64,000 nucleotides of DNA, from NCBI GenBank assembly GCA_041645555.1, contig JBAZPX010000004.1:10334-74333 (forward strand), written 5' to 3'. Positions 1 through 64,000 of the stretch are shown here, in pieces. The translations under genes were made by a program, and so were the position numbers. The notes below the pieces were generated by a model. It did not search any database, was not told the origin of the DNA, and saw only the letters and a program-made list of their open reading frames with translations. The DNA is from Patescibacteria group bacterium (lineage in GTDB: Bacteria; Patescibacteriota; Patescibacteriia; Patescibacteriales; JAQTRU01). Each line of letters opens with the position of its first letter. Positions within the stretch are counted from its first letter, which is position 1.

Positions 1-337
1 AACAGCTAACATAAAAGTATTACGGTTAAACATCGGCTGCCTCTTTCTTTTTAAATTTGAACGCGTTTTAGAGGAATTTCTATCAATTCCCCTTGTTTTT
101 ACATCTATCTTGGGTTTCTTTATAATTTTACTTTATTTTAAGGTATTTATTGAATTTTTAAGGTACGGCTTAGATTAATAAACACTATACCATAATTAAT
201 ATCTAGTGTCAACCACCAACCAAAAATTGCCAAAACCCCTTGCCTTAAACTTGCCGAAGGGCCCACCTTTTGCTAAAGTTAAATCATAAAATAACCATAT
301 TCGCATAATTCGCAATTCGCGGCATTCGCATTAATTT

Positions 338-384
338 GTCCCGCCACCTTATTATTGTGGGCGGGATCCCGCCATGGCGGTGAT
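338..384 (+). repeat. GC-rich two-hairpin element upstream of the methyltransferase CDS (copy 1; copy 2 at 42770-42825)
   Basis: Sequence gtcccgccac..gtgggcgggatcccgccatggcggtgat. The same arms in the same order recur upstream of trmD. The element ends 18 nt before ATG 403. Confidence 0.5.
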
Positions 385-402
385 AGATTAGCATTATTTT
401 AT

Positions 403-1620
403 ATGAAATACTTCTTCATCCTAGGCAACAATCCAACCCTATCTATAGCCGAAATTTCGGCTGTTTTTAGCCTGGGCGATAATCCAAAAGCAGAAATCCT
501 TGGCCAGGAGGTTTTTTTATTAGAAACTGAAAATAATTTTAATCCGGCCGAATTAATTAAAAAACTGGGCGGAATAATTAAAATTGGCTCGATCTCCAAT
601 GAATTTAATTTTGATAACCAAAAAATAATAGCCGAAGCGGAAAAATTAATTGATACAAATTATCAGGGAAAAATAAAATTTGGGATTTCTCATTATGGCA
701 ATAAACAACTGAATCTTAAAGTTATCGGCATGGAAATAAAAAAATGCTTGAAAGAAAAAGGCATTAGCGTCCGCTGGGTGGTAGGCCGAGATAAAGTTTT
801 ATCAAGCGTCGTGGTTGAACAAAATAAATTAATCTCACAGGGCGCGGAGATAATTTTAATTCAAAAAGATAACCACGTTTTAATCGGCAAAACTTTAGCG
901 GTCCAGCCGTTTAAAGAACTATCTTTCCGCGATTATGGCCGACCGGGCCGGGATGATTATTCCGGCATGCTCCCGCCGAAGCTGGCACAGATTATGATAA
1001 ATTTAGCCCTACCCCACCCCTCCGGCTCCTCTCTCCTAATTAGGAGAGAGGACGGGGGTGAGGTCATCCTTGACCCCTTCTGCGGCTCTGGCACGATTTT
1101 AACTGAAAGCCTGTTGATGGGCTATAAAAATTTAATCGGTTCTGATATTTCCCCGAAAGCAATTGAAGATACGAAAAAAAATGTTAAATGGATAATTGAA
1201 AATTGGAAATTGAAAATTGGAAATTTAAAATTTTATCAGCAAGATGCGCAAAAAATATCTCAGGAGATTAAATCTAACTCAATAGATTATATAATTACTG
1301 AACCCTACCTTGGCCCGCAAAGAGGGAAAATTGACATAAAAAAAATTGTCCAAGAACTAGAACAATTATATACCAAGTCATTGTCAGAATTCAGTAAAAT
1401 TTTAAAACCGGATGGATGGATAGTTATGATCTGGCCGGTCTTTCGCATAACGCATAACGTAGAACGCATAACGCCAAACATTATTGGCTTTCAAATAATC
1501 AACCCCATTCCGGAAAATTTACGGCAAGACAAGAGAATAAAATTAACCGACAGAAACACGATTATTTACGGACGTGAACAACAAAAAGTCTGGCGGGAAA
1601 TCGTGATATTAGAAAAATAA
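403..1620 (+). CDS. SAM-dependent RNA methyltransferase (Trm11/RlmL-like, THUMP-like N-terminal half)
   Basis: ORF 355-1620 trimmed to ATG 403 (MKYFFILGNNP). Class I methyltransferase motif I ILDPFCGSGT and motif IV-like ITEPYLG. Confidence 0.6.
   Translation: MKYFFILGNNPTLSIAEISAVFSLGDNPKAEILGQEVFLLETENNFNPAELIKKLGGIIKIGSISNEFNFDNQKIIAEAEKLIDTNYQGKIKFGISHYGNKQLNLKVIGMEIKKCLKEKGISVRWVVGRDKVLSSVVVEQNKLISQGAEIILIQKDNHVLIGKTLAVQPFKELSFRDYGRPGRDDYSGMLPPKLAQIMINLALPHPSGSSLLIRREDGGEVILDPFCGSGTILTESLLMGYKNLIGSDISPKAIEDTKKNVKWIIENWKLKIGNLKFYQQDAQKISQEIKSNSIDYIITEPYLGPQRGKIDIKKIVQELEQLYTKSLSEFSKILKPDGWIVMIWPVFRITHNVERITPNIIGFQIINPIPENLRQDKRIKLTDRNTIIYGREQQKVWREIVILEK
1012..1063. repeat. GC-rich palindromic element inserted in-frame in the methyltransferase CDS
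   Basis: Perfect palindrome cctctctcctaa/ttaggagagagg (1028-1051) flanked by ccccacccc and gggggtgagg. It encodes PHPSGSSLLIRREDGGEV just before motif I. Same motif set as the DUF559 gene flanks at 36531-37028. Confidence 0.6.
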
Positions 1621-2390
1621 TTTAAATTAAAAAAGCTGGATTTCTCCAGCTTTTTTGGTAAGAACGGGCCGAGGATATCGGCCGTGTTTTTTATTATAAA
1701 TTCTACTTCCTCAACTACGTTTGCGAAGACTGCCTTTAGAAAATTAACTATTACCTCGCCGTCCCAACCCATAGTCTTAAAGAAAGAAACAATGAACGAT
1801 CCGGCCGCGACCACAACCCCTAGCATCATTAAATTAAATGCGAGAAACGCAACCGTGGCAATAACGAACTTTCCGACTGACGCGCCCAGCCAAACAGCCA
1901 AACCGATAGCGGCCGCTCCTAACCCAGCCGTAAAAAGAGAACTAAGGGATATCTCGGCGGCCTTGTTTGCGCCATCAAGAATTTTGTAGGTAAAACTCCG
2001 CCCGTCATTGTACAAAAAATTCAAGGCCGGACTAATTCCGTCTCGAACAAAGGAGATGCGCACGCTCCGGCCGGATTCAATGTCTCTCGCATTTACGAAC
2101 TGCTCGCCATTTTTATTCTGGAAAGACAAAGCAAGAAAAATTTTCTTTCCCGAATCCGACACGAATTCAATGATTTTTTCCTTGCCGGGATTATCGGCAA
2201 GATACTCAATCGTTGGCCATTGCGCTTTCGCAACACTGGCGATTTGCACATCACTCCCAGAAAGGATTATATCGCTTTTCGCTTCTCTCTTTCCGTCTGG
2301 GGAAAGTATGCAACTAGAGACCAAAAGATTTAAAATTGCGCCCACCAAAAAAACACGCGCAATCTTACTCAAAGCGATTTCAAAGAACAT
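1566..2390 (-). CDS. hypothetical lipoprotein/membrane protein
   Basis: ORF 1566-2420 trimmed to Met11 (MFFEIALSK). Lipobox-like LVSSC and C-terminal hydrophobic helices. The 3' end reads through the hairpin at 1630-1657 and overlaps the convergent gene, so the true C-terminus is uncertain. Confidence 0.45.
   Translation of the reverse strand: MFFEIALSKIARVFLVGAILNLLVSSCILSPDGKREAKSDIILSGSDVQIASVAKAQWPTIEYLADNPGKEKIIEFVSDSGKKIFLALSFQNKNGEQFVNARDIESGRSVRISFVRDGISPALNFLYNDGRSFTYKILDGANKAAEISLSSLFTAGLGAAAIGLAVWLGASVGKFVIATVAFLAFNLMMLGVVVAAGSFIVSFFKTMGWDGEVIVNFLKAVFANVVEEVEFIIKNTADILGPFLPKKLEKSSFFNLNYFSNITISRQTFCCSRP
1630..1657. terminator. bidirectional intrinsic terminator
   Basis: aaaaagctgga-tttc-tccagctttttt: stem agctgga/tccagct, with an A-run on one side and a T-run on the other. 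Confidence 0.6.
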
Positions 2391-2469
2391 CACATTCCTC
2401 CTTGTAAAAATGAACGGCAATTATCGTTTCTTCTGCGTAAGTCAGCCAAAGTCCGTATTATTTGGTATT

Positions 2470-3528
2470 TTATTTATTGACTAAAAAATTGCAAATATCT
2501 CCATCCCGGACAATATAATCTTTGCCTTCCGTCCTGATAAAGCCTTTCTCCCGCGCTTTTTGCTCCCCGCCGGCTTCAATAAACTTCTGCCAATTCATTA
2601 CCTCGGCCCGGACAAAACCTTTAGTAAAATCCGTATGAATAACACCGGCGGCCTCTGGCGCTTTAACGCCCTCTTTAATAGTCCAGGCCCTGGTTTCATC
2701 CGCCCCGGTGGTAAAAAATGTTATTAAATTAAGTAATTTATAAGAAGCTTTTATAAGTTTAGCCAGTCCGCTTTCAGAAAGGCCTAGCTCTTTAATGTAT
2801 TCTCCTTGTTCTTCCTCGGGCAAATTTGAAATCTCTTCTTCTAATTTAGCGTTTAAAGCAATAATTTCTCCGTCTTCAACTTTCAATTTGTCTTTTTGAT
2901 CATCACTATTTAAAACATAAATAATCGGCTTAACCGTCAAAAGATTTAAAGATTTAACTATCCATTTTTCCTCATCAGTTAAGATAAGCTGGCGGGCCGG
3001 TTTCCCGGCGGCTAATATTTCTTTTAGGCGGGAAAGCAGACCGGCTAATTTAGCTAGCTCTTTATCTCCGCTCTTAGCTTCCTTGGAAACTTTAGCCAGT
3101 CTTTTTTCAACTGTAGCCAGGTCAGCCAGAATTAATTCAAGGCTGATAGTTTCCCGGTCATCTGCCGGGTCAATTTTGCCGCCGACGTGGATAACGTTCT
3201 CGTCAGTAAAACCCCTGATCACTTCGCAGATGGCGTCGCACTCGCGGATATGAGATAAAAACTGGTTGCCCAGGCCTTCGCCGGTGCTGGCTCCTTTTAC
3301 CAGACCGGCGATATCCACAAATTCCACAACTGTTGGAATAATTTTTTTTGGCTTGGAAATAACCGCAATTTTTTCCAGCCGCTCATCAGGAACCTTAACC
3401 ACGCCGACATTAGGATCAATCGTGCAAAAAGGATAATTAGAAGCCTCGGCCTTATTTTTTGTTAAAGCATTAAACAAAGTTGATTTTCCAACATTGGGCA
3501 GGCCGACGATGCCAATTGATAATGACAT
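2470..3528 (-). CDS. ychF: ribosome-binding ATPase YchF (Obg-like GTPase family)
   Basis: 352 aa. G1 motif [18 protein letters not shown], and the C-terminal TGS-like end [15 protein letters not shown]. Confidence 0.9.
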
Positions 3529-3620
3529 AAAATTAAATTAAAACAGATAATTGTATCTTAAGATTTAACCCAAATAAAGTCAACCACGCTTAAAAATGAG
3601 ATTTCTAACGTGGCCAAATA

Positions 3621-3650
3621 AAAAGGGGCCCAGACGGGCCCCTTCTTTTA
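3621..3650. terminator. intrinsic terminator hairpin (bidirectional)
   Basis: aaaaggggccc-agac-gggccccttctttt: 9-bp GC stem with flanking A and T runs. Confidence 0.55.
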
Positions 3651-4103
3651 TATAAAATAAATGAATTTATAGGCCGATGCTGAGCCCCAGCCCCAAAGGT
3701 TTATTCCTTAATCCATCTAAAAAGATAGACAAGAAAATCCCTTCCTTCGAGGATAAAGCTTTTTTGCTGACTTGGAAAAAGCAACTTTTTACCGATTTGC
3801 GGTAGGACCCAACTAATTTTTGCAAATTATCAGATTCCACCTCTTTTTTGTTTTTGTTTTTTAGTTTGCTACGTCAGCTTTAGCAAAAATAAATCAGTAA
3901 AAAGCAAAGAAATTTCTCAAAAAACCAATTTTTGGGGAAATCTCTTTAAAAATATTGATTTTCAAAGAATGTCCAATAATTGTCCTATTATTATAATACC
4001 ATATAAAAACCAAAGGGTCAATTATCAGCTACTTCCAAAAAATTTAGCTAAAGTAAGCTAACATTAGTCAAAATTGTTTTTCTTATTATTTTTTAAATTT
4101 TAG

Positions 4104-4177
4104 TTGTCCACACTTAAGTCTACTAATTTGTAGACTTAAGTCCTATACTTATCCACATAGATAACAAGTTATCCACA
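4104..4177. promoter_or_regulatory. DnaA-box cluster
   Basis: TTGTCCACA at 4104-4112, and perfect TTATCCACA at 4149-4157 and 4169-4177. An AT-rich tract lies immediately upstream (3841-4100). Confidence 0.4.
4112..4141. repeat. 30-bp palindrome P1 (acttaagtctac-N6-gtagacttaagt)
   Basis: Perfect 12-bp arms with a 6-nt AT spacer. One of six related palindromes in the window. Confidence 0.8.
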
Positions 4178-4188
4178 ACTTCACTCAT

Positions 4189-4218
4189 ACTTAAGTCCAC
4201 TAAAATGTGGACTTAAGT
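4189..4218. repeat. 30-bp palindrome P2 (acttaagtccac-taaaat-gtggacttaagt)
   Basis: Perfect 12-bp arms with a 6-nt spacer. Confidence 0.8.
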
Positions 4219-4265
4219 GTTTTTAATCACATTTTCTCTATCAAAAGAACAAAAGATAAAAATAT

Positions 4266-4290
4266 TTAAGTCCACTATAAACTGGACTTT
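4266..4290. repeat. palindrome P3 (ttaagtccac-tataaa-ctggacttt), imperfect
   Basis: Same half-site family. It ends 8 nt from the tRNA-Cys 3' end. Confidence 0.65.
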
Positions 4291-4298
4291 AAAAAAAG

Positions 4299-4369
4299 AG
4301 GCCTGAGCGGGAATCGAACCCGCGATTGAAGTTTTGCAGACTCCTGCCTTACCACTTGGCTATCAGGCC
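4299..4369 (-). tRNA. tRNA-Cys (GCA)
   Basis: The reverse complement folds as a cloverleaf: acceptor GGCCTGA/TCAGGCC, anticodon arm GGAGT-CTGCAAA-ACTTC, T arm GCGGG-TTCGATT-CCCGC. Confidence 0.9.
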
Positions 4370-4486
4370 GTGGATATTTATTTTATATTATAAATATATC
4401 AGAACTTCCTTTAAAAAACAAGGATAAACCCCTCCCATTTTTAAAAAAATAAAAAACCCTCTTGCAAGGGCTACTGACTGTCTAAA

Positions 4487-4513
4487 TTCGCATGTGCCGC
4501 ATTTGTAGCGCGG
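4487..4513. repeat. 27-nt hairpin motif ttcgcatgtgccgcatttgtagcgcgg (second copy at 42217-42244)
   Basis: Near-identical string at both loci; contains the hairpin ccgc-atttgtag-gcgg. Confidence 0.6.
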
Positions 4514-4575
4514 CTTTTTCCCGACCGCGTGTCGCTAAAGCTTTAGCGGTGGCGCAAGGGAAAAATAACTTAAAT

Positions 4576-5076
4576 TCAATCTAAAATCTCAATTTTTGCT
4601 AACTTTACGCCAAATGCTCGAGCATCCTGTTTTTCAACCATCCAAACATCAACTCGATCAGAAAAACGGGTGTTCATCCTATCCCGCACTATGAAGACCT
4701 TGTCCCCGAATAATTCCGGGATCCTCACCTTAGTCCCGAATTTTAAGAAATTAGCAGCAATCGTGTCTTCTTCCCCATGTTCGCAGACATTAAAACCATT
4801 AGCGGTAATACAGGGAGAATCATCACATTGCCCGACTTCCGAATTGTAAGCCGTAATGACCCGGTTTACCACCTTCTTAGCCGCCCACACGTTATTTTCC
4901 GGCAAATGGTTAACAACAACCAACCCTGGCTCATTTATCTCTTCCAGAGCAATTTCTTGAAGCATTTCCTGTGTTTGTGCCTCTTCTGCCGCTTCTAAGG
5001 CCAGCGCCGGCATAGGAAAAAGAAAGAAATCAAACAAAAATACTAAAATTAGCAAAAAAATTAACTTTTTTGCCAT
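4576..5076 (-). CDS. 3D-domain (RlpA/MltA-like) cell-wall-associated protein
   Basis: ORF trimmed to MAKKLIFLLILVF (signal/TM). The C-terminal IAANFLKFGTKVRIP..FIVRDRMNTRFSDRVDVWM fits the 3D-domain Asp pattern. Confidence 0.6.
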   Translation of the reverse strand: MAKKLIFLLILVFLFDFFLFPMPALALEAAEEAQTQEMLQEIALEEINEPGLVVVNHLPENNVWAAKKVVNRVITAYNSEVGQCDDSPCITANGFNVCEHGEEDTIAANFLKFGTKVRIPELFGDKVFIVRDRMNTRFSDRVDVWMVEKQDARAFGVKLAKIEILD

Positions 5077-5439
5077 TTTTAAGGATATAAATTTTGCCCG
5101 ATTTTGCTTTAAGGCTTCCATTTGTATATAAAAATCCCTACCTTTCCATATAGTATGAAAAAATGTAGGGATTTTCTTATCTATGTTATTATCTTATCAC
5201 AGGCAATGAAAAAAGTCAACCAAATTTTTAGAATTTTCACTAAGATTAAACAAAAATAGCTTATTTCTCTTTTGATTTCCTGCTTTGCTCAAAAAATAGC
5301 TTTAATTTCCTAAAATTCAAGATATTGACAAAAATTTTCGTTTATAGTATGATACTATAATGTTCTTTGAGAAATATGGCATTTTACTATATTCTTTACC
5401 AATAAAACAACTCGTTTCCTCTTAGAAGGAGGGTTTGAA

Positions 5440-5982
5440 ATGAAAAGGATCGCGACAATGATTTCGGTGCCGATCATGGTTTTATTAATGGTCGGCTGCG
5501 CCAGTATGCGGAGCGCAACTGTGTCAACAAGCGGAAGCAGCATAAGCTTCAAAGAAAAAAATTTCAGCTTGTTGAGCCCGTCGATTAACCCATACGAGAT
5601 GGCCGAACTGATTGACGCCCAGGCCAGGGCAGAATACATGAAAAACCTGGTCAACAAAACCGGGAGCGGAAAAAAGCTCGGCAACTATTTGATAGCAATC
5701 ATCAATAATGACCCGAGCCAGGAAGCCTATTTCTTTAATCCCGAAATCCCGGGATCGAGAATAACCCTTAAACCCAACGGCGGATTTTTTTTCTTGTCGG
5801 TCCAAACCATACCGGCGGAAATAGCCCTCTACAGGAAAAATGGGGGAAACGCCGAAATATTTTACAAGTTGTATCCGCTTGACGATATGAGTGTGGGGCG
5901 ATACAACGACAGCGTTGGATACAAAAAAAGCGTAATGGGGGTCGAAGTCGACCAAAGGTACATTATTAATAAGATCTATTAA
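5440..5982 (+). CDS. hypothetical lipoprotein
   Basis: Strong SD (aaggaggg) 6 nt upstream. Signal peptide with lipobox LMVGC. No recognisable domain. Confidence 0.6.
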   Translation: MKRIATMISVPIMVLLMVGCASMRSATVSTSGSSISFKEKNFSLLSPSINPYEMAELIDAQARAEYMKNLVNKTGSGKKLGNYLIAIINNDPSQEAYFFNPEIPGSRITLKPNGGFFFLSVQTIPAEIALYRKNGGNAEIFYKLYPLDDMSVGRYNDSVGYKKSVMGVEVDQRYIINKIY

Positions 5983-5996
5983 CGAGAACAAACGAA

Positions 5997-6026
5997 AAGG
6001 ATGCCCGCACCGGACATCCTTTTTTC
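5997..6026 (+). terminator. intrinsic terminator
   Basis: aaggatgcccg-cac-cggacatcc followed by a T-run. Confidence 0.6.
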
Positions 6027-6049
6027 ATTTTTATTATATTTTCGCTATT

Positions 6050-6520
6050 CTAACCTTTAGACACATCAGCCCCGCCAACCCAATTCATACTGTTAAACAC
6101 GAAATAAGTAATGGCATAAGCTGAAACTGTAATAATTAAGCCGATTACCGCCCGCCAGATTGTTTCTTTCGCTTCCGTCATTTTTTCTTCATTGCCGGAC
6201 GCGGTCATCCATTTATACCCGGCCGTAATCATCAAAACTAAAAAAATAACGCCCAACAATCCTAAAAAAGCCTGGATTACCACGGCCAAAATTCCCGCAA
6301 AAGATGATCCGGTGGCGGCGGCAAAACCGGATTTACCCCTAAAAGCTTCCGCCTGCTCGCTACCTGCCGGGCCAAACCCTTGGGCTAAAGCCAAATCAGC
6401 GATTCTAAAATTTAAGACAGACAACACTAAAAATGCTAAAAAATAGTTTACCCCGTTAGCCCCGCTTAGAAATTTATTTCTAACGGGGTTAATAGGGTTT
6501 GTTTTTTTATAAAAATTCAT
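6050..6520 (-). CDS. TrbC/VirB2-like (T4SS pilin-like) small membrane protein, paralog 1
   Basis: Signal region plus two TM helices. Shared loop motif ITAGYKWMTASGNEEKM. Confidence 0.7.
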   Translation of the reverse strand: MNFYKKTNPINPVRNKFLSGANGVNYFLAFLVLSVLNFRIADLALAQGFGPAGSEQAEAFRGKSGFAAATGSSFAGILAVVIQAFLGLLGVIFLVLMITAGYKWMTASGNEEKMTEAKETIWRAVIGLIITVSAYAITYFVFNSMNWVGGADVSKG

Positions 6521-6554
6521 AGAAAATTATATAAGTAATTATAACATCTGACCT

Positions 6555-7055
6555 CTACTCAAGATCAAGAATATCCTGACAATCACCTCCCCGCAGTTCT
6601 TTGCCCTCGCCGCAGGGCCCTGGCTCAACTGGTACTACTCCACTACCCGACGGAGTTAAAGTCTGCCTGGTTATCCGGTCAAAGATAAAGAAACTAATGG
6701 CATAAGACGCAACAACAATAATTAAGCCAATAACCGCAGCCTTAATTATATCCTTGGCCCTAGTGACTTCCTCTTCACTGCCCCGCGCCATCATCCATAT
6801 ATAACCGCCGTAAAGCATTAAGGCTATAAAAATAACGCCTAAAACGCTTAAGAAAGCGCTTACCGCTGTGCCGGCAATGGCTGAAACCGTAGTTTGGTTA
6901 ACATTAGTTGAATAACCGCTGGCAGTTCCCAATCCTTCAAGCCCGCTTTTTATTGTCGGGCCCTTATAACCTTCTGCCCCGAAAACAAAATAAGGAAAAA
7001 TTAAAATCAGGACCAACAAAATTAAAATGGATATTTGCTTTATTATTTTTAACAT
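6555..7055 (-). CDS. TrbC/VirB2-like small membrane protein, paralog 2 (Cys-containing C-terminal extension)
   Basis: ORF trimmed to Met31 (MLKIIKQISILILL). Motif LYGGYIWMMARGSEEEV. Extra tail ..PCGEGKELRGGDCQDILDLE. Confidence 0.7.
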   Translation of the reverse strand: MLKIIKQISILILLVLILIFPYFVFGAEGYKGPTIKSGLEGLGTASGYSTNVNQTTVSAIAGTAVSAFLSVLGVIFIALMLYGGYIWMMARGSEEEVTRAKDIIKAAVIGLIIVVASYAISFFIFDRITRQTLTPSGSGVVPVEPGPCGEGKELRGGDCQDILDLE

Positions 7056-7062
7056 ATATATA

Positions 7063-7503
7063 TTAATTAAAACCGGTAACAGCTGACTGAAAATAATTTT
7101 TAGCCAGCATATATAAGACAAAATAAGTAACGGCGTAAGCGGCAATAATAATAATTAAACCTATAACCGCGCTTGTTATCAGATCTTTAGCTTTAGTGAC
7201 CTGCTCCTGATTGCCCCGGGCATTCATCCAGAGATAACCGCCGTAAAGGGTTAAGAGTACGAAAATAACTCCCAGAACAGAAAGAAAGACCCCTATAATC
7301 CCGCCGGCAACCGTGGCTATGCTTATTTCTCCGCTTTGCACTTTTGCTGTTTCGTATTTAGCCGATTTAGCCGTTTCTTCCAATAAAGAACCGACCGAAG
7401 CCGGCTGTTCGCTCCCGGCTTGAACCGCGTTCATGGCGAATGAGCTTATTAAAACAGCTAAAATGGTAAAAATAATTTTTTTTAAAAATGTCTTATAAAC
7501 CAT
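7063..7503 (-). CDS. TrbC/VirB2-like small membrane protein, paralog 3
   Basis: Signal peptide ..MNAVQAGS. Motif LYGGYLWMNARGNQEQV. Confidence 0.7.
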   Translation of the reverse strand: MVYKTFLKKIIFTILAVLISSFAMNAVQAGSEQPASVGSLLEETAKSAKYETAKVQSGEISIATVAGGIIGVFLSVLGVIFVLLTLYGGYLWMNARGNQEQVTKAKDLITSAVIGLIIIIAAYAVTYFVLYMLAKNYFQSAVTGFN

Positions 7504-7636
7504 ATAATTTGAAACTCCCTCAAGCTAATACTCGGGGAATCTTTAACTTCGTTTCGTCGGAGTTGAAATCCGCCGAAGCGAAAAAGCTATTTATCCCTCA
7601 ATCTAACTATTGGAAAATTTCGCGAAGGCGGATAAA

Positions 7637-8071
7637 TTAGATCGTATAGCCTTCCAGGCCGGCAAAAGTTTTAACGAAGAAATAAGCCAGGAAGTATAAA
7701 ACGGAAAAAATTACGATGCCAATAACCGCGTTTCTAATTCTCTTTTTTGACAGCTGGATTTTTTCGATGTTGCCGGCGGCCGTCATCCATTCATAACCGG
7801 CTATCACTATCCTCACTATAAACATAAAACCGAGGAAAGGAGCGATAAAAAGAACTCCGCCGATATATTTAGCGATTGTCGCCGCCGCGCCCCCTTCCGC
7901 CAATTTAGTATCATAAACGCCCGTCTCCGAAACCCCTTTGTCTAAATTTTTTCCCCAATCGCCGATCTTAGGCTCTTCGGCCTGCGCCCAGCTTATATTT
8001 AACGCGAAAGCGAAAAAAAGGAAAAAAATAAGAAACCAAACCGTTATTTTTGCCGCGTCTGCCTTGCCCAT
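7637..8071 (-). CDS. TrbC/VirB2-like small membrane protein, paralog 4
   Basis: Signal peptide ..ISWAQAEE. Motif IAGYEWMTAAGNIEKI. Confidence 0.7.
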   Translation of the reverse strand: MGKADAAKITVWFLIFFLFFAFALNISWAQAEEPKIGDWGKNLDKGVSETGVYDTKLAEGGAAATIAKYIGGVLFIAPFLGFMFIVRIVIAGYEWMTAAGNIEKIQLSKKRIRNAVIGIVIFSVLYFLAYFFVKTFAGLEGYTI

Positions 8072-8074
8072 ATC

Positions 8075-8512
8075 TTAAATCTTAAAAATATTAAACCCAA
8101 CGCCGAATCCTCCGCTGGCTATGCTTAAAACAACATAAGCGAATATATAAGCGGCGAAAACTATTAAAACGCCGATCGCGCCGTTTTTTATTTTATCCTT
8201 TCCCTTTTTCACTTCTTCATCATTGCCGCCGGCGCCGACAATATCAAGCGCTCCCATCCAGATTAAAACCATAAAAACAACGCCGGTAAAAGCCATAACG
8301 GCTCCGATAATTTTTCCGATTAAAGAGGCAATCTCGGTTTTGGCTGTTGTACCCTCAGTTCCAGCTCCATAACCTATGCCTTTGCCGGTATTTTCCAAAC
8401 CGCCCAAAGGTGATTTTTCGGCACTTACCGCTCCCGCGGCCAAGAGGAAAGAAAAAACAAAAAAAGATAATATGGCCAGACTTATTAGTTTTTTGCTGTA
8501 TAAAAAAACCAT
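8075..8512 (-). CDS. TrbC/VirB2-like small membrane protein, paralog 5 (divergent loop)
   Basis: Same topology. Loop WMGALDIVGAGGNDEEV. Confidence 0.6.
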   Translation of the reverse strand: MVFLYSKKLISLAILSFFVFSFLLAAGAVSAEKSPLGGLENTGKGIGYGAGTEGTTAKTEIASLIGKIIGAVMAFTGVVFMVLIWMGALDIVGAGGNDEEVKKGKDKIKNGAIGVLIVFAAYIFAYVVLSIASGGFGVGFNIFKI

Positions 8513-8684
8513 TTCTCTATTTAGACCCGCTACTTAATAATCTTTCGTCGCGAAATGAAGAAATTTAGAGCGAAAAATTTAAAAAGCGACGATGTTTATA
8601 TGCTTATATAAGCGGAGGAGCTTTTTTAATTTTGCAGCCGAAATTTCAAATTGCAGCAGAAAAAATTATTAAGCAGCGGGTCTA

Positions 8685-9095
8685 CTATAAAACTTTGTTT
8701 AAAATCGTTTCGCCAAGGAACCTGGTGATTAAATAAGCAGTGGCTACTATAATTAAGCCGATAGAAGCTTGGGTGATTATACTGATGGCCTTGCCGACCT
8801 GCTCTTCATTGCCCCGGGCCGTCATCCAGAGATAGCCGCCGTAAATAACTAAAACAAAAAATAAAATACCGATAAAAGACAGGCCGACGCCGATAATCCC
8901 GCCGATAAGACTGGGGACATCGGTTTGGCTTGGGACTTTGCCAAATCCCTCCTTAGCCGTATCTTCCAGCCCCTTTGACGCCTTTTCTAAGCCCGTGGCA
9001 TTATCAGCCGCTTGGACCAGACAGATTTGCCCGGCAAAAACCGTGAAAGATAAAACCGCGACAAAAATTATAATGAAAATTTTCCTCATATCCAA
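8685..9095 (-). CDS. TrbC/VirB2-like small membrane protein, paralog 6
   Basis: Motif IYGGYLWMTARGNEEQV. Signal peptide ..LVQAADN. Confidence 0.7.
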   Translation of the reverse strand: MDMRKIFIIIFVAVLSFTVFAGQICLVQAADNATGLEKASKGLEDTAKEGFGKVPSQTDVPSLIGGIIGVGLSFIGILFFVLVIYGGYLWMTARGNEEQVGKAISIITQASIGLIIVATAYLITRFLGETILNKVL

Positions 9096-9199
9096 AAAAT
9101 TTAATTTCTTATTTTCCCCTTAACTTTCCACTTGCTCCGGACACAACAAATATTATGTCCAGAGGAGTGGATCCCCGCCAAAGGCGGGGAAACCACCTA

Positions 9200-9221
9200 T
9201 TCTTAAAACCGGTTTTAAGAA
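9200..9221 (-). terminator. perfect palindrome/terminator after paralog 7
   Basis: ttcttaaaacc/ggttttaagaa lies directly downstream of the stop at 9223. Confidence 0.45.
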
Positions 9222-9222
9222 T

Positions 9223-9642
9223 TTATGCTGCTCCTGCGCCAGTTTTCGTGTATAACGTGTCAATGACAAACTTGGCGATTCCCCAGGCAGCTAGAACAAT
9301 AATTAAGCCGATTATGCCGGCTGTTATTAATTTTTTGGATTCTTCCACTTTTTCTTCGTTGCCTCCGGCTGTCATCCATTTAAATCCGCCCAAGAGGATT
9401 ATAACTACGGCGATAATACCCAAAAATCCCAAGGCGACGTTAATAACACTAGCCGCTATTTCTCTCGGATCCTTGTCTCCCAAACCTATTTCACCTTGTA
9501 CAGCATCTTCCGTGCCTCCCCAAAGCAACGTATCTGCTTCTCCCGCCGCCTGCGCGACAGGCAGAGCTAAAACAAATGCCGGGGCCATAATTAGCATAAT
9601 CATGGCCGCTACGAATAGATTTTTATAAAGCTTTTCTCTCAT
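9223..9642 (-). CDS. TrbC/VirB2-like small membrane protein, paralog 7
   Basis: Motif LLGGFKWMTAGGNEEKV. Signal peptide ..PVAQAAGE. Confidence 0.7.
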   Translation of the reverse strand: MREKLYKNLFVAAMIMLIMAPAFVLALPVAQAAGEADTLLWGGTEDAVQGEIGLGDKDPREIAASVINVALGFLGIIAVVIILLGGFKWMTAGGNEEKVEESKKLITAGIIGLIIVLAAWGIAKFVIDTLYTKTGAGAA

Positions 9643-9715
9643 ATTTCACCTCCCCTCTAAATCCTGGCCAATATTTAAAATATCACCAAGAGTTATTTGT
9701 TTTAATAATAAATAT

Positions 9716-11686
9716 TTATAAACATCCTTTAACCTCGGAAATCGCCATTTTATAAGAATTCAAAGCCTCCTGATAAAGAATTTTAAATTCCGAATATTTC
9801 TGTTTTGTTGAATCTAAATTAAACGGGCTGAGGCTGATACTATCTAATTTTGCTACGGCGGCCGCAATCTTACCCTCTGAAGCGGTTATACTTGCGGAAG
9901 CCGCGGTGCAAGTCATGGTTGTCGCAACGTTTTTTATATTATTAAGATTAGCATTTAAACTATTTAACGATTTAGACCCGTTATAAAGATAGCTAAAAAC
10001 TTTATGCCCGGAATAACCATTTATTTGTTTATAGATTGCCTGCGAATCATTGGTTAAAACAACAATCTTTTTGCCGAGCGGATCAGAGCCATCCCGTAAT
10101 TCTTCCATTATTTTATCTTTTATGGCGCCCGCTTTTGTCTTTAAGGTAGCAGAAAAGAAACCGTCAATTCCTGTTTTATAATCTTCTGTTTTGGCAATAA
10201 TAGAATTAATATTGCTCAATCCCTTTAATATCACAGCCACTTGTTTATATCTGCCGTCTTTTTTTAAAGAACTATTGTCATTAGAAACCGTGGCATAGTC
10301 GTTCCAAGGCTTCCCCCCTATATATCCGTTATACAAAACTACGGAACCGTCTATTATTGTATTATAACCCGCCATTATAGTAGCCGCCGCGAAAACCTTG
10401 CTTAGATATTTTTTATTTGTATTGTTGGAATATTCCTTAAATTTAATAAGCTTCCCATTAACATTATTCACGTAATACAAAGATTCATAAACCAGTTTAG
10501 TAAGTTTATACTGGTCGTCCTTTTCTAAACTGCCGTATAAACTCTTTATAACCGTTAAATTATTAGTGGCATTAGTAATATTTGCCGTTGATAGCTTGCT
10601 GGACAAAATCTTTTTCTCAAAATTATCTCTATAATAGCTTATGGCCTTGTCTATATGCTTACCGCTGCCATTAAATTCGGCCTTTGCCGCCGCGGGAATT
10701 AAAAGGTCAGAAAAACCTCCTGCCTTAGTTCTATAACTTTCAAATTTTTCGTAATAACCATTGCACTTTGTGTAAATTTTAAGCTTATATTTTAATAATT
10801 CAACCTGAGTTTTCTGGATAGAGTCTAGAGCGGCTATTTTATTAGTAATAACTGCCGGATCTGTTCCTGACTGGACAGAAGTCAGTTCTGCCGCTAATGG
10901 CGTCAAAATCGGAGTAACCTCGTTATTAAAATCAGTGAGCGTCGCCGTCTCTAATTTTTTATTCTTCGCTATGTAATCCTTATATCCGTTTAAAGTTTTC
11001 TGTATTTGCAAATTTTTATTTTTATAGCTATCTTTTAAATTCGCAATATCTTGCACTTCGGGGGTCGTAACATTGCTACTGACAAAACCCGAGCATCCTA
11101 CATCATACCCCAGTTCGGTATCACTATTTATCTTATTGCCGTTGCACGCCTGGATTTTAATACTATATGAAGTATTAGAAACAAGGCTTCCAAGTGTAGT
11201 TGTATATGTCCCTTGGGCAATTTCCCTATAAGTATAAGTGCTGGTCGCTGTCGCTTTATAGCCAACCTGATATAAAGTTGCCCCGGTAATGGAGTCCCAA
11301 TTTAAAGTGATAGAATCTGAAGTTTTTAAAGAAGTTACCTTCGGCTTAGCCGGATTAGTCGAACAATTAATTTCAGCAAAACCAGAACACTCGCTCGCGC
11401 CGTTACAAGCCTGGACCCTGATATTATATTCTCGGCCGGATTCTAGGCCACCTATGCTAGCCGAGGTTTCAGTTGCGCTTTTCAGGGTTCCAGCGCTTCC
11501 AATCTTATACTTGTAAGACGAAGTGTCAATAACTGCGGTCCAGGTCGCTTTTATAGAGCTTAGAGTGGCCGCGGCATTATCGCACGCGAGGCCAGTCGGT
11601 AGGCCGGGAGCCGCCGCTTCCGCCACCAGGAGGGGAGAAGCGAAGAAAAAAAACCCGGCAATAAATAAAAATTTCAAAAAATTCAT
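9716..11686 (-). CDS. secreted surface protein with FN3-like repeats and a long Asn/Lys-rich C-terminal region
   Basis: 656 aa with an N-terminal signal peptide. Repeats each end ..Y.I.VQACNG..C.GF. Confidence 0.6.
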   Translation of the reverse strand: MNFLKFLFIAGFFFFASPLLVAEAAAPGLPTGLACDNAAATLSSIKATWTAVIDTSSYKYKIGSAGTLKSATETSASIGGLESGREYNIRVQACNGASECSGFAEINCSTNPAKPKVTSLKTSDSITLNWDSITGATLYQVGYKATATSTYTYREIAQGTYTTTLGSLVSNTSYSIKIQACNGNKINSDTELGYDVGCSGFVSSNVTTPEVQDIANLKDSYKNKNLQIQKTLNGYKDYIAKNKKLETATLTDFNNEVTPILTPLAAELTSVQSGTDPAVITNKIAALDSIQKTQVELLKYKLKIYTKCNGYYEKFESYRTKAGGFSDLLIPAAAKAEFNGSGKHIDKAISYYRDNFEKKILSSKLSTANITNATNNLTVIKSLYGSLEKDDQYKLTKLVYESLYYVNNVNGKLIKFKEYSNNTNKKYLSKVFAAATIMAGYNTIIDGSVVLYNGYIGGKPWNDYATVSNDNSSLKKDGRYKQVAVILKGLSNINSIIAKTEDYKTGIDGFFSATLKTKAGAIKDKIMEELRDGSDPLGKKIVVLTNDSQAIYKQINGYSGHKVFSYLYNGSKSLNSLNANLNNIKNVATTMTCTAASASITASEGKIAAAVAKLDSISLSPFNLDSTKQKYSEFKILYQEALNSYKMAISEVKGCL

Positions 11687-11728
11687 ATTTTTATTTTAAA
11701 TATCTATTAGAATCCCGCTTATTATGAA

Positions 11729-12100
11729 TTAGAGGGCGTCAATACCGCTATCGTCAATATCTTTATCTTCTTCCAGATTAACATCACTGTCGTCAATTCC
11801 CGAATCGTCAATCACCGCGTCTTCCTCTACGGCATTCGCATTCATCTTGTTAGAATTTTTCTCCAAGTCGTCTAAATATTTTTTAAGATCTTCCTTACTT
11901 TTAGGAACCTCCTTTATTGCTCCGGTCTCCCCCGCTCCGGTATCGGATTGTAAATAGCCTCTTTGCACGGGCTGGTCTTCCTGACTAGTGTCTTCCGGCG
12001 AAATAACCGTATCGGCTGGCTGATTTTTACCGCAACCGGCCAAACCAAAAACTAAAAAAGGCAAGAGGAAAAATAATAAAAGAAGTTTTTTGTTGGACAT
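11729..12100 (-). CDS. acidic lipoprotein, hypothetical
   Basis: Lipobox GLAGC. Asp/Glu-rich with repeated IDDSGIDD. Confidence 0.5.
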   Translation of the reverse strand: MSNKKLLLLFFLLPFLVFGLAGCGKNQPADTVISPEDTSQEDQPVQRGYLQSDTGAGETGAIKEVPKSKEDLKKYLDDLEKNSNKMNANAVEEDAVIDDSGIDDSDVNLEEDKDIDDSGIDAL

Positions 12101-12219
12101 ATATTTTTGAATTATTAGACTATTAACCTTATATATTTGCTATATACACCATATTTGATAAACCATAGAGGTTATCAACATTTCTTATATTTTACCATAT
12201 CTAAGAAATAAAACAAAAT

Positions 12220-12247
12220 AACCCCGCCCCCTGAGAGGGGCGGGGTT
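12220..12247 (-). terminator. intrinsic terminator
   Basis: aaccccgcccc-ctgaga-ggggcggggtt; on the minus strand it is followed by a T-rich run. Confidence 0.6.
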
Positions 12248-12370
12248 AAAAGAAGGGGCCTGTCACTGCCTACTGAAATTATCCTGTCTTTATGCCCTGC
12301 AGTAAAAAGGCACGACATTTTAATATATAAAATAAGTTTTAGCTAATAAGTTATCTCCTATATTTTTGAG

Positions 12371-13720
12371 TTAGAATAATTTATTTTCTCCAGAATTACC
12401 AGAAGAATCATCTTTTTTCTCTGCCGAAGGCGGATTTTCCGGGCTTTCTTTATTTACCCGCTGCTCCTTGACCAACTCCCTGTTCACCCAGAATATCCAG
12501 CCGATTACAGCCAATATAAATATAATAAATATTATCAGATTCATGCCCAATCCCCCTTGTCCCTGATTACTTTCATTAATCAGGCCGGGAGAGCTCTTTC
12601 CTTTTTTCGTTATCTGGCCATTCACCTCCGCCGTCTCTTTTTTAGAAACACTTTCCTTATTCTCTATGTCCCCGCTCGGAGAAATAGAGAGTGGAGATTC
12701 TTGCCCGCTTTCAGAAACCGGCTCCTCAATTTTGCCTACCAACCCATCCTTTTCTTCCCGGGCTCCCTCGCTAATAACCGGCTGGCGCACAGAAAAATAA
12801 ACAATATTTGACCGCTTGCTTTCCTTGCCGCGGCTATCAGTGGCCGTTGTATAAACGGAATGGCTTCCTCTGGCCAAACTTAAAGATTTAAAAGCAAAAT
12901 TAGCCGTGCCGGAAAGATGATTGGCTACCTCGAATTGTCCGGTTAGTTTATTATCAATAAAAACTTTTACGGAAGAATTGTTTTTGGACAAACCAACGAT
13001 AAAAGGTTGATTATATTGGGTCTGGCTGTTTACTACGGGGGAAAACAAAGTCGGAGCCGGCATCGGTTTTTGAACTAAAAACTCTAAAATATTAGAAATT
13101 CCGCTTTTTTTGCCTAAATCGTCTTCAGCTACGGCCCAAATTTTATGCGATCCTATTTCTAAATTCAGGAATGGCTTATAGGCGAAATTGGCTGTGCCTG
13201 ATTCGTGGGATAAAATTTCCGTCCGCCCGTTATAAACGCCGTCAATATAAATATAGACAAAACTCCAATTACTAACTAAGCCGGTTATATAGGGCTTGGG
13301 CTCCCCAATTATCTTTCCGGACGCCGGGCTCACTAAAGTCGGGGCGGCCAGGGGAGGAATTATATATTTCATCTCCACCGGCGGGGATAAAACCAAAGAG
13401 GTTTTATCTCGAGCAATGAGCTTTACTTCATTCCCGCCGGCCAAAGCCGTTGAATGCTCATAATAAAAGCTATCGCTAGCCGTCCCCTCGCTTTTTACCT
13501 TGGCAAAATCGGTATAAATCCCGTCAATATAAACTAAAACTTCGGTGTTAGCCGGAGTTAATCCTTTTATAAAAAGCTGGCGGGAAAATTCTTGGCCCTT
13601 TTTATCCCCTAATTGGACAATAGTCGGAGAATCAACCTGCCCAGCCAGAGCCTCGCCAGCAGAAAAGAGAATTAGAAGAGTAAAAAAAATAAAGGGGGCG
13701 GCTTTCTTTAATAAAATCAT
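12371..13720 (-). CDS. surface protein with three Ig-like repeats and a C-terminal membrane anchor
   Basis: Signal peptide. ~95-aa repeats (..V.VYIDG..SGTANFA.K...L..GSH.....A.D..GK.S..SN). TM NLIIFIIFILAVIGWIFWV near the C-terminus. Confidence 0.6.
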   Translation of the reverse strand: MILLKKAAPFIFFTLLILFSAGEALAGQVDSPTIVQLGDKKGQEFSRQLFIKGLTPANTEVLVYIDGIYTDFAKVKSEGTASDSFYYEHSTALAGGNEVKLIARDKTSLVLSPPVEMKYIIPPLAAPTLVSPASGKIIGEPKPYITGLVSNWSFVYIYIDGVYNGRTEILSHESGTANFAYKPFLNLEIGSHKIWAVAEDDLGKKSGISNILEFLVQKPMPAPTLFSPVVNSQTQYNQPFIVGLSKNNSSVKVFIDNKLTGQFEVANHLSGTANFAFKSLSLARGSHSVYTTATDSRGKESKRSNIVYFSVRQPVISEGAREEKDGLVGKIEEPVSESGQESPLSISPSGDIENKESVSKKETAEVNGQITKKGKSSPGLINESNQGQGGLGMNLIIFIIFILAVIGWIFWVNRELVKEQRVNKESPENPPSAEKKDDSSGNSGENKLF

Positions 13721-14030
13721 AAAATTATCTTCCTCCTTAATTTCTTTACTTTATTTTTCATTCTCTCAAACAATAATTATTCCTTTTTAATCATTAAATT
13801 ATTTAATCTTCTTATTTTTAATCATTGGTTAATTAGGGCTAATGGGGTGCAGATCAGCGAGGCCGATTTGACCTTTTTAGCCCTAATAACTAATGATAGT
13901 TTTACTTTATCCGGCTCCCGTTTCTCCGTCAAGTAAATAACTCGTTAATAAGCTGGGGGAAAGCCGGAAAAAACTGTGCAAAAAAATGTGGATAAAACGG
14001 GGATAAATACCCCTATATTTTGATAATATT

Positions 14031-14390
14031 TTAAATAACATCCTTATAATGTTTAATCTTAGCCATTTTTTCCTGCCGGCTGATATCGACAGAAATGAAG
14101 TCCAGCCTAACTAAATTTTCATCTAGATTATTTTCATAAATATAAAATTCCAGAGCCTTTTTCAGATTACTCAATTTTTTAGATTCAAAAGCGTCCTCGG
14201 CGCTTCCAAAAATTGATGATAATCTGGTTTTTACCTCAACAAAAATCAGCGTTTCCCCAACCCGGGCAATAATATCTATTTCCTTAAAACTAATTTTTAC
14301 ATTGATGTCTATGATCTTATAGCCATGTTTTAATAAATAGTCCCTAGCCAAATTCTCGCCAAATTTTCCCACCACCTGTTTATAATTCAT
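14031..14390 (-). CDS. yraN: YraN-family endonuclease (UPF0102)
   Basis: GENLARDYLLKHGYKII..EIDIIA..LIFVEVKTR..RLDFISV matches the YraN pattern. Confidence 0.75.
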   Translation of the reverse strand: MNYKQVVGKFGENLARDYLLKHGYKIIDINVKISFKEIDIIARVGETLIFVEVKTRLSSIFGSAEDAFESKKLSNLKKALEFYIYENNLDENLVRLDFISVDISRQEKMAKIKHYKDVI

Positions 14391-14457
14391 ATGACCAGAA
14401 AAATAAAAAGACCTTAATCGGCCTTTTTATTTTATTATTTTATTATTTTTTTATTTT

Positions 14458-14868
14458 TTAAGGTATGTATTTTTTATATTCCTTTTCCTCCTCAAGCTTT
14501 TTTTTCCTTTCCGGTATTTTCAACAGGGATTTAGCAATAAAAACAAGCCAAACCAGCATAAAAACCGCCCAAAGAAGAAGCCAAAAACGGGAGGACAGGA
14601 AGGGAATAAATTCATAATTAAAAAAAAGTAGAATTAAACCGATAAAAGCATTGGCCAGGGAGAAAGAAGAAAGCCGCCGCCAAAAAGAAGCATAAAGGCC
14701 TCCTTTTTTAGCGATAAAAAGACGGTAGAAAAGAAAAAAAACGACCAAAGCCAAAACAAAAATAATAAAAATCTTTTGGTAAATAGGCAGAAGCGCGTCC
14801 GGCCTGAGATTAAACCAAAATTTTAGTGATAAAAGATTCCCCATAATTTTAAAAATAAAATAATACAA
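14458..14868 (-). CDS. hypothetical membrane protein
   Basis: Four hydrophobic helices and a K/E-rich C-terminus. The start may be the internal Met at 14844. Confidence 0.45.
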   Translation of the reverse strand: MYYFIFKIMGNLLSLKFWFNLRPDALLPIYQKIFIIFVLALVVFFLFYRLFIAKKGGLYASFWRRLSSFSLANAFIGLILLFFNYEFIPFLSSRFWLLLWAVFMLVWLVFIAKSLLKIPERKKKLEEEKEYKKYIP

Positions 14869-14941
14869 GAATAAAATAATAAAGTAATTTATTTCAGCAT
14901 CCTATTATTTTATTTTTATATTATTTTGTTATTTTATTATT

Positions 14942-15496
14942 TTACAGCTTAACAAATAAAATCCCAAAATGATACTGGCCGGCTTCAAATTCGTCCTCTA
15001 TTTCCAACCCTAATTTCTTTGCTCCAATTTTCAAGAGATCCGGCTTAACCCTTTCTTCTGGCGGCGGCCCAAAAGGGGAAGACACGTTCTTCCACTCTAC
15101 TACTAATAATTTCGCCCCTTTTTTGAGCATCCTTATGGCTTCCCGCAAGATTTCCACTCTTTTATGGGATTGATACAAGGTATTTATAAGCAAAGCCACA
15201 TCAAGGCTGCCCGATTCTATCCTGGTGGCTTTAAAAACCTCCAAATCGCTCCAAACCGTCCTGATGTTCCCTATGTTTTCCTGCTTAACCCTTTTATCAA
15301 TTCCCCCTAAAACCGTTTTTAAAATATCAACGGCATAGACAACGCCTCTTTTGCCAACCATTTTCGCGGCGGGAAAAATAAAATGCCCGGAAGCGCCGCA
15401 GCCCAAATCAGCTACTTTTATATTTTCCGTGATTTGCGCTTTGCTTAATATAAAATCCGCGTCAAGCAAAGCATTTCCTCCTGTAACCCTAAACAT
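14942..15496 (-). CDS. class I SAM-dependent methyltransferase
   Basis: Motif I VADLGCGASGHF; 184 aa. Confidence 0.65.
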   Translation of the reverse strand: MFRVTGGNALLDADFILSKAQITENIKVADLGCGASGHFIFPAAKMVGKRGVVYAVDILKTVLGGIDKRVKQENIGNIRTVWSDLEVFKATRIESGSLDVALLINTLYQSHKRVEILREAIRMLKKGAKLLVVEWKNVSSPFGPPPEERVKPDLLKIGAKKLGLEIEDEFEAGQYHFGILFVKL

Positions 15497-15515
15497 AAAA
15501 TTAAAAATTTATATC

Positions 15516-16199
15516 TTACTCGTTCACCAATACCTGCCGATAGAGAACCGCCCCGCGACCATATTTCTTTTTGGCGGTTACGGTTATAGTATTTAACCCT
15601 GATTTTAAATTAATTCTTTCCGTGAAAAAACTCTCGTTTTCTCCGGGACTTAAAGCGACCGGCCCCCCGTTAATTTCAACTTGCGCTTCCGGCTCCGTTT
15701 TCCCGAAAACAACCACGAAATTATTATTAGTGACTGAATTATCCAGCGGCTCAATTATAAGAAGCATCGGCGGCGATATTATTTTTTTTAAACAAAAACC
15801 CAAATAAACAAAAAGGGCAAAAACAATAACGATTATAACAAAACTTCTTACGATTTTGGGAACGACTAAAAAATTATGTTTTTTCACGACCTGCTGAGAA
15901 AAAATCTCTCTGCCCTTGCTCGCCCCGCCCAAACTCCTATCCGCCTCGAGTTCTTTTAATAATTTCTTGAAGTTAAGCCCTAAATAAACGGCATATTCCC
16001 TTAAAAAATTTTTCCCATACACCCCGGCCGGTAATTTAGCATATTCTCCATTCTCCAGGGCTTCAAGATATTCATACTTTATATTTAATTTTTTGGCAAT
16101 ATCCTTAAGATTTAAATTCTTTTCCTGCCGGCGCTTGATGAGCTCTCCGGCCACCATCTCGGAAGCTGACAATATTTTATTCGGCCTGAATTCATTCAT
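15516..16199 (-). CDS. RodZ-like helix-turn-helix membrane protein
   Basis: N-terminal HTH (NLKDIAKKLNIKYEYLEALENGEYAKLP), a central TM helix and a beta-rich C-terminal domain. Confidence 0.6.
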   Translation of the reverse strand: MNEFRPNKILSASEMVAGELIKRRQEKNLNLKDIAKKLNIKYEYLEALENGEYAKLPAGVYGKNFLREYAVYLGLNFKKLLKELEADRSLGGASKGREIFSQQVVKKHNFLVVPKIVRSFVIIVIVFALFVYLGFCLKKIISPPMLLIIEPLDNSVTNNNFVVVFGKTEPEAQVEINGGPVALSPGENESFFTERINLKSGLNTITVTAKKKYGRGAVLYRQVLVNE

Positions 16200-16220
16200 A
16201 GAGGCAAATCAATAAGTAGC

Positions 16221-16673
16221 TTATTTCTTAAACCAATTGGAACTTGCCCAACGCTCGCCTCCCGGGACCCCTAAAGTAGAAAAAATAAAACCAATAATTA
16301 TATAAGCGGTAAAAACAATTACCAAACCGATAACAGCATTTTCTATAGCGTCTTTGCCTATATTAATCTTTTTATCTTTACCGCCTTCGGCCCTAGTGCT
16401 CACACCAGCTAAAATCATCATTAACCCTCCATAAATAAACATCAACAAAGCCAATGAGCCGACAATCCCCAAAATCCACTGAGTAACGCTTATGCCCACT
16501 CTAACAAAATCGTTTAAAGTAAAATCACCTTTTTCCAAAGAACCTTCGTATTTTACCGGGCTGCTGTTTCCTAGCAGAGACTGTGCCCAACACGCATTAG
16601 CAGACAAAACAATAAAACAATAAAACAATAAAACAATAAAACAAATAAATTTTTTACTTTTAATAAATTTCAT
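16221..16673 (-). CDS. TrbC/VirB2-like small membrane protein, isolated paralog 8
   Basis: ORF trimmed to MKFIKSKKF. Loop IYGGLMMILAGVSTRAEGG and the same two-TM topology. Confidence 0.6.
   Translation of the reverse strand: MKFIKSKKFICFIVLLFYCFIVLSANACWAQSLLGNSSPVKYEGSLEKGDFTLNDFVRVGISVTQWILGIVGSLALLMFIYGGLMMILAGVSTRAEGGKDKKINIGKDAIENAVIGLVIVFTAYIIIGFIFSTLGVPGGERWASSNWFKK
16606..16646. repeat. 8-bp tandem repeat (aaaacaat x4 plus one imperfect unit) inside the signal-peptide coding region
   Basis: Read directly: units at 16606, 16614, 16622 and 16630. Encodes FIVLLFYCFIVL. The unit length is not a multiple of 3. Confidence 0.85.
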
Positions 16674-16730
16674 AATTCTCCTGCCCGCTCGCAAGCTTGC
16701 CTTGCAGGCGGGTAATTCTTAATTCATGCT

Positions 16731-18143
16731 TTATAATTCTTCCTTCGTTATCGTCTGCTGGACCCTTTTCGCCCCCAAATTTAGAATTTCTTCAATTTTC
16801 CCATCGCCCGCTACCGCCGAATCAATCATCTCCCCCATAATTAGTTCAGCCGCATTGGCATCTTCGCCATGATACCAGCTTTGGGCGGTTAGAACCTGGC
16901 CGGCAAAAACGTTTACATTCTCGTCTTCAATCTGCTCATTAACTAAAGAGCGCAGAGCGGTCGGTTTTTTTGTCTTAGCCAGATATAATTTTGCCTGTTC
17001 GGCCTTAGTGGCAAATTGGATAAAATCCCAGGCTTCGTTTATATATTTGCTTTTATTAGAAACCGTCTCCACCCAATAATTGGCAAAGTTTGTATTACCT
17101 AAGTTGCCCTCTATCTGCGGCAGTTTAGCAATGGCGAAATTCAATTTCGGCGCCCTGGCCTCTATAGTCGGAAGATGGTAAGCATAGCCAAACATCAAGG
17201 CAAGTTTGCCGGCGATAAACATTTCTAGGGAATTATCCAAACTGCTGTTCCAGCTGTAAACCTCTTTGGCTGGGTTGGAAAAATCCGTATAAAAACGCAG
17301 GGCCTCCAGACCGGGGCTGTACTTCTGTTCTTTTAAAGCCTCGGGAATCAGGTTAAAAACAATGTTACCGCTTTCATCCTCCATAACTGCGCCGTTCTGC
17401 ATCATTAGGATAGACAAAATATCACCATAGCGCTCTATATTTTTGCTTCCTCCCAAAGCCACGCCTGATTGGATAATCTTCCCGGCGGTATCCTGTTTGG
17501 TCAATTTTTTTACGGTCTGTTGAAATTCCTGGTTCCAAAAAGAAGGCGGCTCGGCCACGCCGGCGTTATTAAAAAGGTCCTTGTTATAATACATGGCTAG
17601 GGTATCAAGAGCTAGGGGCAAACCGAATATTTGTTCGCTTGTTTTACCGGTCTTTGAGTCTGTAACCGGCAGGACTATATCATCATACACTACATCAACG
17701 AAATTATCTTTTACATTCCGGAAATTTATGCTTTTTGTTGTTTTTAATTCCTGTACGATTTCTTTTTTAATCGTGCCTTTTTCAACCGGATAAACCATAG
17801 TAATTTCCGCCGGCAAAGGCGCCAGTTTGCTTTGGTATTTTTTTATCCAGGTATTGTGGAGGGAAAGAATGTCCGGTCCCTTATCTTCGGCCATCGCTTC
17901 TAAGAGCGCCTGCTCATATTCGTTATAGCGCAATTTTCGATAGTTAATTGTTATGTAGGGATGAAGAGTTTTATAATTGGCCATAATTTCCTCAAAAGCG
18001 TCCGGACCGTCCCAAACCCGCCAATAATTTAAAACTACCGGCTTCATCGCCTCTTGCGTTGCCTTGTCCGCTCCCTTACAGCCAAAACCAGAGGTTAAAA
18101 GAAAAGAAAAAATAAGCAAAAGAATAAATAATTTGTTCCTCAT
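16731..18143 (-). CDS. ABC transporter substrate-binding lipoprotein (family 1, sugar-type)
   Basis: 470 aa. Lipobox SGFGC. Typical extracellular solute-binding protein layout. Confidence 0.7.
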   Translation of the reverse strand: MRNKLFILLLIFSFLLTSGFGCKGADKATQEAMKPVVLNYWRVWDGPDAFEEIMANYKTLHPYITINYRKLRYNEYEQALLEAMAEDKGPDILSLHNTWIKKYQSKLAPLPAEITMVYPVEKGTIKKEIVQELKTTKSINFRNVKDNFVDVVYDDIVLPVTDSKTGKTSEQIFGLPLALDTLAMYYNKDLFNNAGVAEPPSFWNQEFQQTVKKLTKQDTAGKIIQSGVALGGSKNIERYGDILSILMMQNGAVMEDESGNIVFNLIPEALKEQKYSPGLEALRFYTDFSNPAKEVYSWNSSLDNSLEMFIAGKLALMFGYAYHLPTIEARAPKLNFAIAKLPQIEGNLGNTNFANYWVETVSNKSKYINEAWDFIQFATKAEQAKLYLAKTKKPTALRSLVNEQIEDENVNVFAGQVLTAQSWYHGEDANAAELIMGEMIDSAVAGDGKIEEILNLGAKRVQQTITKEEL

Positions 18144-18153
18144 ATATTATTTT

Positions 18154-18247
18154 CTACAAATTACAAATCTATTACAAATTTACGAATACAATATAAAACT
18201 TTTTAGCAAGAATTTGTAAATTTGTAAGGAATTTGTAATTCGTAAGG
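18154..18247. repeat. TACRAAT hairpin element, copy E1
   Basis: ctacaaattacaaat..tacgaataca / ..tttgtaaatttgtaagg..tttgtaattcgtaagg: inverted arms built from tacaaat/tacgaat heptamers. Confidence 0.8.
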
Positions 18248-18328
18248 TATATTATTATTATAACAAATTTGAGAAAAAATAGAAAATCCAACCTTCCCAT
18301 CACCTAACACCTAATACCTAAATCTAAT

Positions 18329-19867
18329 TTACTCCACTCTCGGCCGGTACTGCAAGGCCTCGGCGATATGCGGAGTTAAAACCTTTTCCTCGCCGGCTAA
18401 ATCCGCAATGGTCCGGCCTAATTTCAAAATCCTAAAATAAGCCCGGGCGGAAAGGTGCATCTGGTCAACGGCCGCGCGCAGAAGCTCGTGCGAAGAATTG
18501 TCCACCTGGCAGAACTCTTTTACCGCTTCGGAATTCATTTCCGAATTAGTGACAAAAGGAGTATTTTTAAATCTCTCGGCCTGAATCTTCCGAGCCGCTT
18601 CAATTCTAACCTTTATAGCCTCCGAAGTTTCTCCCCGGCCCTCGCTTGTAAGCTTATCAAACTTCAGGCGCGGCACTTCAATGTGAAGGTCAATGCGGTC
18701 AATAATCGGGCCGGAAATTCTTTTGCGGTAATTTATAATCTGCCCGGGGGCGCAGGTGCATTGCCTTTCCTTATCTCCGTAAAACCCGCAAGGGCAGGGA
18801 TTCATGGCCGCCACTAAAATAAACTTAGCCGGAAACCTTAAGTTGCCCGCGGCCCGGCTCACGTTAATTACTCCGTCTTCCAGGGGCTGGCGCAGGTTTT
18901 CCAAAACCTGGCGGGGAAATTCCCCGAATTCATCCAAAAAAAGAACGCCGCGATGAGCCAAAGAGATTTCGCCCGGCCTGGGCCACGTGCCGCCGCCAAC
19001 CAAGGCCACGCCCGAAGCCGTATGATGAGGAGAGCGAAAAGGCCGGGTGGTGAGCAAAGCCGTTTCGGTCGGCAGCTGGCCGGCCACGCTATAAATTTTG
19101 GTTATTTCTAAGGCTTCATCTAAAGTTAAATTGGGTAAAATTGAAGGCATGGTCCGGGCAATTAAAGTTTTACCGGCTCCGGGCGGTCCGAACATTAAAA
19201 CATTATGAGCCCCGGCCGCGGCAATTTCTACCGCCCGCTTGGCATGCTCCTGGCCCCGGACATGAGCCATATCGGAAAAAATCTTTTCGTTGGAAAAATT
19301 AAATTCTTTATAACCGGCGGGCGGGATTGGTTCCTCCCCATTCAAATGCCGGGCCAGCTGGCCTAAATTATCAAGAGGAATAACCTCCAGCTCTTGTATC
19401 AGCTTAGCTTCGGGAGCGTTTTCTTTTGGCACAAAAATAGTCTTTATGCCGACCTGCTTAGCTTTTAGGGCAACCGGCAAAATACCATTTACGGACCGCA
19501 CCTGGCCGGACAAAGCCAGCTCCCCGACAAAAAGCATTTTCTCACTATCGGGGGGAGAAAAAATACAATTGGTTTTTACTAAAATGCTAACGGCAATCGG
19601 CAGGTCATAACTCGGCCCGTATTTTTTTAAATCCGCCGGCGCTAAATTAACCGTTACTTTTACCCTAGGAAAATTGAACCCCGAATTCTTTATCGCGCTT
19701 CTTACCCTTTCCCTTGATTCCGAAACCGCCGCATCCGGCAGGCCGACAATCGCAAAAGTGCCAAGCTGCCCGCCGCCTGTATCCGCTTCTACTTCTACCA
19801 GTTCCGCTTCCAAGCCAACCACGGCCGCCGAAATTATTTTTGAAGACATAGTCTTAGAAATTTTCAA
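18329..19867 (-). CDS. comM: YifB/ComM-family Mg-chelatase-like AAA+ ATPase
   Basis: 512 aa. Lon-like N-terminal domain, Walker A GPPGAGKT, Cys cluster CPCGFYGD..CTC. Confidence 0.85.
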   Translation of the reverse strand: MKISKTMSSKIISAAVVGLEAELVEVEADTGGGQLGTFAIVGLPDAAVSESRERVRSAIKNSGFNFPRVKVTVNLAPADLKKYGPSYDLPIAVSILVKTNCIFSPPDSEKMLFVGELALSGQVRSVNGILPVALKAKQVGIKTIFVPKENAPEAKLIQELEVIPLDNLGQLARHLNGEEPIPPAGYKEFNFSNEKIFSDMAHVRGQEHAKRAVEIAAAGAHNVLMFGPPGAGKTLIARTMPSILPNLTLDEALEITKIYSVAGQLPTETALLTTRPFRSPHHTASGVALVGGGTWPRPGEISLAHRGVLFLDEFGEFPRQVLENLRQPLEDGVINVSRAAGNLRFPAKFILVAAMNPCPCGFYGDKERQCTCAPGQIINYRKRISGPIIDRIDLHIEVPRLKFDKLTSEGRGETSEAIKVRIEAARKIQAERFKNTPFVTNSEMNSEAVKEFCQVDNSSHELLRAAVDQMHLSARAYFRILKLGRTIADLAGEEKVLTPHIAEALQYRPRVE

Positions 19868-19990
19868 TTTTAAATTTTAAATTTTCAAACACCTTATAAC
19901 TCTATAGACTTTCTGACTTTTGACTAATTCCATTATACCACAAAACAAAAAACCGCCCCGAGACTGTGGGACGATTTTTTGGCAGGTAAA

Positions 19991-20422
19991 TTATTTTTTC
20001 TTACAGATCCCGCCTGAGGAAACATTACAGACAAATTCTTCATCTAAACCGCATTTTGACCAGCACTCATCATTGCAACTATTGGGCGTAGCGACCGGGC
20101 AATTACTAGGGTCTATAACGCATGAGCCGCCTTGCGCCGGATCGCATTGGAATATTCTATTATCGCTACAATCCGCCCAGCATTCGCCGTTGCAGCTGTT
20201 AGGCGTAGCAACCGGGCAATTGCTGGCATCAGCCAGACACATTCCTCCTTGCGTTGGATCGCACTTAAATACTTTATTGGCGCCGCAATCCGACCAGCAT
20301 TGGCCGTTGCATTCATTGGGCATTCCCTCGCCGCACTTAAGCGCAGAGCCAGCGCACCCGCTCAAAATCACCGTAAAGAATAATAGCAAGATTGTCTTAA
20401 TGATTATGTTTGCTTTTTTCAT
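19991..20422 (-). CDS. Cys-rich secreted lipoprotein with three ~36-aa repeats
   Basis: Lipobox LSGC. Repeats of the form CPVATPNSCNGECWADC....F.CDP.QGG.C. G+C-richer than its neighbours. Confidence 0.6.
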   Translation of the reverse strand: MKKANIIIKTILLLFFTVILSGCAGSALKCGEGMPNECNGQCWSDCGANKVFKCDPTQGGMCLADASNCPVATPNSCNGECWADCSDNRIFQCDPAQGGSCVIDPSNCPVATPNSCNDECWSKCGLDEEFVCNVSSGGICKKK

Positions 20423-20535
20423 ATTTTTTATAAATATGAATTAATTATTTTAATTTTTTTAAAAAACTGTACATAAGCTTATGCCTCTATTTTACCAATA
20501 TTTCGCTTAAATAGCAAAACTGATTAACTGCTTAA

Positions 20536-23190
20536 CTATTTAACTAATTCGCTATTTTCAAGCTTAATAGAAAGCAACTTGCTTACCCCGTCATCGCCCA
20601 TAGTCACGCCATAAAGAATATTGGCCCGGCGCATGGACGCGCGGTTATGGGTAATAACGATAAACTGGGTTCTGTGGGAAAGATCGTCTAAAATTTTAGC
20701 CAGCCGCTCCGAGTTAGCTTCGTCTAAAGCGGCGTCCACCTCGTCTAAAACCACGAACGGCGAAGGGTTGGCGCTGATAATCGCGCAAATCAAAGCAATG
20801 GCGGTTAAAGCCCGCTCCCCGCCGGAAAGCATAGCCACGGATTTAATTTTTTTACCCGGAGGCGTGGCCTGAATTTCAATCCCGGCCAGGCCGGTGGCAT
20901 TATGCTTTCTTAAAAATTTTATTTTCTTTAAATCCAAGCCGGATTTTTCTTCCTTTTCCTTTGTGCCTCCGTCCGGGATTTTTGCTTCTAAATCGCCCGC
21001 CTCATCAGGAACTTGCTCGGGAGGTTCCTTTTCCTCCTCTTCCATTACTTTTATAATTTTAGCCACCCCGCCGTTAAATAGAATTTTAAAATATTCCTCA
21101 AATTTTCCGGAAATAATTTTAAATTCTTTATCAAATCTCTCCTTTATAGTTAAGTCCAGCTCCTCAATAATTTTTTCCAAAGATTTAATGCCGGCCATTA
21201 AATCTTTAATCTGGCCGGACAGAAAGTCAAAGCGTTCTTTAGTTTCCTTATATTCTTTAGTCGTTTCCGGATCGATCCCGCCGATTAATTCAAGCTGATG
21301 TTTCAGCTGCCCAATCTTTTCTTTAGCTTCTTCCGGATCGATGGCTCCGGAAAACTTTTTCTCCCCTACCTCCTTTAAATCGCCAAGACTATCTCTTATC
21401 TCGGCTTCTAAATCCTCAAGTCTTGTTTCAAACCGCGTAGAATTAATTTTTAAATCATTAAGCTGGCGGCTTAAATTATTAATTTCATTCTGCAGATTAT
21501 GGATTTCTTTCTGCAGGGAAAATAAGCGGTCCTTCTCTTTCTCCTCTTCAAGATTCAAATTATCAATCTTGGCGTTTATTTCCCCGACTTCAGCTTCAAT
21601 TTTTTCTAATCTTCTCTTTAACTCAATTTTTTCTTTGTCTGTTTCCTCCCGGCCGAACTCGGCTTGGTTCTGTCTTAGCTTATCTTCTATCCCCTCCGCC
21701 TCTTTCTGCCAGGCTTGTAATTTTTCCCGAAGCAGTTTCGCCCTTTCCGTCCAGGCCAAAGTCCTCAAATTATTTTCATTGATTTTTACCGCCGCCGCTT
21801 CCCCGGCCTTTGTTAATCCGATAATTTCCTTCTGCGCTTCCTCCAATCCTCCCGCATCTTCCTGGCTGAAGTCTTTTACCACCCGCCTGAATTCTTCCTT
21901 TATTTTTCTCAACACCTCCCTTAATTTTCCTTCTTCTTTCTCTTTATCCGCCGCCTCTAATTTCCCAAGCAGTTTTTCCAAAATTTCTTTTATTTTCGCT
22001 TTTGTCCCGCCGGATGAGCCCGAACTTAATTTTATTAAGTTATCATTGGCCACAGCCAGGCGCTTATCTGTCTCTTTCTTCTCCGCCTCCAGTCCGGCAA
22101 AGCCGTCTTTACTGAACTTAATATTTTTTTCCAAAGACTCAATTTCTTCCTTTACTTTTTTTATTTCCCCGGCTAACTCTTCTCTTTTATTATTAAGCCA
22201 GGACAAATCAAACTGGCCCCGGGCTTCCAGCTTTATTTCCAATTGGGCGTCTAGTCTCGCGATCTGCTTCATTACTTCTTCTTTTTTATTCTGCAGCCCG
22301 CCCAAAGACTTTTGCCACTCTTCAAACTCCGGGCTTCTCTTATCCTTTACCCTTATTTTTTCCAGCTCATGATTTAATTGCTCTAATTTTTTCTCTTTAG
22401 CCAGCTTAATTTTTTCCAGATTAAGAAACTGGTTATTAAACTCATTAAATTTATCATTTATCTCATGCCAGACCTTGCGGTAATAATTTAATTGCAATTC
22501 TTTAACCTCCGCTTCAATCTTTTCCCTTTTCTCCAATCTATTAACCTGCCGCGTCAGGCTCTTAAGGCGCGGTTCAATTTCAGAAAGGAGCAGACTGACT
22601 TGATTTAAATTTTCATAGCTCGTCTGGAGTTTGCCCAAAGAATCATCCCGCTTAATCTGAAATTGCTTAACGCCGGTCGCTTCGTCAAAAAATTCTTTCC
22701 TTTCGGTTAAACTGGTATTCAAAAACCCTTCCACCATGCCCTGGCCGATAACGCTATAGGTTTTTTGCCCGAACTTGGCTTTAGCCAAAAGCATCTGCAC
22801 ATCAGAGAGGCGGACGCGGGACTGATTTATTAAATATTCGCTGTCTCCGTCCCGAAATAGCCGGCGGGTTAAAATCACTTCGGAATAATCGATTGGAGCT
22901 TTTTTATCCTCGTTATTTAAAAACAGGGAAACTTCCGCCATGCCTAACCTGCCTTTTCTGTCCGAGCCGGAAAAGATAATATCTTCGCTTTTTTTGCCGC
23001 GCAGGGTTTTCATGCTCTGCTCCCCCAAAGCCCAGCGCACCGAGTCGGCAATATTAGACTTGCCCGAGCCGTTAGGACCGACAACAGCCGTAATGCCCCG
23101 CCGGTCCTTCGTAATCATACCGGGAAAAACCAACTTGTTTTTATTGGCGAAAGATTTAAAGCCCTGAATTTCAAGCTTTTCTAGATACAT
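20536..23190 (-). CDS. smc: SMC-like chromosome segregation ATPase, short form without a recognisable hinge
   Basis: 884 aa. Walker A GPNGSGKSN, signature LSGGERALTAIAL, Walker B VLDEVDAALD. The middle is continuous coiled coil with only LSSGSSGGT at the apex. Confidence 0.8.
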   Translation of the reverse strand: MYLEKLEIQGFKSFANKNKLVFPGMITKDRRGITAVVGPNGSGKSNIADSVRWALGEQSMKTLRGKKSEDIIFSGSDRKGRLGMAEVSLFLNNEDKKAPIDYSEVILTRRLFRDGDSEYLINQSRVRLSDVQMLLAKAKFGQKTYSVIGQGMVEGFLNTSLTERKEFFDEATGVKQFQIKRDDSLGKLQTSYENLNQVSLLLSEIEPRLKSLTRQVNRLEKREKIEAEVKELQLNYYRKVWHEINDKFNEFNNQFLNLEKIKLAKEKKLEQLNHELEKIRVKDKRSPEFEEWQKSLGGLQNKKEEVMKQIARLDAQLEIKLEARGQFDLSWLNNKREELAGEIKKVKEEIESLEKNIKFSKDGFAGLEAEKKETDKRLAVANDNLIKLSSGSSGGTKAKIKEILEKLLGKLEAADKEKEEGKLREVLRKIKEEFRRVVKDFSQEDAGGLEEAQKEIIGLTKAGEAAAVKINENNLRTLAWTERAKLLREKLQAWQKEAEGIEDKLRQNQAEFGREETDKEKIELKRRLEKIEAEVGEINAKIDNLNLEEEKEKDRLFSLQKEIHNLQNEINNLSRQLNDLKINSTRFETRLEDLEAEIRDSLGDLKEVGEKKFSGAIDPEEAKEKIGQLKHQLELIGGIDPETTKEYKETKERFDFLSGQIKDLMAGIKSLEKIIEELDLTIKERFDKEFKIISGKFEEYFKILFNGGVAKIIKVMEEEEKEPPEQVPDEAGDLEAKIPDGGTKEKEEKSGLDLKKIKFLRKHNATGLAGIEIQATPPGKKIKSVAMLSGGERALTAIALICAIISANPSPFVVLDEVDAALDEANSERLAKILDDLSHRTQFIVITHNRASMRRANILYGVTMGDDGVSKLLSIKLENSELVK

Positions 23191-23369
23191 GGTAAAAAAA
23201 TAAAAAATAAAAATGAAAAATTTTTCATTCCATCTCTATTATAGAACAAATTGCGATTTTTTAAAAATGCCCCCCCCTCGTTAAAGGGGGACTAAGGGGG
23301 ATTTTCTTGCTTTAAGTGAAATTATATGGTGAAATTATAATATAAGATAACTTTAGAATACAAAAATAT

Positions 23370-23960
23370 ATGATAATCTCTATCAGCGGCACCTCGGGTT
23401 CGGGCAAAAGCACAGTCGCTAAAAAATTGGCAAAAAAATTAAAGTGGTCCCGTTATTATATGGGGGGTATGAGAAGAGAATTGGCAAAAAAACGAGGTCT
23501 GACTTTGGCCGAATATAATAAACTTGGGGAAAAAGACCCAGTGACTGATTTAGAAGTAGATAAATACCAAAAAAAATTAGGAGAGACTAAGGATAATTTT
23601 GTTATTGAGGGCCGAACTTCCTGGTATTTTATCCCCCATTCCTTAAAAATTTATCTTGACGTGGGCGAAAAAGTTGCCGCGGAGCGCATTTTTAAAGAAC
23701 TAAAAGGCAAGCATAGCCGGAACGAAGATAAAAATTTAGAAACCGTGGCTCAGGTTTTAAAGAGCCAACGGGCGAGAAAAAAAAGTGATAAAAAACGGTA
23801 CATGAAATATTATAAAATTGATGTCTATGATAAAAAAAATTATGATTTTATTTTAGATACGACCAAGTTAAACAAAAATCAGGTTTTTGCTAAAGTTTAC
23901 GGTTTTATTAAATCCAAGCCAAATCTTGACCCCACTCCGCCTCACTGTTGCTCGGCTTAG
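23370..23960 (+). CDS. cmk: cytidylate kinase, archaeal/short type
   Basis: MIISISGTSGSGKSTVAKKLA..., EGR motif, KRY..YKIDV.D...YD.ILDT. The last ~12 codons run into a repeat (atcttgaccccactccg). Confidence 0.75.
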   Translation: MIISISGTSGSGKSTVAKKLAKKLKWSRYYMGGMRRELAKKRGLTLAEYNKLGEKDPVTDLEVDKYQKKLGETKDNFVIEGRTSWYFIPHSLKIYLDVGEKVAAERIFKELKGKHSRNEDKNLETVAQVLKSQRARKKSDKKRYMKYYKIDVYDKKNYDFILDTTKLNKNQVFAKVYGFIKSKPNLDPTPPHCCSA

Positions 23961-24128
23961 AGGGGCGAGAAGAAGCGGCATGGAATCTGAATTTTAAAAA
24001 CAGGCTATTCGCGTGCGACCGAGCGGTATTTCGAACGCCTTGACAAAAGATAATTTTTATTATAGGATTAGACAAGAATTAAGAATTAAAAATCTCGCCT
24101 TAAGCGGCGATATTTATTTTAAAAATAT

Positions 24129-24467
24129 ATGAGCGAAGAAAAAAAGAAAATTCCGGAAATAAAACCCGGCATGACGGTTCGCATTTTCCAAAAAATCAAA
24201 GAGCAAAATATTAAGGGCGAAGAAAAAGAAAGAACCCAATATTTTGAAGGCATTATTATCGCCAAAAAGCACGGGAAGGAAAAAGGCGGAACCATAACGG
24301 TTAGGAAAGTTTCTGACGGAGTGGGCGTGGAAAAAATATTTCCGCTCAACCTTCCAACTATAGAAAAAATCGAGATTAAAAAACAGGAAAAGGTAAAGCG
24401 GGCCAAACTCTATTTCTTAAGAAAAGGATATAAGAAGAAACTCAAAGAGGTAAAAATTTCTCAATAA
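24129..24467 (+). CDS. rplS: 50S ribosomal protein L19
   Basis: IKPGMTVRIFQKI..GEEKERTQYFEGIIIAKKH..ITVRK...GVGVEKIFPL. Confidence 0.9.
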   Translation: MSEEKKKIPEIKPGMTVRIFQKIKEQNIKGEEKERTQYFEGIIIAKKHGKEKGGTITVRKVSDGVGVEKIFPLNLPTIEKIEIKKQEKVKRAKLYFLRKGYKKKLKEVKISQ

Positions 24468-24489
24468 CTCCAAAATCGCCATAGATTTG

Positions 24490-24575
24490 GGGCGGATGGC
24501 GGAACTGGTAGACGCGCAAGCTTGAGGGGCTTGTGGCCGAAAGGTCGTGGAGGTTCAAGTCCTCTTCCGCCCACC
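24490..24575 (+). tRNA. tRNA-Leu (GAG), long variable arm
   Basis: Acceptor GGGCGGA/TCCGCCC, anticodon arm CAAGC-TTGAGGG-GCTTG, T arm GGAGG-TTCAAGT-CCTCT. A partial CC follows the discriminator. Confidence 0.9.
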
Positions 24576-24747
24576 GCTGAGATTTTAAATTTTCGATTTC
24601 AGATTGCCGATTTAATTTTCTAAATAACTGGTTCTAAAATTATTGGCACACAGCGAAACAACTTCTCACTAAGCTAAAATAAAAATTCAGTTTAACAGGC
24701 ATAAATTGATACTTGCAAATCGTTAATCGCCAATCGCGAATCGGCAC

Positions 24748-24932
24748 GGGCGCATAGCTTCCTCCTTCGTCCCGCCAAAGGCGGGACTTCGGACGGACAA
24801 GCAGTTGGCCCGCCTCGCCGAGCTGAAGCTCGGCTTCAGCGAGGCGGGTTAGAGCATCTCGTTTACACCGAGAGGGCCCTGGGTTCGTCGGGTCATCCGA
24901 CCCGACGCCCAGCCGGATGACTGGGCGAATCC
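24748..24932 (+). pseudogene. tRNA-Val(TAC)-like copy interrupted by three ~40-nt GC-rich hairpin insertions and lacking the 3' acceptor strand
   Basis: Segments gggcgcatagct / cagttgg / ttagagcatctcgtttacaccgagagggccctgggttcg / aatcc are identical to the intact gene at 24977-25050. Inserts lie at 24760-24801, 24809-24848 and 24888-24927. Confidence 0.75.
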
Positions 24933-24976
24933 GCCGTAATAATTTATTAAATAGTTAAAAAAATTAATCATAAGTT

Positions 24977-25050
24977 GGGCGCATAGCTCAGTTGGTTAGA
25001 GCATCTCGTTTACACCGAGAGGGCCCTGGGTTCGAATCCTAGTGCGCCCA
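24977..25050 (+). tRNA. tRNA-Val (TAC)
   Basis: Acceptor GGGCGCA/TGCGCCC, anticodon arm TCTCG-TTTACAC-CGAGA, T arm CTGGG-TTCGAAT-CCTAG. Confidence 0.9.
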
Positions 25051-25057
25051 CATAAAA

Positions 25058-25090
25058 AACAGCTCCGAGCGCTCGGGGTTGTTTTTTTAT
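25058..25090 (+). terminator. intrinsic terminator after the tRNA cluster
   Basis: cagctccgagcgctcggggttg followed by ttttttt. Confidence 0.6.
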
Positions 25091-25126
25091 CTTTATTTTT
25101 TGAAGAAAATAAACTACAATTAAACT

Positions 25127-25609
25127 ATGAAGAAAATAATAACCAATTCGGAAAAAAAAACTTTGGCCTTGGCTAAAAAATACGCCAAAACTTTAAAAAG
25201 CGGGACAATACTGGGCTTAATCGGAAATTTAGGCGCGGGTAAAACCGTTTTTATTAAAGGCCTAGCCCAAGGTTTGGGGCTTAAAAAAAATATTACCAGC
25301 CCGACTTTTGTAATAATGAAGGTTTACCCTATTAAATCGCGCTCAACGCGAATTTTGCCAAAGGCAAAATTATTTGACGGGGCATACCCCATTAAAAAGG
25401 GAAAAATTAAAAACCTTGTCCATATTGACGCTTACCGCCTTAAATCGGCCGGGGATTTAATCGCTATCGGCGCGGGAGAGTACTTTAACCGGACCGGGAC
25501 CTTAACCGTAATTGAATGGGCGGACAAGATTAAAAAAGTCTTGCCAAAAAGGACAAAATACGTTAAGATAAAAATCTTAGAAGGTAATAAAAGGGAAATT
25601 AAATATTAA
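25127..25609 (+). CDS. tsaE: tRNA t6A biosynthesis ATPase TsaE
   Basis: GNLGAGKTVFIKGLAQGLG..SPTF..HIDAYRL. Carries a 20-codon insertion (separate feature). Confidence 0.8.
   Translation: MKKIITNSEKKTLALAKKYAKTLKSGTILGLIGNLGAGKTVFIKGLAQGLGLKKNITSPTFVIMKVYPIKSRSTRILPKAKLFDGAYPIKKGKIKNLVHIDAYRLKSAGDLIAIGAGEYFNRTGTLTVIEWADKIKKVLPKRTKYVKIKILEGNKREIKY
25325..25396. repeat. 60-nt in-frame insertion in tsaE bounded by a 12-nt direct repeat
   Basis: taccctattaaa (25325-25336), then a 48-nt segment with hairpins tcgcg-ctcaa-cgcga and ttttgcc-aaa-ggcaaaa, then taccccattaaa (25385-25396). Duplicates the peptide YPIK. Confidence 0.7.
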
Positions 25610-25611
25610 TT

Positions 25612-26463
25612 ATGTTCAGAGAAAATTTTTTAGCCCAACTTAACGAAGACGAACAATTAACAGCCGCCGAAGATAAAGTTTGCGATGAAATGAGAAGAGT
25701 TAAAGAACCGAGCCTTAAAGAAAAAGATTTTGAAGGGATTTATTCAAAGACGGAAGTAGAAAGAGACCTTGAATTAACCCAGAAATTAGAAAAGGGGCAT
25801 GTTCTCCGCACGGAAAGAGGGGAAATATTGGAAAAAGTTTTACGACGGGAAATTTATAATTCCTGCTGGTTTGGCGACAACTGCGAAACGGTCCAGACTA
25901 CAAAGTTTGATGATTATGTTAACCATACGGATTTCGTAATTGAGTTGGACACTGACGACAGGATTAAACTGGCGGTTGACACTACCGTGACTAATGATAC
26001 GGAGGTAATAGAAAAAAAAGTTATAAAAATAAAAAATGAGCTTGATAGAAAAATAGGAACAACTATTAAATACTTCCAATCTAATTTAACCTGGGAAGAT
26101 AATCCGGAGAAAGGCGAAATTAAGGATATCCCTAGCGTTATCATCGCTTTTGATTATGAGAATTTACAAAAAATGTGTGAAATCATGGCTGGTCCCGGCG
26201 GGAAAGAAAAATTAGGAAGAACATCACTCCAAATATATATTTTAGAAGACGTAATCAACCAGCTTGAAATCCAGGGAGAATACTTGGAAAAAAATATAAA
26301 AGGCGGAAGCGACACAAATATCTATAAAAATATCAAAAGAGCAGAGGAATATTTGAGAGAAATTCTTGAGAGTAAAAGAGAATCAGCTGAAATCGAAAAT
26401 AAGGGAAACGTCAGAAACGAGTCTATCTCGGCAAGGGAAAAAATTACCCTTTTGGCCGCATAA
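25612..26463 (+). CDS. hypothetical protein (283 aa, acidic, no recognisable domain)
   Basis: Long ORF starting 3 nt after the tsaE stop, with coding-like composition. Confidence 0.5.
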   Translation: MFRENFLAQLNEDEQLTAAEDKVCDEMRRVKEPSLKEKDFEGIYSKTEVERDLELTQKLEKGHVLRTERGEILEKVLRREIYNSCWFGDNCETVQTTKFDDYVNHTDFVIELDTDDRIKLAVDTTVTNDTEVIEKKVIKIKNELDRKIGTTIKYFQSNLTWEDNPEKGEIKDIPSVIIAFDYENLQKMCEIMAGPGGKEKLGRTSLQIYILEDVINQLEIQGEYLEKNIKGGSDTNIYKNIKRAEEYLREILESKRESAEIENKGNVRNESISAREKITLLAA

Positions 26464-26684
26464 TAAAAACCCCTGCTTCTTGGTGAAAACAGGAGTTTCT
26501 CTTTATCCTTCCTCCTTTTGGGCCGGAGGAATTAACACTTTTTTAAAAATTCTGCCCACACCCAAGGGCCTAGGTTCATCTCTCCTGGTTTCTTTACCGG
26601 GCGGTAAATCCCCAGGTCCAGTTTCGGGGGGTTTTTTTTTAATTTTTTCTTCCAACCTTCCCTCCCTTGCAAAGGACGAATATT

Positions 26685-27140
26685 TTAATTTCTCTTTTTA
26701 TAAAAAATTAAGGCTAGTCCCAAAACTCCGCCCACTATCATCGCATCTGCAATATTAAAGACCGTAAAATATTTCAGGTCTAAATAATCAACCACAAATC
26801 CATACCTTAAACGATCTAGCATATTACTTATAGCACCAAATATAATAAATGTCAAGAGGGCGACCTTACCCCACTCCTGCCTTTGCCCTAAAAACAGCAG
26901 TTCATACAGCAAAAAAATGATTATCAGGATAATCAGAATATTCAAAAAAATTCCGGAAAGGGGCAGGGAAAAGGCGATATTATAATTAGGGATAAAATTA
27001 AATTTAAAAAAATCTCCGGCAATTGAAATAGATTTATCAAAATAACCGCCATAAGCTAAAAATTTAAAAAACCGGTCTAAGATAACAAAAAACATGGCCA
27101 ATAAAATCCAGGAAGCCATGTTTTTTTTGTATTTTAACAT
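26685..27140 (-). CDS. lspA: lipoprotein signal peptidase II
   Basis: Four TM helices, NIAFSL (NxGAAF-like) and FNIADAMI motifs. The start is ambiguous (Met at 27140 or 27119); the longest ORF would overlap the upstream gene. Confidence 0.75.
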   Translation of the reverse strand: MLKYKKNMASWILLAMFFVILDRFFKFLAYGGYFDKSISIAGDFFKFNFIPNYNIAFSLPLSGIFLNILIILIIIFLLYELLFLGQRQEWGKVALLTFIIFGAISNMLDRLRYGFVVDYLDLKYFTVFNIADAMIVGGVLGLALIFYKKRN

Positions 27141-27151
27141 AAAAGCAAAAT

Positions 27152-27553
27152 TTAACTGTTTTGCAGTTTGGTTTTGCATTCCACGCAAGCGCTCGCTACC
27201 GGCCGGGCCAGCATTCTCTTTTTGCCAATCGGATTTTTACAATACTTGCAGATGCCGTAAGTGCCTTTTTCTATTCTGTCTAAGGAATTTTCAATATCGC
27301 GCAAAGTATTTTCCAAAACTTTTTCCGTGGCTAAATTAGTGGTATATTCACCGATTTCCTGCGCGTTCTCATCCGGTTTTTCGCCGTAATCGGGAAATAA
27401 GGCTTTATGCTCATCTTTATCATGCTTATCTTTGCCGGTTATATCTCCCAAATCCTCTAATATCTGCCTTTTTCTGGTTAGCAAATCCTTTCTTATCCCC
27501 TCAAGGGTCTTTTTATCTATGTCATTATCTCCTTGTTTTTTCACCGCTGTCAT
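27152..27553 (-). CDS. DksA/TraR-family C4 zinc-finger protein
   Basis: C-terminal CKYCKNPIGKKRMLARPVASACVECK preceded by a coiled-coil region. Confidence 0.7.
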   Translation of the reverse strand: MTAVKKQGDNDIDKKTLEGIRKDLLTRKRQILEDLGDITGKDKHDKDEHKALFPDYGEKPDENAQEIGEYTTNLATEKVLENTLRDIENSLDRIEKGTYGICKYCKNPIGKKRMLARPVASACVECKTKLQNS

Positions 27554-27750
27554 ATGTTTGCTTTCGGTTCGACTGCTCTAGTCTTGAACCGCTCTAAATT
27601 AAAATAAAAACCAATAATATATTGGTCAATTTGACTAACTCCAGTATACCTCAAATCCAATTTTTTGGCAAGGGTTTTTGCCAAAATAAACTCCGCCCAA
27701 GTTTCCTGTAGAAGCAAGACTTTATACGGGATGGACGGGACTTAAAAAAC

Positions 27751-28452
27751 CTATTTTGGCAATTTTGAAAAGAGGGGCCGGTACATATCCTCTTGAATAT
27801 CAATATGCAGTTCCTGGCGGTTAATTTTATCGCAAAATTCAATCGGCGCCTTTTCAATAATTGCCAAGGGTTGCTGTTCGTCCCCTTCGCCCATTACGAA
27901 AACGGCAGCCGTGGCCAGACTGTCAGCGACATCGGTGCGGGAAAATTTAAATTTTCTCCCGAAAATATCAGGTGTGCCGCGATAGTCTTTAATTCCGCGG
28001 AAACCAGCATATCCAAGAGCCACTCCGGTTACACCAGCCCGGAGAGGTATCGTGCGGCTGTCGGTAATAAGAACGCCTAGTTGCTTAACGCCGTATTCTT
28101 TCTGCAATTTTTTGCGCAAAAGACGGGCGGTATTAAAACTGTCTTTTGGCAAAAGTATGAGTTTGCCCTTGGCGTTAGATTCGTCAATTCCGGCCGAAGC
28201 CATTACCATGCCGTCTTTAATAGTAAGCCAAACATACTTAGTCGGTATGGCCAGCTCGCTTTCGGCGCGAATCAACTTTTCTTTAGTCTTATTATTTTTT
28301 ACGACAGCCGTTCGTTTTTCTGCCAAAGCGACAATCTTAGAGGTAACAACAACCACGGACCGCTCCGGAAGCTTCTTAAAATAAAGCATGATGAAAGTAA
28401 AGAGGCCCTCGCCTTCTTGAAAGACACGAGTTTTAATCGGTTTGATAATCAT
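27751..28452 (-). CDS. CofE-like (F420-0:gamma-glutamyl ligase family) protein
   Basis: VVVVTSKIVALAEKR..SAGIDESNA..ITDSRT.PLR.G..GVALGYAG..DYRG..D.FGR family pattern. Confidence 0.6.
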   Translation of the reverse strand: MIIKPIKTRVFQEGEGLFTFIMLYFKKLPERSVVVVTSKIVALAEKRTAVVKNNKTKEKLIRAESELAIPTKYVWLTIKDGMVMASAGIDESNAKGKLILLPKDSFNTARLLRKKLQKEYGVKQLGVLITDSRTIPLRAGVTGVALGYAGFRGIKDYRGTPDIFGRKFKFSRTDVADSLATAAVFVMGEGDEQQPLAIIEKAPIEFCDKINRQELHIDIQEDMYRPLFSKLPK

Positions 28453-29120
28453 ATTTTGTTGGTTAATAGCGCATGATTTTCTTTATTATGTTCTTGAAGC
28501 AAATAAATACCAATATAGCAAAGCGGGGTATAGAGCGCGCCCATCGCTACTTTATAAAGCCACCAGGAGATAATTATACTGATGAGAGTACGGGTTGAGT
28601 ACACGCCCGCGAACGCTATGACCATAAAGACTGTCGCATCAAGCAGCTGCGACCAAAGATTGGATAGAAGCGAGCGCAGCCAGAAATATTTTATTTTTAA
28701 TTTCTCGCGAAAAAAGAAAAAAGAAAAAACGTCCTGATACCCAGCGATTAGAAACGCCGCGAGCGAAGCAATGGCCATGCGCACCGAGACGCCAAAAATC
28801 TGATTATACCCCTGCCTTGCCCATTCGCCGTCAGCCGACCAGGGCAGAGCCAGCGACAGAAACGAATAGGCGATGAACAACGCCGTGCTGATAAACCCGA
28901 TCTTAACAAATAATTTTGCCGCGGGCCGGCCGTAAACTTCCCCGATAACATCGGTCATAAGAAACACAACCGGAAAAGAAAATACCGCGACCGACAGATG
29001 GGAGCCGAAGATAAACGGCATTATCTTTAGCCCGAGAGTGTTCGCCGCGAAAAGCGAAGTTAAATATATAGCCAGCGCAATTAGTAATTTTTTGAAAGAA
29101 TGTTCAGTAAGTTGAATCAT
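28449..29120 (-). CDS. yhhQ: queuosine-precursor transporter YhhQ (VUT family)
   Basis: Six TM helices and FPVVFLMTDVIGEVYG motif. 4-nt overlap with the downstream cofE-like gene. Confidence 0.7.
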   Translation of the reverse strand: MIQLTEHSFKKLLIALAIYLTSLFAANTLGLKIMPFIFGSHLSVAVFSFPVVFLMTDVIGEVYGRPAAKLFVKIGFISTALFIAYSFLSLALPWSADGEWARQGYNQIFGVSVRMAIASLAAFLIAGYQDVFSFFFFREKLKIKYFWLRSLLSNLWSQLLDATVFMVIAFAGVYSTRTLISIIISWWLYKVAMGALYTPLCYIGIYLLQEHNKENHALLTNKI

Positions 29121-29150
29121 AACTATAATTTTTTAAGTTAATAAGACAAA

Positions 29151-29176
29151 CAAAAAACCGCCCGATAGGGCGGGAG
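29151..29176 (-). terminator. intrinsic terminator inside the yhhQ 5' leader (possible attenuator/riboswitch expression platform)
   Basis: Minus strand reads ctcccgccc-tatc-gggcgg-tttttt, ~35 nt upstream of ATG 29120. Confidence 0.45.
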
Positions 29177-29378
29177 CAAATATAAAAATCAACTCTTGCC
29201 CTACCGGTTGAGAAAGACCTTGTAAATAAAACCAGACCAGGTTTTTATTAAATGATTGTAAAGCATAAAAGTTGAATCACATAAAAAATTTTAGCATGTT
29301 TATAATAACCCTGCTTTCGTTCGTCTTTGCGGACTGTGTCCGCCGTAGTCGATCCCGCTTGAGCGGGAGAGGCGAAGG

Positions 29379-29452
29379 CGGAGCGGACGGGACTCGGACC
29401 CGCGACCTCCTGCGTGACAGGCAGGCGTTCTAACCAACTGAACTACCGCTCC
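29379..29452 (-). tRNA. tRNA-Asp (GTC)
   Basis: Reverse complement: acceptor GGAGCGG/CCGCTCC, anticodon arm CCTGC-CTGTCAC-GCAGG, T arm GCGGG-TCCGAGT-CCCGT. Confidence 0.85.
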
Positions 29453-29583
29453 AAAATAAAAATAGTTTTTCAACTATTAAAAATCCTTAGCTAAACAATA
29501 ACAAAAAATAAGGTAATAGTCAATATAAGCCAATATAAAAAATCCCGCCAGAATTCAGCGGGATTTCAAAAGACTCTTTTTTA

Positions 29584-29934
29584 CTAATTTGGGATCATGA
29601 ACTTGCCACAACGGCACTTTACTAATTTCCTCTCTCCCATGCCATCAATATCAACGGTGATTGTGGGATTCGGAGAATGTCCACAATACCAGCATTGGCC
29701 GTCGTAATCTCTGGCATAAGACAGGCCGCAAAATTCTGAATAGCTTATTCTTGGTTTCTCCGGCGCTTTTGGCTTTGCTGGTTCCTTTTTCCGGAAAAAG
29801 GAAAGCGGAATCGGCGTGGTTGAACCGATTGGAAAAAATTTTTCGCCGCACACATAGCCGAAACGGCGGCCACCGTCTTTTGGCATCTTACCATTGTGCG
29901 TAATTACTATGATCTGCGCTCCAGCGTCTGACAT
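29584..29934 (-). CDS. hypothetical small Cys-containing protein (zinc-ribbon-like C-terminus)
   Basis: 116 aa. CWYCGH...CRCG. G+C-richer than the surroundings. A G9 tract lies 4 nt upstream of the ATG. Confidence 0.45.
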   Translation of the reverse strand: MSDAGAQIIVITHNGKMPKDGGRRFGYVCGEKFFPIGSTTPIPLSFFRKKEPAKPKAPEKPRISYSEFCGLSYARDYDGQCWYCGHSPNPTITVDIDGMGERKLVKCRCGKFMIPN

Positions 29935-29938
29935 GCTA

Positions 29939-29947
29939 CCCCCCCCC
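29939..29947. repeat. homopolymer C9 (G9 on the coding strand) 4 nt upstream of the start codon
   Basis: Read directly: gacatgcta-ccccccccc-tg. Confidence 0.9.
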
Positions 29948-30135
29948 TGTTTAAGAGAAAAATGAACAATTTTTCTTTACCTTAAACCATTATTTTTAAA
30001 ATGTCAACTGAAAAATAATTTTCCCTTGACCTTTCTTCTGGATTATGTTAATTTTATAATATTCTAATAACTTAATATCTAATGACCTTTTCTTGGATAT
30101 GGCTTGGCGCCCATTTCTCGGATAAGGCAAAAACT

Positions 30136-30525
30136 ATGCTTACCAGAAAAGACAAGCAAAAAATCATCGCTAAATTCAGAACCCATGATAATGACACGGG
30201 TTCGCCCCAGGTCCAGATTGCAATTTTAACTGAAGAAATTAAGCAACTGACCGAACATTTAAAAAACCATAAGCATGACCATTCTTCCCGGCGCGGACTT
30301 TTAAAGAAGGTCGGGGAAAGAAGAAGATTATTAAAATATCTGCAGAAGGAAGATGAAAAATCTTTTAAGGATTTAACAGGCCGGCTTAAATTAAAAATCG
30401 CCAAAAGAATGCAGGAAGAGGAAGACGAAAGAATAAGGATAGAAGAAGAACTGAATAAAAAAGATGAAATAAAAGTAGAGGAAGAAGAAGCGGTTGAGCC
30501 GGCTAAAGAAGACGAAGAAGAATAA
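30136..30525 (+). CDS. rpsO: 30S ribosomal protein S15 with a ~40-aa acidic C-terminal extension
   Basis: ORF trimmed to MLTRKDKQKII. GSPQVQIAILTEEI..L..HLK.HKHDHSSRRGLL then ..EEEDERIRIEEE..EEEE. Confidence 0.85.
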   Translation: MLTRKDKQKIIAKFRTHDNDTGSPQVQIAILTEEIKQLTEHLKNHKHDHSSRRGLLKKVGERRRLLKYLQKEDEKSFKDLTGRLKLKIAKRMQEEEDERIRIEEELNKKDEIKVEEEEAVEPAKEDEEE

Positions 30526-30601
30526 TTCTAGGAAATCCCGTTTTTTCAGATTATTAACCTAATATCTAATAAGAAGTTACACGGTTCGCCAAATTTTAAT
30601 T

Positions 30602-30698
30602 CCCACAAATCAACAAATCTTTTCACAAATTTACAAATACGCTATAAAACGTTTCTACAAAAATTTGTAAATTTGTAATAAATTCGTAATTTGTAAAG
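30602..30698. repeat. TACRAAT hairpin element, copy E2
   Basis: cccacaaatcaacaaat..cacaaatttacaaatac / ctacaaaaatttgtaaatttgtaataaattcgtaatttgtaaag. It ends 1 nt before ATG 30700. Confidence 0.75.
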
Positions 30699-30699
30699 T

Positions 30700-31194
30700 A
30701 TGATAAAGCATGAAGAACAGCGGGTGGGTGTTTTTGTTGATGTGTCCAACATGTACCATTCCGCCAAGAATCTTTACAGTAAGAAAGTTAATTTCAAAGA
30801 AATCCTGAAAGATGCGGTGGCCGGGCGGAAACTAATCCGGGCTACCGCTTATGTTATAAAAACGGAAAGTGAGGAAGAATTGCACTTTTTTGAGGCCTTA
30901 AGCCAGCAGGGCTTTGAAGTCAGGATGAAAGACTTGCAGATTTTTGCCGGGGGCATAAAAAAAGCGGACTGGGACGTAGGCATAGCGGTTGACGCCATAA
31001 AGTTAGGAGATAAGCTTGACGTCATAATTTTAGTTTCAGGAGACGGCGATTATTTGCCCTTAATGAGTTATCTGCAAAATACCAAGGGGTGCCTGGTGGA
31101 AGTAATGGCTTTCCGGCAGACCGCCTCTTCAAAATTAATAGAAGAGTCAGACGATTTCACAAATTTAAGCGATAATAGAAAATATCTAAGATAA
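30700..31194 (+). CDS. NYN-domain (LabA/DUF88-like, PIN-related) putative RNase
   Basis: VGVFVDVSNMYHSA..ATAYV..DWDVGIAVDAI...DVIILVSGDGDYLPL. Confidence 0.75.
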   Translation: MIKHEEQRVGVFVDVSNMYHSAKNLYSKKVNFKEILKDAVAGRKLIRATAYVIKTESEEELHFFEALSQQGFEVRMKDLQIFAGGIKKADWDVGIAVDAIKLGDKLDVIILVSGDGDYLPLMSYLQNTKGCLVEVMAFRQTASSKLIEESDDFTNLSDNRKYLR

Positions 31195-31200
31195 TAACTC

Positions 31201-31292
31201 CTACAAATTACGAATTTATTACGAATTTACAAATATAATATAAAACGTTTTAATGAAAATTCGTAAATTTGTATAAGATTTGTAATTCGTAG
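31201..31292. repeat. TACRAAT hairpin element, copy E3
   Basis: ctacaaattacgaatttattacgaatttacaaata / aattcgtaaatttgtataagatttgtaattcgtag. Confidence 0.8.
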
Positions 31293-31326
31293 ATAATAAA
31301 TTACTAATTAACTAATTACTAACTTA

Positions 31327-31389
31327 CCTTGGCCGTTAGATAGATAGCGCTGTGAGTGCTCCTCATAGTTCTGTAATCTAGCGGTCAGG
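31327..31389 (+). promoter_or_regulatory. pnp 5' leader stem-loop
   Basis: ccttggccgttagat (31327-31341) pairs with atctagcggtcagg (31376-31389). The pairing includes three G-U pairs that work only on the + (mRNA) strand. It ends 9 nt before the ATG. Confidence 0.45.
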
Positions 31390-31398
31390 ACTAAAAAA

Positions 31399-33678
31399 AT
31401 GAAACAAGAAGAACAAGTTTTTGAAACGAAGTGGCTTGACCGCCCACTCACTATTAAAACGGGCAAATTAGCTAAACAGGCAGATGCCGCCGTTACCGTC
31501 CAGTACGGGGAAACGGTAGTTATGGCTACGGTCGTGGAATCAAAAGGAGAAAGAGAGGGAATTGATTATTTCCCTTTGATGGTCGATTTTGAAGAACGGC
31601 TTTATGCCGCCGGAATTATTAAGGGTTCGCGCTGGATAAAAAGAGAAGGCCGGCCTTCGGATGAGGCGGTTTTAACCGGCCGGATGATAGACCGGGCAAT
31701 CCGGCCTCTTTTTAACGAAGCGTCCCGAAAAGACGTCCAGGTTATTATTACGGTCCTGTCCGTTGACCAGGAAAACGATTATGATATCGCTTCTTTAGTC
31801 GCCGCTTCCGCGGCCCTGTCTATTGCCGGCGTTAATTGGAACGGTCCGATTGCCGGTATAAGGGTCGGCCGTCTTGAGGGCAAATTTATTTTTAATCCGA
31901 CCTATGAAGAAAGAATAAAAAGCGACCTTGATTTAATCGTGGCCGGAACAGAGAAAAAAGTAATAATGCTAGAAGCCGGAGCGAGCGAAGTAAAAGAAGA
32001 AGAAATAGAAAAAGCTATTATGGCCGGGCAGAAGAATCTTCAGGAAGCGATAAAGTTAATTAAAAAAATGGTTAGCGCAGTTAAGCCAGAAGCAAAAATA
32101 GCCAAAAATAAATTAAAAAGCCAGGAAGAGATAGAAGCGGAAAAAGAAAAAGAAAAACTATTCACGGAAACGAAAAAATGGCTTAAAGAAAATATCGCTC
32201 CGATTCTTTTTGATAAAACTTATTATACTAAAGGAGAGAGAAAAGCAGCTGTCAAAGCGATTGAGGAAAAACTGGACGAATATCTTTTCTCGTCCGGCAT
32301 CGGACGCGACCGCCGGCAGGAAATAATTAAAAAACTGGTTTCTCCGGCAGTTGAAGCTGAGGTCACAACGGCAATTTTAGAAAATAAAAAACGAGTTGAC
32401 GGAAGGAAACTTGATGAAATAAGACCTTTGACGGCCGAAGCCGGGATCCTCCCGCGCAATCACGGTTCCGGACTCTTTTCCCGCGGCGAAACCCAGATTA
32501 TGTCTATTGTCACTTTGGGCGCGCCCGGATTAGAGCAGTCTTTAGAAGGCCTTGAAGGCAACAGTAAAAAAAGATTCATGCACCATTATAATTTTCCGCC
32601 CTATAGCGTCGGTGAAGTAAGCCCCTTGAGAGGAGCGGGCCGAAGAGAAATCGGGCATGGCGCTTTGGCGGAAAAAGCTTTAATGACTCTTATCCCAGCT
32701 AAAGAAGATTTTCCCTATACGATCAGATTGGTGAGCGAAACCCTTGGTTCAAACGGATCTTCTTCTATGGGCTCAACTTGCGCCTCCAGCTTAGCCATGA
32801 TGGACGCCGGCGTGCCAATTAAAAAAGCCGTAGCCGGAATTGCTATGGGCCTGGCTTCTAACGCCGACATGAGCCAATGGGAAATATTAACCGACATCCA
32901 GGATTTAGAAGACGGTAAAGGCGGCATGGACTTTAAAGTCGCCGGGACTCGAGACGGTTTAACCGCCATTCAGCTTGATACTAAAACCGACGGTCTGTCT
33001 GAAGAAATAATTAAAAAAACTTTAAAGCAGGGAAGGATAGCTTTAGATAAAGTTTTGGCAGTTATGGAAAAAGAGATTAAGGAACCGCGGCCGGAACTGT
33101 CTAAATACGCTCCCCGCATTATTTCTTTCCGCATTGATCCGGAGAAAATCGGTTCAGTTATCGGTCCGGGCGGAAAAATTATTAATAAAATAATCGCGGA
33201 AACGGAAGTAACGATTGATATCGAAGACGACGGCTTAGTGATGATTTGCGGCCTTAACCCGGAAAAATGCCAGGAAGCGGCTAAGCAGGTAAAAGACATA
33301 GTCCGGGAATTCGCGGCCGGAGAAATCTTTACCGGCAAAGTTGTCCGGATGCTTGATTTCGGAGCCTTCATTGAATTAGTCCCGGGCCATGACGGCATGG
33401 CGCACGTGAGCGAACTGGCGCCTTACCGCATCGGCAAGCCAAGCGATTTCTTAAAAGTCGGGGATACAGTCACGGTTAAAATTAAAGAGATAGACGAGCA
33501 GGGCCGGGTTAACTTAACTTTGAAAGGTTTGCCGGAAAACGAGCATCTCTGGAAAGACGGTAAAGGTAAATCTGAAGGCAACGGATTCGGGGGCGGCGAT
33601 GGAAGGCCAAGATTCGGAGGCGGAGGCGGACGAGACAAATTCTCCGGACGCGGAGGCGGAGGCGGACGAAGGTTCTAA
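31399..33678 (+). CDS. pnp: polynucleotide phosphorylase with a Gly/Arg-rich C-terminal tail
   Basis: 759 aa. Two RNase PH domains, KH and S1 (FTGKVVRMLDFGAFIEL). Tail GGGDGRPRFGGGGGRDKFSGRGGGGGRRF. Confidence 0.9.
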   Translation: MKQEEQVFETKWLDRPLTIKTGKLAKQADAAVTVQYGETVVMATVVESKGEREGIDYFPLMVDFEERLYAAGIIKGSRWIKREGRPSDEAVLTGRMIDRAIRPLFNEASRKDVQVIITVLSVDQENDYDIASLVAASAALSIAGVNWNGPIAGIRVGRLEGKFIFNPTYEERIKSDLDLIVAGTEKKVIMLEAGASEVKEEEIEKAIMAGQKNLQEAIKLIKKMVSAVKPEAKIAKNKLKSQEEIEAEKEKEKLFTETKKWLKENIAPILFDKTYYTKGERKAAVKAIEEKLDEYLFSSGIGRDRRQEIIKKLVSPAVEAEVTTAILENKKRVDGRKLDEIRPLTAEAGILPRNHGSGLFSRGETQIMSIVTLGAPGLEQSLEGLEGNSKKRFMHHYNFPPYSVGEVSPLRGAGRREIGHGALAEKALMTLIPAKEDFPYTIRLVSETLGSNGSSSMGSTCASSLAMMDAGVPIKKAVAGIAMGLASNADMSQWEILTDIQDLEDGKGGMDFKVAGTRDGLTAIQLDTKTDGLSEEIIKKTLKQGRIALDKVLAVMEKEIKEPRPELSKYAPRIISFRIDPEKIGSVIGPGGKIINKIIAETEVTIDIEDDGLVMICGLNPEKCQEAAKQVKDIVREFAAGEIFTGKVVRMLDFGAFIELVPGHDGMAHVSELAPYRIGKPSDFLKVGDTVTVKIKEIDEQGRVNLTLKGLPENEHLWKDGKGKSEGNGFGGGDGRPRFGGGGGRDKFSGRGGGGGRRF

Positions 33679-33726
33679 ATAACAAAATAATATAAAAATA
33701 AAATAATAAAATAAAATTTGTATAAA

Positions 33727-33764
33727 CGTAGGGGCAGCACAATATGCTGCCCCTACGTGTTTTT
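33727..33764 (+). terminator. intrinsic terminator after pnp
   Basis: cgtaggggcagca-caata-tgctgcccctacg followed by tgttttt. Confidence 0.75.
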
Positions 33765-33798
33765 ATACTATTTTGTTATTCTCTATTTTATCTCCTTA

Positions 33799-33838
33799 CT
33801 TGACATAATGTTTAAAGTATGATATGATTAAATATTAA
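33799..33838 (+). promoter_or_regulatory. sigma70-type promoter, cassette A (40-nt copy identical to 35740-35779)
   Basis: TTGACA (33800-33805), 17-nt spacer, TATGAT (33823-33828). Confidence 0.65.
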
Positions 33839-33899
33839 TTGTACATTACATTTCATAACAATTTTTTATAGCACAACAATTTTTCTGATGAGGTGTGAG

Positions 33900-34124
33900 A
33901 TGAAAGACTGGCGAGACGTACTGCTCCTAATTTTAGTCGTTTTTGTCATCGCCTCAACTGTGATGACTGTCTTTGGATTGTATTTGCCGATGTATTTGCC
34001 TCATTTAACTATGGCGAAAACATTCCCCATCATAGCAAAATTTTCCCAGATATGGAGCTTCGGATTTATGCTTATGGGGGTCATCCGTCTTATACATTAC
34101 TTAAGTACAAAAATGAAGGAGTAA
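33900..34124 (+). CDS. small membrane protein (74 aa), cassette A only
   Basis: SD gaggtg upstream of ATG 33900. Two or three hydrophobic helices. Confidence 0.45.
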   Translation: MKDWRDVLLLILVVFVIASTVMTVFGLYLPMYLPHLTMAKTFPIIAKFSQIWSFGFMLMGVIRLIHYLSTKMKE

Positions 34125-34169
34125 AACTGTAAACTGCTGATAATCCGTTGGAAAACCAAGGAGGAGAAC

Positions 34170-34634
34170 GTGAAAAAGAGACTGCAAATCCGCATGCAAA
34201 CCGACAACAACAGCGTTCGGGCCAGCCAGGCCGGTATTAACCGCTATTATGAGGGAAAATACCTTATTTCCGATATTACTTCGATAACCGACGTCTTCTG
34301 CGGCTCCACCATCGCCAGTCTTCAAACGACTTTGGCCGCCTGTTGTGCAAATGGCATGAAGCTCCCCTTGCACGAAACCGACCTCAGCAGCCTCGGAACA
34401 ACCGAGGAAATGCCCGCGGCCGATCTCGTCCAGGCGGCTATCCGAGATGCTTTCACCAAAATCAAGAACGGCGGTCACGGTCTTATCTTCTGCGACCTCC
34501 GGACCATTCAGGTGATTATTTCCTCGTTCGGCCTTAATATTATCGACACTCATCCCAGACCCTGCGAAGGTTTCATGTTCGAGCAGGACGACCAGGACGA
34601 AATCACCGTCCCCGGAATCCTCCGGATACTTTAA
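34170..34634 (+). CDS. GC-rich Cys/His-rich protein of unknown family, paralog A (154 aa)
   Basis: SD ccaaggagga plus a GTG start. Shares MKKRLQIR, TDVFCGS, ACCANG, GHGLIF and CEG.M.EQDD..ITV.GIL with paralog B, and many aligned codons differ only at the third position. Confidence 0.7.
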   Translation: MKKRLQIRMQTDNNSVRASQAGINRYYEGKYLISDITSITDVFCGSTIASLQTTLAACCANGMKLPLHETDLSSLGTTEEMPAADLVQAAIRDAFTKIKNGGHGLIFCDLRTIQVIISSFGLNIIDTHPRPCEGFMFEQDDQDEITVPGILRIL

Positions 34635-34665
34635 CTCCACTACCCATCAAACAGATCATGGGCAT

Positions 34666-34717
34666 GGACCGAAGTTGAAAAGCGAGAAACTTTGCTTTTC
34701 AACTTCGGTCCTTTTTT
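34666..34717 (+). terminator. long-stem intrinsic terminator, cassette A
   Basis: ggaccgaagttgaaaagc-gagaaacttt-gcttttcaacttcggtcc followed by tttttt. Confidence 0.8.
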
Positions 34718-34733
34718 ATATTATTTTATTATT

Positions 34734-35747
34734 TTATAACGTCGTAATCGGCCGAGACTGGGTAATATAAAATTTTCCTTTTTCCAAAGCCCACTCTATA
34801 TCCTGCGGCTTTTTATAATGCTTTTCAATCTTGGCGCAAAGTTTAGCCAGCTCTATAATTTCCTTACCGGTTAAAGTCTGCTTGCCCTGGTCCGCTTTCG
34901 GAACTTTCTTCCAGATATTTCCGCCCCGCATGTTTTGCACCAGCATTTTTTCCTGCTCGGAGACGTTTATATCAGACAAGCTAAAATCCCGTTTATCAAT
35001 TACATAAGTGTCTGGGGTAATTTGGCCGGAGACGATGGCTTCGCCTAAGCCATACCCGGCTTCAATTACCATCTGGTTTCTGTCTTTCGTAATCGGATGG
35101 ACCGTAAAGCAAATTCCGGAAATTTCCGACTGGACCATTTTCTGAATTACCACGGCCACTGACACTTTCTGGTCAACCATTTTTTTTTCAAAGCGGTAAA
35201 AAATCGCCCGCGGGGTAAAAAGAGACGACCAGCATTTTTTCACGTTGGTAAGCAATCCTTTTTCTTCGGTATTAAGATAAGTTTCCAACTCTCCGGCCCA
35301 GGAAGCGATAGAAGAATCTTCGGCCGTGGCTGAAGACCTGACGGCCACGTACTTAGCTTTAAGTTTTTTAAACTCAGTTGTAATTTCCTTAGCCAGTGGT
35401 CCCGGAATCATCGTGTCCTGCATAATATCGCGGATAACGTTTGAAGCCTGGTCAATGGAATTAGTGTCGTCGTAATTCACTTTGGAAATCTGGGCTTCTA
35501 TATCCAAGCCGGTTTCAGAGGCCGGAGACTTTGGCGTGTTAACCATGAAATAATCAAAAGCCGGAGCCAAAATTACGAATCCAGGTGGAACCGGGTTTGA
35601 TTTAGCCTGCCCGCCGCCCGCCTGCCGGCGAGGCAGGAAGAGGTGGGTCATTTCCCCTAAAGAAGCGCCTTTGCCTCCAGCAATCCCAACATTTTTTTTG
35701 CTAATTTTAGAGAAATCTTTAATAAATTCCTGTTTTTTCCTTGACAT
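34734..35747 (-). CDS. stand-alone PEP/pyruvate-binding ATP-grasp domain protein (PPDK_N, N-terminal module of PEP synthase/RPH-type dikinases)
   Basis: VGIAGGKGASLGEM..VPPGFVI..VAVRSSATAEDS..SFAG-like..QDIEWALEKGKFYITQSRPIT. No swivel or PEP-binding TIM-barrel domain in this ORF. Confidence 0.8.
   Translation of the reverse strand: MSRKKQEFIKDFSKISKKNVGIAGGKGASLGEMTHLFLPRRQAGGGQAKSNPVPPGFVILAPAFDYFMVNTPKSPASETGLDIEAQISKVNYDDTNSIDQASNVIRDIMQDTMIPGPLAKEITTEFKKLKAKYVAVRSSATAEDSSIASWAGELETYLNTEEKGLLTNVKKCWSSLFTPRAIFYRFEKKMVDQKVSVAVVIQKMVQSEISGICFTVHPITKDRNQMVIEAGYGLGEAIVSGQITPDTYVIDKRDFSLSDINVSEQEKMLVQNMRGGNIWKKVPKADQGKQTLTGKEIIELAKLCAKIEKHYKKPQDIEWALEKGKFYITQSRPITTL
35605..35649. repeat. GC-rich hairpin stretch inside the ATP-grasp CDS
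   Basis: gcctgcccgccgcccgcctgccggcgaggcagg, with hairpin cctgcc-ggcga-ggcagg. It encodes LPRRQAGGGQA between the conserved GEM and VPPGF blocks. Confidence 0.5.
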
Positions 35748-35779
35748 AATGTTTAAAGTATGATATGATTAAATATTAG
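35740..35779 (+). promoter_or_regulatory. sigma70-type promoter, cassette B (40-nt copy identical to 33799-33838)
   Basis: TTGACA (35741-35746), 17-nt spacer, TATGAT (35764-35769). The -35 box overlaps the ATG (35745-35747) of the divergent ATP-grasp gene. Confidence 0.65.
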
Positions 35780-35881
35780 TATATTTTGTTTTTTACAATT
35801 CGCAATCGTAATAATAGCAACAAAACCAGTAGCAAAAACCACAACCGCTGGTAAATTGCCGGCAAAACCAAGGAGGAAACC

Positions 35882-36439
35882 TTGAAGAAGAGACTGCAAA
35901 TTCGTAGACACACCGACAAGAACGGCGAGCAGGCCAGCCAGGCCGGACTTGGCCGTTTCCGCCACGAAAATCTCGTCGACGCTCCCAAAACCGTCACCGA
36001 TGTTTTCTGTGGCTCCCATCTCAGCCGAACCGCCCAGACCGCCCTCGGTGCCTGTTGCGCCAACGGCATCAAGGCCTGTGTCCATGAAGCCGATCCGAGA
36101 TTCGGCACCTCCGAGATGTTCGACGGCTGGAAAGCCAGAGGGCTCCTCGACAAAGTCAAGGCAGCCGGAAGCCTGTACGCCGCGCTCCTGCTGATTCTCG
36201 ACGAGAAGGAACTCGACCTGGTTCGGACCGCCCTCAAGAACGCGACCGAAGAGGCCTTCTGCAAGATCGAAGATGATGGACACGGGCTCATCTTCCACCA
36301 TTCGCCCTTGGTGGAACTGACCGCCACGATCTTCGGCTATCCCGCCGAAACCCTCAAGCTCGCTTCCTGCGAGGGGATCATGCTTGAACAGGACGATGAC
36401 GGCGACATCACCGTCACCGGAATCCTTTACGCCGCCTGA
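35882..36439 (+). CDS. GC-rich Cys/His-rich protein of unknown family, paralog B (185 aa)
   Basis: SD ccaaggagga plus a TTG start. Same conserved blocks as paralog A, plus a ~30-aa internal insertion. Confidence 0.7.
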   Translation: MKKRLQIRRHTDKNGEQASQAGLGRFRHENLVDAPKTVTDVFCGSHLSRTAQTALGACCANGIKACVHEADPRFGTSEMFDGWKARGLLDKVKAAGSLYAALLLILDEKELDLVRTALKNATEEAFCKIEDDGHGLIFHHSPLVELTATIFGYPAETLKLASCEGIMLEQDDDGDITVTGILYAA

Positions 36440-36461
36440 TCCCTCGGCACAACATCATGAA

Positions 36462-36517
36462 GACCGATTCTTCTAAGCAAGAAACATTTGCTTTAGGAGA
36501 CTCGGTCCTTTTTTTTT
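36462..36517 (+). terminator. long-stem intrinsic terminator, cassette B
   Basis: gaccgattcttctaagcaa-gaaacat-ttgctttaggagactcggtc followed by ttttttttt. The loop region is similar to the cassette A terminator. Confidence 0.75.
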
Positions 36518-36530
36518 ATCCAAACACCGC

Positions 36531-37028
36531 ACCTCACCCCCCGTCCAAACTACCTCACCCCCGACCCCTCCCCTAGTCAGGGGAGGGGGAATTAAATAAA
36601 TCTTTTCTGATTTTATTTAAAACTGCTTCTATATTATTCTCAACTTCTTTATTTTTAAATCTTATAATTTTATAGCCGGCTTGCTTTAAGATATCTTCTC
36701 TAATTAAGTCCACTTCTTTTATCTCCCTTTTATTATGAACTCCGCCGTCAATTTCTATTATCAATCTTTTTTGGGGACAATAAAAATCAATAATAAAATT
36801 ATAAACTCCCAAAACCAATGGCTCCTGCCGCCTAAATCTAAAGCCTAATTTTCCATCCCCTAGTTCTCTCCAAAGTATTTTTTCGGCTTTGGTCATATCC
36901 TGCCGAAGCGCTTTAGCTATATATAATATTTTTGTATTTCCCGACATATAGATATCATCTCCCCCGGCCCCTCTCCTGACTAGGAGAGGGGAAGCGATCC
37001 GCCAGCTGGCGGAGAGACGGGGTGAGGT
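36531..37028. mobile_element. DUF559 endonuclease gene unit bounded by inverted GC-rich ends (putative selfish element)
   Basis: acctcacccc (36531-36540) is the exact reverse complement of ggggtgaggt (37019-37028). Internal palindromes cccctcccc-tagtca-ggggagggg (36565-36588) and cccctctcctgac/taggagagggg (36968-36991). Confidence 0.45.
36573..36947 (-). CDS. DUF559 (Vsr/restriction-endonuclease-like) domain protein
   Basis: ORF trimmed to MSGNTKILY. LR...T.AE..LW..L......FRRQ....Y..DFYC....L.IE.DG..H, then IIRF.N.EV. Confidence 0.7.
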   Translation of the reverse strand: MSGNTKILYIAKALRQDMTKAEKILWRELGDGKLGFRFRRQEPLVLGVYNFIIDFYCPQKRLIIEIDGGVHNKREIKEVDLIREDILKQAGYKIIRFKNKEVENNIEAVLNKIRKDLFNSPSPD

Positions 37029-37041
37029 GCGGGCCGTAAAA

Positions 37042-37977
37042 TCACCCAACAATCGAAATTTTCGTTCCATCAATCACAACCTCATCTCCATTTTTTAAAA
37101 TCTTAGTCGCATTTTTAACGTTCACCAGGCAGGGTTTTTTTGCCTCCCGCGCCAAAGTCGCGACGTGGCAGGTCAAACTTCCTCTTTCTATAATAAAGCC
37201 AGAGATATGGCTGCGCAAGGTCGGCAATAATTTCATATCTGAATCAGGCAAAACTACAATATCTCCTTTAACAACTTTATTTTTATCTTTAGCGGTTTTT
37301 ATAATTCTAACTTTGCCTTTGGCCTTGCCGGGTGCGGCCAAAACTCCGGATAACTCTTTAAAAGGACTAGCCCTTAATTCTTTCTCCAATTCTTTTTTCA
37401 TATTTTTAAAATCTTTTATTAAAATGGTTTTTATGCCCATTCTTTTAGCGTCAATCAAATTACTCTCATTATCATCTATATAAATTACTTCTTCCGGTTT
37501 TACCTTAAACCTTTTTAAGACTAACCTCAAGGTCTCTTCGCTCGCTTTAGGCAAATTAAGCTCCCAGGTATTGATAATATTTTTAAATATTTTTTTTAAA
37601 CCAAATTTTTTTGTTACGTCCGCCAGCTGGCTGCGGGTATTTTTGGAAAGAAGCAAGGTCTTATAACCCCCTTTATTAAGCTCCCGATTTAATTTAACCG
37701 TTTCTTTATTAAGTTTCATTAAGCTATAATGCAATTTTTTAATTTCCGGCAGAGAAATCGGCAATTTAAAATAATCAATCGGTTCAAGCCAGGCTTGTTT
37801 CTGCGTGATCTTCCTGGTGGCAGCTAAATTCATATATTTATGATAAAAAACCTTGTGGTAATCCTGCCAGCGGCCGCCGAATTCCTTAGCCAAAGCTTTG
37901 GCGGTATTGGGATAACCCTCATTTAAAACTAAACCATAGCAATCAAAAATAATAAGCTTTATTTTATTCTTTCCCAT
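37042..37977 (-). CDS. HAD-like hydrolase fused to a PEP-utilising phosphohistidine swivel domain
   Basis: HAD motifs IIFDCYG, LLLSKNT and YIDDNESN. C-terminal GSLTCHVATLAREAKKPCLV. Confidence 0.7.
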   Translation of the reverse strand: MGKNKIKLIIFDCYGLVLNEGYPNTAKALAKEFGGRWQDYHKVFYHKYMNLAATRKITQKQAWLEPIDYFKLPISLPEIKKLHYSLMKLNKETVKLNRELNKGGYKTLLLSKNTRSQLADVTKKFGLKKIFKNIINTWELNLPKASEETLRLVLKRFKVKPEEVIYIDDNESNLIDAKRMGIKTILIKDFKNMKKELEKELRASPFKELSGVLAAPGKAKGKVRIIKTAKDKNKVVKGDIVVLPDSDMKLLPTLRSHISGFIIERGSLTCHVATLAREAKKPCLVNVKNATKILKNGDEVVIDGTKISIVG

Positions 37978-37979
37978 AA

Positions 37980-39533
37980 TTATTTAATAATTCTTACTAA
38001 ACCCTTGTCCGCGTCCACCTCTACCCTATCTCCATCTTTTAAAACTTTAGTGGCGATTTTCGTCCCGACCACGCAGGGAATTTTTAATTCCCGAGCCACA
38101 ATCGCCGCGTGGCAGGTCAAGCCGCCGATATTAGTGACAATGGCCGCGGCTTTTTTCATAGCCGGCACCAAGGCCGGATAAGTGGTTTCCGAAAGCATAA
38201 TGTCCCCTGGCTTCATTTTCGGCATATCTTCAATCGTTTCTATAATTTTTACTATTCCCCGGGCTTTGCCAGGAGAAGCGGTCTGGCCGGAAAGCTCATT
38301 AACTTTCTTAATTTTTTCTTTCTCCCACTTCGTCTTTTTTAAAAAATCATGCGCCCTTTTCCCGGAATAAACATAAACTTTTTTCCAGGTGCCGTGCATA
38401 ACAGAAAATTTAGGTCTTTCGTCCAGGTCCCTGGTGTTAAATTTACCAGCCAGGAGCGCTTCCCCAAACTCTTCCCTGGTCATAAATTCCGCCTGCTTGT
38501 AGCTTATAAACAACCGCCGGGCAATTTCTTTAACAAACTGGTTGGCCACATAAGCGCCAAAATACATGCAATCCTTGCGGTAAGCTTTCAGCCAGACAAT
38601 ATAGCGGGCCTCCCTAAAAAGTTCTTCGCGCTTGGCATCAAATTTTAATTTAGCCAGAAAATTTTTCTGCTCTTTTTTTAGCTTGCTATATTTAACTTCT
38701 GATTCTTTAAGATACTCTCTAGTTTTTCCTTCCCGAATAAGGCCTCGCCAAACCTCAAGGAAATAATCAAATTCCAAAATCGGCCCGCGATAATTATAAT
38801 GAAGCCAAAACCATTTTTTCTGATGATTTTCTATCTTTTTAAATAAAGCTGGTTTTTGCTTTTTAAGCTCCTTCTCTATTTTAAAAACGTCATCATTCTT
38901 CTTAAAAGTCAGAGCGGCTTTTTTATCTTTAGAAATTTCATAAGCCATTTTTAGGCTTTCCTGATTTTCAATTTCTACAAAACTGGGGCGTAAGGGCGTG
39001 GTAACAAGAGGAAAAACGCTGGACGGCTCAAGCTTTAATTTATCTTTTTTAATTTTGTCTTTTAAATAATTAAAAAGGTAATTGGAAAATAACTGGTAAT
39101 CGGCATCAATCAGCCAGGTCGTGGCCTGGCCGAAGCCGTGGCTTCTGATCTGCAATTCAAGCAACCGGTCAAATTTTTTTATCAACTGTGCGTCGGATAA
39201 TTTTTTTAAATTAAAATTCAATAAAGATTTAGAAAAAAGCAAATATTCTTTGGCAAAAATTTCCACATTCCTATTCATCTTTGCCAGCCAGGGCAAATCC
39301 GTTGTCGCTTTGAAAAAAATATTTTTTACCATTTTATCAAATTCTCTCCGCACGTAACAAAGATTAAAAACCCCGTCTCTTATCACCCAAATTAGCTGCT
39401 TGAGAGCGTCTCCCAACCCTTGTTGCTTCAAACGTCTGCCATAATCAATAAAAACATTATAGGTCATAATATAATTAGCATCCGGAATTCTTTCCGCCAC
39501 AAACCAGATGGTTTGTTTCTTGTTTTTTGCCAT
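37980..39533 (-). CDS. unknown helical domain fused to a C-terminal PEP-utilising swivel domain
   Basis: 517 aa. C-terminus PGKARGIVKII..MKPGDIML..GGLTCHAAIVARELKIPCVVGT. Confidence 0.7.
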   Translation of the reverse strand: MAKNKKQTIWFVAERIPDANYIMTYNVFIDYGRRLKQQGLGDALKQLIWVIRDGVFNLCYVRREFDKMVKNIFFKATTDLPWLAKMNRNVEIFAKEYLLFSKSLLNFNLKKLSDAQLIKKFDRLLELQIRSHGFGQATTWLIDADYQLFSNYLFNYLKDKIKKDKLKLEPSSVFPLVTTPLRPSFVEIENQESLKMAYEISKDKKAALTFKKNDDVFKIEKELKKQKPALFKKIENHQKKWFWLHYNYRGPILEFDYFLEVWRGLIREGKTREYLKESEVKYSKLKKEQKNFLAKLKFDAKREELFREARYIVWLKAYRKDCMYFGAYVANQFVKEIARRLFISYKQAEFMTREEFGEALLAGKFNTRDLDERPKFSVMHGTWKKVYVYSGKRAHDFLKKTKWEKEKIKKVNELSGQTASPGKARGIVKIIETIEDMPKMKPGDIMLSETTYPALVPAMKKAAAIVTNIGGLTCHAAIVARELKIPCVVGTKIATKVLKDGDRVEVDADKGLVRIIK

Positions 39534-39542
39534 ATCAAAAAA

Positions 39543-41420
39543 TTAACTCTTTTTTAATATTTTTACTAAGCCCTTATCCGCATCCACCTCTACTATATCC
39601 CCATCTTTTAAAACTTTAGTGGCGATTTTCGTGCCGATAACGCAGGGGGTATTTATCTCCCGGGCGACAATCGCGGCGTGCGAAGTTACTCCGCCCTGGT
39701 CTGTGACAAAAGCCGCGGCTTTTTTCATGGCCGGCAATAAATCCGGCTGGGTGGAGATGGAAACTAAAATATCTCCCGGTTTCATCTTCCCCATATCACG
39801 AATTACATTTATAATTCGAACCACTCCTTTGGCATACCCCCTGGCCCCGCATTGGCCCTTTATTTCCGAGACCTCCTTTATTTCATCTGGCTCTATATAT
39901 TTTACTATTTTTTTGGCCTCCTCGCCACTATAGAAAAGATGCTCACCCTTAGCCGTGTAATAAACGGAAAAGTTAACTCTTTTTTTTATCTCTCCTTTAT
40001 CTAAAACACCGCTAAATAAACCGTTATAAATTTCTTCGCTGGTCATGAACTTTACCTCCTTTAAGGAGAGACCCAGGCGCCGGCCAATTTCGGAAAGCAC
40101 CGGCACCATCCGATAAATAGCAAAAATCTGGGCATAGCGCCGATAAATTTTTGTTACCATAAACTCGCCCCAGGCGTTAAAAAATTTCAGGAGCCGGCCT
40201 TCTATTTTTAATTTTTTAATCAGCAATTCCCGCTCGAGCCAGTCCTTTTTCCGTTTAGCCTCGCTTTCCTTAAATGCCTTGGCCAAATTATTATTATTGC
40301 TGACCAACCTCACTAAAGCTTTTAAATAATGCTCGAGGCTATAAATGCCCTGCTCTTCGGTAAAGAGAAATTTAGTATAAAAATATTTAGTATAATGGCT
40401 TTCCAAATCGTCTAATATGTCCTTTCTGATTTTGCCTTTCAACTGCCTTACTTTTTCTTCAAATTTCTCTTCGTATTCGGGGCTGTGGGCGTATAAATCG
40501 AATTTCTTTACTTCCTCGTCCTTGAATCTTTTAAAAAGTTCCCTGAATAAATTAAGCTGCTTTTTATCTTCCTGAATTTTGATGCCTATTTTTATAAGAT
40601 CATTTTCTTCTATCGCGAGCAAAGATAATTTTTCCGGCTGGGCAAGAATTACTAAGCTCTGGCCGATATTTTTTTCCGATACCCCCAGGCCGGTTAAGAT
40701 TTTTTCTCCCCGGCCGGTTAAATTATTAGAAAACATATCCGCTGCGACCGGAATCCAGCCCCATTGGTAATATTCGGTATGGATGTCTTCATGGCCCTTA
40801 TACAAATTCCAAAGCTCCTTATCGGATAATTTTCCCAAATTATCTTCGGGCAGTTTAGAAACATACTGCCGGAGCTTATCAGAATGATTGACAATTTCTT
40901 TATTGACCTTGTCCATAAAATCCTGATCGCTCTCGAATTTATCAACCAGATGCTCCCCCACTTCATAAGCGTCTTTTTTATCATAATAAAACCAGAGATT
41001 GTATTTCTTATGGACCGAGACCACTTTTTTATAAGCCCGGCCGCCCGGAGAAGCAAATTCATCCACGAAACAGTTGGCAAATATTTGGTAAAAAAACGGG
41101 TCAGTATTCTTTAATTCTTCGGCCAGCAGCCACTCGGTCTCAAATTTACTTTTTGAGTCACCGGCCCTGTTTTTATTAAATAAATTTATCAGCTCTTTCG
41201 CGGAGTTAAAATTAGAATTTAGGCCATAATATTTTTTATTGCCTTTGCTAATTACTTTTATTACTTCCTCTCGGGCTAATTTCGTAAGCTCCCTGGTAAT
41301 ATTAGCCGGGTCTTTGCTTAACTTTGAGGCAATCTCTGATAAATAAAAAGTCTTGCCTTGATTTTGGGTTAATAAATCAAGGATTTCGTAAGAAGTTTTG
41401 GATTTAAATAAATTTTTCAT
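39543..41420 (-). CDS. winged-HTH domain plus unknown helical domain plus C-terminal PEP-utilising swivel domain
   Basis: ORF trimmed to MKNLFKSK. N-terminal wHTH (YLSEIASKLSKDPANITRELTKL). C-terminal GGVTSHAAIVAREINTPCVIGT. Confidence 0.7.
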   Translation of the reverse strand: MKNLFKSKTSYEILDLLTQNQGKTFYLSEIASKLSKDPANITRELTKLAREEVIKVISKGNKKYYGLNSNFNSAKELINLFNKNRAGDSKSKFETEWLLAEELKNTDPFFYQIFANCFVDEFASPGGRAYKKVVSVHKKYNLWFYYDKKDAYEVGEHLVDKFESDQDFMDKVNKEIVNHSDKLRQYVSKLPEDNLGKLSDKELWNLYKGHEDIHTEYYQWGWIPVAADMFSNNLTGRGEKILTGLGVSEKNIGQSLVILAQPEKLSLLAIEENDLIKIGIKIQEDKKQLNLFRELFKRFKDEEVKKFDLYAHSPEYEEKFEEKVRQLKGKIRKDILDDLESHYTKYFYTKFLFTEEQGIYSLEHYLKALVRLVSNNNNLAKAFKESEAKRKKDWLERELLIKKLKIEGRLLKFFNAWGEFMVTKIYRRYAQIFAIYRMVPVLSEIGRRLGLSLKEVKFMTSEEIYNGLFSGVLDKGEIKKRVNFSVYYTAKGEHLFYSGEEAKKIVKYIEPDEIKEVSEIKGQCGARGYAKGVVRIINVIRDMGKMKPGDILVSISTQPDLLPAMKKAAAFVTDQGGVTSHAAIVAREINTPCVIGTKIATKVLKDGDIVEVDADKGLVKILKKS

Positions 41421-41640
41421 ATTAATTCGGATGAGCGCAATTTGTAGAATGCGCATTTAATACTTATTTTTGTTTAATAAACAATAATTTTTGTCTATTA
41501 AACATAATACCTCTCTTCTCGCCTAAATGTCAAGACCGAAAAAGGAACTTGACTTCTATTAAAGATTAAGTTAATATCAAACTATTAAATCATTAAAGGC
41601 AGTCTATATTTCTAGCTCTCTAGGAAGCTGCAAAATAATT

Positions 41641-42021
41641 ATGTTGATAATAAGATTATCAAGAATCGGAAAAAAGAATAAGCCGATGTATCGCTTAATA
41701 ATATCGGAAAAGAGCCGCGATTTATACGGCCAGTCTTTAGAAATTCTGGGCTCTTATAACCCCCATAGCAAGGAATTACAAGCCAAGGCGGAAAGAATAA
41801 ACTATTGGCTGGGTAAAGGCGCCGGCATGTCTCCCACAGTTAATAATCTCCTAATTGAAAAGGGGATAATTAAAGGTGAAAAAATCAAAGCTTCTAAAGC
41901 CGGGAAAAAGGGCGAGGCAGCCCCGGTTGCGGCTCAAACACCAAAAGAAATTAAGGAAGTAAAACCAGCAGAGGTAGAGGTGAAAGAAGAAAAGGGAACC
42001 GAGCCGGAAAAGACTGAATAA
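41641..42021 (+). CDS. rpsP: 30S ribosomal protein S16 with a Lys/Glu/Ala-rich C-terminal extension
   Basis: MLIIRLSRIGKKNKPMYRLII...LG.YNP........INYWL.KGA..S. Confidence 0.85.
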   Translation: MLIIRLSRIGKKNKPMYRLIISEKSRDLYGQSLEILGSYNPHSKELQAKAERINYWLGKGAGMSPTVNNLLIEKGIIKGEKIKASKAGKKGEAAPVAAQTPKEIKEVKPAEVEVKEEKGTEPEKTE

Positions 42022-42216
42022 GTAAACACCTATTGACAAATGTTTATAATGTGTTATAATAGTAATATCCTAGAACTTGCTGAATTTATATAAGGTCCCA
42101 CATCTTTCAAGAAAGATACGGGGCAAGCAAGCAGTAATAATTAACCGTGAGCTCTTTCAAATCTGACAGATACAAAAATGCGAGTTAATATCATTTACAG
42201 AGATTCAGTCTCTGCA

Positions 42217-42244
42217 TTCGCATGTCCCGCATTTGTAGTGCGGG
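42217..42244. repeat. hairpin motif ttcgcatgtcccgcatttgtagtgcggg (copy of 4487-4513)
   Basis: Near-identical to the copy downstream of the 3D-domain gene. This copy lies in the rpsP-khpA spacer. Confidence 0.6.
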
Positions 42245-42288
42245 TTGCCGAAGGCAATAACGTCAATTTGGAAGAAAAAGAAAAAACT

Positions 42289-42624
42289 ATGGCGAAAGTT
42301 GAACAAGACAAGGAGTTCTTGGAAATGATCGTAAAAACCATTGTCTCCAACCCTGACAAGGTAAAAGTGGAAAGGACAGTGGACGAAATGGGCGTTCTTT
42401 TGACCTTAAAAGTTGACCCGTCTGACATGGGTTACGTAATAGGTCGAAAAGGACAAACCGCTCAAGCAGTTAGAACTCTCTTAAAGATTGTCGGAGCTAA
42501 AAACAACGCTCGGGTCAATTTAAAAATTTTTGACCCAGAAGGAGCTCAAAGGCCAGCGGGTGGCAGAAGGGATTCCAGAAGCGCTGACATTGATACTTCA
42601 TCTGTTGATGATTTAAAAATCTAA
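42289..42624 (+). CDS. khpA: KH-domain RNA-binding protein KhpA with a C-terminal extension
   Basis: ORF trimmed to MAKVEQDKEF. VDPSDMGYVIGRKGQTAQAVRTLLK. Sits in the rpsP-khpA-trmD order typical of this operon. Confidence 0.8.
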   Translation: MAKVEQDKEFLEMIVKTIVSNPDKVKVERTVDEMGVLLTLKVDPSDMGYVIGRKGQTAQAVRTLLKIVGAKNNARVNLKIFDPEGAQRPAGGRRDSRSADIDTSSVDDLKI

Positions 42625-42645
42625 AACAAAATTAGATAGATAAAC

Positions 42646-42684
42646 AAAAAACCACAACTTCTTAGCTAGTGGTTTTTTGTTTTA
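42646..42684 (+). terminator. intrinsic terminator after khpA
   Basis: aaaaaccac-(13-nt loop)-gtggtttttt followed by gtttt. Confidence 0.55.
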
Positions 42685-42769
42685 ATATGATATAATTTAT
42701 ATATGAATAACCAATAACCAAATTCCAATAATCAAATAATAAATAATTGAATATTGCTTATTTAATATT

Positions 42770-42825
42770 GTCCCGCCACTTTATTATAAAATTAATTGAG
42801 GGCGGGATCCCGCTAAAGCGGTGAT
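42770..42825 (+). repeat. GC-rich two-hairpin element upstream of trmD (copy 2 of 338-384)
   Basis: gtcccgccac..gagggcgggatcccgctaaagcggtgat. It ends 32 nt before ATG 42858. Confidence 0.5.
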
Positions 42826-42857
42826 TTGGAATTTAATTATTGGTTATTAAAATTTTT

Positions 42858-43556
42858 ATGCAATTTCACATCATCACAATTTTTCCTGAAATTTTTGCCT
42901 CATACTTCAATGAGTCAATTTTAAAGCGGGCGCAAAAAAATAAAATCGTAGATATTAAAATCCACGACTTGCGACAATGGGCAGAGGGCAAGCACCGGAC
43001 TGTTGATGATACCCCTTATGGCGGCGGCGCCGGCATGGTTATGAAAATAGAACCGATCTTTAAGGCCCTGCTGGCTTTAAAATTCCAAATTTCAAATTCC
43101 AAATTTCAAACAAAATCCAAAATCCAAATTTCAAAAACTAAAACTGTTTTATTATCAGCTAAGGGGAAAAAATGGGACCAGCAGCTGGCGAGAAAATATT
43201 CCAAGCTTGATGAAATAATTCTAATCTGCGGGCGCTACGAAGGAGTGGATGAAAGAGTAAAAAAATTCGTTGACGAGGAAATTTCTATCGGCGATTACGT
43301 TTTAACCGGCGGAGAAATCCCGGCTATGGCGATAGTCGATTCTATCACCCGCCTCCTGCCGGGCGTTCTAGGCAATGCTTCAAGCGCTAAAGACGAGTCG
43401 CATTCCGTTCCCGGAGTTTTAGAATACCCGCAATATACCCGGCCGGAAATTTTTACAGCCAAAGGGAAAAAATACCAGGTACCAAAGATCCTCTTATCTG
43501 GAAATCACAAAAAGATAGAGCAATGGCGAAGGGGAAAACAAAAAAGATTAAAATAA
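42858..43556 (+). CDS. trmD: tRNA (guanine37-N1)-methyltransferase
   Basis: ORF trimmed to [26 protein letters not shown] and [10 protein letters not shown] motifs. Confidence 0.9.
43078..43143. repeat. AT-rich low-complexity insertion (ttccaaatttcaaa-type) inside trmD
   Basis: aaaattccaaatttcaaattccaaatttcaaacaaaatccaaaatccaaatttcaaaaac encodes [22 protein letters not shown] similar string in the other orientation lies at 1198-1232. Confidence 0.55.
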
Positions 43557-43604
43557 TAAAAAGGTGCGCTCTAACTAACGTACCTTTTTTATATTATTTT
43601 ATTT

Positions 43605-44612
43605 TTATATTATTTTAAAATGGTTGCCTTCTTTTTCTATTTTCCCTTCTAAGACAAACCCGGAAGCCTTGGTATGCCCCCCGCCTCCTAACTTATTGGC
43701 CAGGGTGGAAACATCCACTTTCGGGTGCGCGCTGCGCAGGCTTCCTTTTAATTTTCCTCCTTTTTCTTCCCGCAAAAACAAAACTCCTTTCACCCCGTAT
43801 AAATTGCTTAAGAATCCGGAGATGGAATCAAAAACATCTTCATTGTCGTCCGGGGAAAATTTTTCTATTTCGGCTAAAGTCAAAACGGAAAAAGCGAAAT
43901 TATATTTTTTGTTTATTTTTAAATTATTTAAAGCCAGGCCCCAGACTTTCATGGCCGGCAGGCTTTTATTATACAAAGTGTTTTTCACAATCCGGGGAAA
44001 CCTGGCTCCGCAAAGAAGCATTTCCGAGGCGATATTAATTGATTTTTGCGAAGTCGCGGAATAGAGAAAATTGCCGGTATCGGTTAAGATCCCGGTTAAA
44101 ACACAATCAGCAATATTTTTATTTATTTTTATTTTATTAGCCTTGAAAAAATAATAGAGAATTTCAGTGGTGGCGACCGCTTCGGGTTTTCTTATTTCTA
44201 AATCCGAGCGGTTGCCGTTTTTCAGATGGTGGTCAAGTTCGATGAAAAACTGGTTAAAGCCCCTGCCTTCTATTTCTTTTCCCAGTCCGGTCCGCTCTAA
44301 GCTGCCGCAGTCCAAAGCGATTATTAAGGTAAAATCCCCAAAGTCCAGCTGCGGGTTTCCCGAAGAAAACGCTAGCTTATCGAAAATAATTTTTTCCGTA
44401 TGGGGGAGAAACGAATACTGATTGATGGGCTCGCCCGGGCAGAAAGCCGTATATTTTTTGCCCAAACCTTTGCATAGCTCAATCATCGAGCAAAGCGAAG
44501 ATACCGCATCGCCGTCAGCGCGCTCGTGAGTCACTAAAAGAATATTTTCCGCTTCTTTTATTTTCTGATAAACTTCCAGAAATTTAGCGGTTATAGCTTT
44601 ATCTAGATTCAT
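43605..44612 (-). CDS. nrnA: DHH/DHHA1 phosphoesterase (NrnA-like oligoribonuclease/pAp phosphatase)
   Basis: HERADGDAVSS, DHH motif ELDHH, GGGGHTKASGF. Confidence 0.75.
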   Translation of the reverse strand: MNLDKAITAKFLEVYQKIKEAENILLVTHERADGDAVSSLCSMIELCKGLGKKYTAFCPGEPINQYSFLPHTEKIIFDKLAFSSGNPQLDFGDFTLIIALDCGSLERTGLGKEIEGRGFNQFFIELDHHLKNGNRSDLEIRKPEAVATTEILYYFFKANKIKINKNIADCVLTGILTDTGNFLYSATSQKSINIASEMLLCGARFPRIVKNTLYNKSLPAMKVWGLALNNLKINKKYNFAFSVLTLAEIEKFSPDDNEDVFDSISGFLSNLYGVKGVLFLREEKGGKLKGSLRSAHPKVDVSTLANKLGGGGHTKASGFVLEGKIEKEGNHFKII

Positions 44613-44704
44613 AAAGATTTTCTATCATAACAAAAAAGAACCAAAAAGGCAAGGGACTGTCTTCTTGGTTCTTTCTTTATTTAGAGACGCATAATTATGC
44701 GTCT

Positions 44705-45037
44705 CTACATTTCTTTTATTTCTTCCAATAATTTTTCAATCTTACTGGCTTCTTCCTCGGTTGAATCAATCACCCAGCCAAATTTCGGGATATGCCTTAA
44801 GCGGGTTTTCTTTTTTAAAATTCCGGTAAATAAGCTTGAATGCCCCCTTAAAACTTTTAAAGCCGTGCCGGAGAGATTAACCGGCAGAACGGAAATTCCG
44901 ATTTTGGCCCTGGTTAAATCAGGGGAGCAATCGACAAAACTCACTGTGATCAGGCCGTCCTTTAAATAAACCTCCCGGTTGATTAAATCGGCTATATTTC
45001 TTTTTATCAGCTCATTAACTCGTTCTGGTTGGGGCAT
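44705..45037 (-). CDS. rbfA: ribosome-binding factor A
   Basis: 110 aa. RVNELIKRNIADLI... Immediately downstream of infB, as in the nusA-infB operon. Confidence 0.8.
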   Translation of the reverse strand: MPQPERVNELIKRNIADLINREVYLKDGLITVSFVDCSPDLTRAKIGISVLPVNLSGTALKVLRGHSSLFTGILKKKTRLRHIPKFGWVIDSTEEEASKIEKLLEEIKEM

Positions 45038-45047
45038 ATAAATAGCT

Positions 45048-45140
45048 CTACGAATTACGAATTTTTTACGAATGTACGAATACTAATATAAACATTCTTA
45101 ATATAAAATTCGTATATTTGTACTTATTCGTAATTCGTAG
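45048..45140. repeat. TACRAAT hairpin element, copy E4
   Basis: ctacgaattacgaattttttacgaatgtacgaatac / aattcgtatatttgtacttattcgtaattcgtag. Fills the infB-rbfA spacer. Confidence 0.8.
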
Positions 45141-45144
45141 TAAA

Positions 45145-47124
45145 TTAAATTTTTTCTTTCACTTTCTCTGTTTTATAGAACTGCAGGATATCGCCTTCTT
45201 TTATTATTGGCTTGCCTTCATACTGCAACCCGCATTCCTGGTTCTCTTCCGCCGAATCAATATTTTTCTTGTTTAATTGCAAACGGATTACTTTGCCTTT
45301 TTCAATCACCTCGCCTCCCCGCGTTACTTCCGCTAAACTGTTAGCCTCTATCCGGCCGGATAAGACTTTACCGCCGACAATTTGGCTTCCCGGGTCGGTT
45401 CGGAAAATCGCCAGGACTTTTAAGCGCCCCAAATCAACCATTTTTATTTCCGGTTCCACTAATTTTTCCATCTCCTCTTTAATATAATCAAGCAAATCAT
45501 AAATTATTTTAAAAACATTAACTTTAATTTCTTTTTCTCTGATTAAATTTTCAATTGTCGGCGGAATCTTGACGTTAAACCCGATTACTTGAGCCCCCGA
45601 ATCTTCCGCTTTCTTTATATCCCCCTCGGTAATATTACCCAGCCCCTTGCTTATAATTTTAACTTTTATATTCTCGCCGCTTATCTTAGCCAGAGACTCT
45701 TCAATCGCCTCGGCCGAGCCCAAAACATCGCTCTTTATAACCAAATTGACTTTTCTAACCTCATCATCGCCGTTTTCGGCCTGCTGGACGACATTGGTCT
45801 TTCCCCGCCTTACTTTTGACTCAAGGGAATGAACGTTTTTCATTCTCTCTCCTTCCCCGACTTCTAAAATATCCCCGACGGCCGGCGAAACTTTTAAGCC
45901 TAGGACCCGGGCCGGATTGGAAGGCCCGGCTTCGGTAATATTCTCGCCCTTATAATTTTTTAAAGCCCGCACCTTGCCGTAAGCGTTATTATTAAAGCAA
46001 AGGCTGTCGCCCACCCTTAAAGTTCCGTTCTGGATTAAAATCGTGGCCACCGGACCGGCGCCTTTGTCGACATGGGATTCAATGACGGTTCCGGCCGCGG
46101 CCGAATCCGGATTGGCTTTCATATTGCCGGCTTCCATGTCCGCCACGAGTAAAATCATATCCAGCAAATCTTCCACGCCCTGGCCGGTCTTAGCCGAAAC
46201 CGGGGCGCAGATAATTTTTCCGCCCCAGTCTTCGGGCTGAATATTAAGCTGAGCGGCCAATTCCTGCTTAGTTTTATTTATATCGACTTCCGGTTTGTCT
46301 ACTTTGTTTATGGCGACGACAAAAGGGATATGAGCCGCTTCAATAATCCGGAAAGCTTCAACCGTCTGCGGCTTTACTCCGTCGTCAGCCGCCACAACCA
46401 GGATAGCAATGTCAGCGACGCGAGCGCCGCGGCTGCGCATCGCCGTGAAAGCTTCATGCCCGGGAGTATCAATAAAAGTAATGGCCCGGTTTTTTCTCAT
46501 TACCTGGTAAGCTCCTATATGCTGGGTTATGCCTCCGGCTTCACCGGCCACCACGTCGGTTTTTCTGATAGCGTCTAAAAGCTTTGTTTTGCCATGGTCA
46601 ACATGGCCCATAACCACAATTACCGGCGCCCGGTTCTGCAGGTTTTTTTTCTCTTCCCGGCCTAAAATTTCGCCTAATTTATTTTCTCGGTTGTCCTCTT
46701 CCCCTTCTTTTCTTTCATCAAACTTAATTTCTAAACCCAAATTTTCCCCGACAATCGCCGCTGTGTCAAAATCAATTTTTTCATTCATGGAAGTAAAAAT
46801 CCCGTTTTTCATCAGTTCAGCCAAAACTTTATTAACCGGCAGGCCGGCCAAAGCGGCAAAATCCCTGACAATAATAAAATTAGGCACTAAAACAATTTTT
46901 TTCTCCTCAACTTTTTTTTCTTCTATAACCTCCTCTTTATTTTCCGCCTCTTTCTCCCTTTTAAGCTGCCTCATCAGACCCGGCCATTCTTTAATAATTT
47001 TTTGCGCTTCCCGATTATCAATCTTAATAGCTTTTTGGCCAATATGAAAACCGAGCTGCGGCAAGAGGTCGCGCAGTTCCTGCGGATTAACTTTTAGGAT
47101 TCTGGCTAATTCAGTTACATTCAT
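45145..47124 (-). CDS. infB: translation initiation factor IF-2
   Basis: 659 aa. [17 protein letters not shown] and NKVDK G-motifs. Confidence 0.9.
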
Positions 47125-47179
47125 AATTTATTTAACTTTACAACAATTTTTGCCTTTCGTCAATGATTAAAATAACCCC

Positions 47180-47254
47180 AAAAAAAGTTGCCCTCCTTGT
47201 AAAGGAGGGATGGGGAGGTTTTTAAACCCCCTTTGTCCCCCTTTCGAAGGGGGA
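47180..47254 (-). terminator. tandem GC hairpins (terminator region) between the 91-aa gene and infB
   Basis: ccctcctt-gtaa-aaggaggg (47191-47209) is followed on the minus strand by caacttttttt. A second hairpin gtccccctt-tcg-aagggggac lies at 47235-47254. Confidence 0.5.
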
Positions 47255-47320
47255 CATTTTAAAAGTAAACAATAAAAAATAACCCCCAGTCTTAAGGATC
47301 ATTTTTACATCGCAAAAAAA

Positions 47321-47596
47321 CTATTTTTTCCCTTCCCAATATTTTTCGGCCTCTTTTTCTAATTTTTCCAGCCGAGTGTAGTAATCAGGAAATTCATTAA
47401 GATGCGCCAAGGCGATTTTTCCGGTTATAAGGGAATCGCTATTAGTAACATTAGTATGCTGGCTTACTAGGCCGTGTTCTAATTCAACGTCCAGGCCGGC
47501 CCGGAATTGCTCTACGTCAAATTTATCCCACTTAATTCCCAAAGCTTCGCCGATATTTTTCGCTTCCTCGTTGGTAAAATTTTTTTTGTCGGTCAT
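47321..47596 (-). CDS. hypothetical small protein (91 aa)
   Basis: Clean ORF with coding-like composition. No domain recognised with certainty. Confidence 0.5.
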   Translation of the reverse strand: MTDKKNFTNEEAKNIGEALGIKWDKFDVEQFRAGLDVELEHGLVSQHTNVTNSDSLITGKIALAHLNEFPDYYTRLEKLEKEAEKYWEGKK

Positions 47597-47672
47597 AATT
47601 TTAAATAATAAAAATTAATTTACTTTTTATTATCTTGATGCCTAAATTCGCTTGGAGCGAAGTCGCAACCCT

Positions 47673-47713
47673 GTCATTGCGAGTCCTGCCCGCAGGCGGG
47701 GCGAAGCAATCTC
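47673..47713. repeat. gtcattgcgag...cgaagcaatc element, copy a
   Basis: gtcattgcgagtcctgcccgcaggcggggcgaagcaatctc, with an internal hairpin cctgcccgc-a-ggcgggg. Confidence 0.7.
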
Positions 47714-47806
47714 TGGTTATTTAGAAATAACAAAAAAATTAAAAAATATTATTTTACCCTAGCGAATATTGATTATAGCCATTTAATAAAATTAGGCTTC
47801 GTGCCT

Positions 47807-48466
47807 TTAAACCTGAGATTGCTTCGTCGCTACGCTCCTCGCAATGACATGCGCCACACCAGCCACTGGCCCGAAACTAAAACGATGAATCGGGCAGGGC
47901 CCGTATTTTTTTAAATTCTCCAAATGCAATTTAGTGCCATAGCCTTTATGCCGGTCAAAGCCGTACTGCGGATACTGTTCATGGAATTTTTTCATCAATC
48001 TGTCCCGGGTTACTTTGGCGATAATGGAAGCGGCCGCAATGGAAAAAACAAGGCTGTCCCCCTTTATAATATTTTTCTGCTCACCAGAATAATTGGGGAT
48101 TTTAAATCCGCCGTCAAGCAAAACGAAATCCGGTTTTTCCTTTAAAGCCCCCAAAGCTTTTTTCATGGCCAAAAAAGTCGCCTGAAAAATATTTATTTTA
48201 TCAATGGTTTTATTGTCGCAAATGCCGATTCCGATTCCAAATTGCTCTTCAATAACAGAGAACAGTTCTTCCCGCCGGGAAGCGTTTAAAATTTTAGAAT
48301 CCGCTATCAGTTTTAATTTCTCATCTTCGGCAATAAATCCGGCCGGCAAAACCACGCAGGCGGCCACGACCGGGCCGGCTAAAGGCCCCCGACCGGCTTC
48401 GTCCAGGCTGGCGATTAGTTTATAACCTAAAGAAAATAAATTTTTTTCTTCTAATAAATCCAACAT
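47807..48466 (-). CDS. rnhB: ribonuclease HII
   Basis: DEAGRGPLAGPVVAA and DSK motifs. The last ~14 codons come from the repeat element. Confidence 0.85.
   Translation of the reverse strand: MLDLLEEKNLFSLGYKLIASLDEAGRGPLAGPVVAACVVLPAGFIAEDEKLKLIADSKILNASRREELFSVIEEQFGIGIGICDNKTIDKINIFQATFLAMKKALGALKEKPDFVLLDGGFKIPNYSGEQKNIIKGDSLVFSIAAASIIAKVTRDRLMKKFHEQYPQYGFDRHKGYGTKLHLENLKKYGPCPIHRFSFGPVAGVAHVIARSVATKQSQV
47815..47848. repeat. gtcattgcgag...cgaagcaatc element, copy b (inverted; forms the rnhB C-terminal tail)
   Basis: gagattgcttcgtcgctacgctcctcgcaatgac encodes ..VIARSVATKQSQV at the end of rnhB. Confidence 0.7.
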
Positions 48467-48472
48467 AAATTA

Positions 48473-49912
48473 TTAGCGATTTTTTTTCAAGACCCTGACG
48501 ATGCCCTTATTAGCGTCAACCTCTATTAAATCGCCATCTCTTAAAATTTCAGTAGCGACTTTCGTACCGACGATACATGGGATACCTAACTCCCTGGAGA
48601 TAATAGCGGTGTGGCAGATAATACCCCCTTCATCCGTGACGATAGCTTTGGTTTTTCTCATAGCCGGAACAAAATCCTGCCTGGTCACGGCGGCCACCAT
48701 AATATCGCCCCTTTTTACTTTATCTAAGTCTTTATTGGTATAAACTACTTTTACTCTGCCTCTGGCAAATCCTTGGCAGGCGATAACTCCTTTTATTTCC
48801 TTTGATCTTCTGGCTCTGCTAAAATCTAACTCGTTTTTAAACTTACTTGCAGCCTGGCTACCGGAATAAATTTTTACTTTGTTTCCCTTTTGGATCAATA
48901 AATAATTTTTTTCTCTTTTTTTTGTCTCTCCTCTCGGAAACTTCTTATGGCTTTTTAAATACCCAATAATTTCGTCATTCGTTAAAACTGCTGCTTCTTT
49001 TACCCCCAAACCCAACCGTTTTCCAGCTTCAGAATAAAATTCCCTTAGCTCAAGATTTAATTTTTGCCTGATCATGTCCCGATAATCCCTTAAAAAAACA
49101 TTCTCTTTCAAAAATTGAAGCAAATTTTTTAATTTTTTATCCGGTTTTATCTCTCTTGTTATTTTTTTAAAATTTTTCCGGTTTTTCAGGAATAATCTTT
49201 TTAATTTTCCCAATTCCTTATCTGGATTTTTTATATCTTTTAACTCTTGCAAAAAATGGCTTGCCGTATATGGCTCATGGTCAAAATCAAACATCGGAAT
49301 ATGCTGATATTTTTTAGTATGCCTCTTTATCCTCTCTAAAAACTCCCTTTTGCTTAACTTATTTTTTGCCCTAGCTAATTCCAAAATATCAATTCTTTCT
49401 TCCAAAACATTATTCGGGGTTAATTGAGAAGATAACTTTAAAAGATACTCATCCGTCTTACTTTTATCTCCTAAAGGTCTCCCTGATTCCTTTTTAAAAA
49501 TAACCGCTAAGGGCTCGGCAATATTAAAAACCGTCCACATTCTTGCATAAAACTGCTCTACGTTCGGCAACAGAAAATTTACATATATTTTTAATAATTC
49601 TGCATCAGACAACTCTGATAAATTTCTATTAAATTTTTTTTCTATATCTTCCAATATACCTTCTAATTTACTTCTAGCTTCCTTGTGAAAATTTTTAACA
49701 AATTTCTCATTGCGCAATAGTCTATATAAACCTTCCTCATAGTTTTCGTATTGCTTTTTATCAACATAATATTCTGTTTTATTAGAATCCCTAAAAATCA
49801 GAGTGTTTTCCAAAGAAACTCCATAAACTTTTTTCATTGCCTTGCCCCAGCCGAAATTCCAGGCTTGGGCCACCTGAACGGCCAGCCTTCTTGTAATATA
49901 TTTAGACCACAT
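48473..49912 (-). CDS. unknown helical domain fused to a C-terminal PEP-utilising swivel domain (fourth swivel paralog)
   Basis: 479 aa. C-terminus GFARGRVKVVY..VKRGDIMV..GGIICHTAIISRELGIPCIVGT. Confidence 0.7.
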   Translation of the reverse strand: MWSKYITRRLAVQVAQAWNFGWGKAMKKVYGVSLENTLIFRDSNKTEYYVDKKQYENYEEGLYRLLRNEKFVKNFHKEARSKLEGILEDIEKKFNRNLSELSDAELLKIYVNFLLPNVEQFYARMWTVFNIAEPLAVIFKKESGRPLGDKSKTDEYLLKLSSQLTPNNVLEERIDILELARAKNKLSKREFLERIKRHTKKYQHIPMFDFDHEPYTASHFLQELKDIKNPDKELGKLKRLFLKNRKNFKKITREIKPDKKLKNLLQFLKENVFLRDYRDMIRQKLNLELREFYSEAGKRLGLGVKEAAVLTNDEIIGYLKSHKKFPRGETKKREKNYLLIQKGNKVKIYSGSQAASKFKNELDFSRARRSKEIKGVIACQGFARGRVKVVYTNKDLDKVKRGDIMVAAVTRQDFVPAMRKTKAIVTDEGGIICHTAIISRELGIPCIVGTKVATEILRDGDLIEVDANKGIVRVLKKNR

Positions 49913-49917
49913 AATTA

Positions 49918-50871
49918 TTATTTCTTTTCCTCAATCTGCAAATACTGATAAGCGCCCAGAGCCGCGATCGCTCCTTGGGCCGCCGCGGTTATAATCTGCT
50001 TAAAATTGCTCCCGTTCGTAAAATCCCCGGCCGCGAAGAGGCCCTTAGTCTTAGTCATTTGGTTTTTATCCACGGTTATAAAATTTTCCGGGTCAAGATC
50101 GATAAAATTTTCCAAGATCTCGGTATTCGCGGCGCGCCCGATTTCAATCAAGACTCCGTCCAGGGTTATTTCCCGCTCGCCGCCGGCCTTTATATTTTCC
50201 ACAATAATTTTTTTAACCTTATCCGCCCCGATTATTTCTTTAATTTTAGAATCTAAAACCAACTCAATATTTTCCCTCTTTTTAACCTCATCAATTAAAT
50301 ACTCAAAACCCTTAAATTCCTGATGGCGATGAATTAAATAGGCCTTGTTCGCTATTTTCGATAAAATTTCCGCGGCGTCCAAAGCCGCATTGCCTCCGCC
50401 GACTACCGCCACTATTTTCCCTTTAAAAAACGGCCCATCGCAATTGGCGCAATAGGAAACTCCTTTTCCGTTAAGTTCTTTTTCTCCGGGCACGCCCAGT
50501 TTGCGCGGGGCCATGCCCAGGCACGCGATTATGGTTTTCGCTTCGTACTCCTTGCCGCCGGCTTTCAATAAGAAAGTTTTATCTTTTTGCTCCATAATTG
50601 AACTTACTTCTCCCGTTATTATTTCCACGCCCACGTTTTTTACCTGCGCCTGCATTTTCGTTATCAGGTCAAAACTTTCAATTGATAAAAATCCCGGATA
50701 ATTTTCAATTGCCGAAGCCCAGGCCATCTGCCCGCCCAATTCTTTGCCGATTACTAAAGTTTTCATTTCCCGCCTGGCCGCGTAAATAGCCGCGGTCATT
50801 CCGGCCGGCCCGGAACCGATTATTACTGTGTCAAAAACCCCATTAGAAATTTTGTCATTTTTTTTCTCCAT
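49918..50871 (-). CDS. trxB: thioredoxin-disulfide reductase
   Basis: VIIGSGPAGMTAAIYAAR, redox CANC(DG), GGGNAALDAA, AAGD. Confidence 0.85.
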   Translation of the reverse strand: MEKKNDKISNGVFDTVIIGSGPAGMTAAIYAARREMKTLVIGKELGGQMAWASAIENYPGFLSIESFDLITKMQAQVKNVGVEIITGEVSSIMEQKDKTFLLKAGGKEYEAKTIIACLGMAPRKLGVPGEKELNGKGVSYCANCDGPFFKGKIVAVVGGGNAALDAAEILSKIANKAYLIHRHQEFKGFEYLIDEVKKRENIELVLDSKIKEIIGADKVKKIIVENIKAGGEREITLDGVLIEIGRAANTEILENFIDLDPENFITVDKNQMTKTKGLFAAGDFTNGSNFKQIITAAAQGAIAALGAYQYLQIEEKK

Positions 50872-51052
50872 AAAATAATATTTTTATATTTTAATATCCC
50901 CCGCATTAACCCAGCCCAAAATTATTTCTAACGGGGCACGTTATCCTTTTATTATCTTAATTATAAATTTATTGTATATTTTTTTATATTTTTAGGCAAG
51001 AAAAAACCCCGAGAGAGAATCCCCCGGGGTTTTACGCAATTTATGCAGGCAG

Positions 51053-51508
51053 TCATTTTTTTACAAAAAAATTGAAAATTATAGGAGGATAAACAATAAC
51101 AATGTTTGTAGGTCCTGAAGAGGAAATAACATCCTCTGACGGTTGTACCTTTCTCAACATTCTTGAGCGTATATACTCCTCAGTCACAAAACCCAACACC
51201 GCAGTCAGTTCGGAGACCGGAAGATGGTATCGGCCGGGGTTAGAAAAGTCAAAATAAAGGATCAAAGTCCCAAATAACCACCAGATAACCACCCACCAAC
51301 CACCAGGCCTGTTCATCGTGGGGATATTTAGCTGCCTTTTCGCGTTATTGGCAGTAACATACTCCCTTAGGAAACCAATAAACACAACTACGAGAATACC
51401 AGATGCTGGGTCGTTAATATAGCAATTGAATTTCAGCCAGAGAAAAATAAGGGTCGAAATACTCCAAACATCAATCATCCGGAAAAATCTTTTATTCTTG
51501 TCCAACAT
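51053..51508 (-). CDS. hypothetical membrane protein (orphan, SD-led)
   Basis: SD ggagg 7 nt upstream. Three or four hydrophobic helices. G+C-richer than the core genes. Confidence 0.45.
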   Translation of the reverse strand: MLDKNKRFFRMIDVWSISTLIFLWLKFNCYINDPASGILVVVFIGFLREYVTANNAKRQLNIPTMNRPGGWWVVIWWLFGTLILYFDFSNPGRYHLPVSELTAVLGFVTEEYIRSRMLRKVQPSEDVISSSGPTNIVIVYPPIIFNFFVKK

Positions 51509-51832
51509 GGCGGACCTCCATTTTCTATTGTTTTACCTTTTTAATGTACCTGTTAATGTGCCCGCATAAACATTACACTATACCAAAGTTTCTTTCTTTT
51601 GTCAAGGATTATGTACACCCTGGTACCAAGCGCGAGAACTTGTTTTAAAACCTTAGGTTATATATTGCTTCGTCTCGTCCCCGCGCCATCGCCAAAGCTA
51701 TAGCGGCGTGCGATCGAAGTCCCGCAGCATTGTGGGACGGAGTGGGGTCAAGATATTTATAAAATTAAATCATGCTTTCCCCAGGTTATCCACGGCTATA
51801 ATTTTAGCTAACATTAGCAAAAATAAAAAGAA

Positions 51833-51854
51833 AAGTCCACTAAAACGTGGACTT
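51833..51854. repeat. palindrome P4 (aagtccac-taaaac-gtggactt)
   Basis: Same half-sites as P1-P3. Flanked by the DnaA-box-like TTATCCACG (51786-51794) and TTATCCCCA (51853-51861). The string agctaacattag is shared with 4058-4069. Confidence 0.7.
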
Positions 51855-51874
51855 ATCCCCAATTTATAAAAAAT

Positions 51875-51906
51875 GACTTAAGTCTACAAAAACGTGGACT
51901 AAAGTC
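51875..51906. repeat. palindrome P5 (gacttaagtctac-aaaaac-gtggactaaagtc), imperfect
   Basis: Same family, with two arm mismatches. Confidence 0.6.
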
Positions 51907-51915
51907 TTAACAAAT

Positions 51916-51948
51916 GTCATTGCGAGGAGTGTAGCGACGAAGCAATCT
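51916..51948. repeat. gtcattgcgag...cgaagcaatc element, copy c
   Basis: gtcattgcgaggagtgtagcgacgaagcaatct. Confidence 0.7.
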
Positions 51949-52002
51949 AACGAATGATGTGTGGGCACAAAATAACATTTTTAGATTAAAATCATTGTGC
52001 GT

Positions 52003-52055
52003 GAGATTGCTTCGTCAGTCGTCCCGAAGGCTCGGGACTCCTTCCTCGCAATGAC
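52003..52055. repeat. gtcattgcgag...cgaagcaatc element, copy d (inverted, with a nested hairpin insertion)
   Basis: gagattgcttcgtc-[agtcgtcccgaaggctcgggactcc]-ttcctcgcaatgac. Confidence 0.65.
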
Positions 52056-52154
52056 ATGATAAATGTTCTACGAAAAACAATTAGCCAAAAAACAAAAAAG
52101 CCCACCTATCAGTTTTTACTGAAGTGGACTTTTACATTTACGAAGACTGGCAGA

Positions 52155-52319
52155 TCAGGAATAACGTTTCTCTCCGGTTGCGTCATTCCATTCCGGATGC
52201 CTACCGTCCCGAAGACGACCCTCAATACAGCGGTACCAACCAGTAGCGAAACATTTACCAGGCCTCCAAACAAACTGGTGTTCATACTGGCCAATAGGAA
52301 GCCACTCAATCACGCCCAT
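52155..52319 (-). CDS. possible small protein (54 aa, Trp/Arg/Cys-containing), below the ORF-track cutoff
   Basis: aaggatgaaatat-ATG. MGVIEWLPIGQYEHQFVWRPGKCFATGWYRCIEGRLRDGRHPEWNDATGEKRYS. A hairpin plus T-run lies downstream (52090-52140 on the minus strand). Confidence 0.35.
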   Translation of the reverse strand: MGVIEWLPIGQYEHQFVWRPGKCFATGWYRCIEGRLRDGRHPEWNDATGEKRYS

Positions 52320-52455
52320 ATATTTCATCCTTTTAAAGGGTTAATCCAATACGGGAAAAAACATGACTTTGTATGATGTAAAATATAAAAATCTTTGTCA
52401 ATATAAATATCGCTAAAAAGTTCTACAAAGAACTTTTATTCAATATTAGCCAAAA

Positions 52456-52695
52456 TCATACTAAATGCTTATTAGTAAAAGCACAACCAGAACTTGATTT
52501 TAGATATTTCTCAAATTTATAAGCTTTTTGTTTCTCAGCAAAAGCGGAATACCATCTTAGTATATAAGGTCGCCTTGTGCTTGAATATCGCGCATTCCCG
52601 GAATTATGCTCTTCTAATCTTCGTTTTAAATCAGAAGTCACGCCAATATAGCGGCTTTCATCCTTTTTGCTCTGCAATATATAAGTATAATACAT
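52456..52695 (-). CDS. GIY-YIG nuclease-family protein (UPF0213/YhbQ-like)
   Basis: YYTYILQS..SRYIGVTSDLKRRLEEHN. Confidence 0.75.
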   Translation of the reverse strand: MYYTYILQSKKDESRYIGVTSDLKRRLEEHNSGNARYSSTRRPYILRWYSAFAEKQKAYKFEKYLKSSSGCAFTNKHLV

Positions 52696-52823
52696 ACATT
52701 TTGCGGCCCCACTCCGTCAAGACTCCGCGGGGCACCACTTCGCCTATTTTATGTTTGTTATACTTAATCAATTTTATATGTGCTGTGCACCGCGAAGCTC
52801 CGAGGTTAAACCGAGGAGCGAAG

Positions 52824-52900
52824 TGGTGGACCTTAAGGGATTCGAACCCTTGACCCCTTCCATGCCATGGAAGTGCTCTAGCCAGCTGAGCTAAAGGCCC
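52824..52900 (-). tRNA. tRNA-Ala (GGC), CCA encoded
   Basis: Reverse complement: acceptor GGGCCTT/AAGGTCC with the G3-U70 identity pair, anticodon arm CTTCC-ATGGCAT-GGAAG, T arm AAGGG-TTCGAAT-CCCTT. Confidence 0.9.
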
Positions 52901-53030
52901 GGACATTAACCATTAACTTTTAACAGTTAACAATTAACAGATTAATGTTCTACGTAAAACTTTTAAATGGTTATAACTAACTTTTTGGCTAATATTAAAT
53001 AAAAAACTAATAAAACGTTATCAAATTATG

Positions 53031-53057
53031 ACTTTAGTCTACAATAATGTGGACTTT
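53031..53057. repeat. palindrome P6 (actttagtctac-aataat-gtggacttt)
   Basis: Same half-site family. Lies between tRNA-Ala and the tRNA-Arg fragment. Confidence 0.6.
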
Positions 53058-53127
53058 ACCGATTTACAAACCAAATTCAGAAAAAACGGTTTGACCTCTG
53101 TAATCCCGCCAAGGGCGGGACGAAAGT

Positions 53128-53196
53128 GGGTGCTCTTGGCAGGAACCCCACAGTAATATTCACTTCGTTCATATTGCGCGGGGCAAGTCGAACCTG
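53128..53196 (-). pseudogene. duplicated tRNA-Arg 3' fragment (T arm plus acceptor strand) carrying a 42-nt insertion in the T loop
   Basis: gggtgctcttggcaggaa (53128-53145) and tcgaacctg (53188-53196) match 53243-53269 of the intact gene. The insert ccccacag...cgcggggcaag lies at 53146-53187. Confidence 0.7.
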
Positions 53197-53242
53197 AAAA
53201 TCAGGCCAAAAGGCCTCTGCCCTCCCCACCTGCCATCGCCTG

Positions 53243-53314
53243 TGCTCTTGGCAGGAATCGAACCTGCATCTAGGGCTTAGGAGTCCCTTGTTCTATCCAT
53301 TGAACTACAAGGGC
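53243..53314 (-). tRNA. tRNA-Arg (CCT)
   Basis: Reverse complement: acceptor GCCCTTG/CAAGAGC (one C-A mismatch at 3:70), anticodon loop CTCCTAA, T arm GCAGG-TTCGATT-CCTGC. Confidence 0.75.
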
Positions 53315-53611
53315 GAGAAAAAATCAAATTGCTTAAAAATAAAAAGTTTACCCCGTTAGAAAAATACCTTTGACTAAGTCGAAGGTATATAATATTCTAT
53401 CGCAATTAGCAATAAAAAGCTACTGGGAAACAACGCATTTCTAATGGGGTGAATTAGAAATCCACAGTCTAAATACCATCTTAACCTATATTTTTACTTT
53501 TGACAAACCCCCCTCATTAACCTACAATTAACTAGAAGGAGGATCTTAAAATGATAACTCTAAAAGGCAAATAAACTCGGGTAAAAAGGGGGATTTGCCT
53601 GCCTAAAAACT

Positions 53612-53986
53612 ATGTTTAAATCACAGGGCGACAAAGAAAAAATCAAGGAGGTGGAAACGATCATCGGGCCGTCAATCAAGGTCAAGGGCAATTTTAACGG
53701 CCAGGGCAATATCGTCGTGGAAGGAATCCTGGAGGGGAGCTTAAAAACCAACGGCGACGTCTTTATTGGAGACAAGGCCAAAATCGCCGCTACCATTGAA
53801 GCGCACGAAGCCAGAATCGGCGGCGAAGTTTCGGGCAACATAAAAATTAAAAAGTATGTGGAAATTGCCGCTTCCGCCAAAATCTTCGGGGATATTGAAT
53901 GCGCCTCCATGTCTGTTGAAAGGGGAGCAATCTTAAACGGCAAATGCACTATGATCCCGGAAAGAAAAGATGAGGTGAAAAGTTAA
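53612..53986 (+). CDS. bactofilin-family cytoskeletal protein
   Basis: Repeated beta-helix pattern: IKVKGNFNGQGNIVVEGILEGSLKTNGDVFIGDKAKI...IGGEVSGNI. Confidence 0.75.
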   Translation: MFKSQGDKEKIKEVETIIGPSIKVKGNFNGQGNIVVEGILEGSLKTNGDVFIGDKAKIAATIEAHEARIGGEVSGNIKIKKYVEIAASAKIFGDIECASMSVERGAILNGKCTMIPERKDEVKS

Positions 53987-54057
53987 GTTAATCATTCTTG
54001 CTTTATTAAAAAAGTTCCAACTTTTAACTTTTGAATTTTAACTTTTGATTTTTTTGT

Positions 54058-54831
54058 ATGCATATTTACATTTACGACGATTACGTAAATACAAAAAAAT
54101 ACGATAACGCTTTGGCGCGCATTGAAACCCGGATTACGGACCTGGGACTAAACGGAAAAATTATCCGCCTGGGTCTTTTGCGGAACATTAACGAAGCCGT
54201 GGAGAACGAAATAAAGAGGGGAGCCAAGACCATTGTCGCGGTCGGCAATGACGGAACGGTCAATAAAATAATCAACGCCATTATCAGCGCGGGAATAAAC
54301 AACCAGATGGACGTTGAGGTGCCTTTGGGCATTATTCCGGTTGGAAACGAGGGCAACCTAATCGCCGAAACTTTAGGAATCGGCAAAGAAGAAGAAGCCG
54401 GAGACGTTTTGTCCGCCCGCCGGATTGAAAAATTAGATATTGCCCAAGCGGGCAATAGTTTTTTTATCTCCCAAGCGAGAATCGCGAGCCAGGGCACGAC
54501 TTTAGAAATTGAAAAAAATTATTCCATAGAAATAATGGAGCCGGGAGAAATAAACGTTATTAATCTTTCAGTCTTTTCCGACCTCCCCGAGGAAGCGCAA
54601 GCCAACCCACGGGACGGAATTTTAGAACTCTATATAAAAACCAAAGCCGGAAGGAAACTCACTAAATTAAACCCTTCCTCTAACCAAAGTCTTTTTTCTT
54701 TAAAAAAACTAACGATTATAAACAAAAAATACCCAATTATCCTGGATAACGCCATTGAAATTTCCACCCCGGCTGAAATAAGCGTCAACAGGAGTTTGAA
54801 TGTGATTGTGGGGAAGGAACGACGATTCTAG
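54058..54831 (+). CDS. diacylglycerol/lipid kinase catalytic-domain protein (YegS/BmrU-like)
   Basis: IVAVGNDGTVNKIINAI (GGDGT-like motif), then IPVGNEGN. Confidence 0.55.
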   Translation: MHIYIYDDYVNTKKYDNALARIETRITDLGLNGKIIRLGLLRNINEAVENEIKRGAKTIVAVGNDGTVNKIINAIISAGINNQMDVEVPLGIIPVGNEGNLIAETLGIGKEEEAGDVLSARRIEKLDIAQAGNSFFISQARIASQGTTLEIEKNYSIEIMEPGEINVINLSVFSDLPEEAQANPRDGILELYIKTKAGRKLTKLNPSSNQSLFSLKKLTIINKKYPIILDNAIEISTPAEISVNRSLNVIVGKERRF

Positions 54832-54927
54832 GTTTTGGGTTTTGGATGTTGGATGCTAGGTTTTAGGATTTAGAAAATAAAGAAGTTCGGATAAAAATGA
54901 GTTAAGTGAAACAATTTTAATATTTTT

Positions 54928-55473
54928 ATGAAAACGATTTTGGTTATAGCTCTGCTTATACCCACAATAGTATTTGCTCAAAAAAACGATAATTATGAGT
55001 GTATCGCTGAAACAATATTACAAGATTGCAAAGACCGTCTTATTCTGACATCTTCGGGCGATGAACTATGGTGGCCAATAAGTGAACAAAATAGAAATGT
55101 TACCTTTCTAACTCAATATATAATCAATAAAGAAGCGGGGTACCGAGAAAAATACAAAAATATTATTGACATAGGCTGGTTTGATTTTGTTTTATATTGC
55201 GAAAAACCAGGAGAAGGTGTAGTAACACATAAAAATAATACATTGAGCTACAACCAAAATCATTTTTTATGGTTAGATAGACCTATTGATTGTGCAGTTA
55301 AAAAATACGAGGAAAGCAACTTTATTAAATTTGAACCATCGATTAGTTTTTTTAGCTTTGCCCCCTTCTCAATCAATTTTTTTCCTATCTCAATAATTGG
55401 AGGCATAGCTGTTCTATTTTTTATTAATCGTAAGTATCAATTTATACAGATTAACATAAATAAAAAGAATTAA
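54928..55473 (+). CDS. hypothetical secreted/membrane protein
   Basis: N-terminal signal peptide and a C-terminal TM helix. Very AT-rich. Confidence 0.45.
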   Translation: MKTILVIALLIPTIVFAQKNDNYECIAETILQDCKDRLILTSSGDELWWPISEQNRNVTFLTQYIINKEAGYREKYKNIIDIGWFDFVLYCEKPGEGVVTHKNNTLSYNQNHFLWLDRPIDCAVKKYEESNFIKFEPSISFFSFAPFSINFFPISIIGGIAVLFFINRKYQFIQININKKN

Positions 55474-55534
55474 AATTGCATCGCCTAACACGGCATATTT
55501 GGTTCGCGAGCTAAATAAAATTATTTTGTAAAAT

Positions 55535-55912
55535 ATGGAAATACTAGGATATATACTTTACGCGATCCTCCTATTTGTCACGGCAGTGTGGATGTATGGC
55601 GTAAGAAAAAAAGTGGATGTAATGTACCCAACAGTGCTTGGCAGTATTTACTTTGTAATTGTAAGCATAATTTTCCCGCTGTATAATATTAATTTCCTGC
55701 ACATTTTATGGGTCGGACCGCTTATCTATATATCCATCATAACCATAAATACCTTATTTTTCATAATAAAAATTCCTTTGATTTATGATCTACTACGTTT
55801 TATTTGCGATCTGTATACCTCAATATTAAGAATAGGACTGGACAAAAACAAAATAAAGCATCAACAGGAAAAATTAGATAAGGAATTTGTAGAAAATTAT
55901 TTTAAAAAATAA
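55535..55912 (+). CDS. hypothetical membrane protein
   Basis: Three hydrophobic helices. Very AT-rich. Confidence 0.45.
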   Translation: MEILGYILYAILLFVTAVWMYGVRKKVDVMYPTVLGSIYFVIVSIIFPLYNINFLHILWVGPLIYISIITINTLFFIIKIPLIYDLLRFICDLYTSILRIGLDKNKIKHQQEKLDKEFVENYFKK

Positions 55913-55999
55913 GATTTTCCCGTTGCGGCAGAGTCTCTCACGGAGGACTCTGCCGATAATTTACACCAAACAATAATAATTTATCCTTTAATTATAAAT

Positions 56000-56563
56000 A
56001 TGGAAAAAACAATTTCTTATTTAAACAGCAAGATTTGGTATAGATTAGTAAAAGTCGCATACATTTTTTCTTTTCTAGCAGCGTGCGCTTTAACGGTTTT
56101 TATATTATTCTCGTTTTGTTATAAAACCTCTGAAGTTATTGATAATCCCAACACTAAAATAATTTGTCAGACAGGAAACAAGAAACAATTTTTAATAAAA
56201 GATGTTTTTAGTAATAATGACATACCAACTACTATACCAGATTATTATGTTGCAACTGATAAATTTTCTAAAAAAATATCCAACTTTTGTATAACGCCGC
56301 TTGACCCGGAAAAGAAATCATACACCTTGGAAGAATTACAAGCCTCCTCTCTAGAAGAATTACAAGCCGTAGGTGCAAAACCTAAAGATGGATTTATTCC
56401 TTATCCATACAGAATTGAAAAAAAGTATATAGAGGTCAAGGAAGGTGCTACAATATCAGTAATTTATTCACTAATCGGCTTGATTATAATGGCTCTTATT
56501 TTTGAAACTCTGAAACGAGTGTTTTATTATGTTGTACTTGGAACAATAAAACCTAAAAAATAA
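56000..56563 (+). CDS. hypothetical membrane protein
   Basis: N-terminal and C-terminal TM helices. Internal repeat LEELQA x2. Confidence 0.45.
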   Translation: MEKTISYLNSKIWYRLVKVAYIFSFLAACALTVFILFSFCYKTSEVIDNPNTKIICQTGNKKQFLIKDVFSNNDIPTTIPDYYVATDKFSKKISNFCITPLDPEKKSYTLEELQASSLEELQAVGAKPKDGFIPYPYRIEKKYIEVKEGATISVIYSLIGLIIMALIFETLKRVFYYVVLGTIKPKK

Positions 56564-56580
56564 AATTCTCCCGAATAATA

Positions 56581-56620
56581 CTGCCGCCGGCTCCAAGCTC
56601 CGCGTGGAGCTGACGGGGCG
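56581..56620 (+). repeat. direct-repeat element R1 (ctgccgccggctccaagctccgcgtggagctgacgggg)
   Basis: Hairpin agctcc-gcgt-ggagct. Copies in the same orientation at 57569 and 59337, each just after a gene end. Confidence 0.7.
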
Positions 56621-56709
56621 AAACACATAATTTATTACCACCGGATTTTTGTCCTTTGACAGAATGTTTTTAAAAGATTACCCCCAAATAAAACAACAGG
56701 AGGCGCGAC

Positions 56710-56874
56710 ATGGCACAATTAGTTAAAAAAGATCAACTTTCAGGAAAATCTGGTTTGGTGGCTACAAGCCGAACCCCCTTTCCCGAAGACGAGATTCGCA
56801 GATTAACCGCCAAACTGGAAAGATTTGCCCTCGTGCAAGAGGATGAAGATCTTTTCCAAATTTTCGGTGAATAA
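56710..56874 (+). CDS. small protein (54 aa), SD-led, below the ORF-track cutoff
   Basis: caggagg-N7-ATG. MAQLVKKDQLSGKSGLVATSRTPFPEDEIRRLTAKLERFALVQEDEDLFQIFGE. A terminator follows directly. Confidence 0.45.
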   Translation: MAQLVKKDQLSGKSGLVATSRTPFPEDEIRRLTAKLERFALVQEDEDLFQIFGE

Positions 56875-56883
56875 ACTTCACCC

Positions 56884-56910
56884 GGGGACGGAACATCGTC
56901 CCCGTCTTTT
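56884..56910 (+). terminator. intrinsic terminator
   Basis: ggggacg-gaacat-cgtcccc followed by gtctttt. Confidence 0.65.
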
Positions 56911-56976
56911 AAAAGCATTTTGTTATTTCTCTTTATCTACGGTTCTTATTTTAGAAACGGCAAAAAGGCGAAAAAC

Positions 56977-57006
56977 TGCTCTTCAAAACGAATATTTTTA
57001 GGAAGC
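56977..57006 (+). promoter_or_regulatory. 30-nt conserved upstream box, copy 1 (tgctcttcaaaacgaatatttttaggaagc)
   Basis: Differs by a 1-nt substitution and a 1-nt indel from 57169-57198. Both copies lie 32-33 nt upstream of an SD-led ATG. Confidence 0.45.
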
Positions 57007-57039
57007 TAACTAATCCAACAATTTAAAAGGAGGGGCGCC

Positions 57040-57159
57040 ATGCCTACTTTTTTGACTATAACGGCTATTACACTGGGTGTGGTTGCCGTTTTGGCAATCA
57101 TATTCCGCGAAAAAATCGGGGAAGCCTGGGAGTGGTTTTCTTACACGGCTGGATGGTGA
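57040..57159 (+). CDS. small hydrophobic peptide (39 aa), SD-led
   Basis: aaggagg-N6-ATG. MPTFLTITAITLGVVAVLAIIFREKIGEAWEWFSYTAGW has a single TM helix. Confidence 0.4.
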   Translation: MPTFLTITAITLGVVAVLAIIFREKIGEAWEWFSYTAGW

Positions 57160-57168
57160 GAGAAAATT

Positions 57169-57198
57169 TGCTCTTCAAAACTAATATTTTCAGGAAGC
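57169..57198 (+). promoter_or_regulatory. 30-nt conserved upstream box, copy 2
   Basis: tgctcttcaaaactaatattttcaggaagc. Confidence 0.45.
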
Positions 57199-57230
57199 GA
57201 AAACAACAAATGAAATGAAGGGAGGGCCGT

Positions 57231-57494
57231 ATGGCAGATCTAACAAGACTAAATGAAGCGCGTGTCCAAGATGGAGCTGGCGGAACCAGATTAGTCGGGC
57301 CGGGAGACCAGGTAAATTTATCGCCCGAGATGGATATTGAATCCGCGCGTGAGTGGCTCGGCCAGGGGCCGTATACTATCTTATGGATAGGCCAATGGCC
57401 ATGTGGCCAAGTAATGCTCCACCTAAAGACCACGGGCGGGCAGAATAGCGGAGAGGTAAACGCTCCTGCCTCTGAGTTCAAATGCGCTGCATAA
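57231..57494 (+). CDS. hypothetical small protein (87 aa), SD-led, G+C-rich
   Basis: gggaggg-N4-ATG. A terminator follows. The antisense 137-aa ORF is judged an artefact. Confidence 0.5.
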   Translation: MADLTRLNEARVQDGAGGTRLVGPGDQVNLSPEMDIESAREWLGQGPYTILWIGQWPCGQVMLHLKTTGGQNSGEVNAPASEFKCAA

Positions 57495-57520
57495 CAGCGA
57501 TCTCCATTCAATCTATGACA

Positions 57521-57551
57521 TGGGGAGACAATTTTCGTCTCCCCACTTTCT
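57521..57551 (+). terminator. intrinsic terminator
   Basis: tggggagac-aattttc-gtctcccca followed by ctttct. Confidence 0.6.
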
Positions 57552-57568
57552 AAAAGTATTTGTTTTAA

Positions 57569-57598
57569 CTGCCGTCGGCTTTAGCTCCGCGTGGAGCT
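57569..57598 (+). repeat. direct-repeat element R2
   Basis: ctgccgtcggctttagctccgcgtggagct. Confidence 0.7.
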
Positions 57599-57609
57599 AG
57601 AGAGATAAA

Positions 57610-57745
57610 CCCCACCTCACCTCCGCCTCGGCAAGCCTCCGGCCCGCTTCTCCGCCAGCTGGCGGATTCAGCGAGGCGAGCGAGACGGGCTAGCCCTCTC
57701 CTTAAATCCCCCTTACCCCCTTTACCGAAAGGGGGTATAAAAAGG
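57610..57745. repeat. composite of GC-rich palindromic modules
   Basis: cccacctcacc, ccgcctcggcaagcc, tccgccagctggcgga (also at 36998-37013), ttcagcgaggcg (also in tRNA-Val insert 2), and the cccctttaccgaaaggggg hairpin. Confidence 0.6.
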
Positions 57746-57757
57746 GGGCAAAATAAT

Positions 57758-58135
57758 ATGGAAAATAAAATTAGTAAAAGTTTATACTGGACGCCAAGAA
57801 TTTTATCAATAATCTTCTTATTGTTCCTCGCGATGTTCTCATTGGACGTTTTTGAAACGGGATTGACCGCCGGGCAAATAGCCATCGGTTTATTTATGCA
57901 TAATATCCCTGTTTTTATTCTGGCGATTGTCCTTTTGATATCATGGAAATACGAAATTGTCGGAGGGATAGGATTTATTCTGGCCGGGCTGGTTTATATC
58001 GCTCTGCTTATGAGAAACCCATTCCAGTGGTATATGTTATCCTGGGCTATCCAAATTTCCGGAATGGCTTTTTTAACAGGAATATTATTTCTTATCGGCT
58101 GGTTTAAAAAAAATAAAAAAAGCCTTCCTTTATAG
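57758..58135 (+). CDS. hypothetical membrane protein (4 TM)
   Basis: 125 aa with four hydrophobic helices. Confidence 0.5.
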   Translation: MENKISKSLYWTPRILSIIFLLFLAMFSLDVFETGLTAGQIAIGLFMHNIPVFILAIVLLISWKYEIVGGIGFILAGLVYIALLMRNPFQWYMLSWAIQISGMAFLTGILFLIGWFKKNKKSLPL

Positions 58136-58157
58136 AAGGCGGCGGGACAAAAAAAAT

Positions 58158-58553
58158 ATGAAAAAAAATTTTTGTTCAGGTATTCATATCCTAATTCAAA
58201 AAGGAAATCAATATCTTCTCTTATATAGAAACCCCAAAGACAAAGAAGATCCTAAATGCTGGGATTTGCCCGGAGGCGGTATTCATTTCGGAGAACAACC
58301 GCTCAAAGCGGCTATCCGAGAAGCGAAAGAAGAAACGGGAATTGATATAAAAATTACAAAGATTCTCGCCCTTGGAGCTATGCCTTATAGAGGGGCCTGG
58401 TCAATTGGGACGACAGTGGCCGGGAAGTATTGCCGTGGTAAAATTAGACTAAGCAAGGAACACACCGATTACAAATGGGTTAGTAAGCGCGAATTGCGTT
58501 CAATAAAACCGAAAAGCGAAAACCTTGAGTCCCTGTTTAAATATTCATTGTAA
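58158..58553 (+). CDS. NUDIX hydrolase
   Basis: Nudix box GGGIHFGEQPLKAAIREAKEETGI. Confidence 0.8.
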   Translation: MKKNFCSGIHILIQKGNQYLLLYRNPKDKEDPKCWDLPGGGIHFGEQPLKAAIREAKEETGIDIKITKILALGAMPYRGAWSIGTTVAGKYCRGKIRLSKEHTDYKWVSKRELRSIKPKSENLESLFKYSL

Positions 58554-58576
58554 AAATTTAATCCGCCCTGAATAAT

Positions 58577-58936
58577 ATGTTAATAAAAGATTTACAAAAT
58601 TGTGAAGAAATAATTGCCGGAGATAAGACAATCCTCCGCGAAGTTTTGCATCCAAAAAATAAGGATTTACAGATTCGCTATAGTTTAGCTCATTCAATTG
58701 TAAAACCCGGCGAAACTTCATCGCCTCATAAACTTAAAACTTCTGAAGTTTATTATATTCTGGAAGGGGAGGGTATAATGTATATTGAAAATGAATCGGA
58801 AAAGGTTCATTCTGGCCAAGCTGTCTATATTCCGCCGAACGCCAAACAATATATTAAAAATACCGGAAATTTAGACTTAAAATTTTTATGCATCGTGGAC
58901 CCGGCTTGGAGGCCGGAGGATGAAGAAGTTGTTTAG
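58577..58936 (+). CDS. cupin-domain protein
   Basis: G.TSSPHKLKTSEVYYILEGEG......E...V..G.AVYIPPNA. Confidence 0.7.
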   Translation: MLIKDLQNCEEIIAGDKTILREVLHPKNKDLQIRYSLAHSIVKPGETSSPHKLKTSEVYYILEGEGIMYIENESEKVHSGQAVYIPPNAKQYIKNTGNLDLKFLCIVDPAWRPEDEEVV

Positions 58937-58960
58937 ACATAAAATAAGCAGATAACAGCT

Positions 58961-59335
58961 ATGAAAATTATTAAAAGAGAAGAATCTTTATCCGCGGAAA
59001 AACCCGAGGGAATAAACGTCCGCTATTATTTACGCGATGAATACGAAGTGCATTATAACGAGCAGGCGGCGGGTTCAACGCAAACCTGGCACCATCACGA
59101 TAAAATCCTGGAGACTTTGTACATTATCAAAGGCGAATTAATCGCTAAATGGAGAATAGGCGATAAAATTGAGCAGCAGATTGTTGAAACCGGCGACCTG
59201 GTTGAAACGGAAAACACCCCGCATACTTTTATTAACAACACGGATAAAGTTGTAAAATTTATTGTTATAAAACAAGTGCCAACGGGAATAAATAAGAAGG
59301 ATATTTTAAAGGGAGATAAAGTAATTGACCAATAA
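58961..59335 (+). CDS. cupin-domain protein
   Basis: TQTWHHHDKILETLYIIKGEL...GDLVETENTPHTFIN. Confidence 0.65.
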   Translation: MKIIKREESLSAEKPEGINVRYYLRDEYEVHYNEQAAGSTQTWHHHDKILETLYIIKGELIAKWRIGDKIEQQIVETGDLVETENTPHTFINNTDKVVKFIVIKQVPTGINKKDILKGDKVIDQ

Positions 59336-59336
59336 A

Positions 59337-59374
59337 CTGCAGTCGGCTCCTTGCTCCGTATAGAGCTGACGGGG
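59337..59374 (+). repeat. direct-repeat element R3
   Basis: ctgcagtcggctccttgctccgtatagagctgacgggg, followed by ctccgcctcggcaagcc, which is shared with 57621-57637. Confidence 0.65.
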
Positions 59375-59448
59375 AAATCCCCCCCAACCCTCCGCCTCGG
59401 CAAGCCGATAGGCGAGATGGGCCTTTATCAAGGGGGCAATAAAATAAT

Positions 59449-59958
59449 ATGGAACAACCAAAAACTTACGAAAACTACCCCGGCTGTATAATCTTCGCTT
59501 CTAATTTCGTTTCTATCGCAACCTACCTTATCGGCGCCTTTATTATGGCACAAATCGGCCTTATCTGGCTGGTTTTATATTTATTGTATATAGCGGGGCT
59601 AGAAATAAGATTGATGAAATGGCACTGTACCAGTTGTTATTATTACGGAAAATATTGCGCTTTTGGCAAAGGCAAAATCAGCTCCTGGTTTTTTAAAAAA
59701 GGCGACCCTAATAATTTCCTAAGAAATAAAATTACCTTTAAAGATATCCTGCCGGATTTTTTAGTTTCCATAATTCCCTTAATCGCCGGCCTTGTTTTAT
59801 TAATCTCAAATTTCAACTGGCTGATTCTAGCTTTAATTATTTTACTGGTAATCCTCGCTTCGGCCGGAAGCGGATTTGTCCGCAAAAATTTAGCCTGTAA
59901 ATTCTGCAAACAAAGGGAAATCGGCTGCCCGGCTGAACAATTATTTAATAAAAAATAA
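59449..59958 (+). CDS. hypothetical membrane protein with Cys motifs
   Basis: Four TM helices. WHCTSCYYYGKYCAFGKG and CKFCKQREIGCP. Confidence 0.5.
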   Translation: MEQPKTYENYPGCIIFASNFVSIATYLIGAFIMAQIGLIWLVLYLLYIAGLEIRLMKWHCTSCYYYGKYCAFGKGKISSWFFKKGDPNNFLRNKITFKDILPDFLVSIIPLIAGLVLLISNFNWLILALIILLVILASAGSGFVRKNLACKFCKQREIGCPAEQLFNKK

Positions 59959-60022
59959 AAGGCCATGCGGAATTGTTCACGCATGACCCTTGAAAAAAAA
60001 CTGATTTTGAAAGGGAAGGGCC

Positions 60023-60319
60023 TTAGTAAGCAAGTTGCTGTACGACCCCGAACCCCTTGCTTCGCAGGAAGTCAATTGCCTCAAGTTCGGTCCTGCATCC
60101 CAATACGGAAAATCCGATAAAACCGCGCTTGGGCTTTTTTGCCTTCCTGACGCCGTTGAATTTTCGGCTAAAAACGGCAACGAGCCGATTAAAAAGTTGC
60201 GGCCTCCGGCCTCCGGCGCAACGGACCTTCACGGCCAGAATAACCCCTCTCGGAACGCCATCATCACGGATGACGCGCGTTGACACTCTCGTCTCAATAC
60301 CATTTACCAAAAGATTCAT
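60023..60319 (-). CDS. hypothetical basic protein (98 aa), SD-led, G+C-rich
   Basis: gggaggtg-N5-ATG on the minus strand. Chosen over three overlapping ORFs that lack start signals. Confidence 0.45.
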   Translation of the reverse strand: MNLLVNGIETRVSTRVIRDDGVPRGVILAVKVRCAGGRRPQLFNRLVAVFSRKFNGVRKAKKPKRGFIGFSVLGCRTELEAIDFLRSKGFGVVQQLAY

Positions 60320-60430
60320 TTTTCACCTCCCAGGGTTCAAGCGTTGTCCGGCAATCAAATTAATTTATTACCTTACAGGAAAATATAAAAAAAGTCAAGG
60401 TTATTAATAAACAAAAATTCTCTAACCGCC

Positions 60431-60919
60431 ATGGAGAAAAAAATATTGAAAGAATTGAATAATTTTTTGGGAAAAGCCGCTTTGGCCACCTATGCCGGCG
60501 GCGGACCCGAAGTTGACCCGGAAGAACCGGGTTTTAAAGAACTGGGATTTGGAGAGGGCCGATGGCGCTATAAAGACAGCTACACGGGATTTTTCCAGTC
60601 CTTCGGCCAAGAAACGGTTTGGTTTAAGGGTAAGCCCTTCTGGACCCAAATTTACGGCGGCGGAATGGAAAAAAATTTTTGCCATGACGCCAAATTCGCC
60701 CATCAAACTTTCGCCTTTTTAAAAAAAGCCCTGTCCGCGGGAGAAAAACAAAAAAAATTCCAGCCGCGCGGCCCGAAAAAATTCGCTGATAGCGGCTGGG
60801 AATATTATTGCCGGTGGCAGGGTGATATTACAAAATTCAAAGGCCAAGAAAAAATTTTATTTAAGAAAAAAATCGTATTTACGCACGACTTTCTGGGAAG
60901 TTTAATTATTTCAGGATAG
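60431..60919 (+). CDS. hypothetical conserved protein (162 aa)
   Basis: Clean ORF. The Trp/Gly/Tyr-rich motif W.YKDSYTGFF...G.E.VW..GKPFW...YGGGM suggests a conserved domain that I cannot name with confidence. Confidence 0.5.
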   Translation: MEKKILKELNNFLGKAALATYAGGGPEVDPEEPGFKELGFGEGRWRYKDSYTGFFQSFGQETVWFKGKPFWTQIYGGGMEKNFCHDAKFAHQTFAFLKKALSAGEKQKKFQPRGPKKFADSGWEYYCRWQGDITKFKGQEKILFKKKIVFTHDFLGSLIISG

Positions 60920-60941
60920 CACAACCTTTTAAGTAATTAAT

Positions 60942-61997
60942 ATGATGTTTAATCCAAACAATTTAGAAAGTATGCTCAGCGGCAGCTTTGTGAACTTTAA
61001 AAAACGGGAACGCCCGCCGCTTTCAGAACCGGAACGCGAATTTAAATTAAAAAACGAAAAAAAGCTAAAGGAAGGAATCGGAGTCTTGCGAAAATTAAGA
61101 ACCCAGGCGCTAGATGAAGAGGACCCTGCCGAGCAACAGAATATTTTAGAAGAAGCCCACCAACTTTCTAGCAAGATGGCGGAAGTGATTTTAAGCCAGT
61201 CTTTAGGAGACAAACCGTCCCCGATTGACCCCTCTTTCTTAGAAACGCTCCGGCAAGCGCGGAGCAAGCACGTTGATAAAGACGCCGGCTCCGGACATGG
61301 TCTTCCCCCGCAATTTTCAATCCAAAATCTTTTTCGCGCCACAGACGACATGCTTGCCCGCATTGAGGAAAAAGCCCAATCAATCGAAACACCGGACCAC
61401 AAATTAACGCCAGGAGAAATGAGGTATGTGCTCCAGGAATTTTTAAGAGGAACGAACGACCTGACCGTCAACACCATAGAAAAATTTTTTGAAAAAGATA
61501 CAAAGGTAGGCGGTATTTTGAGCGGCGGAAGCGTTTATGTTGAATTGGTTAAAAAAATCGTTGAGAGATACGGCGACCCCTCTCTTAAAGTCAATTCTTT
61601 TGCTATTGCCGTAGATAAGGAAAATAAAAAAGCGGTCTTTGAGGCAAGCGAATCCGATGCGGCCACTCAAGCCGTTATTGTAACGGATGATATAATTGAT
61701 AAAGGCGGCACTGTCCTGACCGCTCTCTGGGCGGCCGGGGAGCAATTCCCCAACGCCATCATATATTCCGGCAAAGGCACGGACCACTCCGGCGGCTTTG
61801 AAAAACGCCGGGCAGAATTACACCTGGGCCATCTCACGGGTTTGTTCCAAGATTTCGCGGATCTTTCCGAAGAGGGGCGAAACGATGAAGCGCTGGCTAT
61901 TTTCAGGCAAGCCGAAGAATACGCCAAAGAAAATAAAGTCAAATTGCAACCGGGCTGGTATAAGCGAAAAGAATGTATAGAAAAAAGCATAAAATAA
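60942..61997 (+). CDS. phosphoribosyltransferase-like protein with an unknown N-terminal domain
   Basis: PRPP-binding-type motif AVIVTDDIIDKGGTV in the C-terminal half. Confidence 0.5.
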   Translation: MMFNPNNLESMLSGSFVNFKKRERPPLSEPEREFKLKNEKKLKEGIGVLRKLRTQALDEEDPAEQQNILEEAHQLSSKMAEVILSQSLGDKPSPIDPSFLETLRQARSKHVDKDAGSGHGLPPQFSIQNLFRATDDMLARIEEKAQSIETPDHKLTPGEMRYVLQEFLRGTNDLTVNTIEKFFEKDTKVGGILSGGSVYVELVKKIVERYGDPSLKVNSFAIAVDKENKKAVFEASESDAATQAVIVTDDIIDKGGTVLTALWAAGEQFPNAIIYSGKGTDHSGGFEKRRAELHLGHLTGLFQDFADLSEEGRNDEALAIFRQAEEYAKENKVKLQPGWYKRKECIEKSIK

Positions 61998-62005
61998 ATA
62001 ATCAT

Positions 62006-62497
62006 ATGGCAAATAAAATTATCATCTATTATTCTTTGGAAGGCAGCACAAGATTGATGGCCGAAACCATGGCCGAGACCATAGACGCGGATATTTTAGA
62101 ATTAAAACCCCTTAAAGAAATAAATCCGAACGGATTTTTAAAATATTTTTGGGGCGGACGACAGGTAGTTTTTAAAGAAAAGCCAAAACTGGAAATTTTT
62201 GATAAAAATCCTTTGGATTATGATATAGTTATAATAGGCACCCCGGTCTGGGCTTTTACTTACGCCCCGCCCCTGAGGTCGTTTTTTAAGCGGGTGAAGC
62301 TAAGAGATAAAAAAATCGGAATATTTTGCTGCCATGAAGGCAATCCCGGGAAAACTTTAGAAAATTTAATTAAAGAATTAGCGGGGAATACGATTGTCGG
62401 GCAAACGGATTTTTTAAACGTAAAAAAAGACCAGGAAAAAAATATAGAGAAAGCTAAAGATTGGGCGCTAAAAATAAAGCAGCAGTCCTTCTGCTAA
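62006..62497 (+). CDS. flavodoxin-like fold protein
   Basis: ORF trimmed to MANKIIIYYSLEGSTRLMAE. IIIGTPVWAF. Confidence 0.6.
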   Translation: MANKIIIYYSLEGSTRLMAETMAETIDADILELKPLKEINPNGFLKYFWGGRQVVFKEKPKLEIFDKNPLDYDIVIIGTPVWAFTYAPPLRSFFKRVKLRDKKIGIFCCHEGNPGKTLENLIKELAGNTIVGQTDFLNVKKDQEKNIEKAKDWALKIKQQSFC

Positions 62498-62522
62498 AGA
62501 GACTGCTGCTGGGCGGAAAAAT

Positions 62523-62972
62523 ATGATTTATCTTGCTTCAGACCACGCCGGGTTTGAATTAAAAAAAGAAATAGCTTCTTTTTTAAAACAAGCCAACCTT
62601 GATTTTATAGATATCGGCCCCCACCGATACGATGAATCTGACGATTACCCGGATTATATAATTCCGGCAGCCCAGAAAGTAGCTGAAAATCCGGACGGAA
62701 ATAAAGGAATTATTTTAGGAGGATCGGGCCAGGGCGAGGCCCTTGCCGCCAATAAAGTAAAGGGTGTTAAAGCGGCCCTCTTTTACGGCGGGCCAAAGGA
62801 AATAGTCTCTCTGGCAAAAACCCATAATAATACCAACATACTATCGCTTGGCGCAAGGTTTTTAGATAAAGAAGAAGCTATTGGGGCAGTAAAACTTTGG
62901 CTTGAAACCGGCTTTTCGAACGAGGCCAGGCATAAAAGAAGAATCAAAAAAATAAACGATTATGAAAAATAA
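62523..62972 (+). CDS. rpiB: ribose-5-phosphate isomerase B
   Basis: IYLASDHAGFELKKEI..GIILGGSGQGEALAANKVKGVKAAL. Confidence 0.85.
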   Translation: MIYLASDHAGFELKKEIASFLKQANLDFIDIGPHRYDESDDYPDYIIPAAQKVAENPDGNKGIILGGSGQGEALAANKVKGVKAALFYGGPKEIVSLAKTHNNTNILSLGARFLDKEEAIGAVKLWLETGFSNEARHKRRIKKINDYEK

Positions 62973-63477
62973 TCCGAGAGAAAAAGAATATAAATTCTGC
63001 CCTTCTTGTACTACCAAACTTTCAAGAAAACTTATAGACAAACAAAAATTATTATCCTGCCCTAAATGCGGCTTTGTTTTTTGGAATAATCCCAAGCCGG
63101 TGGTTAGCGTCATTCTTAATAAAGAAGGAAAAATCCTCCTGATAAAACGGGCACAAAAACCGCTTATCGGCTATTGGTGTCTGCCCGGAGGTTATGTTGA
63201 TTATTATGAAAAACCCGAAGAGGCAACCATCCGGGAAGTTAAAGAGGAAACCAATCTAAACGTCAAAATTAAAAAATTAATCGGCGTTTATCAGATAGAT
63301 AATGACCCGCGGGGAATAAACTTAGATATAATCTATTCCGGTTTGATAACGAAAGGGGAAATCAAACTCAACGAAGAATCGCAGGAATTCAAATTCTTCA
63401 CGATAGACAAATTGCCGCGATTGATCGCTTATAAACACAGGCAGGCGATACGAGATTGGAAAAAAATTAAAAAATAA
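62962..63477 (+). CDS. NUDIX hydrolase with an N-terminal zinc ribbon (NudC-like layout)
   Basis: CPSC...CPKCG, then the Nudix box GGYVDYYEKPEEATIREVKEETNL. 11-nt overlap with rpiB. Confidence 0.7.
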   Translation: MKNNPREKEYKFCPSCTTKLSRKLIDKQKLLSCPKCGFVFWNNPKPVVSVILNKEGKILLIKRAQKPLIGYWCLPGGYVDYYEKPEEATIREVKEETNLNVKIKKLIGVYQIDNDPRGINLDIIYSGLITKGEIKLNEESQEFKFFTIDKLPRLIAYKHRQAIRDWKKIKK

Positions 63478-63487
63478 ACGAAAAACC

Positions 63488-63790
63488 ATGAACAAAAAAA
63501 TCCATAAATTAATTAAATATTCTCCGGGCGGAATTTTAAGCAAGGTTATTGAAAAAAATGAAAAAATGGACATTACTTTATTTTGCCTGGCCGCTAGAAC
63601 GGAAATTTCCGAGCATACTTCCACAAAACCGGGCTTTGTTTATGTTATTGAGGGAGACGGAATTTTTAATCTTCGGGGAAAAGCCATAATTATGAGCCCC
63701 GGAACGTTAATTTACATGGAAAAAAACGCTGTCCATTCTTTAAGAGCCAATAAGAACACGAGTTTTTTGCTCGCGCTCGCGAATAATTAG
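63488..63790 (+). CDS. cupin-domain protein
   Basis: ISEHTSTKPGFVYVIEGDG......G...YMEKNAVHSL. Confidence 0.6.
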   Translation: MNKKIHKLIKYSPGGILSKVIEKNEKMDITLFCLAARTEISEHTSTKPGFVYVIEGDGIFNLRGKAIIMSPGTLIYMEKNAVHSLRANKNTSFLLALANN

Positions 63791-63793
63791 AAT

Positions 63794-64000
63794 ATGAAAA
63801 TAGAAGTCCATAAATATGTTTTAGAAATAGCGGTGTTTATCTGCGGCGCGGTTGTTATGGTGTTTGAGCTTGTCGGCTCAAGAGTGCTCGGCCCGTATTT
63901 GGGAACTTCTATTTTCGTCTGGACCAGTTTAATCGGCATAATCCTCGGAAGCCTTAGCCTCGGCTACTGGCTGGGCGGGAAAATTGCCGATAAAAAATCC
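63794..64000 (+). CDS. partial CDS: membrane N-terminus of a spermidine-synthase-like/polyamine aminopropyltransferase-type protein (runs off the window)
   Basis: ATG 63794. MKIEVHKYVLEIAVFICGAVVMVFELVGSRVLGPYLGTSIFVWTSLIGIILGSLSLGYWLGGKIADKK, open to the window end. Confidence 0.5.
   Translation, partial: MKIEVHKYVLEIAVFICGAVVMVFELVGSRVLGPYLGTSIFVWTSLIGIILGSLSLGYWLGGKIADKKS

Follow-up and report, generated by a model that had tools for sequence, protein, structure and literature searches.

How could a phosphohistidine swivel enzyme operate when its nucleotide-binding module is encoded once, its swivel domain four times and the PEP/pyruvate TIM barrel not at all? This question is raised by a 64-kb stretch of a Patescibacteria MAG (the window), in which one stand-alone PPDK_N ATP-grasp gene accompanies four genes with a C-terminal His-swivel. 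A sequence-only reading of this DNA had proposed a split, one-to-many dikinase, its motifs were found as quoted, and its gene count was confirmed by Pfam and by a six-frame phmmer scan of the whole 64 kb, in which one ATP-grasp and four swivel domains were the total found. The absence of the TIM barrel was likewise borne out: an HMM made from seven genuine PEP-synthase TIM barrels did not find the domain in the window (best match E 0.087, 6 bits).

The ATP-grasp subunit and its gene neighborhood

The five dikinase-like genes, all on the minus strand, are intact ORFs with the boundaries previously assigned to them. The ATP-grasp subunit, G (34734-35747, 337 aa), matches PPDK_N alone in Pfam (E 1.2e-88), across profile positions 3-311 of 328. 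It carries the motifs GGKGASLGEM (35649-35678), VAVRSSATAED (35316-35348), DIEWA (34788-34802) and QSRPIT (34743-34760), together with an in-frame GC-rich insertion (35595-35642) that is absent from its orthologues. Its PDB matches are P. furiosus PEP synthase (1.5e-67), the RPH ATP-grasp domain (8.5e-60) and 9goj (2.5e-41). K26, R137 and T156 align with the catalytic K22, R117 and T136 of RPH and are invariant in 16 stand-alone orthologues (38-74% identical). G corresponds to HpeI/PpsB and to the N-terminal domain found in RPH and PEP synthase. It is better conserved than the carriers (38-74% versus 30-50% identity), but this adds little to the case for a hub, since higher conservation of the ATP-grasp and swivel domains is also seen in ordinary PEP synthases.

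Three of the swivel genes, p637 (39543-41456, 637 aa), p517 (37980-39533, 517 aa) and HAD-swivel (37042-37977, 311 aa), follow one another at intervals of 9 and 2 nt, probably as a single operon. A promoter-like site upstream of p637 (TTGACA-18-TATTAT, 41504-41533, minus strand, 11/12) comes from a consensus scan only. While these three genes are clustered as the sequence-only reading described, G is not directly beside them: a DUF559 endonuclease-like gene (36573-37073, minus strand) and an ORFan on the opposite strand (35882-36439, plus) intervene. The fourth swivel gene, p479 (48473-49912, 479 aa), lies 7 kb from the other carriers and is flanked by trxB-like and rnhB-like genes.

Acceptor modules of the four carriers

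In p517, Pfam recognizes PEP-utilizers at residues 441-511 and has no match upstream of the swivel (37983-38318; motif GGLTCHAAIVARELKIPCVVGT, catalytic His475, codon 38109-38111). The upstream domain (38319-39533) was identified from its predicted structure. The AlphaFold2 model of p517 (pLDDT 92.9) has its best Foldseek matches in the RPH structures 5hv1, 5fbu and 5fbt (E ~1e-13, ~590 columns, TM 0.55-0.57), with 14-16% identity in the structural alignment. Because this match extends over the whole length of the model, covering both RIF-binding and swivel domains, G plus a carrier composed of a RIF-binding-like domain and a swivel is a split, two-component RPH-like dikinase. In a profile alignment, p517 residues 306-516 correspond to RPH 656-866 and place K316 and K320 on R666 and K670, the phosphotransfer residues of RPH (PMC4844700); the basic cluster K316/R319/K320 is invariant. 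Counting against the dikinase reading favored below, the essential Glu667 of RPH has Ala as its p517 counterpart, although the alignment is of low confidence in this region. There are more than 3000 homologues of p517, the best matches being Patescibacteria proteins of ~515 aa, and at E <= 1e-3 its N-domain has matches in 870 clusters defined at 50% identity.

The same acceptor fold recurs in two further carriers. In p637, a RIF-binding-like domain (~39882-41147) precedes the swivel (39546-39881; Pfam PEP-utilizers 559-629, 8.9e-26; motif GGVTSHAAIVAREINTPCVIGT, catalytic His593, codon 39678-39680), and residues 104-636 align to the p517 family profile with E 3.8e-74 (hhalign). The winged HTH previously noticed on one swivel protein (~41169-41420) is supported here: a MarR-like match at residues 19-67 (6.4e-5, 23.2 bits) falls just below the 24.6 cut-off and is backed by HTH_20, Csa3-HTH, PADLOC and NCBIfam HTH models. 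In p479, the RIF-binding-like domain (~48809-49798) and swivel (48476-48808; Pfam 400-470, 4.1e-23; motif GGIICHTAIISRELGIPCIVGT, His434, codon 48611-48613) align to the p517 family profile over residues 39-478 (hhalign E 9.5e-52); Ile replaces the PEPS-type Thr two residues N-terminal of the His. Two of the N-terminal helical domains had been described as related, and they are, but the third is homologous as well (hhalign E 1e-52, 4e-74), so that all three are homologous to one another and to the RPH substrate-binding domain. They are ancient, diverged RIF-binding-type paralogs, presumably with three different acceptors. Orthologues of p637, distinct from those of p517, occur in six other loci (L009, L074, L017, L003, L018, L004), where the N-domain is 31-37% identical; in other genomes, orthologues of the p637 substrate-binding domain mostly have no HTH. 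The DNA-binding effector role suggested by the sequence-only reading is therefore a putative one. Since p517 and p637 have separate orthologues in other genomes, each spoke represents a conserved identity.

The fourth carrier, HAD-swivel, has a different module upstream of its swivel (Pfam HAD_2/Hydrolase, HAD_2 8e-16, plus PEP-utilizers, 2e-19). Its HAD-IA domain (37375-37962) reads FDCYG at motif I, and the DCY (37936-37944) earlier noted in place of DxD is confirmed. Tyr14, at Asp+2, is kept in 115 of 121 homologues and is therefore a family trait rather than decay; D12, K112, K144 and D168-D169 are invariant. The AlphaFold2 model (pLDDT 86.5, pTM 0.65) places the HAD part nearest the sEH phosphatase domain and YihX. 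The mini-swivel (37045-37359; variant motif GSLTCHVATLAREAKKPCLV, His271, codon 37165-37167) is 38-46% identical to the other swivels and has GS in place of GG, and given this divergence it may be unable to dock on G. The fusion holds in the window, but in a close relative (L086), whose orthologous genes are 80-87% identical to those of the window, HAD199 (199 aa, 81% identical) and S115 (115 aa, 80%) are separate genes. Fusion or fission in either order, and adjacency in L089, tie the two modules together; HAD-swivel is a HAD enzyme with its own dedicated mini-swivel.

One-to-many arrays and their closest relatives

The excess of swivels over ATP-grasp genes is no quirk of the window. Across 68 swivel-centered loci from CPR and DPANN (1.10 Mb), swivel-only ORFs number 216 and stand-alone ATP-grasp ORFs 19. 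None of the 68 has more than one G, and those with a G have a median of 3 carriers and a maximum of 9. The 12 ATP-grasp-centered loci of at least 15 kb hold 0-6 carriers each and never a second ATP-grasp; all locus counts were taken from neighborhoods of up to 21 kb, and a further ATP-grasp or a full PEPS/PPDK may lie elsewhere in the genome. The TIM barrel is absent from every split array examined with the PEP-synthase barrel HMM. The split architecture is found across CPR bacteria, where the sequence-only reading had suggested looking for it, and also in DPANN archaea; it is not an event of this lineage, which that reading had put forward as a possibility. Nor is a split form new, two-component enzymes having been characterized as PpsAB, CreHI and HpeHI (PMC12167813).

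Like the window system, HpeHI, CreHI and PpsAB consist of a separate ATP-grasp polypeptide and a second one that joins an RPH-type substrate-binding domain to a C-terminal His-swivel. Both lack the TIM barrel, and both presumably rely on transient contact and convert ATP to AMP + Pi + X-P via His~P. Those enzymes come as 1:1 gene pairs from aromatic catabolism clusters in Actinobacteria and Proteobacteria, whereas one ATP-grasp gene accompanies four carriers in the window and up to nine elsewhere, with extra modules (wHTH; HAD plus mini-swivel), in CPR/DPANN hosts and without an aromatic catabolism context. The swivels of HpeHI, CreHI and PpsAB have Met at the position of Thr in the PEPS-like GGxTCH found here, and the window sequences fall far under PpsA-like NCBIfam cut-offs (111 vs 578 bits). 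RPH, PigC/RedH and PRK06241-type 'PEP synthases' share the three modules and the acceptor-domain fold (Foldseek E 1e-13), and RPH has basic phosphotransfer-helix residues at the same place as p517; RPH is a single chain (ATP-grasp - RIF-BD - swivel), in contrast to the separate modules and several carriers seen here.

In sequence, both G and the swivel domains are closest to PEP synthase (pyruvate, water dikinase), which has the same swivel motif including the regulatory-site Thr. Its acceptor site lies in a C-terminal TIM barrel of the same chain (PF02896), which is replaced here by RIF-BD-like, HAD or unknown modules N-terminal to the swivel. In plant glucan, water dikinase the swivel His also serves an accessory substrate-binding module rather than a TIM barrel, but that enzyme is one very large polypeptide, equipped with carbohydrate-binding modules and arranged in another domain order. 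The PTS (Enzyme I, HPr, Enzymes II) follows a similar logic, with one energy coupler, phospho-His carriers and many substrate modules, and the Enzyme I swivel domain is homologous to the swivel here. Its donor is PEP via a TIM barrel, whereas here it would be ATP via the ATP-grasp domain, and HPr/EII homologues are absent, making the likeness one of analogy and not of membership. The one-to-many layout in ultra-small bacteria and archaea appears to be previously undescribed; the stoichiometry, the other acceptor modules (DxY HAD plus mini-swivel) and the wHTH-tagged paralog are the seemingly new elements.

A proposed shared phosphoryl donor and its rivals

Building on the observed domain identities, folds, catalytic-residue conservation, TIM-barrel absence and recurrent one-to-many gene ratio, we somewhat favor an RPH/PpsAB/HpeHI-type dikinase system with two components and a hub-and-spoke layout, in which ATP would drive the phosphorylation of small molecules. 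The single G, which retains the RPH/PEPS ATP-site residues (K26, R137, T156, DIEW, QSRPIT), would bind ATP, and the C-terminal swivel of a carrier would dock on it transiently. The swivel His would attack the beta-phosphate, with release of the gamma-phosphate as Pi and departure of AMP, and the His~P would then swing back to the carrier's own N-terminal domain and phosphorylate the molecule bound there. Four carriers would share one G, three of RIF-binding type (p517, p637, p479) and a fourth whose mini-swivel is tied to a HAD enzyme with an intact Asp nucleophile and Tyr at Asp+2. The gene counts suggest that all are charged by G; that phosphate flows in this direction, and that the acceptors are small molecules, is likewise inferred. 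Sharing of a partner would be mechanistically easy, since HpeHI forms no stable complex and its rate is linear in HpeI to 500-fold excess (PMC12167813). As a guess at function, scavenged metabolites might be trapped or activated and then handled by co-encoded phosphatases (HAD, acylphosphatase, His_Phos_1).

A considerably less probable reading is that G serves the p517-type carrier only, as a classical 1:1 two-component dikinase, while the other swivels work independently of G as small-molecule transphosphorylases or are charged by another donor. G lies directly upstream of, and nearly overlaps, the p517-type carrier in three loci (L001, L087, L089) and could have it as a preferred partner, HpeH by itself exchanges the phosphate of a phosphorylated product with a different substrate (PMC12167813), and the distant p479 sits within a housekeeping operon. 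Against this, the arrays hold no alternative charging domain, neither TIM barrel nor second ATP-grasp, and the swivels of p637 and p479 share 50-68% identity with the p517 swivel and keep the full PEPS-type motif (p479 with Ile for Thr). Moreover, L088 is a compact operon (G-S-S-S-HAD) headed by G in which the p517-type gene is not the first of three carriers.

Phosphate could also flow in reverse, many-to-one: the carriers would take phosphoryl groups from several energy-rich metabolites (such as acyl or enol phosphates) and pass them via the swivel His on to G for the making of ATP from AMP + Pi. We regard this as unlikely. PPDK in anaerobes and PEP synthase in Thermococcus glycolysis regenerate ATP from AMP + Pi in this way. 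Both G (NCBIfam 310 vs 270-290 bits) and the swivels (132 vs 111 bits) are nearer PEP synthase than RPH, an acylphosphatase gene recurs immediately 3' of the p517-type carrier, the hosts have minimal energy metabolism, and the carriers, in contrast to HpeH, CreH, PpsA and RPH (PMC12167813), retain a PEPS-type Thr ahead of the His. However, characterized enzymes with a RIF-binding domain all consume ATP and yield low-energy phosphoesters, no high-energy donor was identified at these loci, and such donors would be wasted by the co-encoded phosphatases.

Slightly less credible again is a regulatory phosphorelay, likened to PTS regulation domains or to a His-to-Asp relay onto HAD Asp12, in which G-dependent His~P would control wHTH DNA binding and HAD catalysis and small molecules would not be phosphorylated. 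An N-terminal HTH does recur, MarR-like in the window, L001, L008 and L065 and of Cro/C1 type elsewhere, and the HAD has an Asp nucleophile without the Asp+2 general acid, in an active site that, as in HAD enzymes generally, resembles that of response-regulator receivers. Yet the HTH is absent from most carriers and usually from the orthologues of the p637 acceptor domain, and the basic cluster that the acceptor domains conserve where RPH has its phosphotransfer site points to a bound acceptor. Some HAD phosphatases also lack Asp+2, such as the structural neighbor YihX, whose motif reads DLG.

That the genes are decayed, functionless fragments of an ancestral PEP synthase/PPDK, a possibility the sequence-only reading had itself raised and one that fits the generic 'PEP-utilizing enzyme' annotation throughout and scores far under PEPS model cut-offs, is ruled out by conservation and fold: the ORFs are intact, orthologues occur in two domains of life and the p517 N-domain in hundreds of clusters, the catalytic residues are invariant and the predicted fold is of high confidence, with N-terminal domains that resemble RPH (p517 model) and are not PEPS-derived. 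Simple fission of one ancestral enzyme, the other possibility raised there, comes close to the RPH-like split described above, but the N-domains are not PPDK_N subdomains.

The ATP-grasp protein and its swivel-bearing neighbours

The window is part of a Patescibacteria (CPR) metagenome-assembled genome, and all five open reading frames singled out by the sequence-only reading are present and intact. The ATP-grasp gene, here called G (34734-35747, minus strand, 337 aa), matches Pfam PPDK_N only (E 1.2e-88). The phosphohistidine swivel is carried by a HAD fusion, the HAD-swivel protein (37042-37977, minus strand; Pfam HAD and PEP-utilizers), and by three carriers, p517 (37980-39533, minus strand, 517 aa), p637 (39543-41456, minus strand, 637 aa) and p479 (48473-49912, minus strand), in which PEP-utilizers is matched at the extreme C-terminus. 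A six-frame phmmer scan of the entire window returned exactly the one ATP-grasp and four swivel domains that had been counted, and the quoted swivel motifs place the histidine at His475 in p517, His593 in p637, His434 in p479 and His271 in the HAD-swivel protein. Within these motifs a Thr is found in GGLTCH, GGVTSH and GSLTCH, and an Ile in GGIICH. The reported absence of a PEP/pyruvate TIM barrel was borne out as well: an HMM of seven clean PEP synthase (PEPS) C-termini, which as a positive control recovers every canonical PEPS in the comparison loci, reached a best E of 0.087 in the window, and PF02896 is absent from all five proteins. The genes for p637, p517 and the HAD-swivel protein probably constitute one operon, since they are separated by gaps of 9 and 2 nt and preceded by a good promoter-like site. 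What separates them from G is an ORFan on the opposite strand together with a DUF559 endonuclease-like cassette.

Over its full length, G aligns with the ATP-grasp domain of Pyrococcus PEPS (E 1.5e-67) and with that of rifampin phosphotransferase (RPH; 8.5e-60), and it also matches the 387-aa stand-alone chain 9goj (E 2.5e-41), an entry code cited in the HpeHI paper (PMC12167813). In RPH, mutagenesis showed that Lys22, Arg117 and Thr136 position ATP (PMC4844700). These residues align to K26, R137 and T156 of G, which retains DIEW and QSRPIT, and this entire set of ATP-site residues is invariant in 16-17 stand-alone orthologues.

The AlphaFold2 model of p517, built on 50 homologues, is highly confident (pLDDT 92.9, pTM 0.89). 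Its best PDB matches in Foldseek are the RPH entries 5hv1, 5fbu and 5fbt (E ~1e-13, ~590 aligned columns, TM 0.55-0.57), while the remaining PDB matches cover the swivel alone. Because the model matches RPH across both domains and other proteins in the swivel only, the predicted fold identifies the helical domain of p517 as a homologue of the rifampin-binding (acceptor) domain of RPH (RIF-BD). On this ground we reject the possibility, raised earlier, that the N-terminal regions are ordinary PPDK_N subdomains; it is the substrate-binding domain of RPH that p517 matches instead. The same architecture is shared by p637 (residues 104-636, E 4e-74) and p479 (residues 39-478, E 1e-52) in profile-profile comparison with hhalign. 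In RPH, a helix bearing Arg666, Glu667 and Lys670 performs the second phosphotransfer (PMC4844700); aligning the p517 family profile to the PDB sequence sets its invariant K316 and K320 against Arg666 and Lys670, and an Ala against Glu667, in a stretch of low confidence. The N-terminal helix-turn-helix (HTH) attributed to p637 is a weak MarR-type match at residues 19-67 (23.2 bits against a cut-off of 24.6, with 48 of 59 profile positions covered), to which other HTH models match too.

Compared with one another, the three window carriers of RIF-BD type show 50-68% identity in the swivel domain but only 27-30% in the acceptor domain. p517 and p637 each have reciprocal-best orthologues of their own in other CPR and DPANN loci, from which we conclude that the carrier paralogs are ancient, each with a conserved identity, and that the pattern is not the rapidly diversifying one of defence genes. 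The N-domain of p517 matches 870 clusters at 50% identity with E <= 1e-3 (407 with E <= 1e-10), and the proteins among the best 150 cluster matches are mostly ~500-520 aa, the split form. Across 81 diverse carriers, most N-terminal modules have no Pfam match, the exceptions being a few Epimerase_2-like and Cro/C1-HTH modules. A short class of ~350-370 aa recurs, whose ~245-aa N-domain gives no match to the RIF-BD profile. At the other extreme, P0241 (1506 aa), P0243 (2309 aa), P0252 (1500 aa) and giant ORFs in two related loci (L032, L055) hold 3-4 RIF-binding-like domain copies each, and represent either fused tandem carriers or read-through gene calls.

Unlike p517, p637 and p479, the HAD-swivel protein does not have a RIF-binding-like domain ahead of its swivel. 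Its HAD part belongs to a tight family of ~200-aa proteins from CPR and DPANN in which D12, S111/K112, K144 and D168-D169 are invariant, so that motifs II-IV are intact. Motif I does read DCY and not DxD (D12-C-Y14-G), and the Asp+2 position is Tyr in 115 of 121 homologues, departing from the DxDx(T/V) of HAD-IA phosphatases, whose Asp+2 serves as general acid/base. The closest structural neighbours are YihX and the phosphatase domain of sEH (TM 0.73-0.82 on target), and the fold has a Rossmannoid core and a C1 cap. Family members occur within carrier arrays at eight related loci (L009, L027, L028, L031, L088, L094, L102 and L122). The close relative GCA_028716725.1 has a syntenic locus but a different arrangement: a 199-aa HAD, a 494-aa carrier, a free 115-aa swivel, DUF559, an orfB-like gene and G. 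Its 199-aa and 115-aa proteins share 81% and 80% identity with the corresponding halves of the window fusion. Fusions persist to 44% identity, a single protein shows the reversed order swivel-HAD-HAD, and in locus L089 a 110-aa swivel adjoins a HAD-like gene. Since fused, split and adjacent forms recur, the HAD enzyme and its dedicated, divergent mini-swivel appear to be a functional pair, whether fused or separate. The phosphohistidine of the mini-swivel may phosphorylate a substrate in the HAD site, or Asp12 itself; the AlphaFold2 model (pTM 0.65) leaves the inter-domain geometry uncertain and thus does not choose between the two targets.

Carrier arrays in other genomes and their known relatives

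A profile of the p517 family, scanned over one genome per GTDB species, yielded 79 loci, spread over numerous CPR phyla and over DPANN archaea (Micrarchaeota, Woesearchaeota, Nanoarchaeota, Undinarchaeales). ORFs were called in these swivel-centred loci, in loci found by protein look-up and in the window, and were classified by their matches to HMMs of G, of the swivel and of the RIF-BD-like domain; all locus counts come from neighbourhoods of at most 21 kb. In the 68 counted loci (1.10 Mb), all of which have swivel-only ORFs of at least 300 aa, these ORFs number 216 and stand-alone G ORFs 19. Two copies of G in one locus were found in none of these 68. Loci with G have a median of 3 carriers and a maximum of 9, at ratios from 1:1 to 1:9, and the TIM barrel is confined to canonical PEPS in the comparison loci, never occurring in arrays. 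Independent gene calls gave G with three carriers, His_Phos_1 and an acylphosphatase in L001, six tandem carriers in L004, and in L088 a compact operon of G, three carriers and HAD. In L087 and L089, a p517-type carrier lies directly downstream of G and an acylphosphatase after the carrier gene(s). An unbiased metagenome-contig scan centred on G instead returned 31 stand-alone G loci. The 12 of at least 15 kb hold 4, 3, 3, 4, 2, 6, 1, 0, 0, 2, 1 and 1 carriers, and no second G. The one-to-many gene layout proposed earlier thus holds up, at 1:4 in the window, and is widespread among related loci.

The acylphosphatase gene of these other CPR genomes (79-91 aa; L001 11539-11814, L087 11569-11808, L089 13038-13310) directly follows a p517-type carrier in L001 and L087, with one more carrier between them in L089, and sometimes overlaps the preceding gene. 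L001 and L087 additionally carry, immediately upstream of G, a His_Phos_1 phosphatase gene; both phosphatases are absent from the window. After the compact L088 operon comes a fusion gene of EamA transporter and flavokinase domains (13804-15066), a possible hint of vitamin or cofactor salvage beside the system. Several large arrays (L020, L014, L044, L046, L051, L064, L074) belong to third-party assemblies that carry the label 'uncultured Gammaproteobacteria', 'Methanosarcinales' or 'Bdellovibrionales'. Judging from what the loci contain, such automated assignments may be mistaken; should they be correct, the family extends past CPR and DPANN.

The sequence-only reading also supposed that this lineage may have split the enzyme. 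ATP-grasp and swivel do lie on separate genes, but such a split is already known, since PpsAB, CreHI and HpeHI are two-component dikinases with the same two-polypeptide architecture. As with G, whose ATP-site residues are intact, their ATP-grasp domain has its own polypeptide, and as in p517, p637 and p479, the partner consists of a RIF-binding-like domain followed by a C-terminal His-swivel. HpeI is the ATP-grasp protein, HpeH has been modelled as RIF-binding and swivel domains, and its His is essential; the two form no stable complex, and the reaction rate depends linearly on HpeI up to a 500-fold excess (PMC12167813). These systems, however, have one ATP-grasp gene per carrier gene, in contrast to 1:4 in the window, and their sequence models (PRK08296) score at best 111 bits against a 578-bit cut-off, in the swivel region only. 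Where PEPS has its regulatory Thr, a Met is found in HpeH, CreH, PpsA and RPH (PMC12167813), whereas the swivel motif of the window proteins is PEPS-like (GGxTCH). Given the low NCBIfam scores, the PEPS-like swivel motif and the greater closeness of G and the swivel domains to PEPS than to RPH, sequence comparison places the window proteins outside the PpsAB/CreHI/HpeHI equivalogs.

They also differ from PEPS and PPDK, which join ATP-grasp, swivel and TIM barrel (PF02896) in one chain, an arrangement absent from the window; the NCBIfam PEPS model gives 310 bits against a 598-bit cut-off. RPH, too, is a single polypeptide of ATP-grasp, RIF-BD and swivel, in contrast to the separate genes here, and its model NF041857 scores 270 bits for G and 68 for p517 against a cut-off of 999. 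The PADLOC defence models match none of G, p517, p479 and the HAD-swivel protein, and p637 has only generic HTH matches; on the basis of these models we reject a known anti-phage defence system. A full-text literature search of limited coverage brought up no paper that connects CPR or DPANN with these domains. Arrays in which several carriers accompany one ATP-grasp gene, the pairing of HAD with a mini-swivel, and the spread over both CPR bacteria and DPANN archaea appear to be undescribed.

A proposed shared phosphate donor and its alternatives

By analogy with the known dikinases, we propose that the window proteins catalyze ATP + X + H2O -> AMP + Pi + X-P through a phosphohistidine. On balance, we favour a hub-and-spoke arrangement in which a single G serves all carriers, each phosphorylating at its own acceptor module. 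Beyond the observed identities of the domains, their folds, the conserved residues and the stoichiometry, this arrangement adds a sharing of G, a direction of flow and substrates that we infer. G would bind ATP, and the carrier swivels would dock on it in turn, their His becoming first pyrophosphorylated and then phosphorylated. Each swivel would then go back to its own acceptor module and hand over the phosphate, with the co-encoded HAD, acylphosphatase and His_Phos_1 enzymes possibly working downstream. Identity across genomes is 38-74% for G and 30-50% for carriers, and this greater conservation of G fits a hub role; ATP-grasp domains are conserved in general, so it would be expected without a hub as well.

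The alternative that survives best, though we consider it unlikely, is that G partners the p517-type carrier only, to which it is often translationally coupled. We give a smaller chance to the system running in reverse, with ATP regenerated from AMP, and a slightly smaller one again to a regulatory phosphorelay. Decay into pseudogenised fragments is refuted by conservation, the confident fold and the invariant catalytic residues.

The hub-and-spoke arrangement could be part of something larger. CPR and DPANN have genomes of ~1 Mb and almost no biosynthesis. The family occupies up to 15-20 kb of such a genome, in arrays of up to nine paralogs, yet it has no annotation beyond 'PEP-utilizing enzyme' or, in metabolic reconstructions, passes for PEPS/PPDK. 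Many of the gluconeogenic or PPDK assignments made for these lineages may consequently be incorrect, and 'PEP synthase/PPDK' calls merit re-examination. We tentatively suggest, as a speculation less probable than hub-and-spoke itself, a PTS-like, ATP-driven phosphoryl-distribution network common to CPR and DPANN. One highly conserved ATP-grasp 'charger' would serve a genome-specific set of up to ~10 phospho-His carriers, each with a different acceptor module and some HTH-tagged, and a free mini-swivel would possibly pass phosphate to the DxY-type HAD enzyme, His-to-Asp. If so, this would rank among the largest enzyme families in ~1 Mb genomes, and could be a central route for trapping or activating host metabolites or, in reverse, for regenerating ATP from AMP. 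The swivelling-His dikinase principle would be widened from one enzyme and one substrate to one nucleotide site with many acceptor modules in trans, and new acceptor modules (HAD, unknown folds) would join the dikinase toolkit. The enzyme system is a major one and experimentally tractable.

Flanking elements and other genes of the window

G itself has a GC-rich, partly palindromic in-frame insertion (35595-35642, encoding LFLPRRQAGGGQAKSN) directly after the GGKGASLGEM nucleotide-binding motif. It is missing from PEPS, RPH and the consensus of 16 stand-alone orthologues; the G orthologue of the close relative with a syntenic locus (L086) is 13 residues shorter than that of the window.

Two paralogous plus-strand modules flank G (33796-34711 and 35737-36515), in each of which a promoter-like repeat and a Shine-Dalgarno site are followed by an ORF and a hairpin terminator. 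The 42-nt repeat (33796-33837 and 35737-35778, plus strand, 98% identical) reads TTGACA-17-TATGAT, and its second copy overlaps the G start codon on the opposite strand. The ORFs, orfA (34170-34634, plus strand, 154 aa, GC 52.5%) and orfB (35882-36439, plus strand, 185 aa, GC 59.5%), are GC-rich against 40.4% for the window, open in several frames and without a Pfam, Rfam or PADLOC match; homologues were found in the two closest relatives only. Structured RNAs were considered for these GC-rich flanks and rejected, Rfam giving nothing at gathering thresholds or at E <= 1. DNA alignment revealed codon-pattern substitutions and in-frame indels, and we therefore read the flanks as putative paralogous protein genes outside any Pfam family.

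Between orfB and the HAD-swivel gene, a DUF559 (Vsr-like endonuclease) gene lies within 36527-37032, probably starting at the ATG at 36946. It is bracketed by a GC-rich inverted repeat (36527-36540/37019-37032, 100% complementary) and a nested one, also GC-rich (36565-36588/36968-36991, 92%), an arrangement resembling that of a small mobile cassette. L086 has this gene in the same position.

Elsewhere in the window, the Gly/Arg-rich tail GFGGGDGRPRFGGGGGRDKFSGRGGGGGRRF (33560-33678) at the end of the polynucleotide phosphorylase gene (31399-33678) is partly encoded by a 19-nt exact direct repeat (33615-33633 and 33651-33669). Ribosomal proteins S15 (30082-30525) and S16 (41641-42021) both have long charged C-terminal extensions, rich in Glu and Lys in S15 and in Lys, Glu, Ala and Pro in S16.

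What the first reader, a model, noticed from the sequence alone, without database searches (positions are those of the whole stretch)
36531..37028. DUF559 endonuclease gene bracketed by inverted GC-rich ends: candidate autonomous member of the palindromic-element family
What the sequence shows: the 10-mer acctcacccc (36531-36540) is the exact reverse complement of ggggtgaggt (37019-37028). Inside each end sits a near-perfect palindrome (36565-36588 and 36968-36991). The right flank also holds tccgccagctggcgga, which recurs at 57651-57666. The longest ORF for this gene starts inside the repeat, giving the peptide ..SPRLSASWRIASPLLVRRGAGG, which is why I trimmed it to Met 36947. The unit sits directly between cassette B and the swivel-domain genes.

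Inference: a Vsr/REase-fold nuclease gene with terminal inverted repeats, together with short ORF-less look-alikes elsewhere (1012-1063, 57610-57745), fits a homing or selfish element with non-autonomous derivatives. No transposase is present, so any mobility would have to depend on the nuclease or on host recombination.
Basis: partly seen in the sequence, partly recalled or inferred. Interest (0 to 1): 0.6.

Follow-up and report, generated by a model that had tools for sequence, protein, structure and literature searches.

The report
Small nuclease gene bracketed by hairpin repeats
A 124-residue DUF559 (Vsr-like) nuclease gene in a Patescibacteria genome sits between inverted GC-rich hairpin repeats, and related genomes show the same layout, precise empty sites and gene-less copies, so it looks like an apparently undescribed kind of selfish DNA cassette.

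Summary
The inverted ends are 14 nt and perfect (36527-36540 / 37019-37032). Each flank holds a perfect 10-bp-stem hairpin, and the gene is a DUF559/Vsr-fold nuclease under purifying selection.

The layout is not a local accident. In 43 of 78 related cellular DUF559 loci from several phyla, the gene's flanks form lineage-specific inverted repeats of the form outer motif + GC-rich hairpin. About 4 would be expected by chance. Only 4 of 36 viral relatives pass, all marginally. Such hairpins are 9-fold enriched in the flanks.

There are three signs of mobility:
- Close homologs sit at three different chromosomal sites.
- At the GlyRS|MBL-hydrolase site, three genomes are precisely empty, two hold the DUF559 unit, and one holds a ~150-nt gene-less two-hairpin version flanked by an 8-nt duplication.
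- Synonymous divergence of the gene is decoupled from that of its neighbours.

Short gene-less modules, including window 1011-1064, are in-frame insertions in conserved genes whose orthologs are empty.

Best reading: a selfish nuclease cassette with cognate hairpin ends and non-autonomous derivatives, analogous to REP/RAYT or to homing elements. That the nuclease itself drives movement is inferred, not shown. I found no description of this in the searchable literature.

The parts
36527..37032 (-). The whole unit: outer motif + hairpin, DUF559 gene, hairpin + outer motif
   Evidence: The same bounded architecture is found in L001, L005, L006, L007 and L008.
36573..36947 (-). DUF559 (Vsr/EDxHD-fold) nuclease CDS, 124 aa. 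The last 5 codons (SPSPD) and the TAG stop are encoded by the hairpin.
   Evidence: Pfam PF04480 E=7e-32, 110 bits against a cut-off of 20.6. PDB 3HRL E=9e-14. AlphaFold2 model pLDDT 86.5; Foldseek 3HRL E=1e-7 and I-Bth0305I 3R3P E=7e-4. dN/dS 0.08-0.23. The start at Met 36947 is supported by homolog N-termini.
36527..36540 (.). Outer inverted-repeat arm, CCGCACCTCACCCC, on the 3' side of the gene
   Evidence: I3: 14 nt, 100% complementary to 37019-37032.
36552..36562 (.). Second copy of the outer motif ACCTCACCCCC
   Evidence: D8 and I15.
36565..36588 (.). Hairpin on the 3' side of the gene: CCCCTCCCCT agtc AGGGGAGGGG
   Evidence: I16. DNA fold -12.7 kcal/mol.
36968..36991 (.). Hairpin on the 5' side of the gene: CCCCTCTCCT gact AGGAGAGGGG
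   Evidence: I17 and I1.
36956..36966 (.). Degenerate gene-proximal arm (CATCTCCCCCG). It pairs with the outer motif, so the 5' flank on its own resembles a complete gene-less element.
   Evidence: 36955-37032 folds at -24.4 kcal/mol, z = -4.0, and 0 of 200 shuffles fold as well.
36998..37013 (.). Optional second palindrome TCCGCCAGCTGGCGGA, between the hairpin and the outer motif
   Evidence: A similar palindrome sits at the same position in L013, and a related stretch (CTCCGCCCGCTGGCAGAG) sits there in L005.
37019..37032 (.). Outer inverted-repeat arm, GGGGTGAGGTGCGG, on the 5' side of the gene
   Evidence: I3.
1011..1064 (+). Gene-less 54-nt module (ACCCCACCCC, hairpin, GGGGGTGAGGT), inserted in frame in a Trm11-like methyltransferase gene
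   Evidence: -18.6 kcal/mol, z = -4.3. The ortholog in L140 is empty. Orthologs in L141 and L142 carry diverged palindromes.
57610..57745 (+). Intergenic composite remnant: outer motif ACCTCACCTCC, the same 16-nt palindrome, half a hairpin (CCCTCTCC), then a hairpin of another family (CCCCCTTTACCGAAAGGGGG)
47191..47254 (.). Two further hairpin modules of related syntax but other families: CCCTCCTT gta AAGGAGGG + ATGGGGAGGT, and TCCCCCTT tcg AAGGGGGA
   Evidence: A similar pair occurs in L141 around 14353.

Best explanation
The unit 36527-37032 is a selfish DNA cassette. It consists of a small DUF559 nuclease gene (Vsr/EDxHD fold) bounded by cognate terminal inverted repeats, each made of a GC-rich hairpin plus an adjacent GGGGTGAGG-type motif. 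Gene-less versions exist: two-hairpin versions, and single modules of 40-55 nt. The short modules are found even in frame inside conserved genes.

Shown by the data:
- the nuclease fold, and catalytic-type residues that are invariant and under purifying selection;
- the inverted hairpin ends, recurring in lineage-specific versions in several phyla;
- occupied and precisely empty orthologous sites;
- a gene-less derivative at the same site as gene-bearing units;
- divergence of the gene decoupled from that of its neighbours.

Inferred, not shown:
- The nuclease recognises the hairpin-plus-motif module, or the unoccupied target, and nicks or cuts there.
- Host recombination and repair then copy the cassette into the broken site, as in homing.
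- The short modules spread with the help of the same enzyme, as REP/REPIN sequences do with RAYT.

The cassette appears to have no promoter of its own and is probably read through from the upstream host gene. Its outer motif can supply a Shine-Dalgarno-like sequence to the gene downstream, which would lower the cost of insertion.
For: Architecture in close homologs:
- The same ends bracket homologs at three different sites: the swivel|phosphatase-like site (window, L001, L006/L090), the GlyRS|MBL-hydrolase site (L005, L007), and next to yidC (L008).

Family-wide survey:
- 43 of 78 loci exceed their own 95th-percentile control, 37 of 78 exceed all 200 controls, and repeats reach 49 nt.
- Only 4 of 36 viral relatives pass, all marginally. 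Fisher P = 5e-6.
- Hairpin density is 3.79 per kb in the flanks and 0.42 per kb in the background.
- Extra cognate copies nearby are rare, so this is not a dense background repeat.

Insertion polymorphism at the GlyRS|MBL-hydrolase site:
- Empty in L195, L196 and L197. L195 comes from the same genome as L001, which has its DUF559 unit at the other site.
- DUF559 unit present in L005 and L007.
- A ~150-nt ORF-less element with two hairpins and complementary ends in L194, flanked by an AAAATATG direct repeat.
- A 25-nt target duplication in L005.
- Occupancy is patchy relative to host-gene identity.

The swivel site lacks the unit in L091 and L092.

Discordant divergence:
- Window vs L001: DUF559 dS 0.24, neighbours 0.59-0.73 (P <= 2e-4).
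- Window vs L006: DUF559 dS 1.04, neighbours 0.71-0.73.
- Nucleotide identity peaks over the ORF only.
- Protein identities do not group by insertion site.

Nuclease:
- Pfam DUF559; D54, E65, D67, H71 and D80 invariant in 23 homologs.
- dN/dS 0.08-0.23.
- The fold matches 3HRL and the homing endonuclease I-Bth0305I.

Short modules inserted in frame, with empty orthologs:
- Trm11-like methyltransferase.
- MBL hydrolase in L007 and GlyRS in L005.
Against: - No cleavage or mobility was observed; everything is comparative.
- 35 of 78 surveyed loci fail the two-sided inverted-repeat test. Several, such as L013, L029 and L086, have a complete module on the upstream side only. The gene could therefore simply sit next to such modules.
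- No target duplication is visible at the window's own site. Where duplications are seen, their lengths are inconsistent (8 nt and 25 nt).
- The gene appears to be single-copy and syntenic in three related genomes. That is unlike an active transposon, although it resembles RAYT genes.
- A 124-aa protein lacks the extra DNA-binding domain that I-Bth0305I has.
- Only 64 kb of the genome is visible, so I cannot count modules genome-wide or test co-occurrence with the nuclease.
- The survey covers only relatives at 40% identity or more, not the whole DUF559 family.
Confidence: 0.6

Rival explanations
1. Passenger model. The hairpin-plus-motif modules are the mobile entities and are moved by some other, unidentified enzyme or by host processes. 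The DUF559 gene is merely caught between two modules, as in a composite transposon, or it tends to sit next to them.
For: - Gene-less modules are found in frame inside conserved genes, with empty orthologs, and need no internal gene.
- Several DUF559 loci have a complete module on one side only.
- The window's 5' flank folds as a complete gene-less element on its own.
- Other module families occur in the window with no nuclease nearby.
Against: - It does not explain why this one small gene family is bracketed in many phyla by lineage-specific modules in inverted orientation, while modules are otherwise rare in the same loci.
- No other candidate enzyme lies in the neighbourhood, which consists of core genes only.
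Confidence: 0.2
2. Host repair enzyme. The gene is a solitary very-short-patch-repair-type (Vsr-like) endonuclease serving the cell, like VsrA of Caulobacter. The flanking palindromes are incidental, or they regulate the expression of a potentially toxic nuclease.
For: - One studied DUF559 protein, VsrA, behaves as a Vsr-like endonuclease functionally linked to a cytosine methyltransferase (PMC12907096).
- Purifying selection on the gene.
- Synteny across three related genomes.
- The hairpin's 3' arm AGGAGAGGGG resembles a Shine-Dalgarno sequence and lies 13-44 nt upstream of the start codon in the close homologs.
Against: - No cytosine methyltransferase lies within about 10 kb.
- The Pfam scan (E <= 0.01) listed DUF559 but not the Vsr family.
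- Precise empty sites, a gene-less derivative at the same site and discordant dS are not expected of a housekeeping gene.
- Mismatch types in imperfect hairpins are symmetric on the sense strand (13 G:T-type, 13 A:C-type), so there is no sign of selection on a sense RNA structure.
- The same modules occur inside unrelated coding regions.
Confidence: 0.13
3. Invertible segment. The inverted repeats are substrates for a site-specific recombinase that flips the gene as a programmed inversion.
For: 'DUF559 domain-containing protein' is enriched (odds ratio 14) among predicted programmed-inversion targets in a survey of bacterial genomes (PMC9881135). That enrichment probably reflects these same inverted repeats.
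Against: - No recombinase gene is nearby.
- The gene has the same orientation relative to its neighbours at the two sites seen in more than one genome: window, L001 and L006/L090, and L005 and L007.
- No promoter lies inside or at the edge of the unit that an inversion could switch.
Confidence: 0.04

Closest known systems
REP / REPIN elements with their RAYT genes (REP-associated tyrosine transposases)
   Same: A usually single-copy nuclease gene is flanked by cognate palindromic repeats in inverted orientation. Each repeat is a hairpin plus a short conserved adjacent motif. Short gene-less copies are dispersed in the same genome. The gene is often inherited at a fixed site.
   Different: The enzyme is a Vsr/PD-(D/E)XK-fold DUF559 protein, not an HUH Y1 transposase. 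The modules appear far less numerous: about 5 hairpins in 64 kb. The modules are also found in frame inside coding regions, whereas REPs are extragenic. The hosts include Patescibacteria, Chloroflexota and Bacteroidota.
EDxHD-family homing endonucleases (I-Bth0305I; PMC3239194, PMC3384342)
   Same: The catalytic fold is the same (Foldseek 3R3P, TM-score 0.76-0.79 normalised by target length). Acidic and His residues are invariant. The same chromosomal site is either occupied or precisely empty. The gene's divergence is decoupled from that of its host genes.
   Different: The gene is free-standing, with no intron or intein (Rfam found nothing). The protein is only 124 aa, without the additional DNA-binding region. 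It is bounded by hairpin-bearing inverted repeats, which homing endonuclease genes do not normally have. Viral relatives lack these repeats.
Restriction-modification genes flanked by inverted repeats, or inserted with long target duplication (Furuta, Abe and Kobayashi 2010, PMC2853133)
   Same: A restriction-endonuclease-fold gene is flanked by inverted repeats, with empty sites in related genomes. L005 has a 25-nt target duplication.
   Different: There is no methyltransferase partner. The ends are structured hairpin modules shared with dispersed gene-less copies. The arrangement is family-wide across phyla rather than found in sporadic cases.
Rickettsia palindromic elements, and the small dispersed repeats of cyanobacteria
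   Same: Short palindromic elements are inserted in frame into conserved protein-coding genes, and orthologs lack the insert.
   Different: Those elements have no associated enzyme gene. The modules here are shorter (40-55 nt) and GC-rich in an AT-rich genome. I did not test sequence relatedness.
MITEs and their parent insertion sequences
   Same: Terminal inverted repeats, internally deleted gene-less derivatives (L194), and a short direct repeat at one insertion (8 nt).
   Different: No DDE, serine, tyrosine or HUH transposase is present. The target duplications are inconsistent.
Vsr and the Vsr-like VsrA (DUF559) of Caulobacter (PMC12907096)
   Same: The protein family and fold are the same, and the activity is plausibly a nicking endonuclease.
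   Different: No linked or nearby cytosine methyltransferase was found. The mobile-element features listed above are not described for VsrA.

Membership tests
Pfam DUF559 (PF04480) | Profile match above the curated gathering score | tested here: met
   110 bits against a cut-off of 20.6, E=7e-32. NCBIfam PRK09767 gives 67 bits, below its equivalog cut-off of 218, so the protein is not that equivalog.
EDxHD homing endonucleases (I-Bth0305I type) | Vsr-like catalytic core fold | tested here: met
   AlphaFold2 model pLDDT 86.5. Foldseek 3R3P_B E=7e-4; TM-score normalised by target 0.76-0.79 for chains B and A.
EDxHD homing endonucleases (I-Bth0305I type) | Conserved E, D, H, D catalytic residues | tested here: inconclusive
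   D54, E65, D67, H71 and D80 are invariant in 23 homologs. I did not check their residue-by-residue equivalence to I-Bth0305I.
EDxHD homing endonucleases (I-Bth0305I type) | Resides in a group I intron or an intein | tested here: not met
   No Rfam intron match. The gene is a free-standing ORF between two host genes.
EDxHD homing endonucleases (I-Bth0305I type) | Cleaves the unoccupied target site | not testable with these tools
   This needs purified protein. Candidate empty sites are available from L195, L196 and L197.
Vsr very-short-patch repair endonuclease | Match to the Vsr family profile and linkage to a C5-cytosine methyltransferase | tested here: not met
   The Pfam scan (E <= 0.01) listed DUF559, MTES_1575, PvuRts1I-like_N and DUF2726, but not the Vsr family. 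No methyltransferase is among the genes scanned within about 10 kb. The rest of the genome was not visible.
REP/REPIN-RAYT system | The enzyme is an HUH Y1 (IS200/IS605-like) transposase | tested here: not met
   The protein is DUF559, PD-(D/E)XK fold.
REP/REPIN-RAYT system | The gene is flanked by cognate palindromic repeats in inverted orientation | tested here: met
   43 of 78 loci are significant.
REP/REPIN-RAYT system | Many dispersed gene-less copies in the same genome | tested here: inconclusive
   There are 2-3 further related modules in the 64 kb, and 0.19 extra cognate copies per 10 kb in the surveyed loci. A whole-genome count was not possible.
Insertion sequence / MITE | Terminal inverted repeats | tested here: met
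Insertion sequence / MITE | Target-site duplication of fixed length | tested here: inconclusive
   8 nt (AAAATATG) in L194, 25 nt in L005, and none seen in the window or at the in-frame modules.
Insertion sequence / MITE | A recognised transposase | tested here: not met
   The unit holds only the DUF559 ORF.
In-frame palindromic elements (Rickettsia RPE-like) | In-frame insertion in conserved genes, absent from orthologs | tested here: met
   Trm11-like methyltransferase: the segment is 29 aa in the empty form, against 41 aa in the window. L007 MBL hydrolase carries +14 aa and L005 GlyRS +12 aa.
Programmed inversion (inverton) | Both orientations are observed and a recombinase is nearby | tested here: not met
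   The orientation relative to neighbours is the same at both sites seen in more than one genome. There is no recombinase nearby.

The most novel reading that the evidence does not exclude
DUF559 proteins of this subfamily would be the enzymes of a phylum-spanning, previously unrecognised class of nuclease-only mobile elements. In this reading a Vsr-fold nuclease, together with its cognate hairpin-plus-motif ends, spreads by break-and-repair. It also seeds families of 40-150-nt gene-less palindromic modules that are found in frame inside essential genes. That would make it a REP/RAYT-like system built on a different enzyme, and a source of the GC-rich peptide inserts seen in Patescibacteria proteins.
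Probability: 0.35. Interest if true: 0.85.

Novelty: new variant of a known kind. Interest (0 to 1): 0.72.

Why it matters
DUF559 is a very large family of small proteins with no agreed function. A conserved coupling to hairpin-bearing inverted repeats would give the family a testable role, as the nuclease of a selfish cassette. It may also explain why DUF559 genes were statistically enriched among predicted inversion targets in a survey of bacterial genomes (PMC9881135).

It offers a candidate origin for the GC-rich palindromic peptide inserts that interrupt conserved proteins in Patescibacteria and other phyla. It would also add a second enzyme class to the REP/RAYT type of long-lived intragenomic replicator.

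On the practical side, it flags a systematic annotation error: DUF559 ORFs are extended into the flanking repeat. It also points to small nucleases with long, structured recognition sites.

Tried and rejected
- Rfam, at gathering scores over the whole window and at permissive E-values over 36400-37150, gave only tRNAs and one chance-level hit. No known RNA family or intron is present.
- Selection on a sense RNA structure: mismatch types in imperfect hairpins are symmetric, so I found no support for an RNA-level hairpin.
- Target-site duplications: none at the window's site or at the in-frame modules. Only L194 (8 nt) and L005 (25 nt) show direct repeats.
- An empty GlyRS|MBL-hydrolase site inside the window: those genes are not in the window. 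I had to fetch related genomes instead.
- A dense cognate repeat population around DUF559 genes: extra copies within ~10 kb are rare.
- The 23-sequence alignment A2 was too diverse for the locus search. I used A3 instead.
- Pfam and NCBIfam on the two GC-rich 'cassette' ORFs gave no hit.
- Defence-system profiles gave only weak hits at the level of the nuclease domain.
- The two DUF559 paralogs in L066 were meant as a test of cognate gene-repeat pairing. The second copy's inverted repeat scores only 10, so I do not rely on this.
- Seven literature searches (DUF559; EDxHD; Vsr/palindromic/REPIN; COG2852/PF04480/ycjD; in-frame palindromic elements in the Candidate Phyla Radiation; long target duplication; small dispersed repeats) found no description of this architecture.
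Full report
**Observation.**

- The terminal inverted repeat is 14 nt and perfect: CCGCACCTCACCCC at 36527-36540 and GGGGTGAGGTGCGG at 37019-37032.
- ACCTCACCCCC occurs twice on the left.
- Each flank holds a perfect 10-bp-stem, 4-nt-loop hairpin, at 36565-36588 and 36968-36991. The two differ by one compensated C:G to T:A pair, and their loops (agtc / gact) are reverse complements. They are therefore inverted copies, not direct copies.
- The 16-nt palindrome TCCGCCAGCTGGCGGA is exact at 36998-37013 and 57651-57666. With up to 3 mismatches there are 3 matches against 0.10 expected.
- The hairpin pattern has 4 hits in the window against 0 in shuffles. The outer motif has 7 hits against 1.75.
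- The flank-versus-flank inverted alignment scores 19, against a control mean of 8.2; 5 of 2000 controls reach it.

**The gene.**

ORF 36573-36947 (minus strand) is a DUF559 protein.
- Pfam PF04480 gives 110 bits against a cut-off of 20.6.
- The closest solved structure by sequence is 3HRL, an uncharacterised 'endonuclease-like protein'.
- An AlphaFold2 model (pLDDT 86.5) matches 3HRL and the catalytic domain of the homing endonuclease I-Bth0305I, with TM-score 0.76-0.79 normalised by target. More weakly, it matches PvuRts1I/AbaSI and the endonuclease domain of R2 retrotransposons.
- D54, E65, D67, H71 and D80 are invariant in 23 homologs.
- dN/dS is 0.08-0.23, so this is a functional protein and not a relic.
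The public 165-aa model (P0001) runs into the repeat.
- The last five codons and the TAG stop are supplied by the hairpin.
- The organism is a Patescibacteria (CPR) metagenome-assembled genome.
- The neighbourhood consists of core genes: S15, NYN, PNPase, S16, TrmD and IF-2, plus an array of PEP-utilizer swivel paralogs and a stand-alone PPDK_N gene. It contains no integrase, transposase or methyltransferase.

**Close relatives carry the same bounded unit in different places.**

Read in the sense of the gene, the layout is: [ACCTCACCCC, spacer, CCCCTCTCCT-agtc-AGGAGAGGGG], gene, [CCCCTCTCCT-gact-AGGAGAGGGG, spacer, GGGGTGAGGT]. It recurs at these loci:
- L001 (89% protein identity, same site as the window).
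- L006/L090 (73%, same site).
- L005 and L007 (75% and 70%, between GlyRS and an MBL-fold hydrolase).
- L008 (52%, next to yidC/rnpA/dnaA).

**Family-wide survey.**

I fetched 80 loci from one genome per GTDB species, selected only by similarity to the protein (40-89% identity).
- For each locus I aligned the 130-nt upstream flank to the reverse complement of the downstream flank. I compared the score with 200 window pairs at the same spacing in the same locus.
- Of 78 usable non-redundant loci, 43 exceeded their own 95th percentile (about 4 expected) and 37 exceeded all 200 controls.
- The repeats are lineage-specific versions of one syntax, an outer motif plus a GC-rich hairpin:
  - CACCTCAACCCCCAG-CCCCTTCTCCTCAAGGAGAAGGGG in Bacteroidales (44 nt, 43/44).
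  - GACCTATCCCC..CCCCTTCCCTGAAAGGGAAGGGG in Anaerolineae.
  - ACCCCCTAACCCCCTGAAGGGGG in Chitinophagaceae.
- Positive loci come from Patescibacteria, Chloroflexota, Bacteroidota, Latescibacterota, Saganbacteria and others.
- GC-rich hairpins occur at 3.79 per kb in the flanks and 0.42 per kb in the rest of the loci.
- Extra cognate copies elsewhere in the same ~10 kb are rare, at 0.19 per 10 kb. The flanks are therefore not sampling a dense background repeat.
- As a negative control, DUF559 relatives on viral contigs (27-46% identity) lack such flanks. 4 of 36 are barely above their own threshold, with a maximum score of 12.5. Fisher P = 5e-6.

**Insertion polymorphism.**

At the GlyRS|MBL-hydrolase site the hydrolase gene normally starts directly behind a TATAAT box, which looks like a leaderless-type start.
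- In L195, L196 and L197 the site is empty, for example ..GCTATAATTAAAATATGTCTGCCAAACTTTATAAAATTTTATTG.
- L195 comes from the same genome (GCA_028716725.1) as L001, which has its DUF559 unit at the swivel site.
- In L005 and L007 the DUF559 unit sits exactly at that start codon. In L005 the first 25 nt of the hydrolase gene are duplicated on both sides.
- In L194 the same position holds a ~150-nt element with no ORF. It has complementary outer motifs (CCTCACTCCCT / AGGGATGAGG) and two hairpins separated by 19 AT-rich nt, and it is flanked by the direct repeat AAAATATG. It folds at -35.5 kcal/mol, z = -4.1.
- Occupancy is patchy. Hydrolase identity to L005 is 82%, 81% and 79% for the empty L196, L197 and L195, 81% for the gene-less L194, and 71% for the filled L007.
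- At the window's own site the unit is absent from L091 and L092, whose PPDK_N is 84% and 80% identical. In L092 the same slot holds an 84-aa GIY-YIG nuclease gene without GC-rich hairpins.

**Decoupled divergence.**

- Between the window and L001, DUF559 has dS 0.24. The adjacent PPDK_N and PNPase have dS 0.73 and 0.59. This corresponds to 15 of about 73 synonymous sites changed, P <= 2e-4.
- Between the window and L006 the order is reversed: DUF559 1.04, neighbours 0.71-0.73.
- Nucleotide identity between the window and L001 peaks over the ORF (88-96%). It is lowest in the repeats (49-69%, with indels).
- Protein identities do not group by insertion site.
- This is what recurrent replacement or horizontal re-invasion at a fixed site would produce. 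The sample is small.

**Short gene-less modules.**

- 1011-1064 is a 54-nt palindromic module: ACCCCACCCC, hairpin, GGGGGTGAGGT. It folds at -18.6 kcal/mol, z = -4.3.
- It lies in frame inside a Trm11-like methyltransferase gene, immediately before the DPFCGSGT motif.
- Among 120 homologs, the segment from PPKLAQIMINL to DPFCGSGT is 29 aa in about 35 proteins. Most of the others carry 2-53 extra residues with peptides typical of translated GC-rich palindromes, from at least three families.
- Orthologs next to ychF show the following:
  - L140 is empty.
  - L141, which comes from the same genome as L001, has a different version.
  - L142 has a third version.
  - Each version is a perfect palindrome that differs from the others on both arms.
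- L007 carries a hairpin-plus-motif module inside its MBL hydrolase (+14 aa, absent in L005). L005 carries one inside GlyRS (+12 aa, absent in L007).
- 57610-57745 is a composite remnant.
- 47191-47254 holds two modules of other families.

**Level of selection and expression.**

- Hairpins stay perfectly palindromic while their sequence drifts.
- In imperfect hairpins, G:T-type and A:C-type mismatches on the sense strand are equal, 13 each. I therefore see no evidence for selection on a sense RNA structure. The constraint, or the generating mechanism, seems to act on DNA.
- No promoter-like site precedes the gene on its own strand. The upstream swivel gene ends 10 nt before the unit, so read-through transcription is likely (inference).
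- At the hydrolase site the outer motif GGTGAGG lies 2-3 nt before the host gene's ATG, where it could serve as a ribosome-binding site (inference).

**Mechanism.**

The best-supported reading is a selfish cassette: a Vsr-fold nuclease with cognate hairpin-bearing ends and non-autonomous derivatives.

Two features favour a homing-like step, in which a break is repaired by copying the cassette. These are same-site recurrence with precise empty sites, and the decoupling of the gene's dS from that of its neighbours. The hairpin-plus-motif ends and the dispersed short modules parallel REP/REPIN elements with RAYT.

The recognition and cleavage steps are inferred. There are three rivals:
- The gene is a passenger between independently mobile modules.
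- It is a host Vsr-like repair enzyme, as proposed for Caulobacter VsrA (PMC12907096).
- The unit is an invertible segment.

The first rival is the hardest to exclude, because some loci have a complete module on one side only.

**Literature.**

- Papers that mention DUF559 treat it as a Vsr-like PD-(D/E)XK family or an EDxHD homing-endonuclease relative (PMC3424549, PMC1189080, PMC3384342, PMC9403480).
- A survey of programmed inversions lists 'DUF559 domain-containing protein' as enriched 14-fold among predicted targets. That list is the paper's only mention of DUF559 (PMC9881135). The repeats described here may account for the enrichment.
- Restriction-modification genes flanked by inverted repeats, or inserted with long target duplication, are the nearest described precedent (PMC2853133).
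- I found no description of this architecture. The searchable library is incomplete, so prior description elsewhere cannot be excluded.

**Limits.**

- Only 64 kb of the genome is visible.
- The survey covers relatives at 40% identity or more.
- Most sequences are metagenome assemblies. However, the same unit is present in independent NCBI, ENA, JGI and Logan assemblies.
- No experiment was possible.

Noticed in passing
window 403-1617 (insert at 1011-1064); homologs P0025-P0144: In this Trm11-like methyltransferase, the loop just before the DPFCGSGT motif is an insertion hot spot. About 35 of 120 homologs are empty (29-aa segment). Most of the others carry 2-53 extra residues from at least three different GC-rich palindrome families (SPSPxQGEGRGEV, PPLTKGGRGDF, VETRHCLVS), and the last is tandemly repeated in P0070. 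Why one site is hit repeatedly is unexplained. The empty allele reads GATGATGT where filled alleles read GGTGAGGT.
   Followed up: partly
window 47191-47254; L141 around 14330-14395: There are two adjacent hairpin modules of other families upstream of the IF-2 gene: CCCTCCTT..AAGGAGGG + ATGGGGAGGT, and TCCCCCTT..AAGGGGGA. A similar pair occurs in the related genome.
   Followed up: no
window 34170-34634 and 35882-36439: The two GC-rich 'cassettes' are paralogous ORFs (38% identity) that are open on both strands, and each is followed by a hairpin plus T-run that looks like an intrinsic terminator. Neither has a Pfam or NCBIfam hit. The N-termini of the ORFs at the same position in L006, L091 and L092 (..RHAPH.., ..RHGAH..) suggest divergent histidine-phosphatase-like proteins. 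L001 and L092 hold detectable homologs.
   Followed up: partly
window 34734-35747 and 37042-41456: A stand-alone PPDK_N (ATP-grasp) gene lies next to an array of at least three genes that each end in a PEP-utilizer swivel domain. One is fused to a HAD hydrolase and one to a MarR-like HTH. L001 has even more copies.
   Followed up: no
L092 2932-3186; L001 2246-2527: In L092 an 84-aa GIY-YIG nuclease gene occupies the intergenic slot that holds the DUF559 unit in the window, and it has no GC-rich hairpins. L001 has another small GIY-YIG gene upstream of the swivel array. The slot may be a general landing site for small nuclease genes.
   Followed up: partly
window 4110-4289 and 31201-31292: Three AT-rich hairpins built on ACTTAAGTCYAC lie next to the tRNA at 4299-4369. 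A 50-nt AT-rich palindrome lies between the NYN and PNPase genes.
   Followed up: no
window 37619-37634: A near-copy of the 16-nt palindrome (TCCGCCAGCTGGCTGC, 2 mismatches) lies inside the HAD-swivel gene. It may be chance.
   Followed up: no
L022 about 5370-5470; L085 4841-4916 and 5374-5453; L066 1725-2120 and 4947-5330: Some DUF559 loci carry tandem arrays of the half-element. L066 has two DUF559 paralogs (64% identical) 3 kb apart. The first has a clear 63-nt inverted repeat and the second only a weak one.
   Followed up: partly
L012, L013 (labelled Gammaproteobacteria MAGs): These loci have DUF559 proteins about 60% identical to the Patescibacteria protein. L013 has a window-type module upstream, including a second palindrome at the same position, and L012 has related GC-rich palindromes. 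Their GC content is low (31-41%). This could be mis-binning or horizontal transfer.
   Followed up: no
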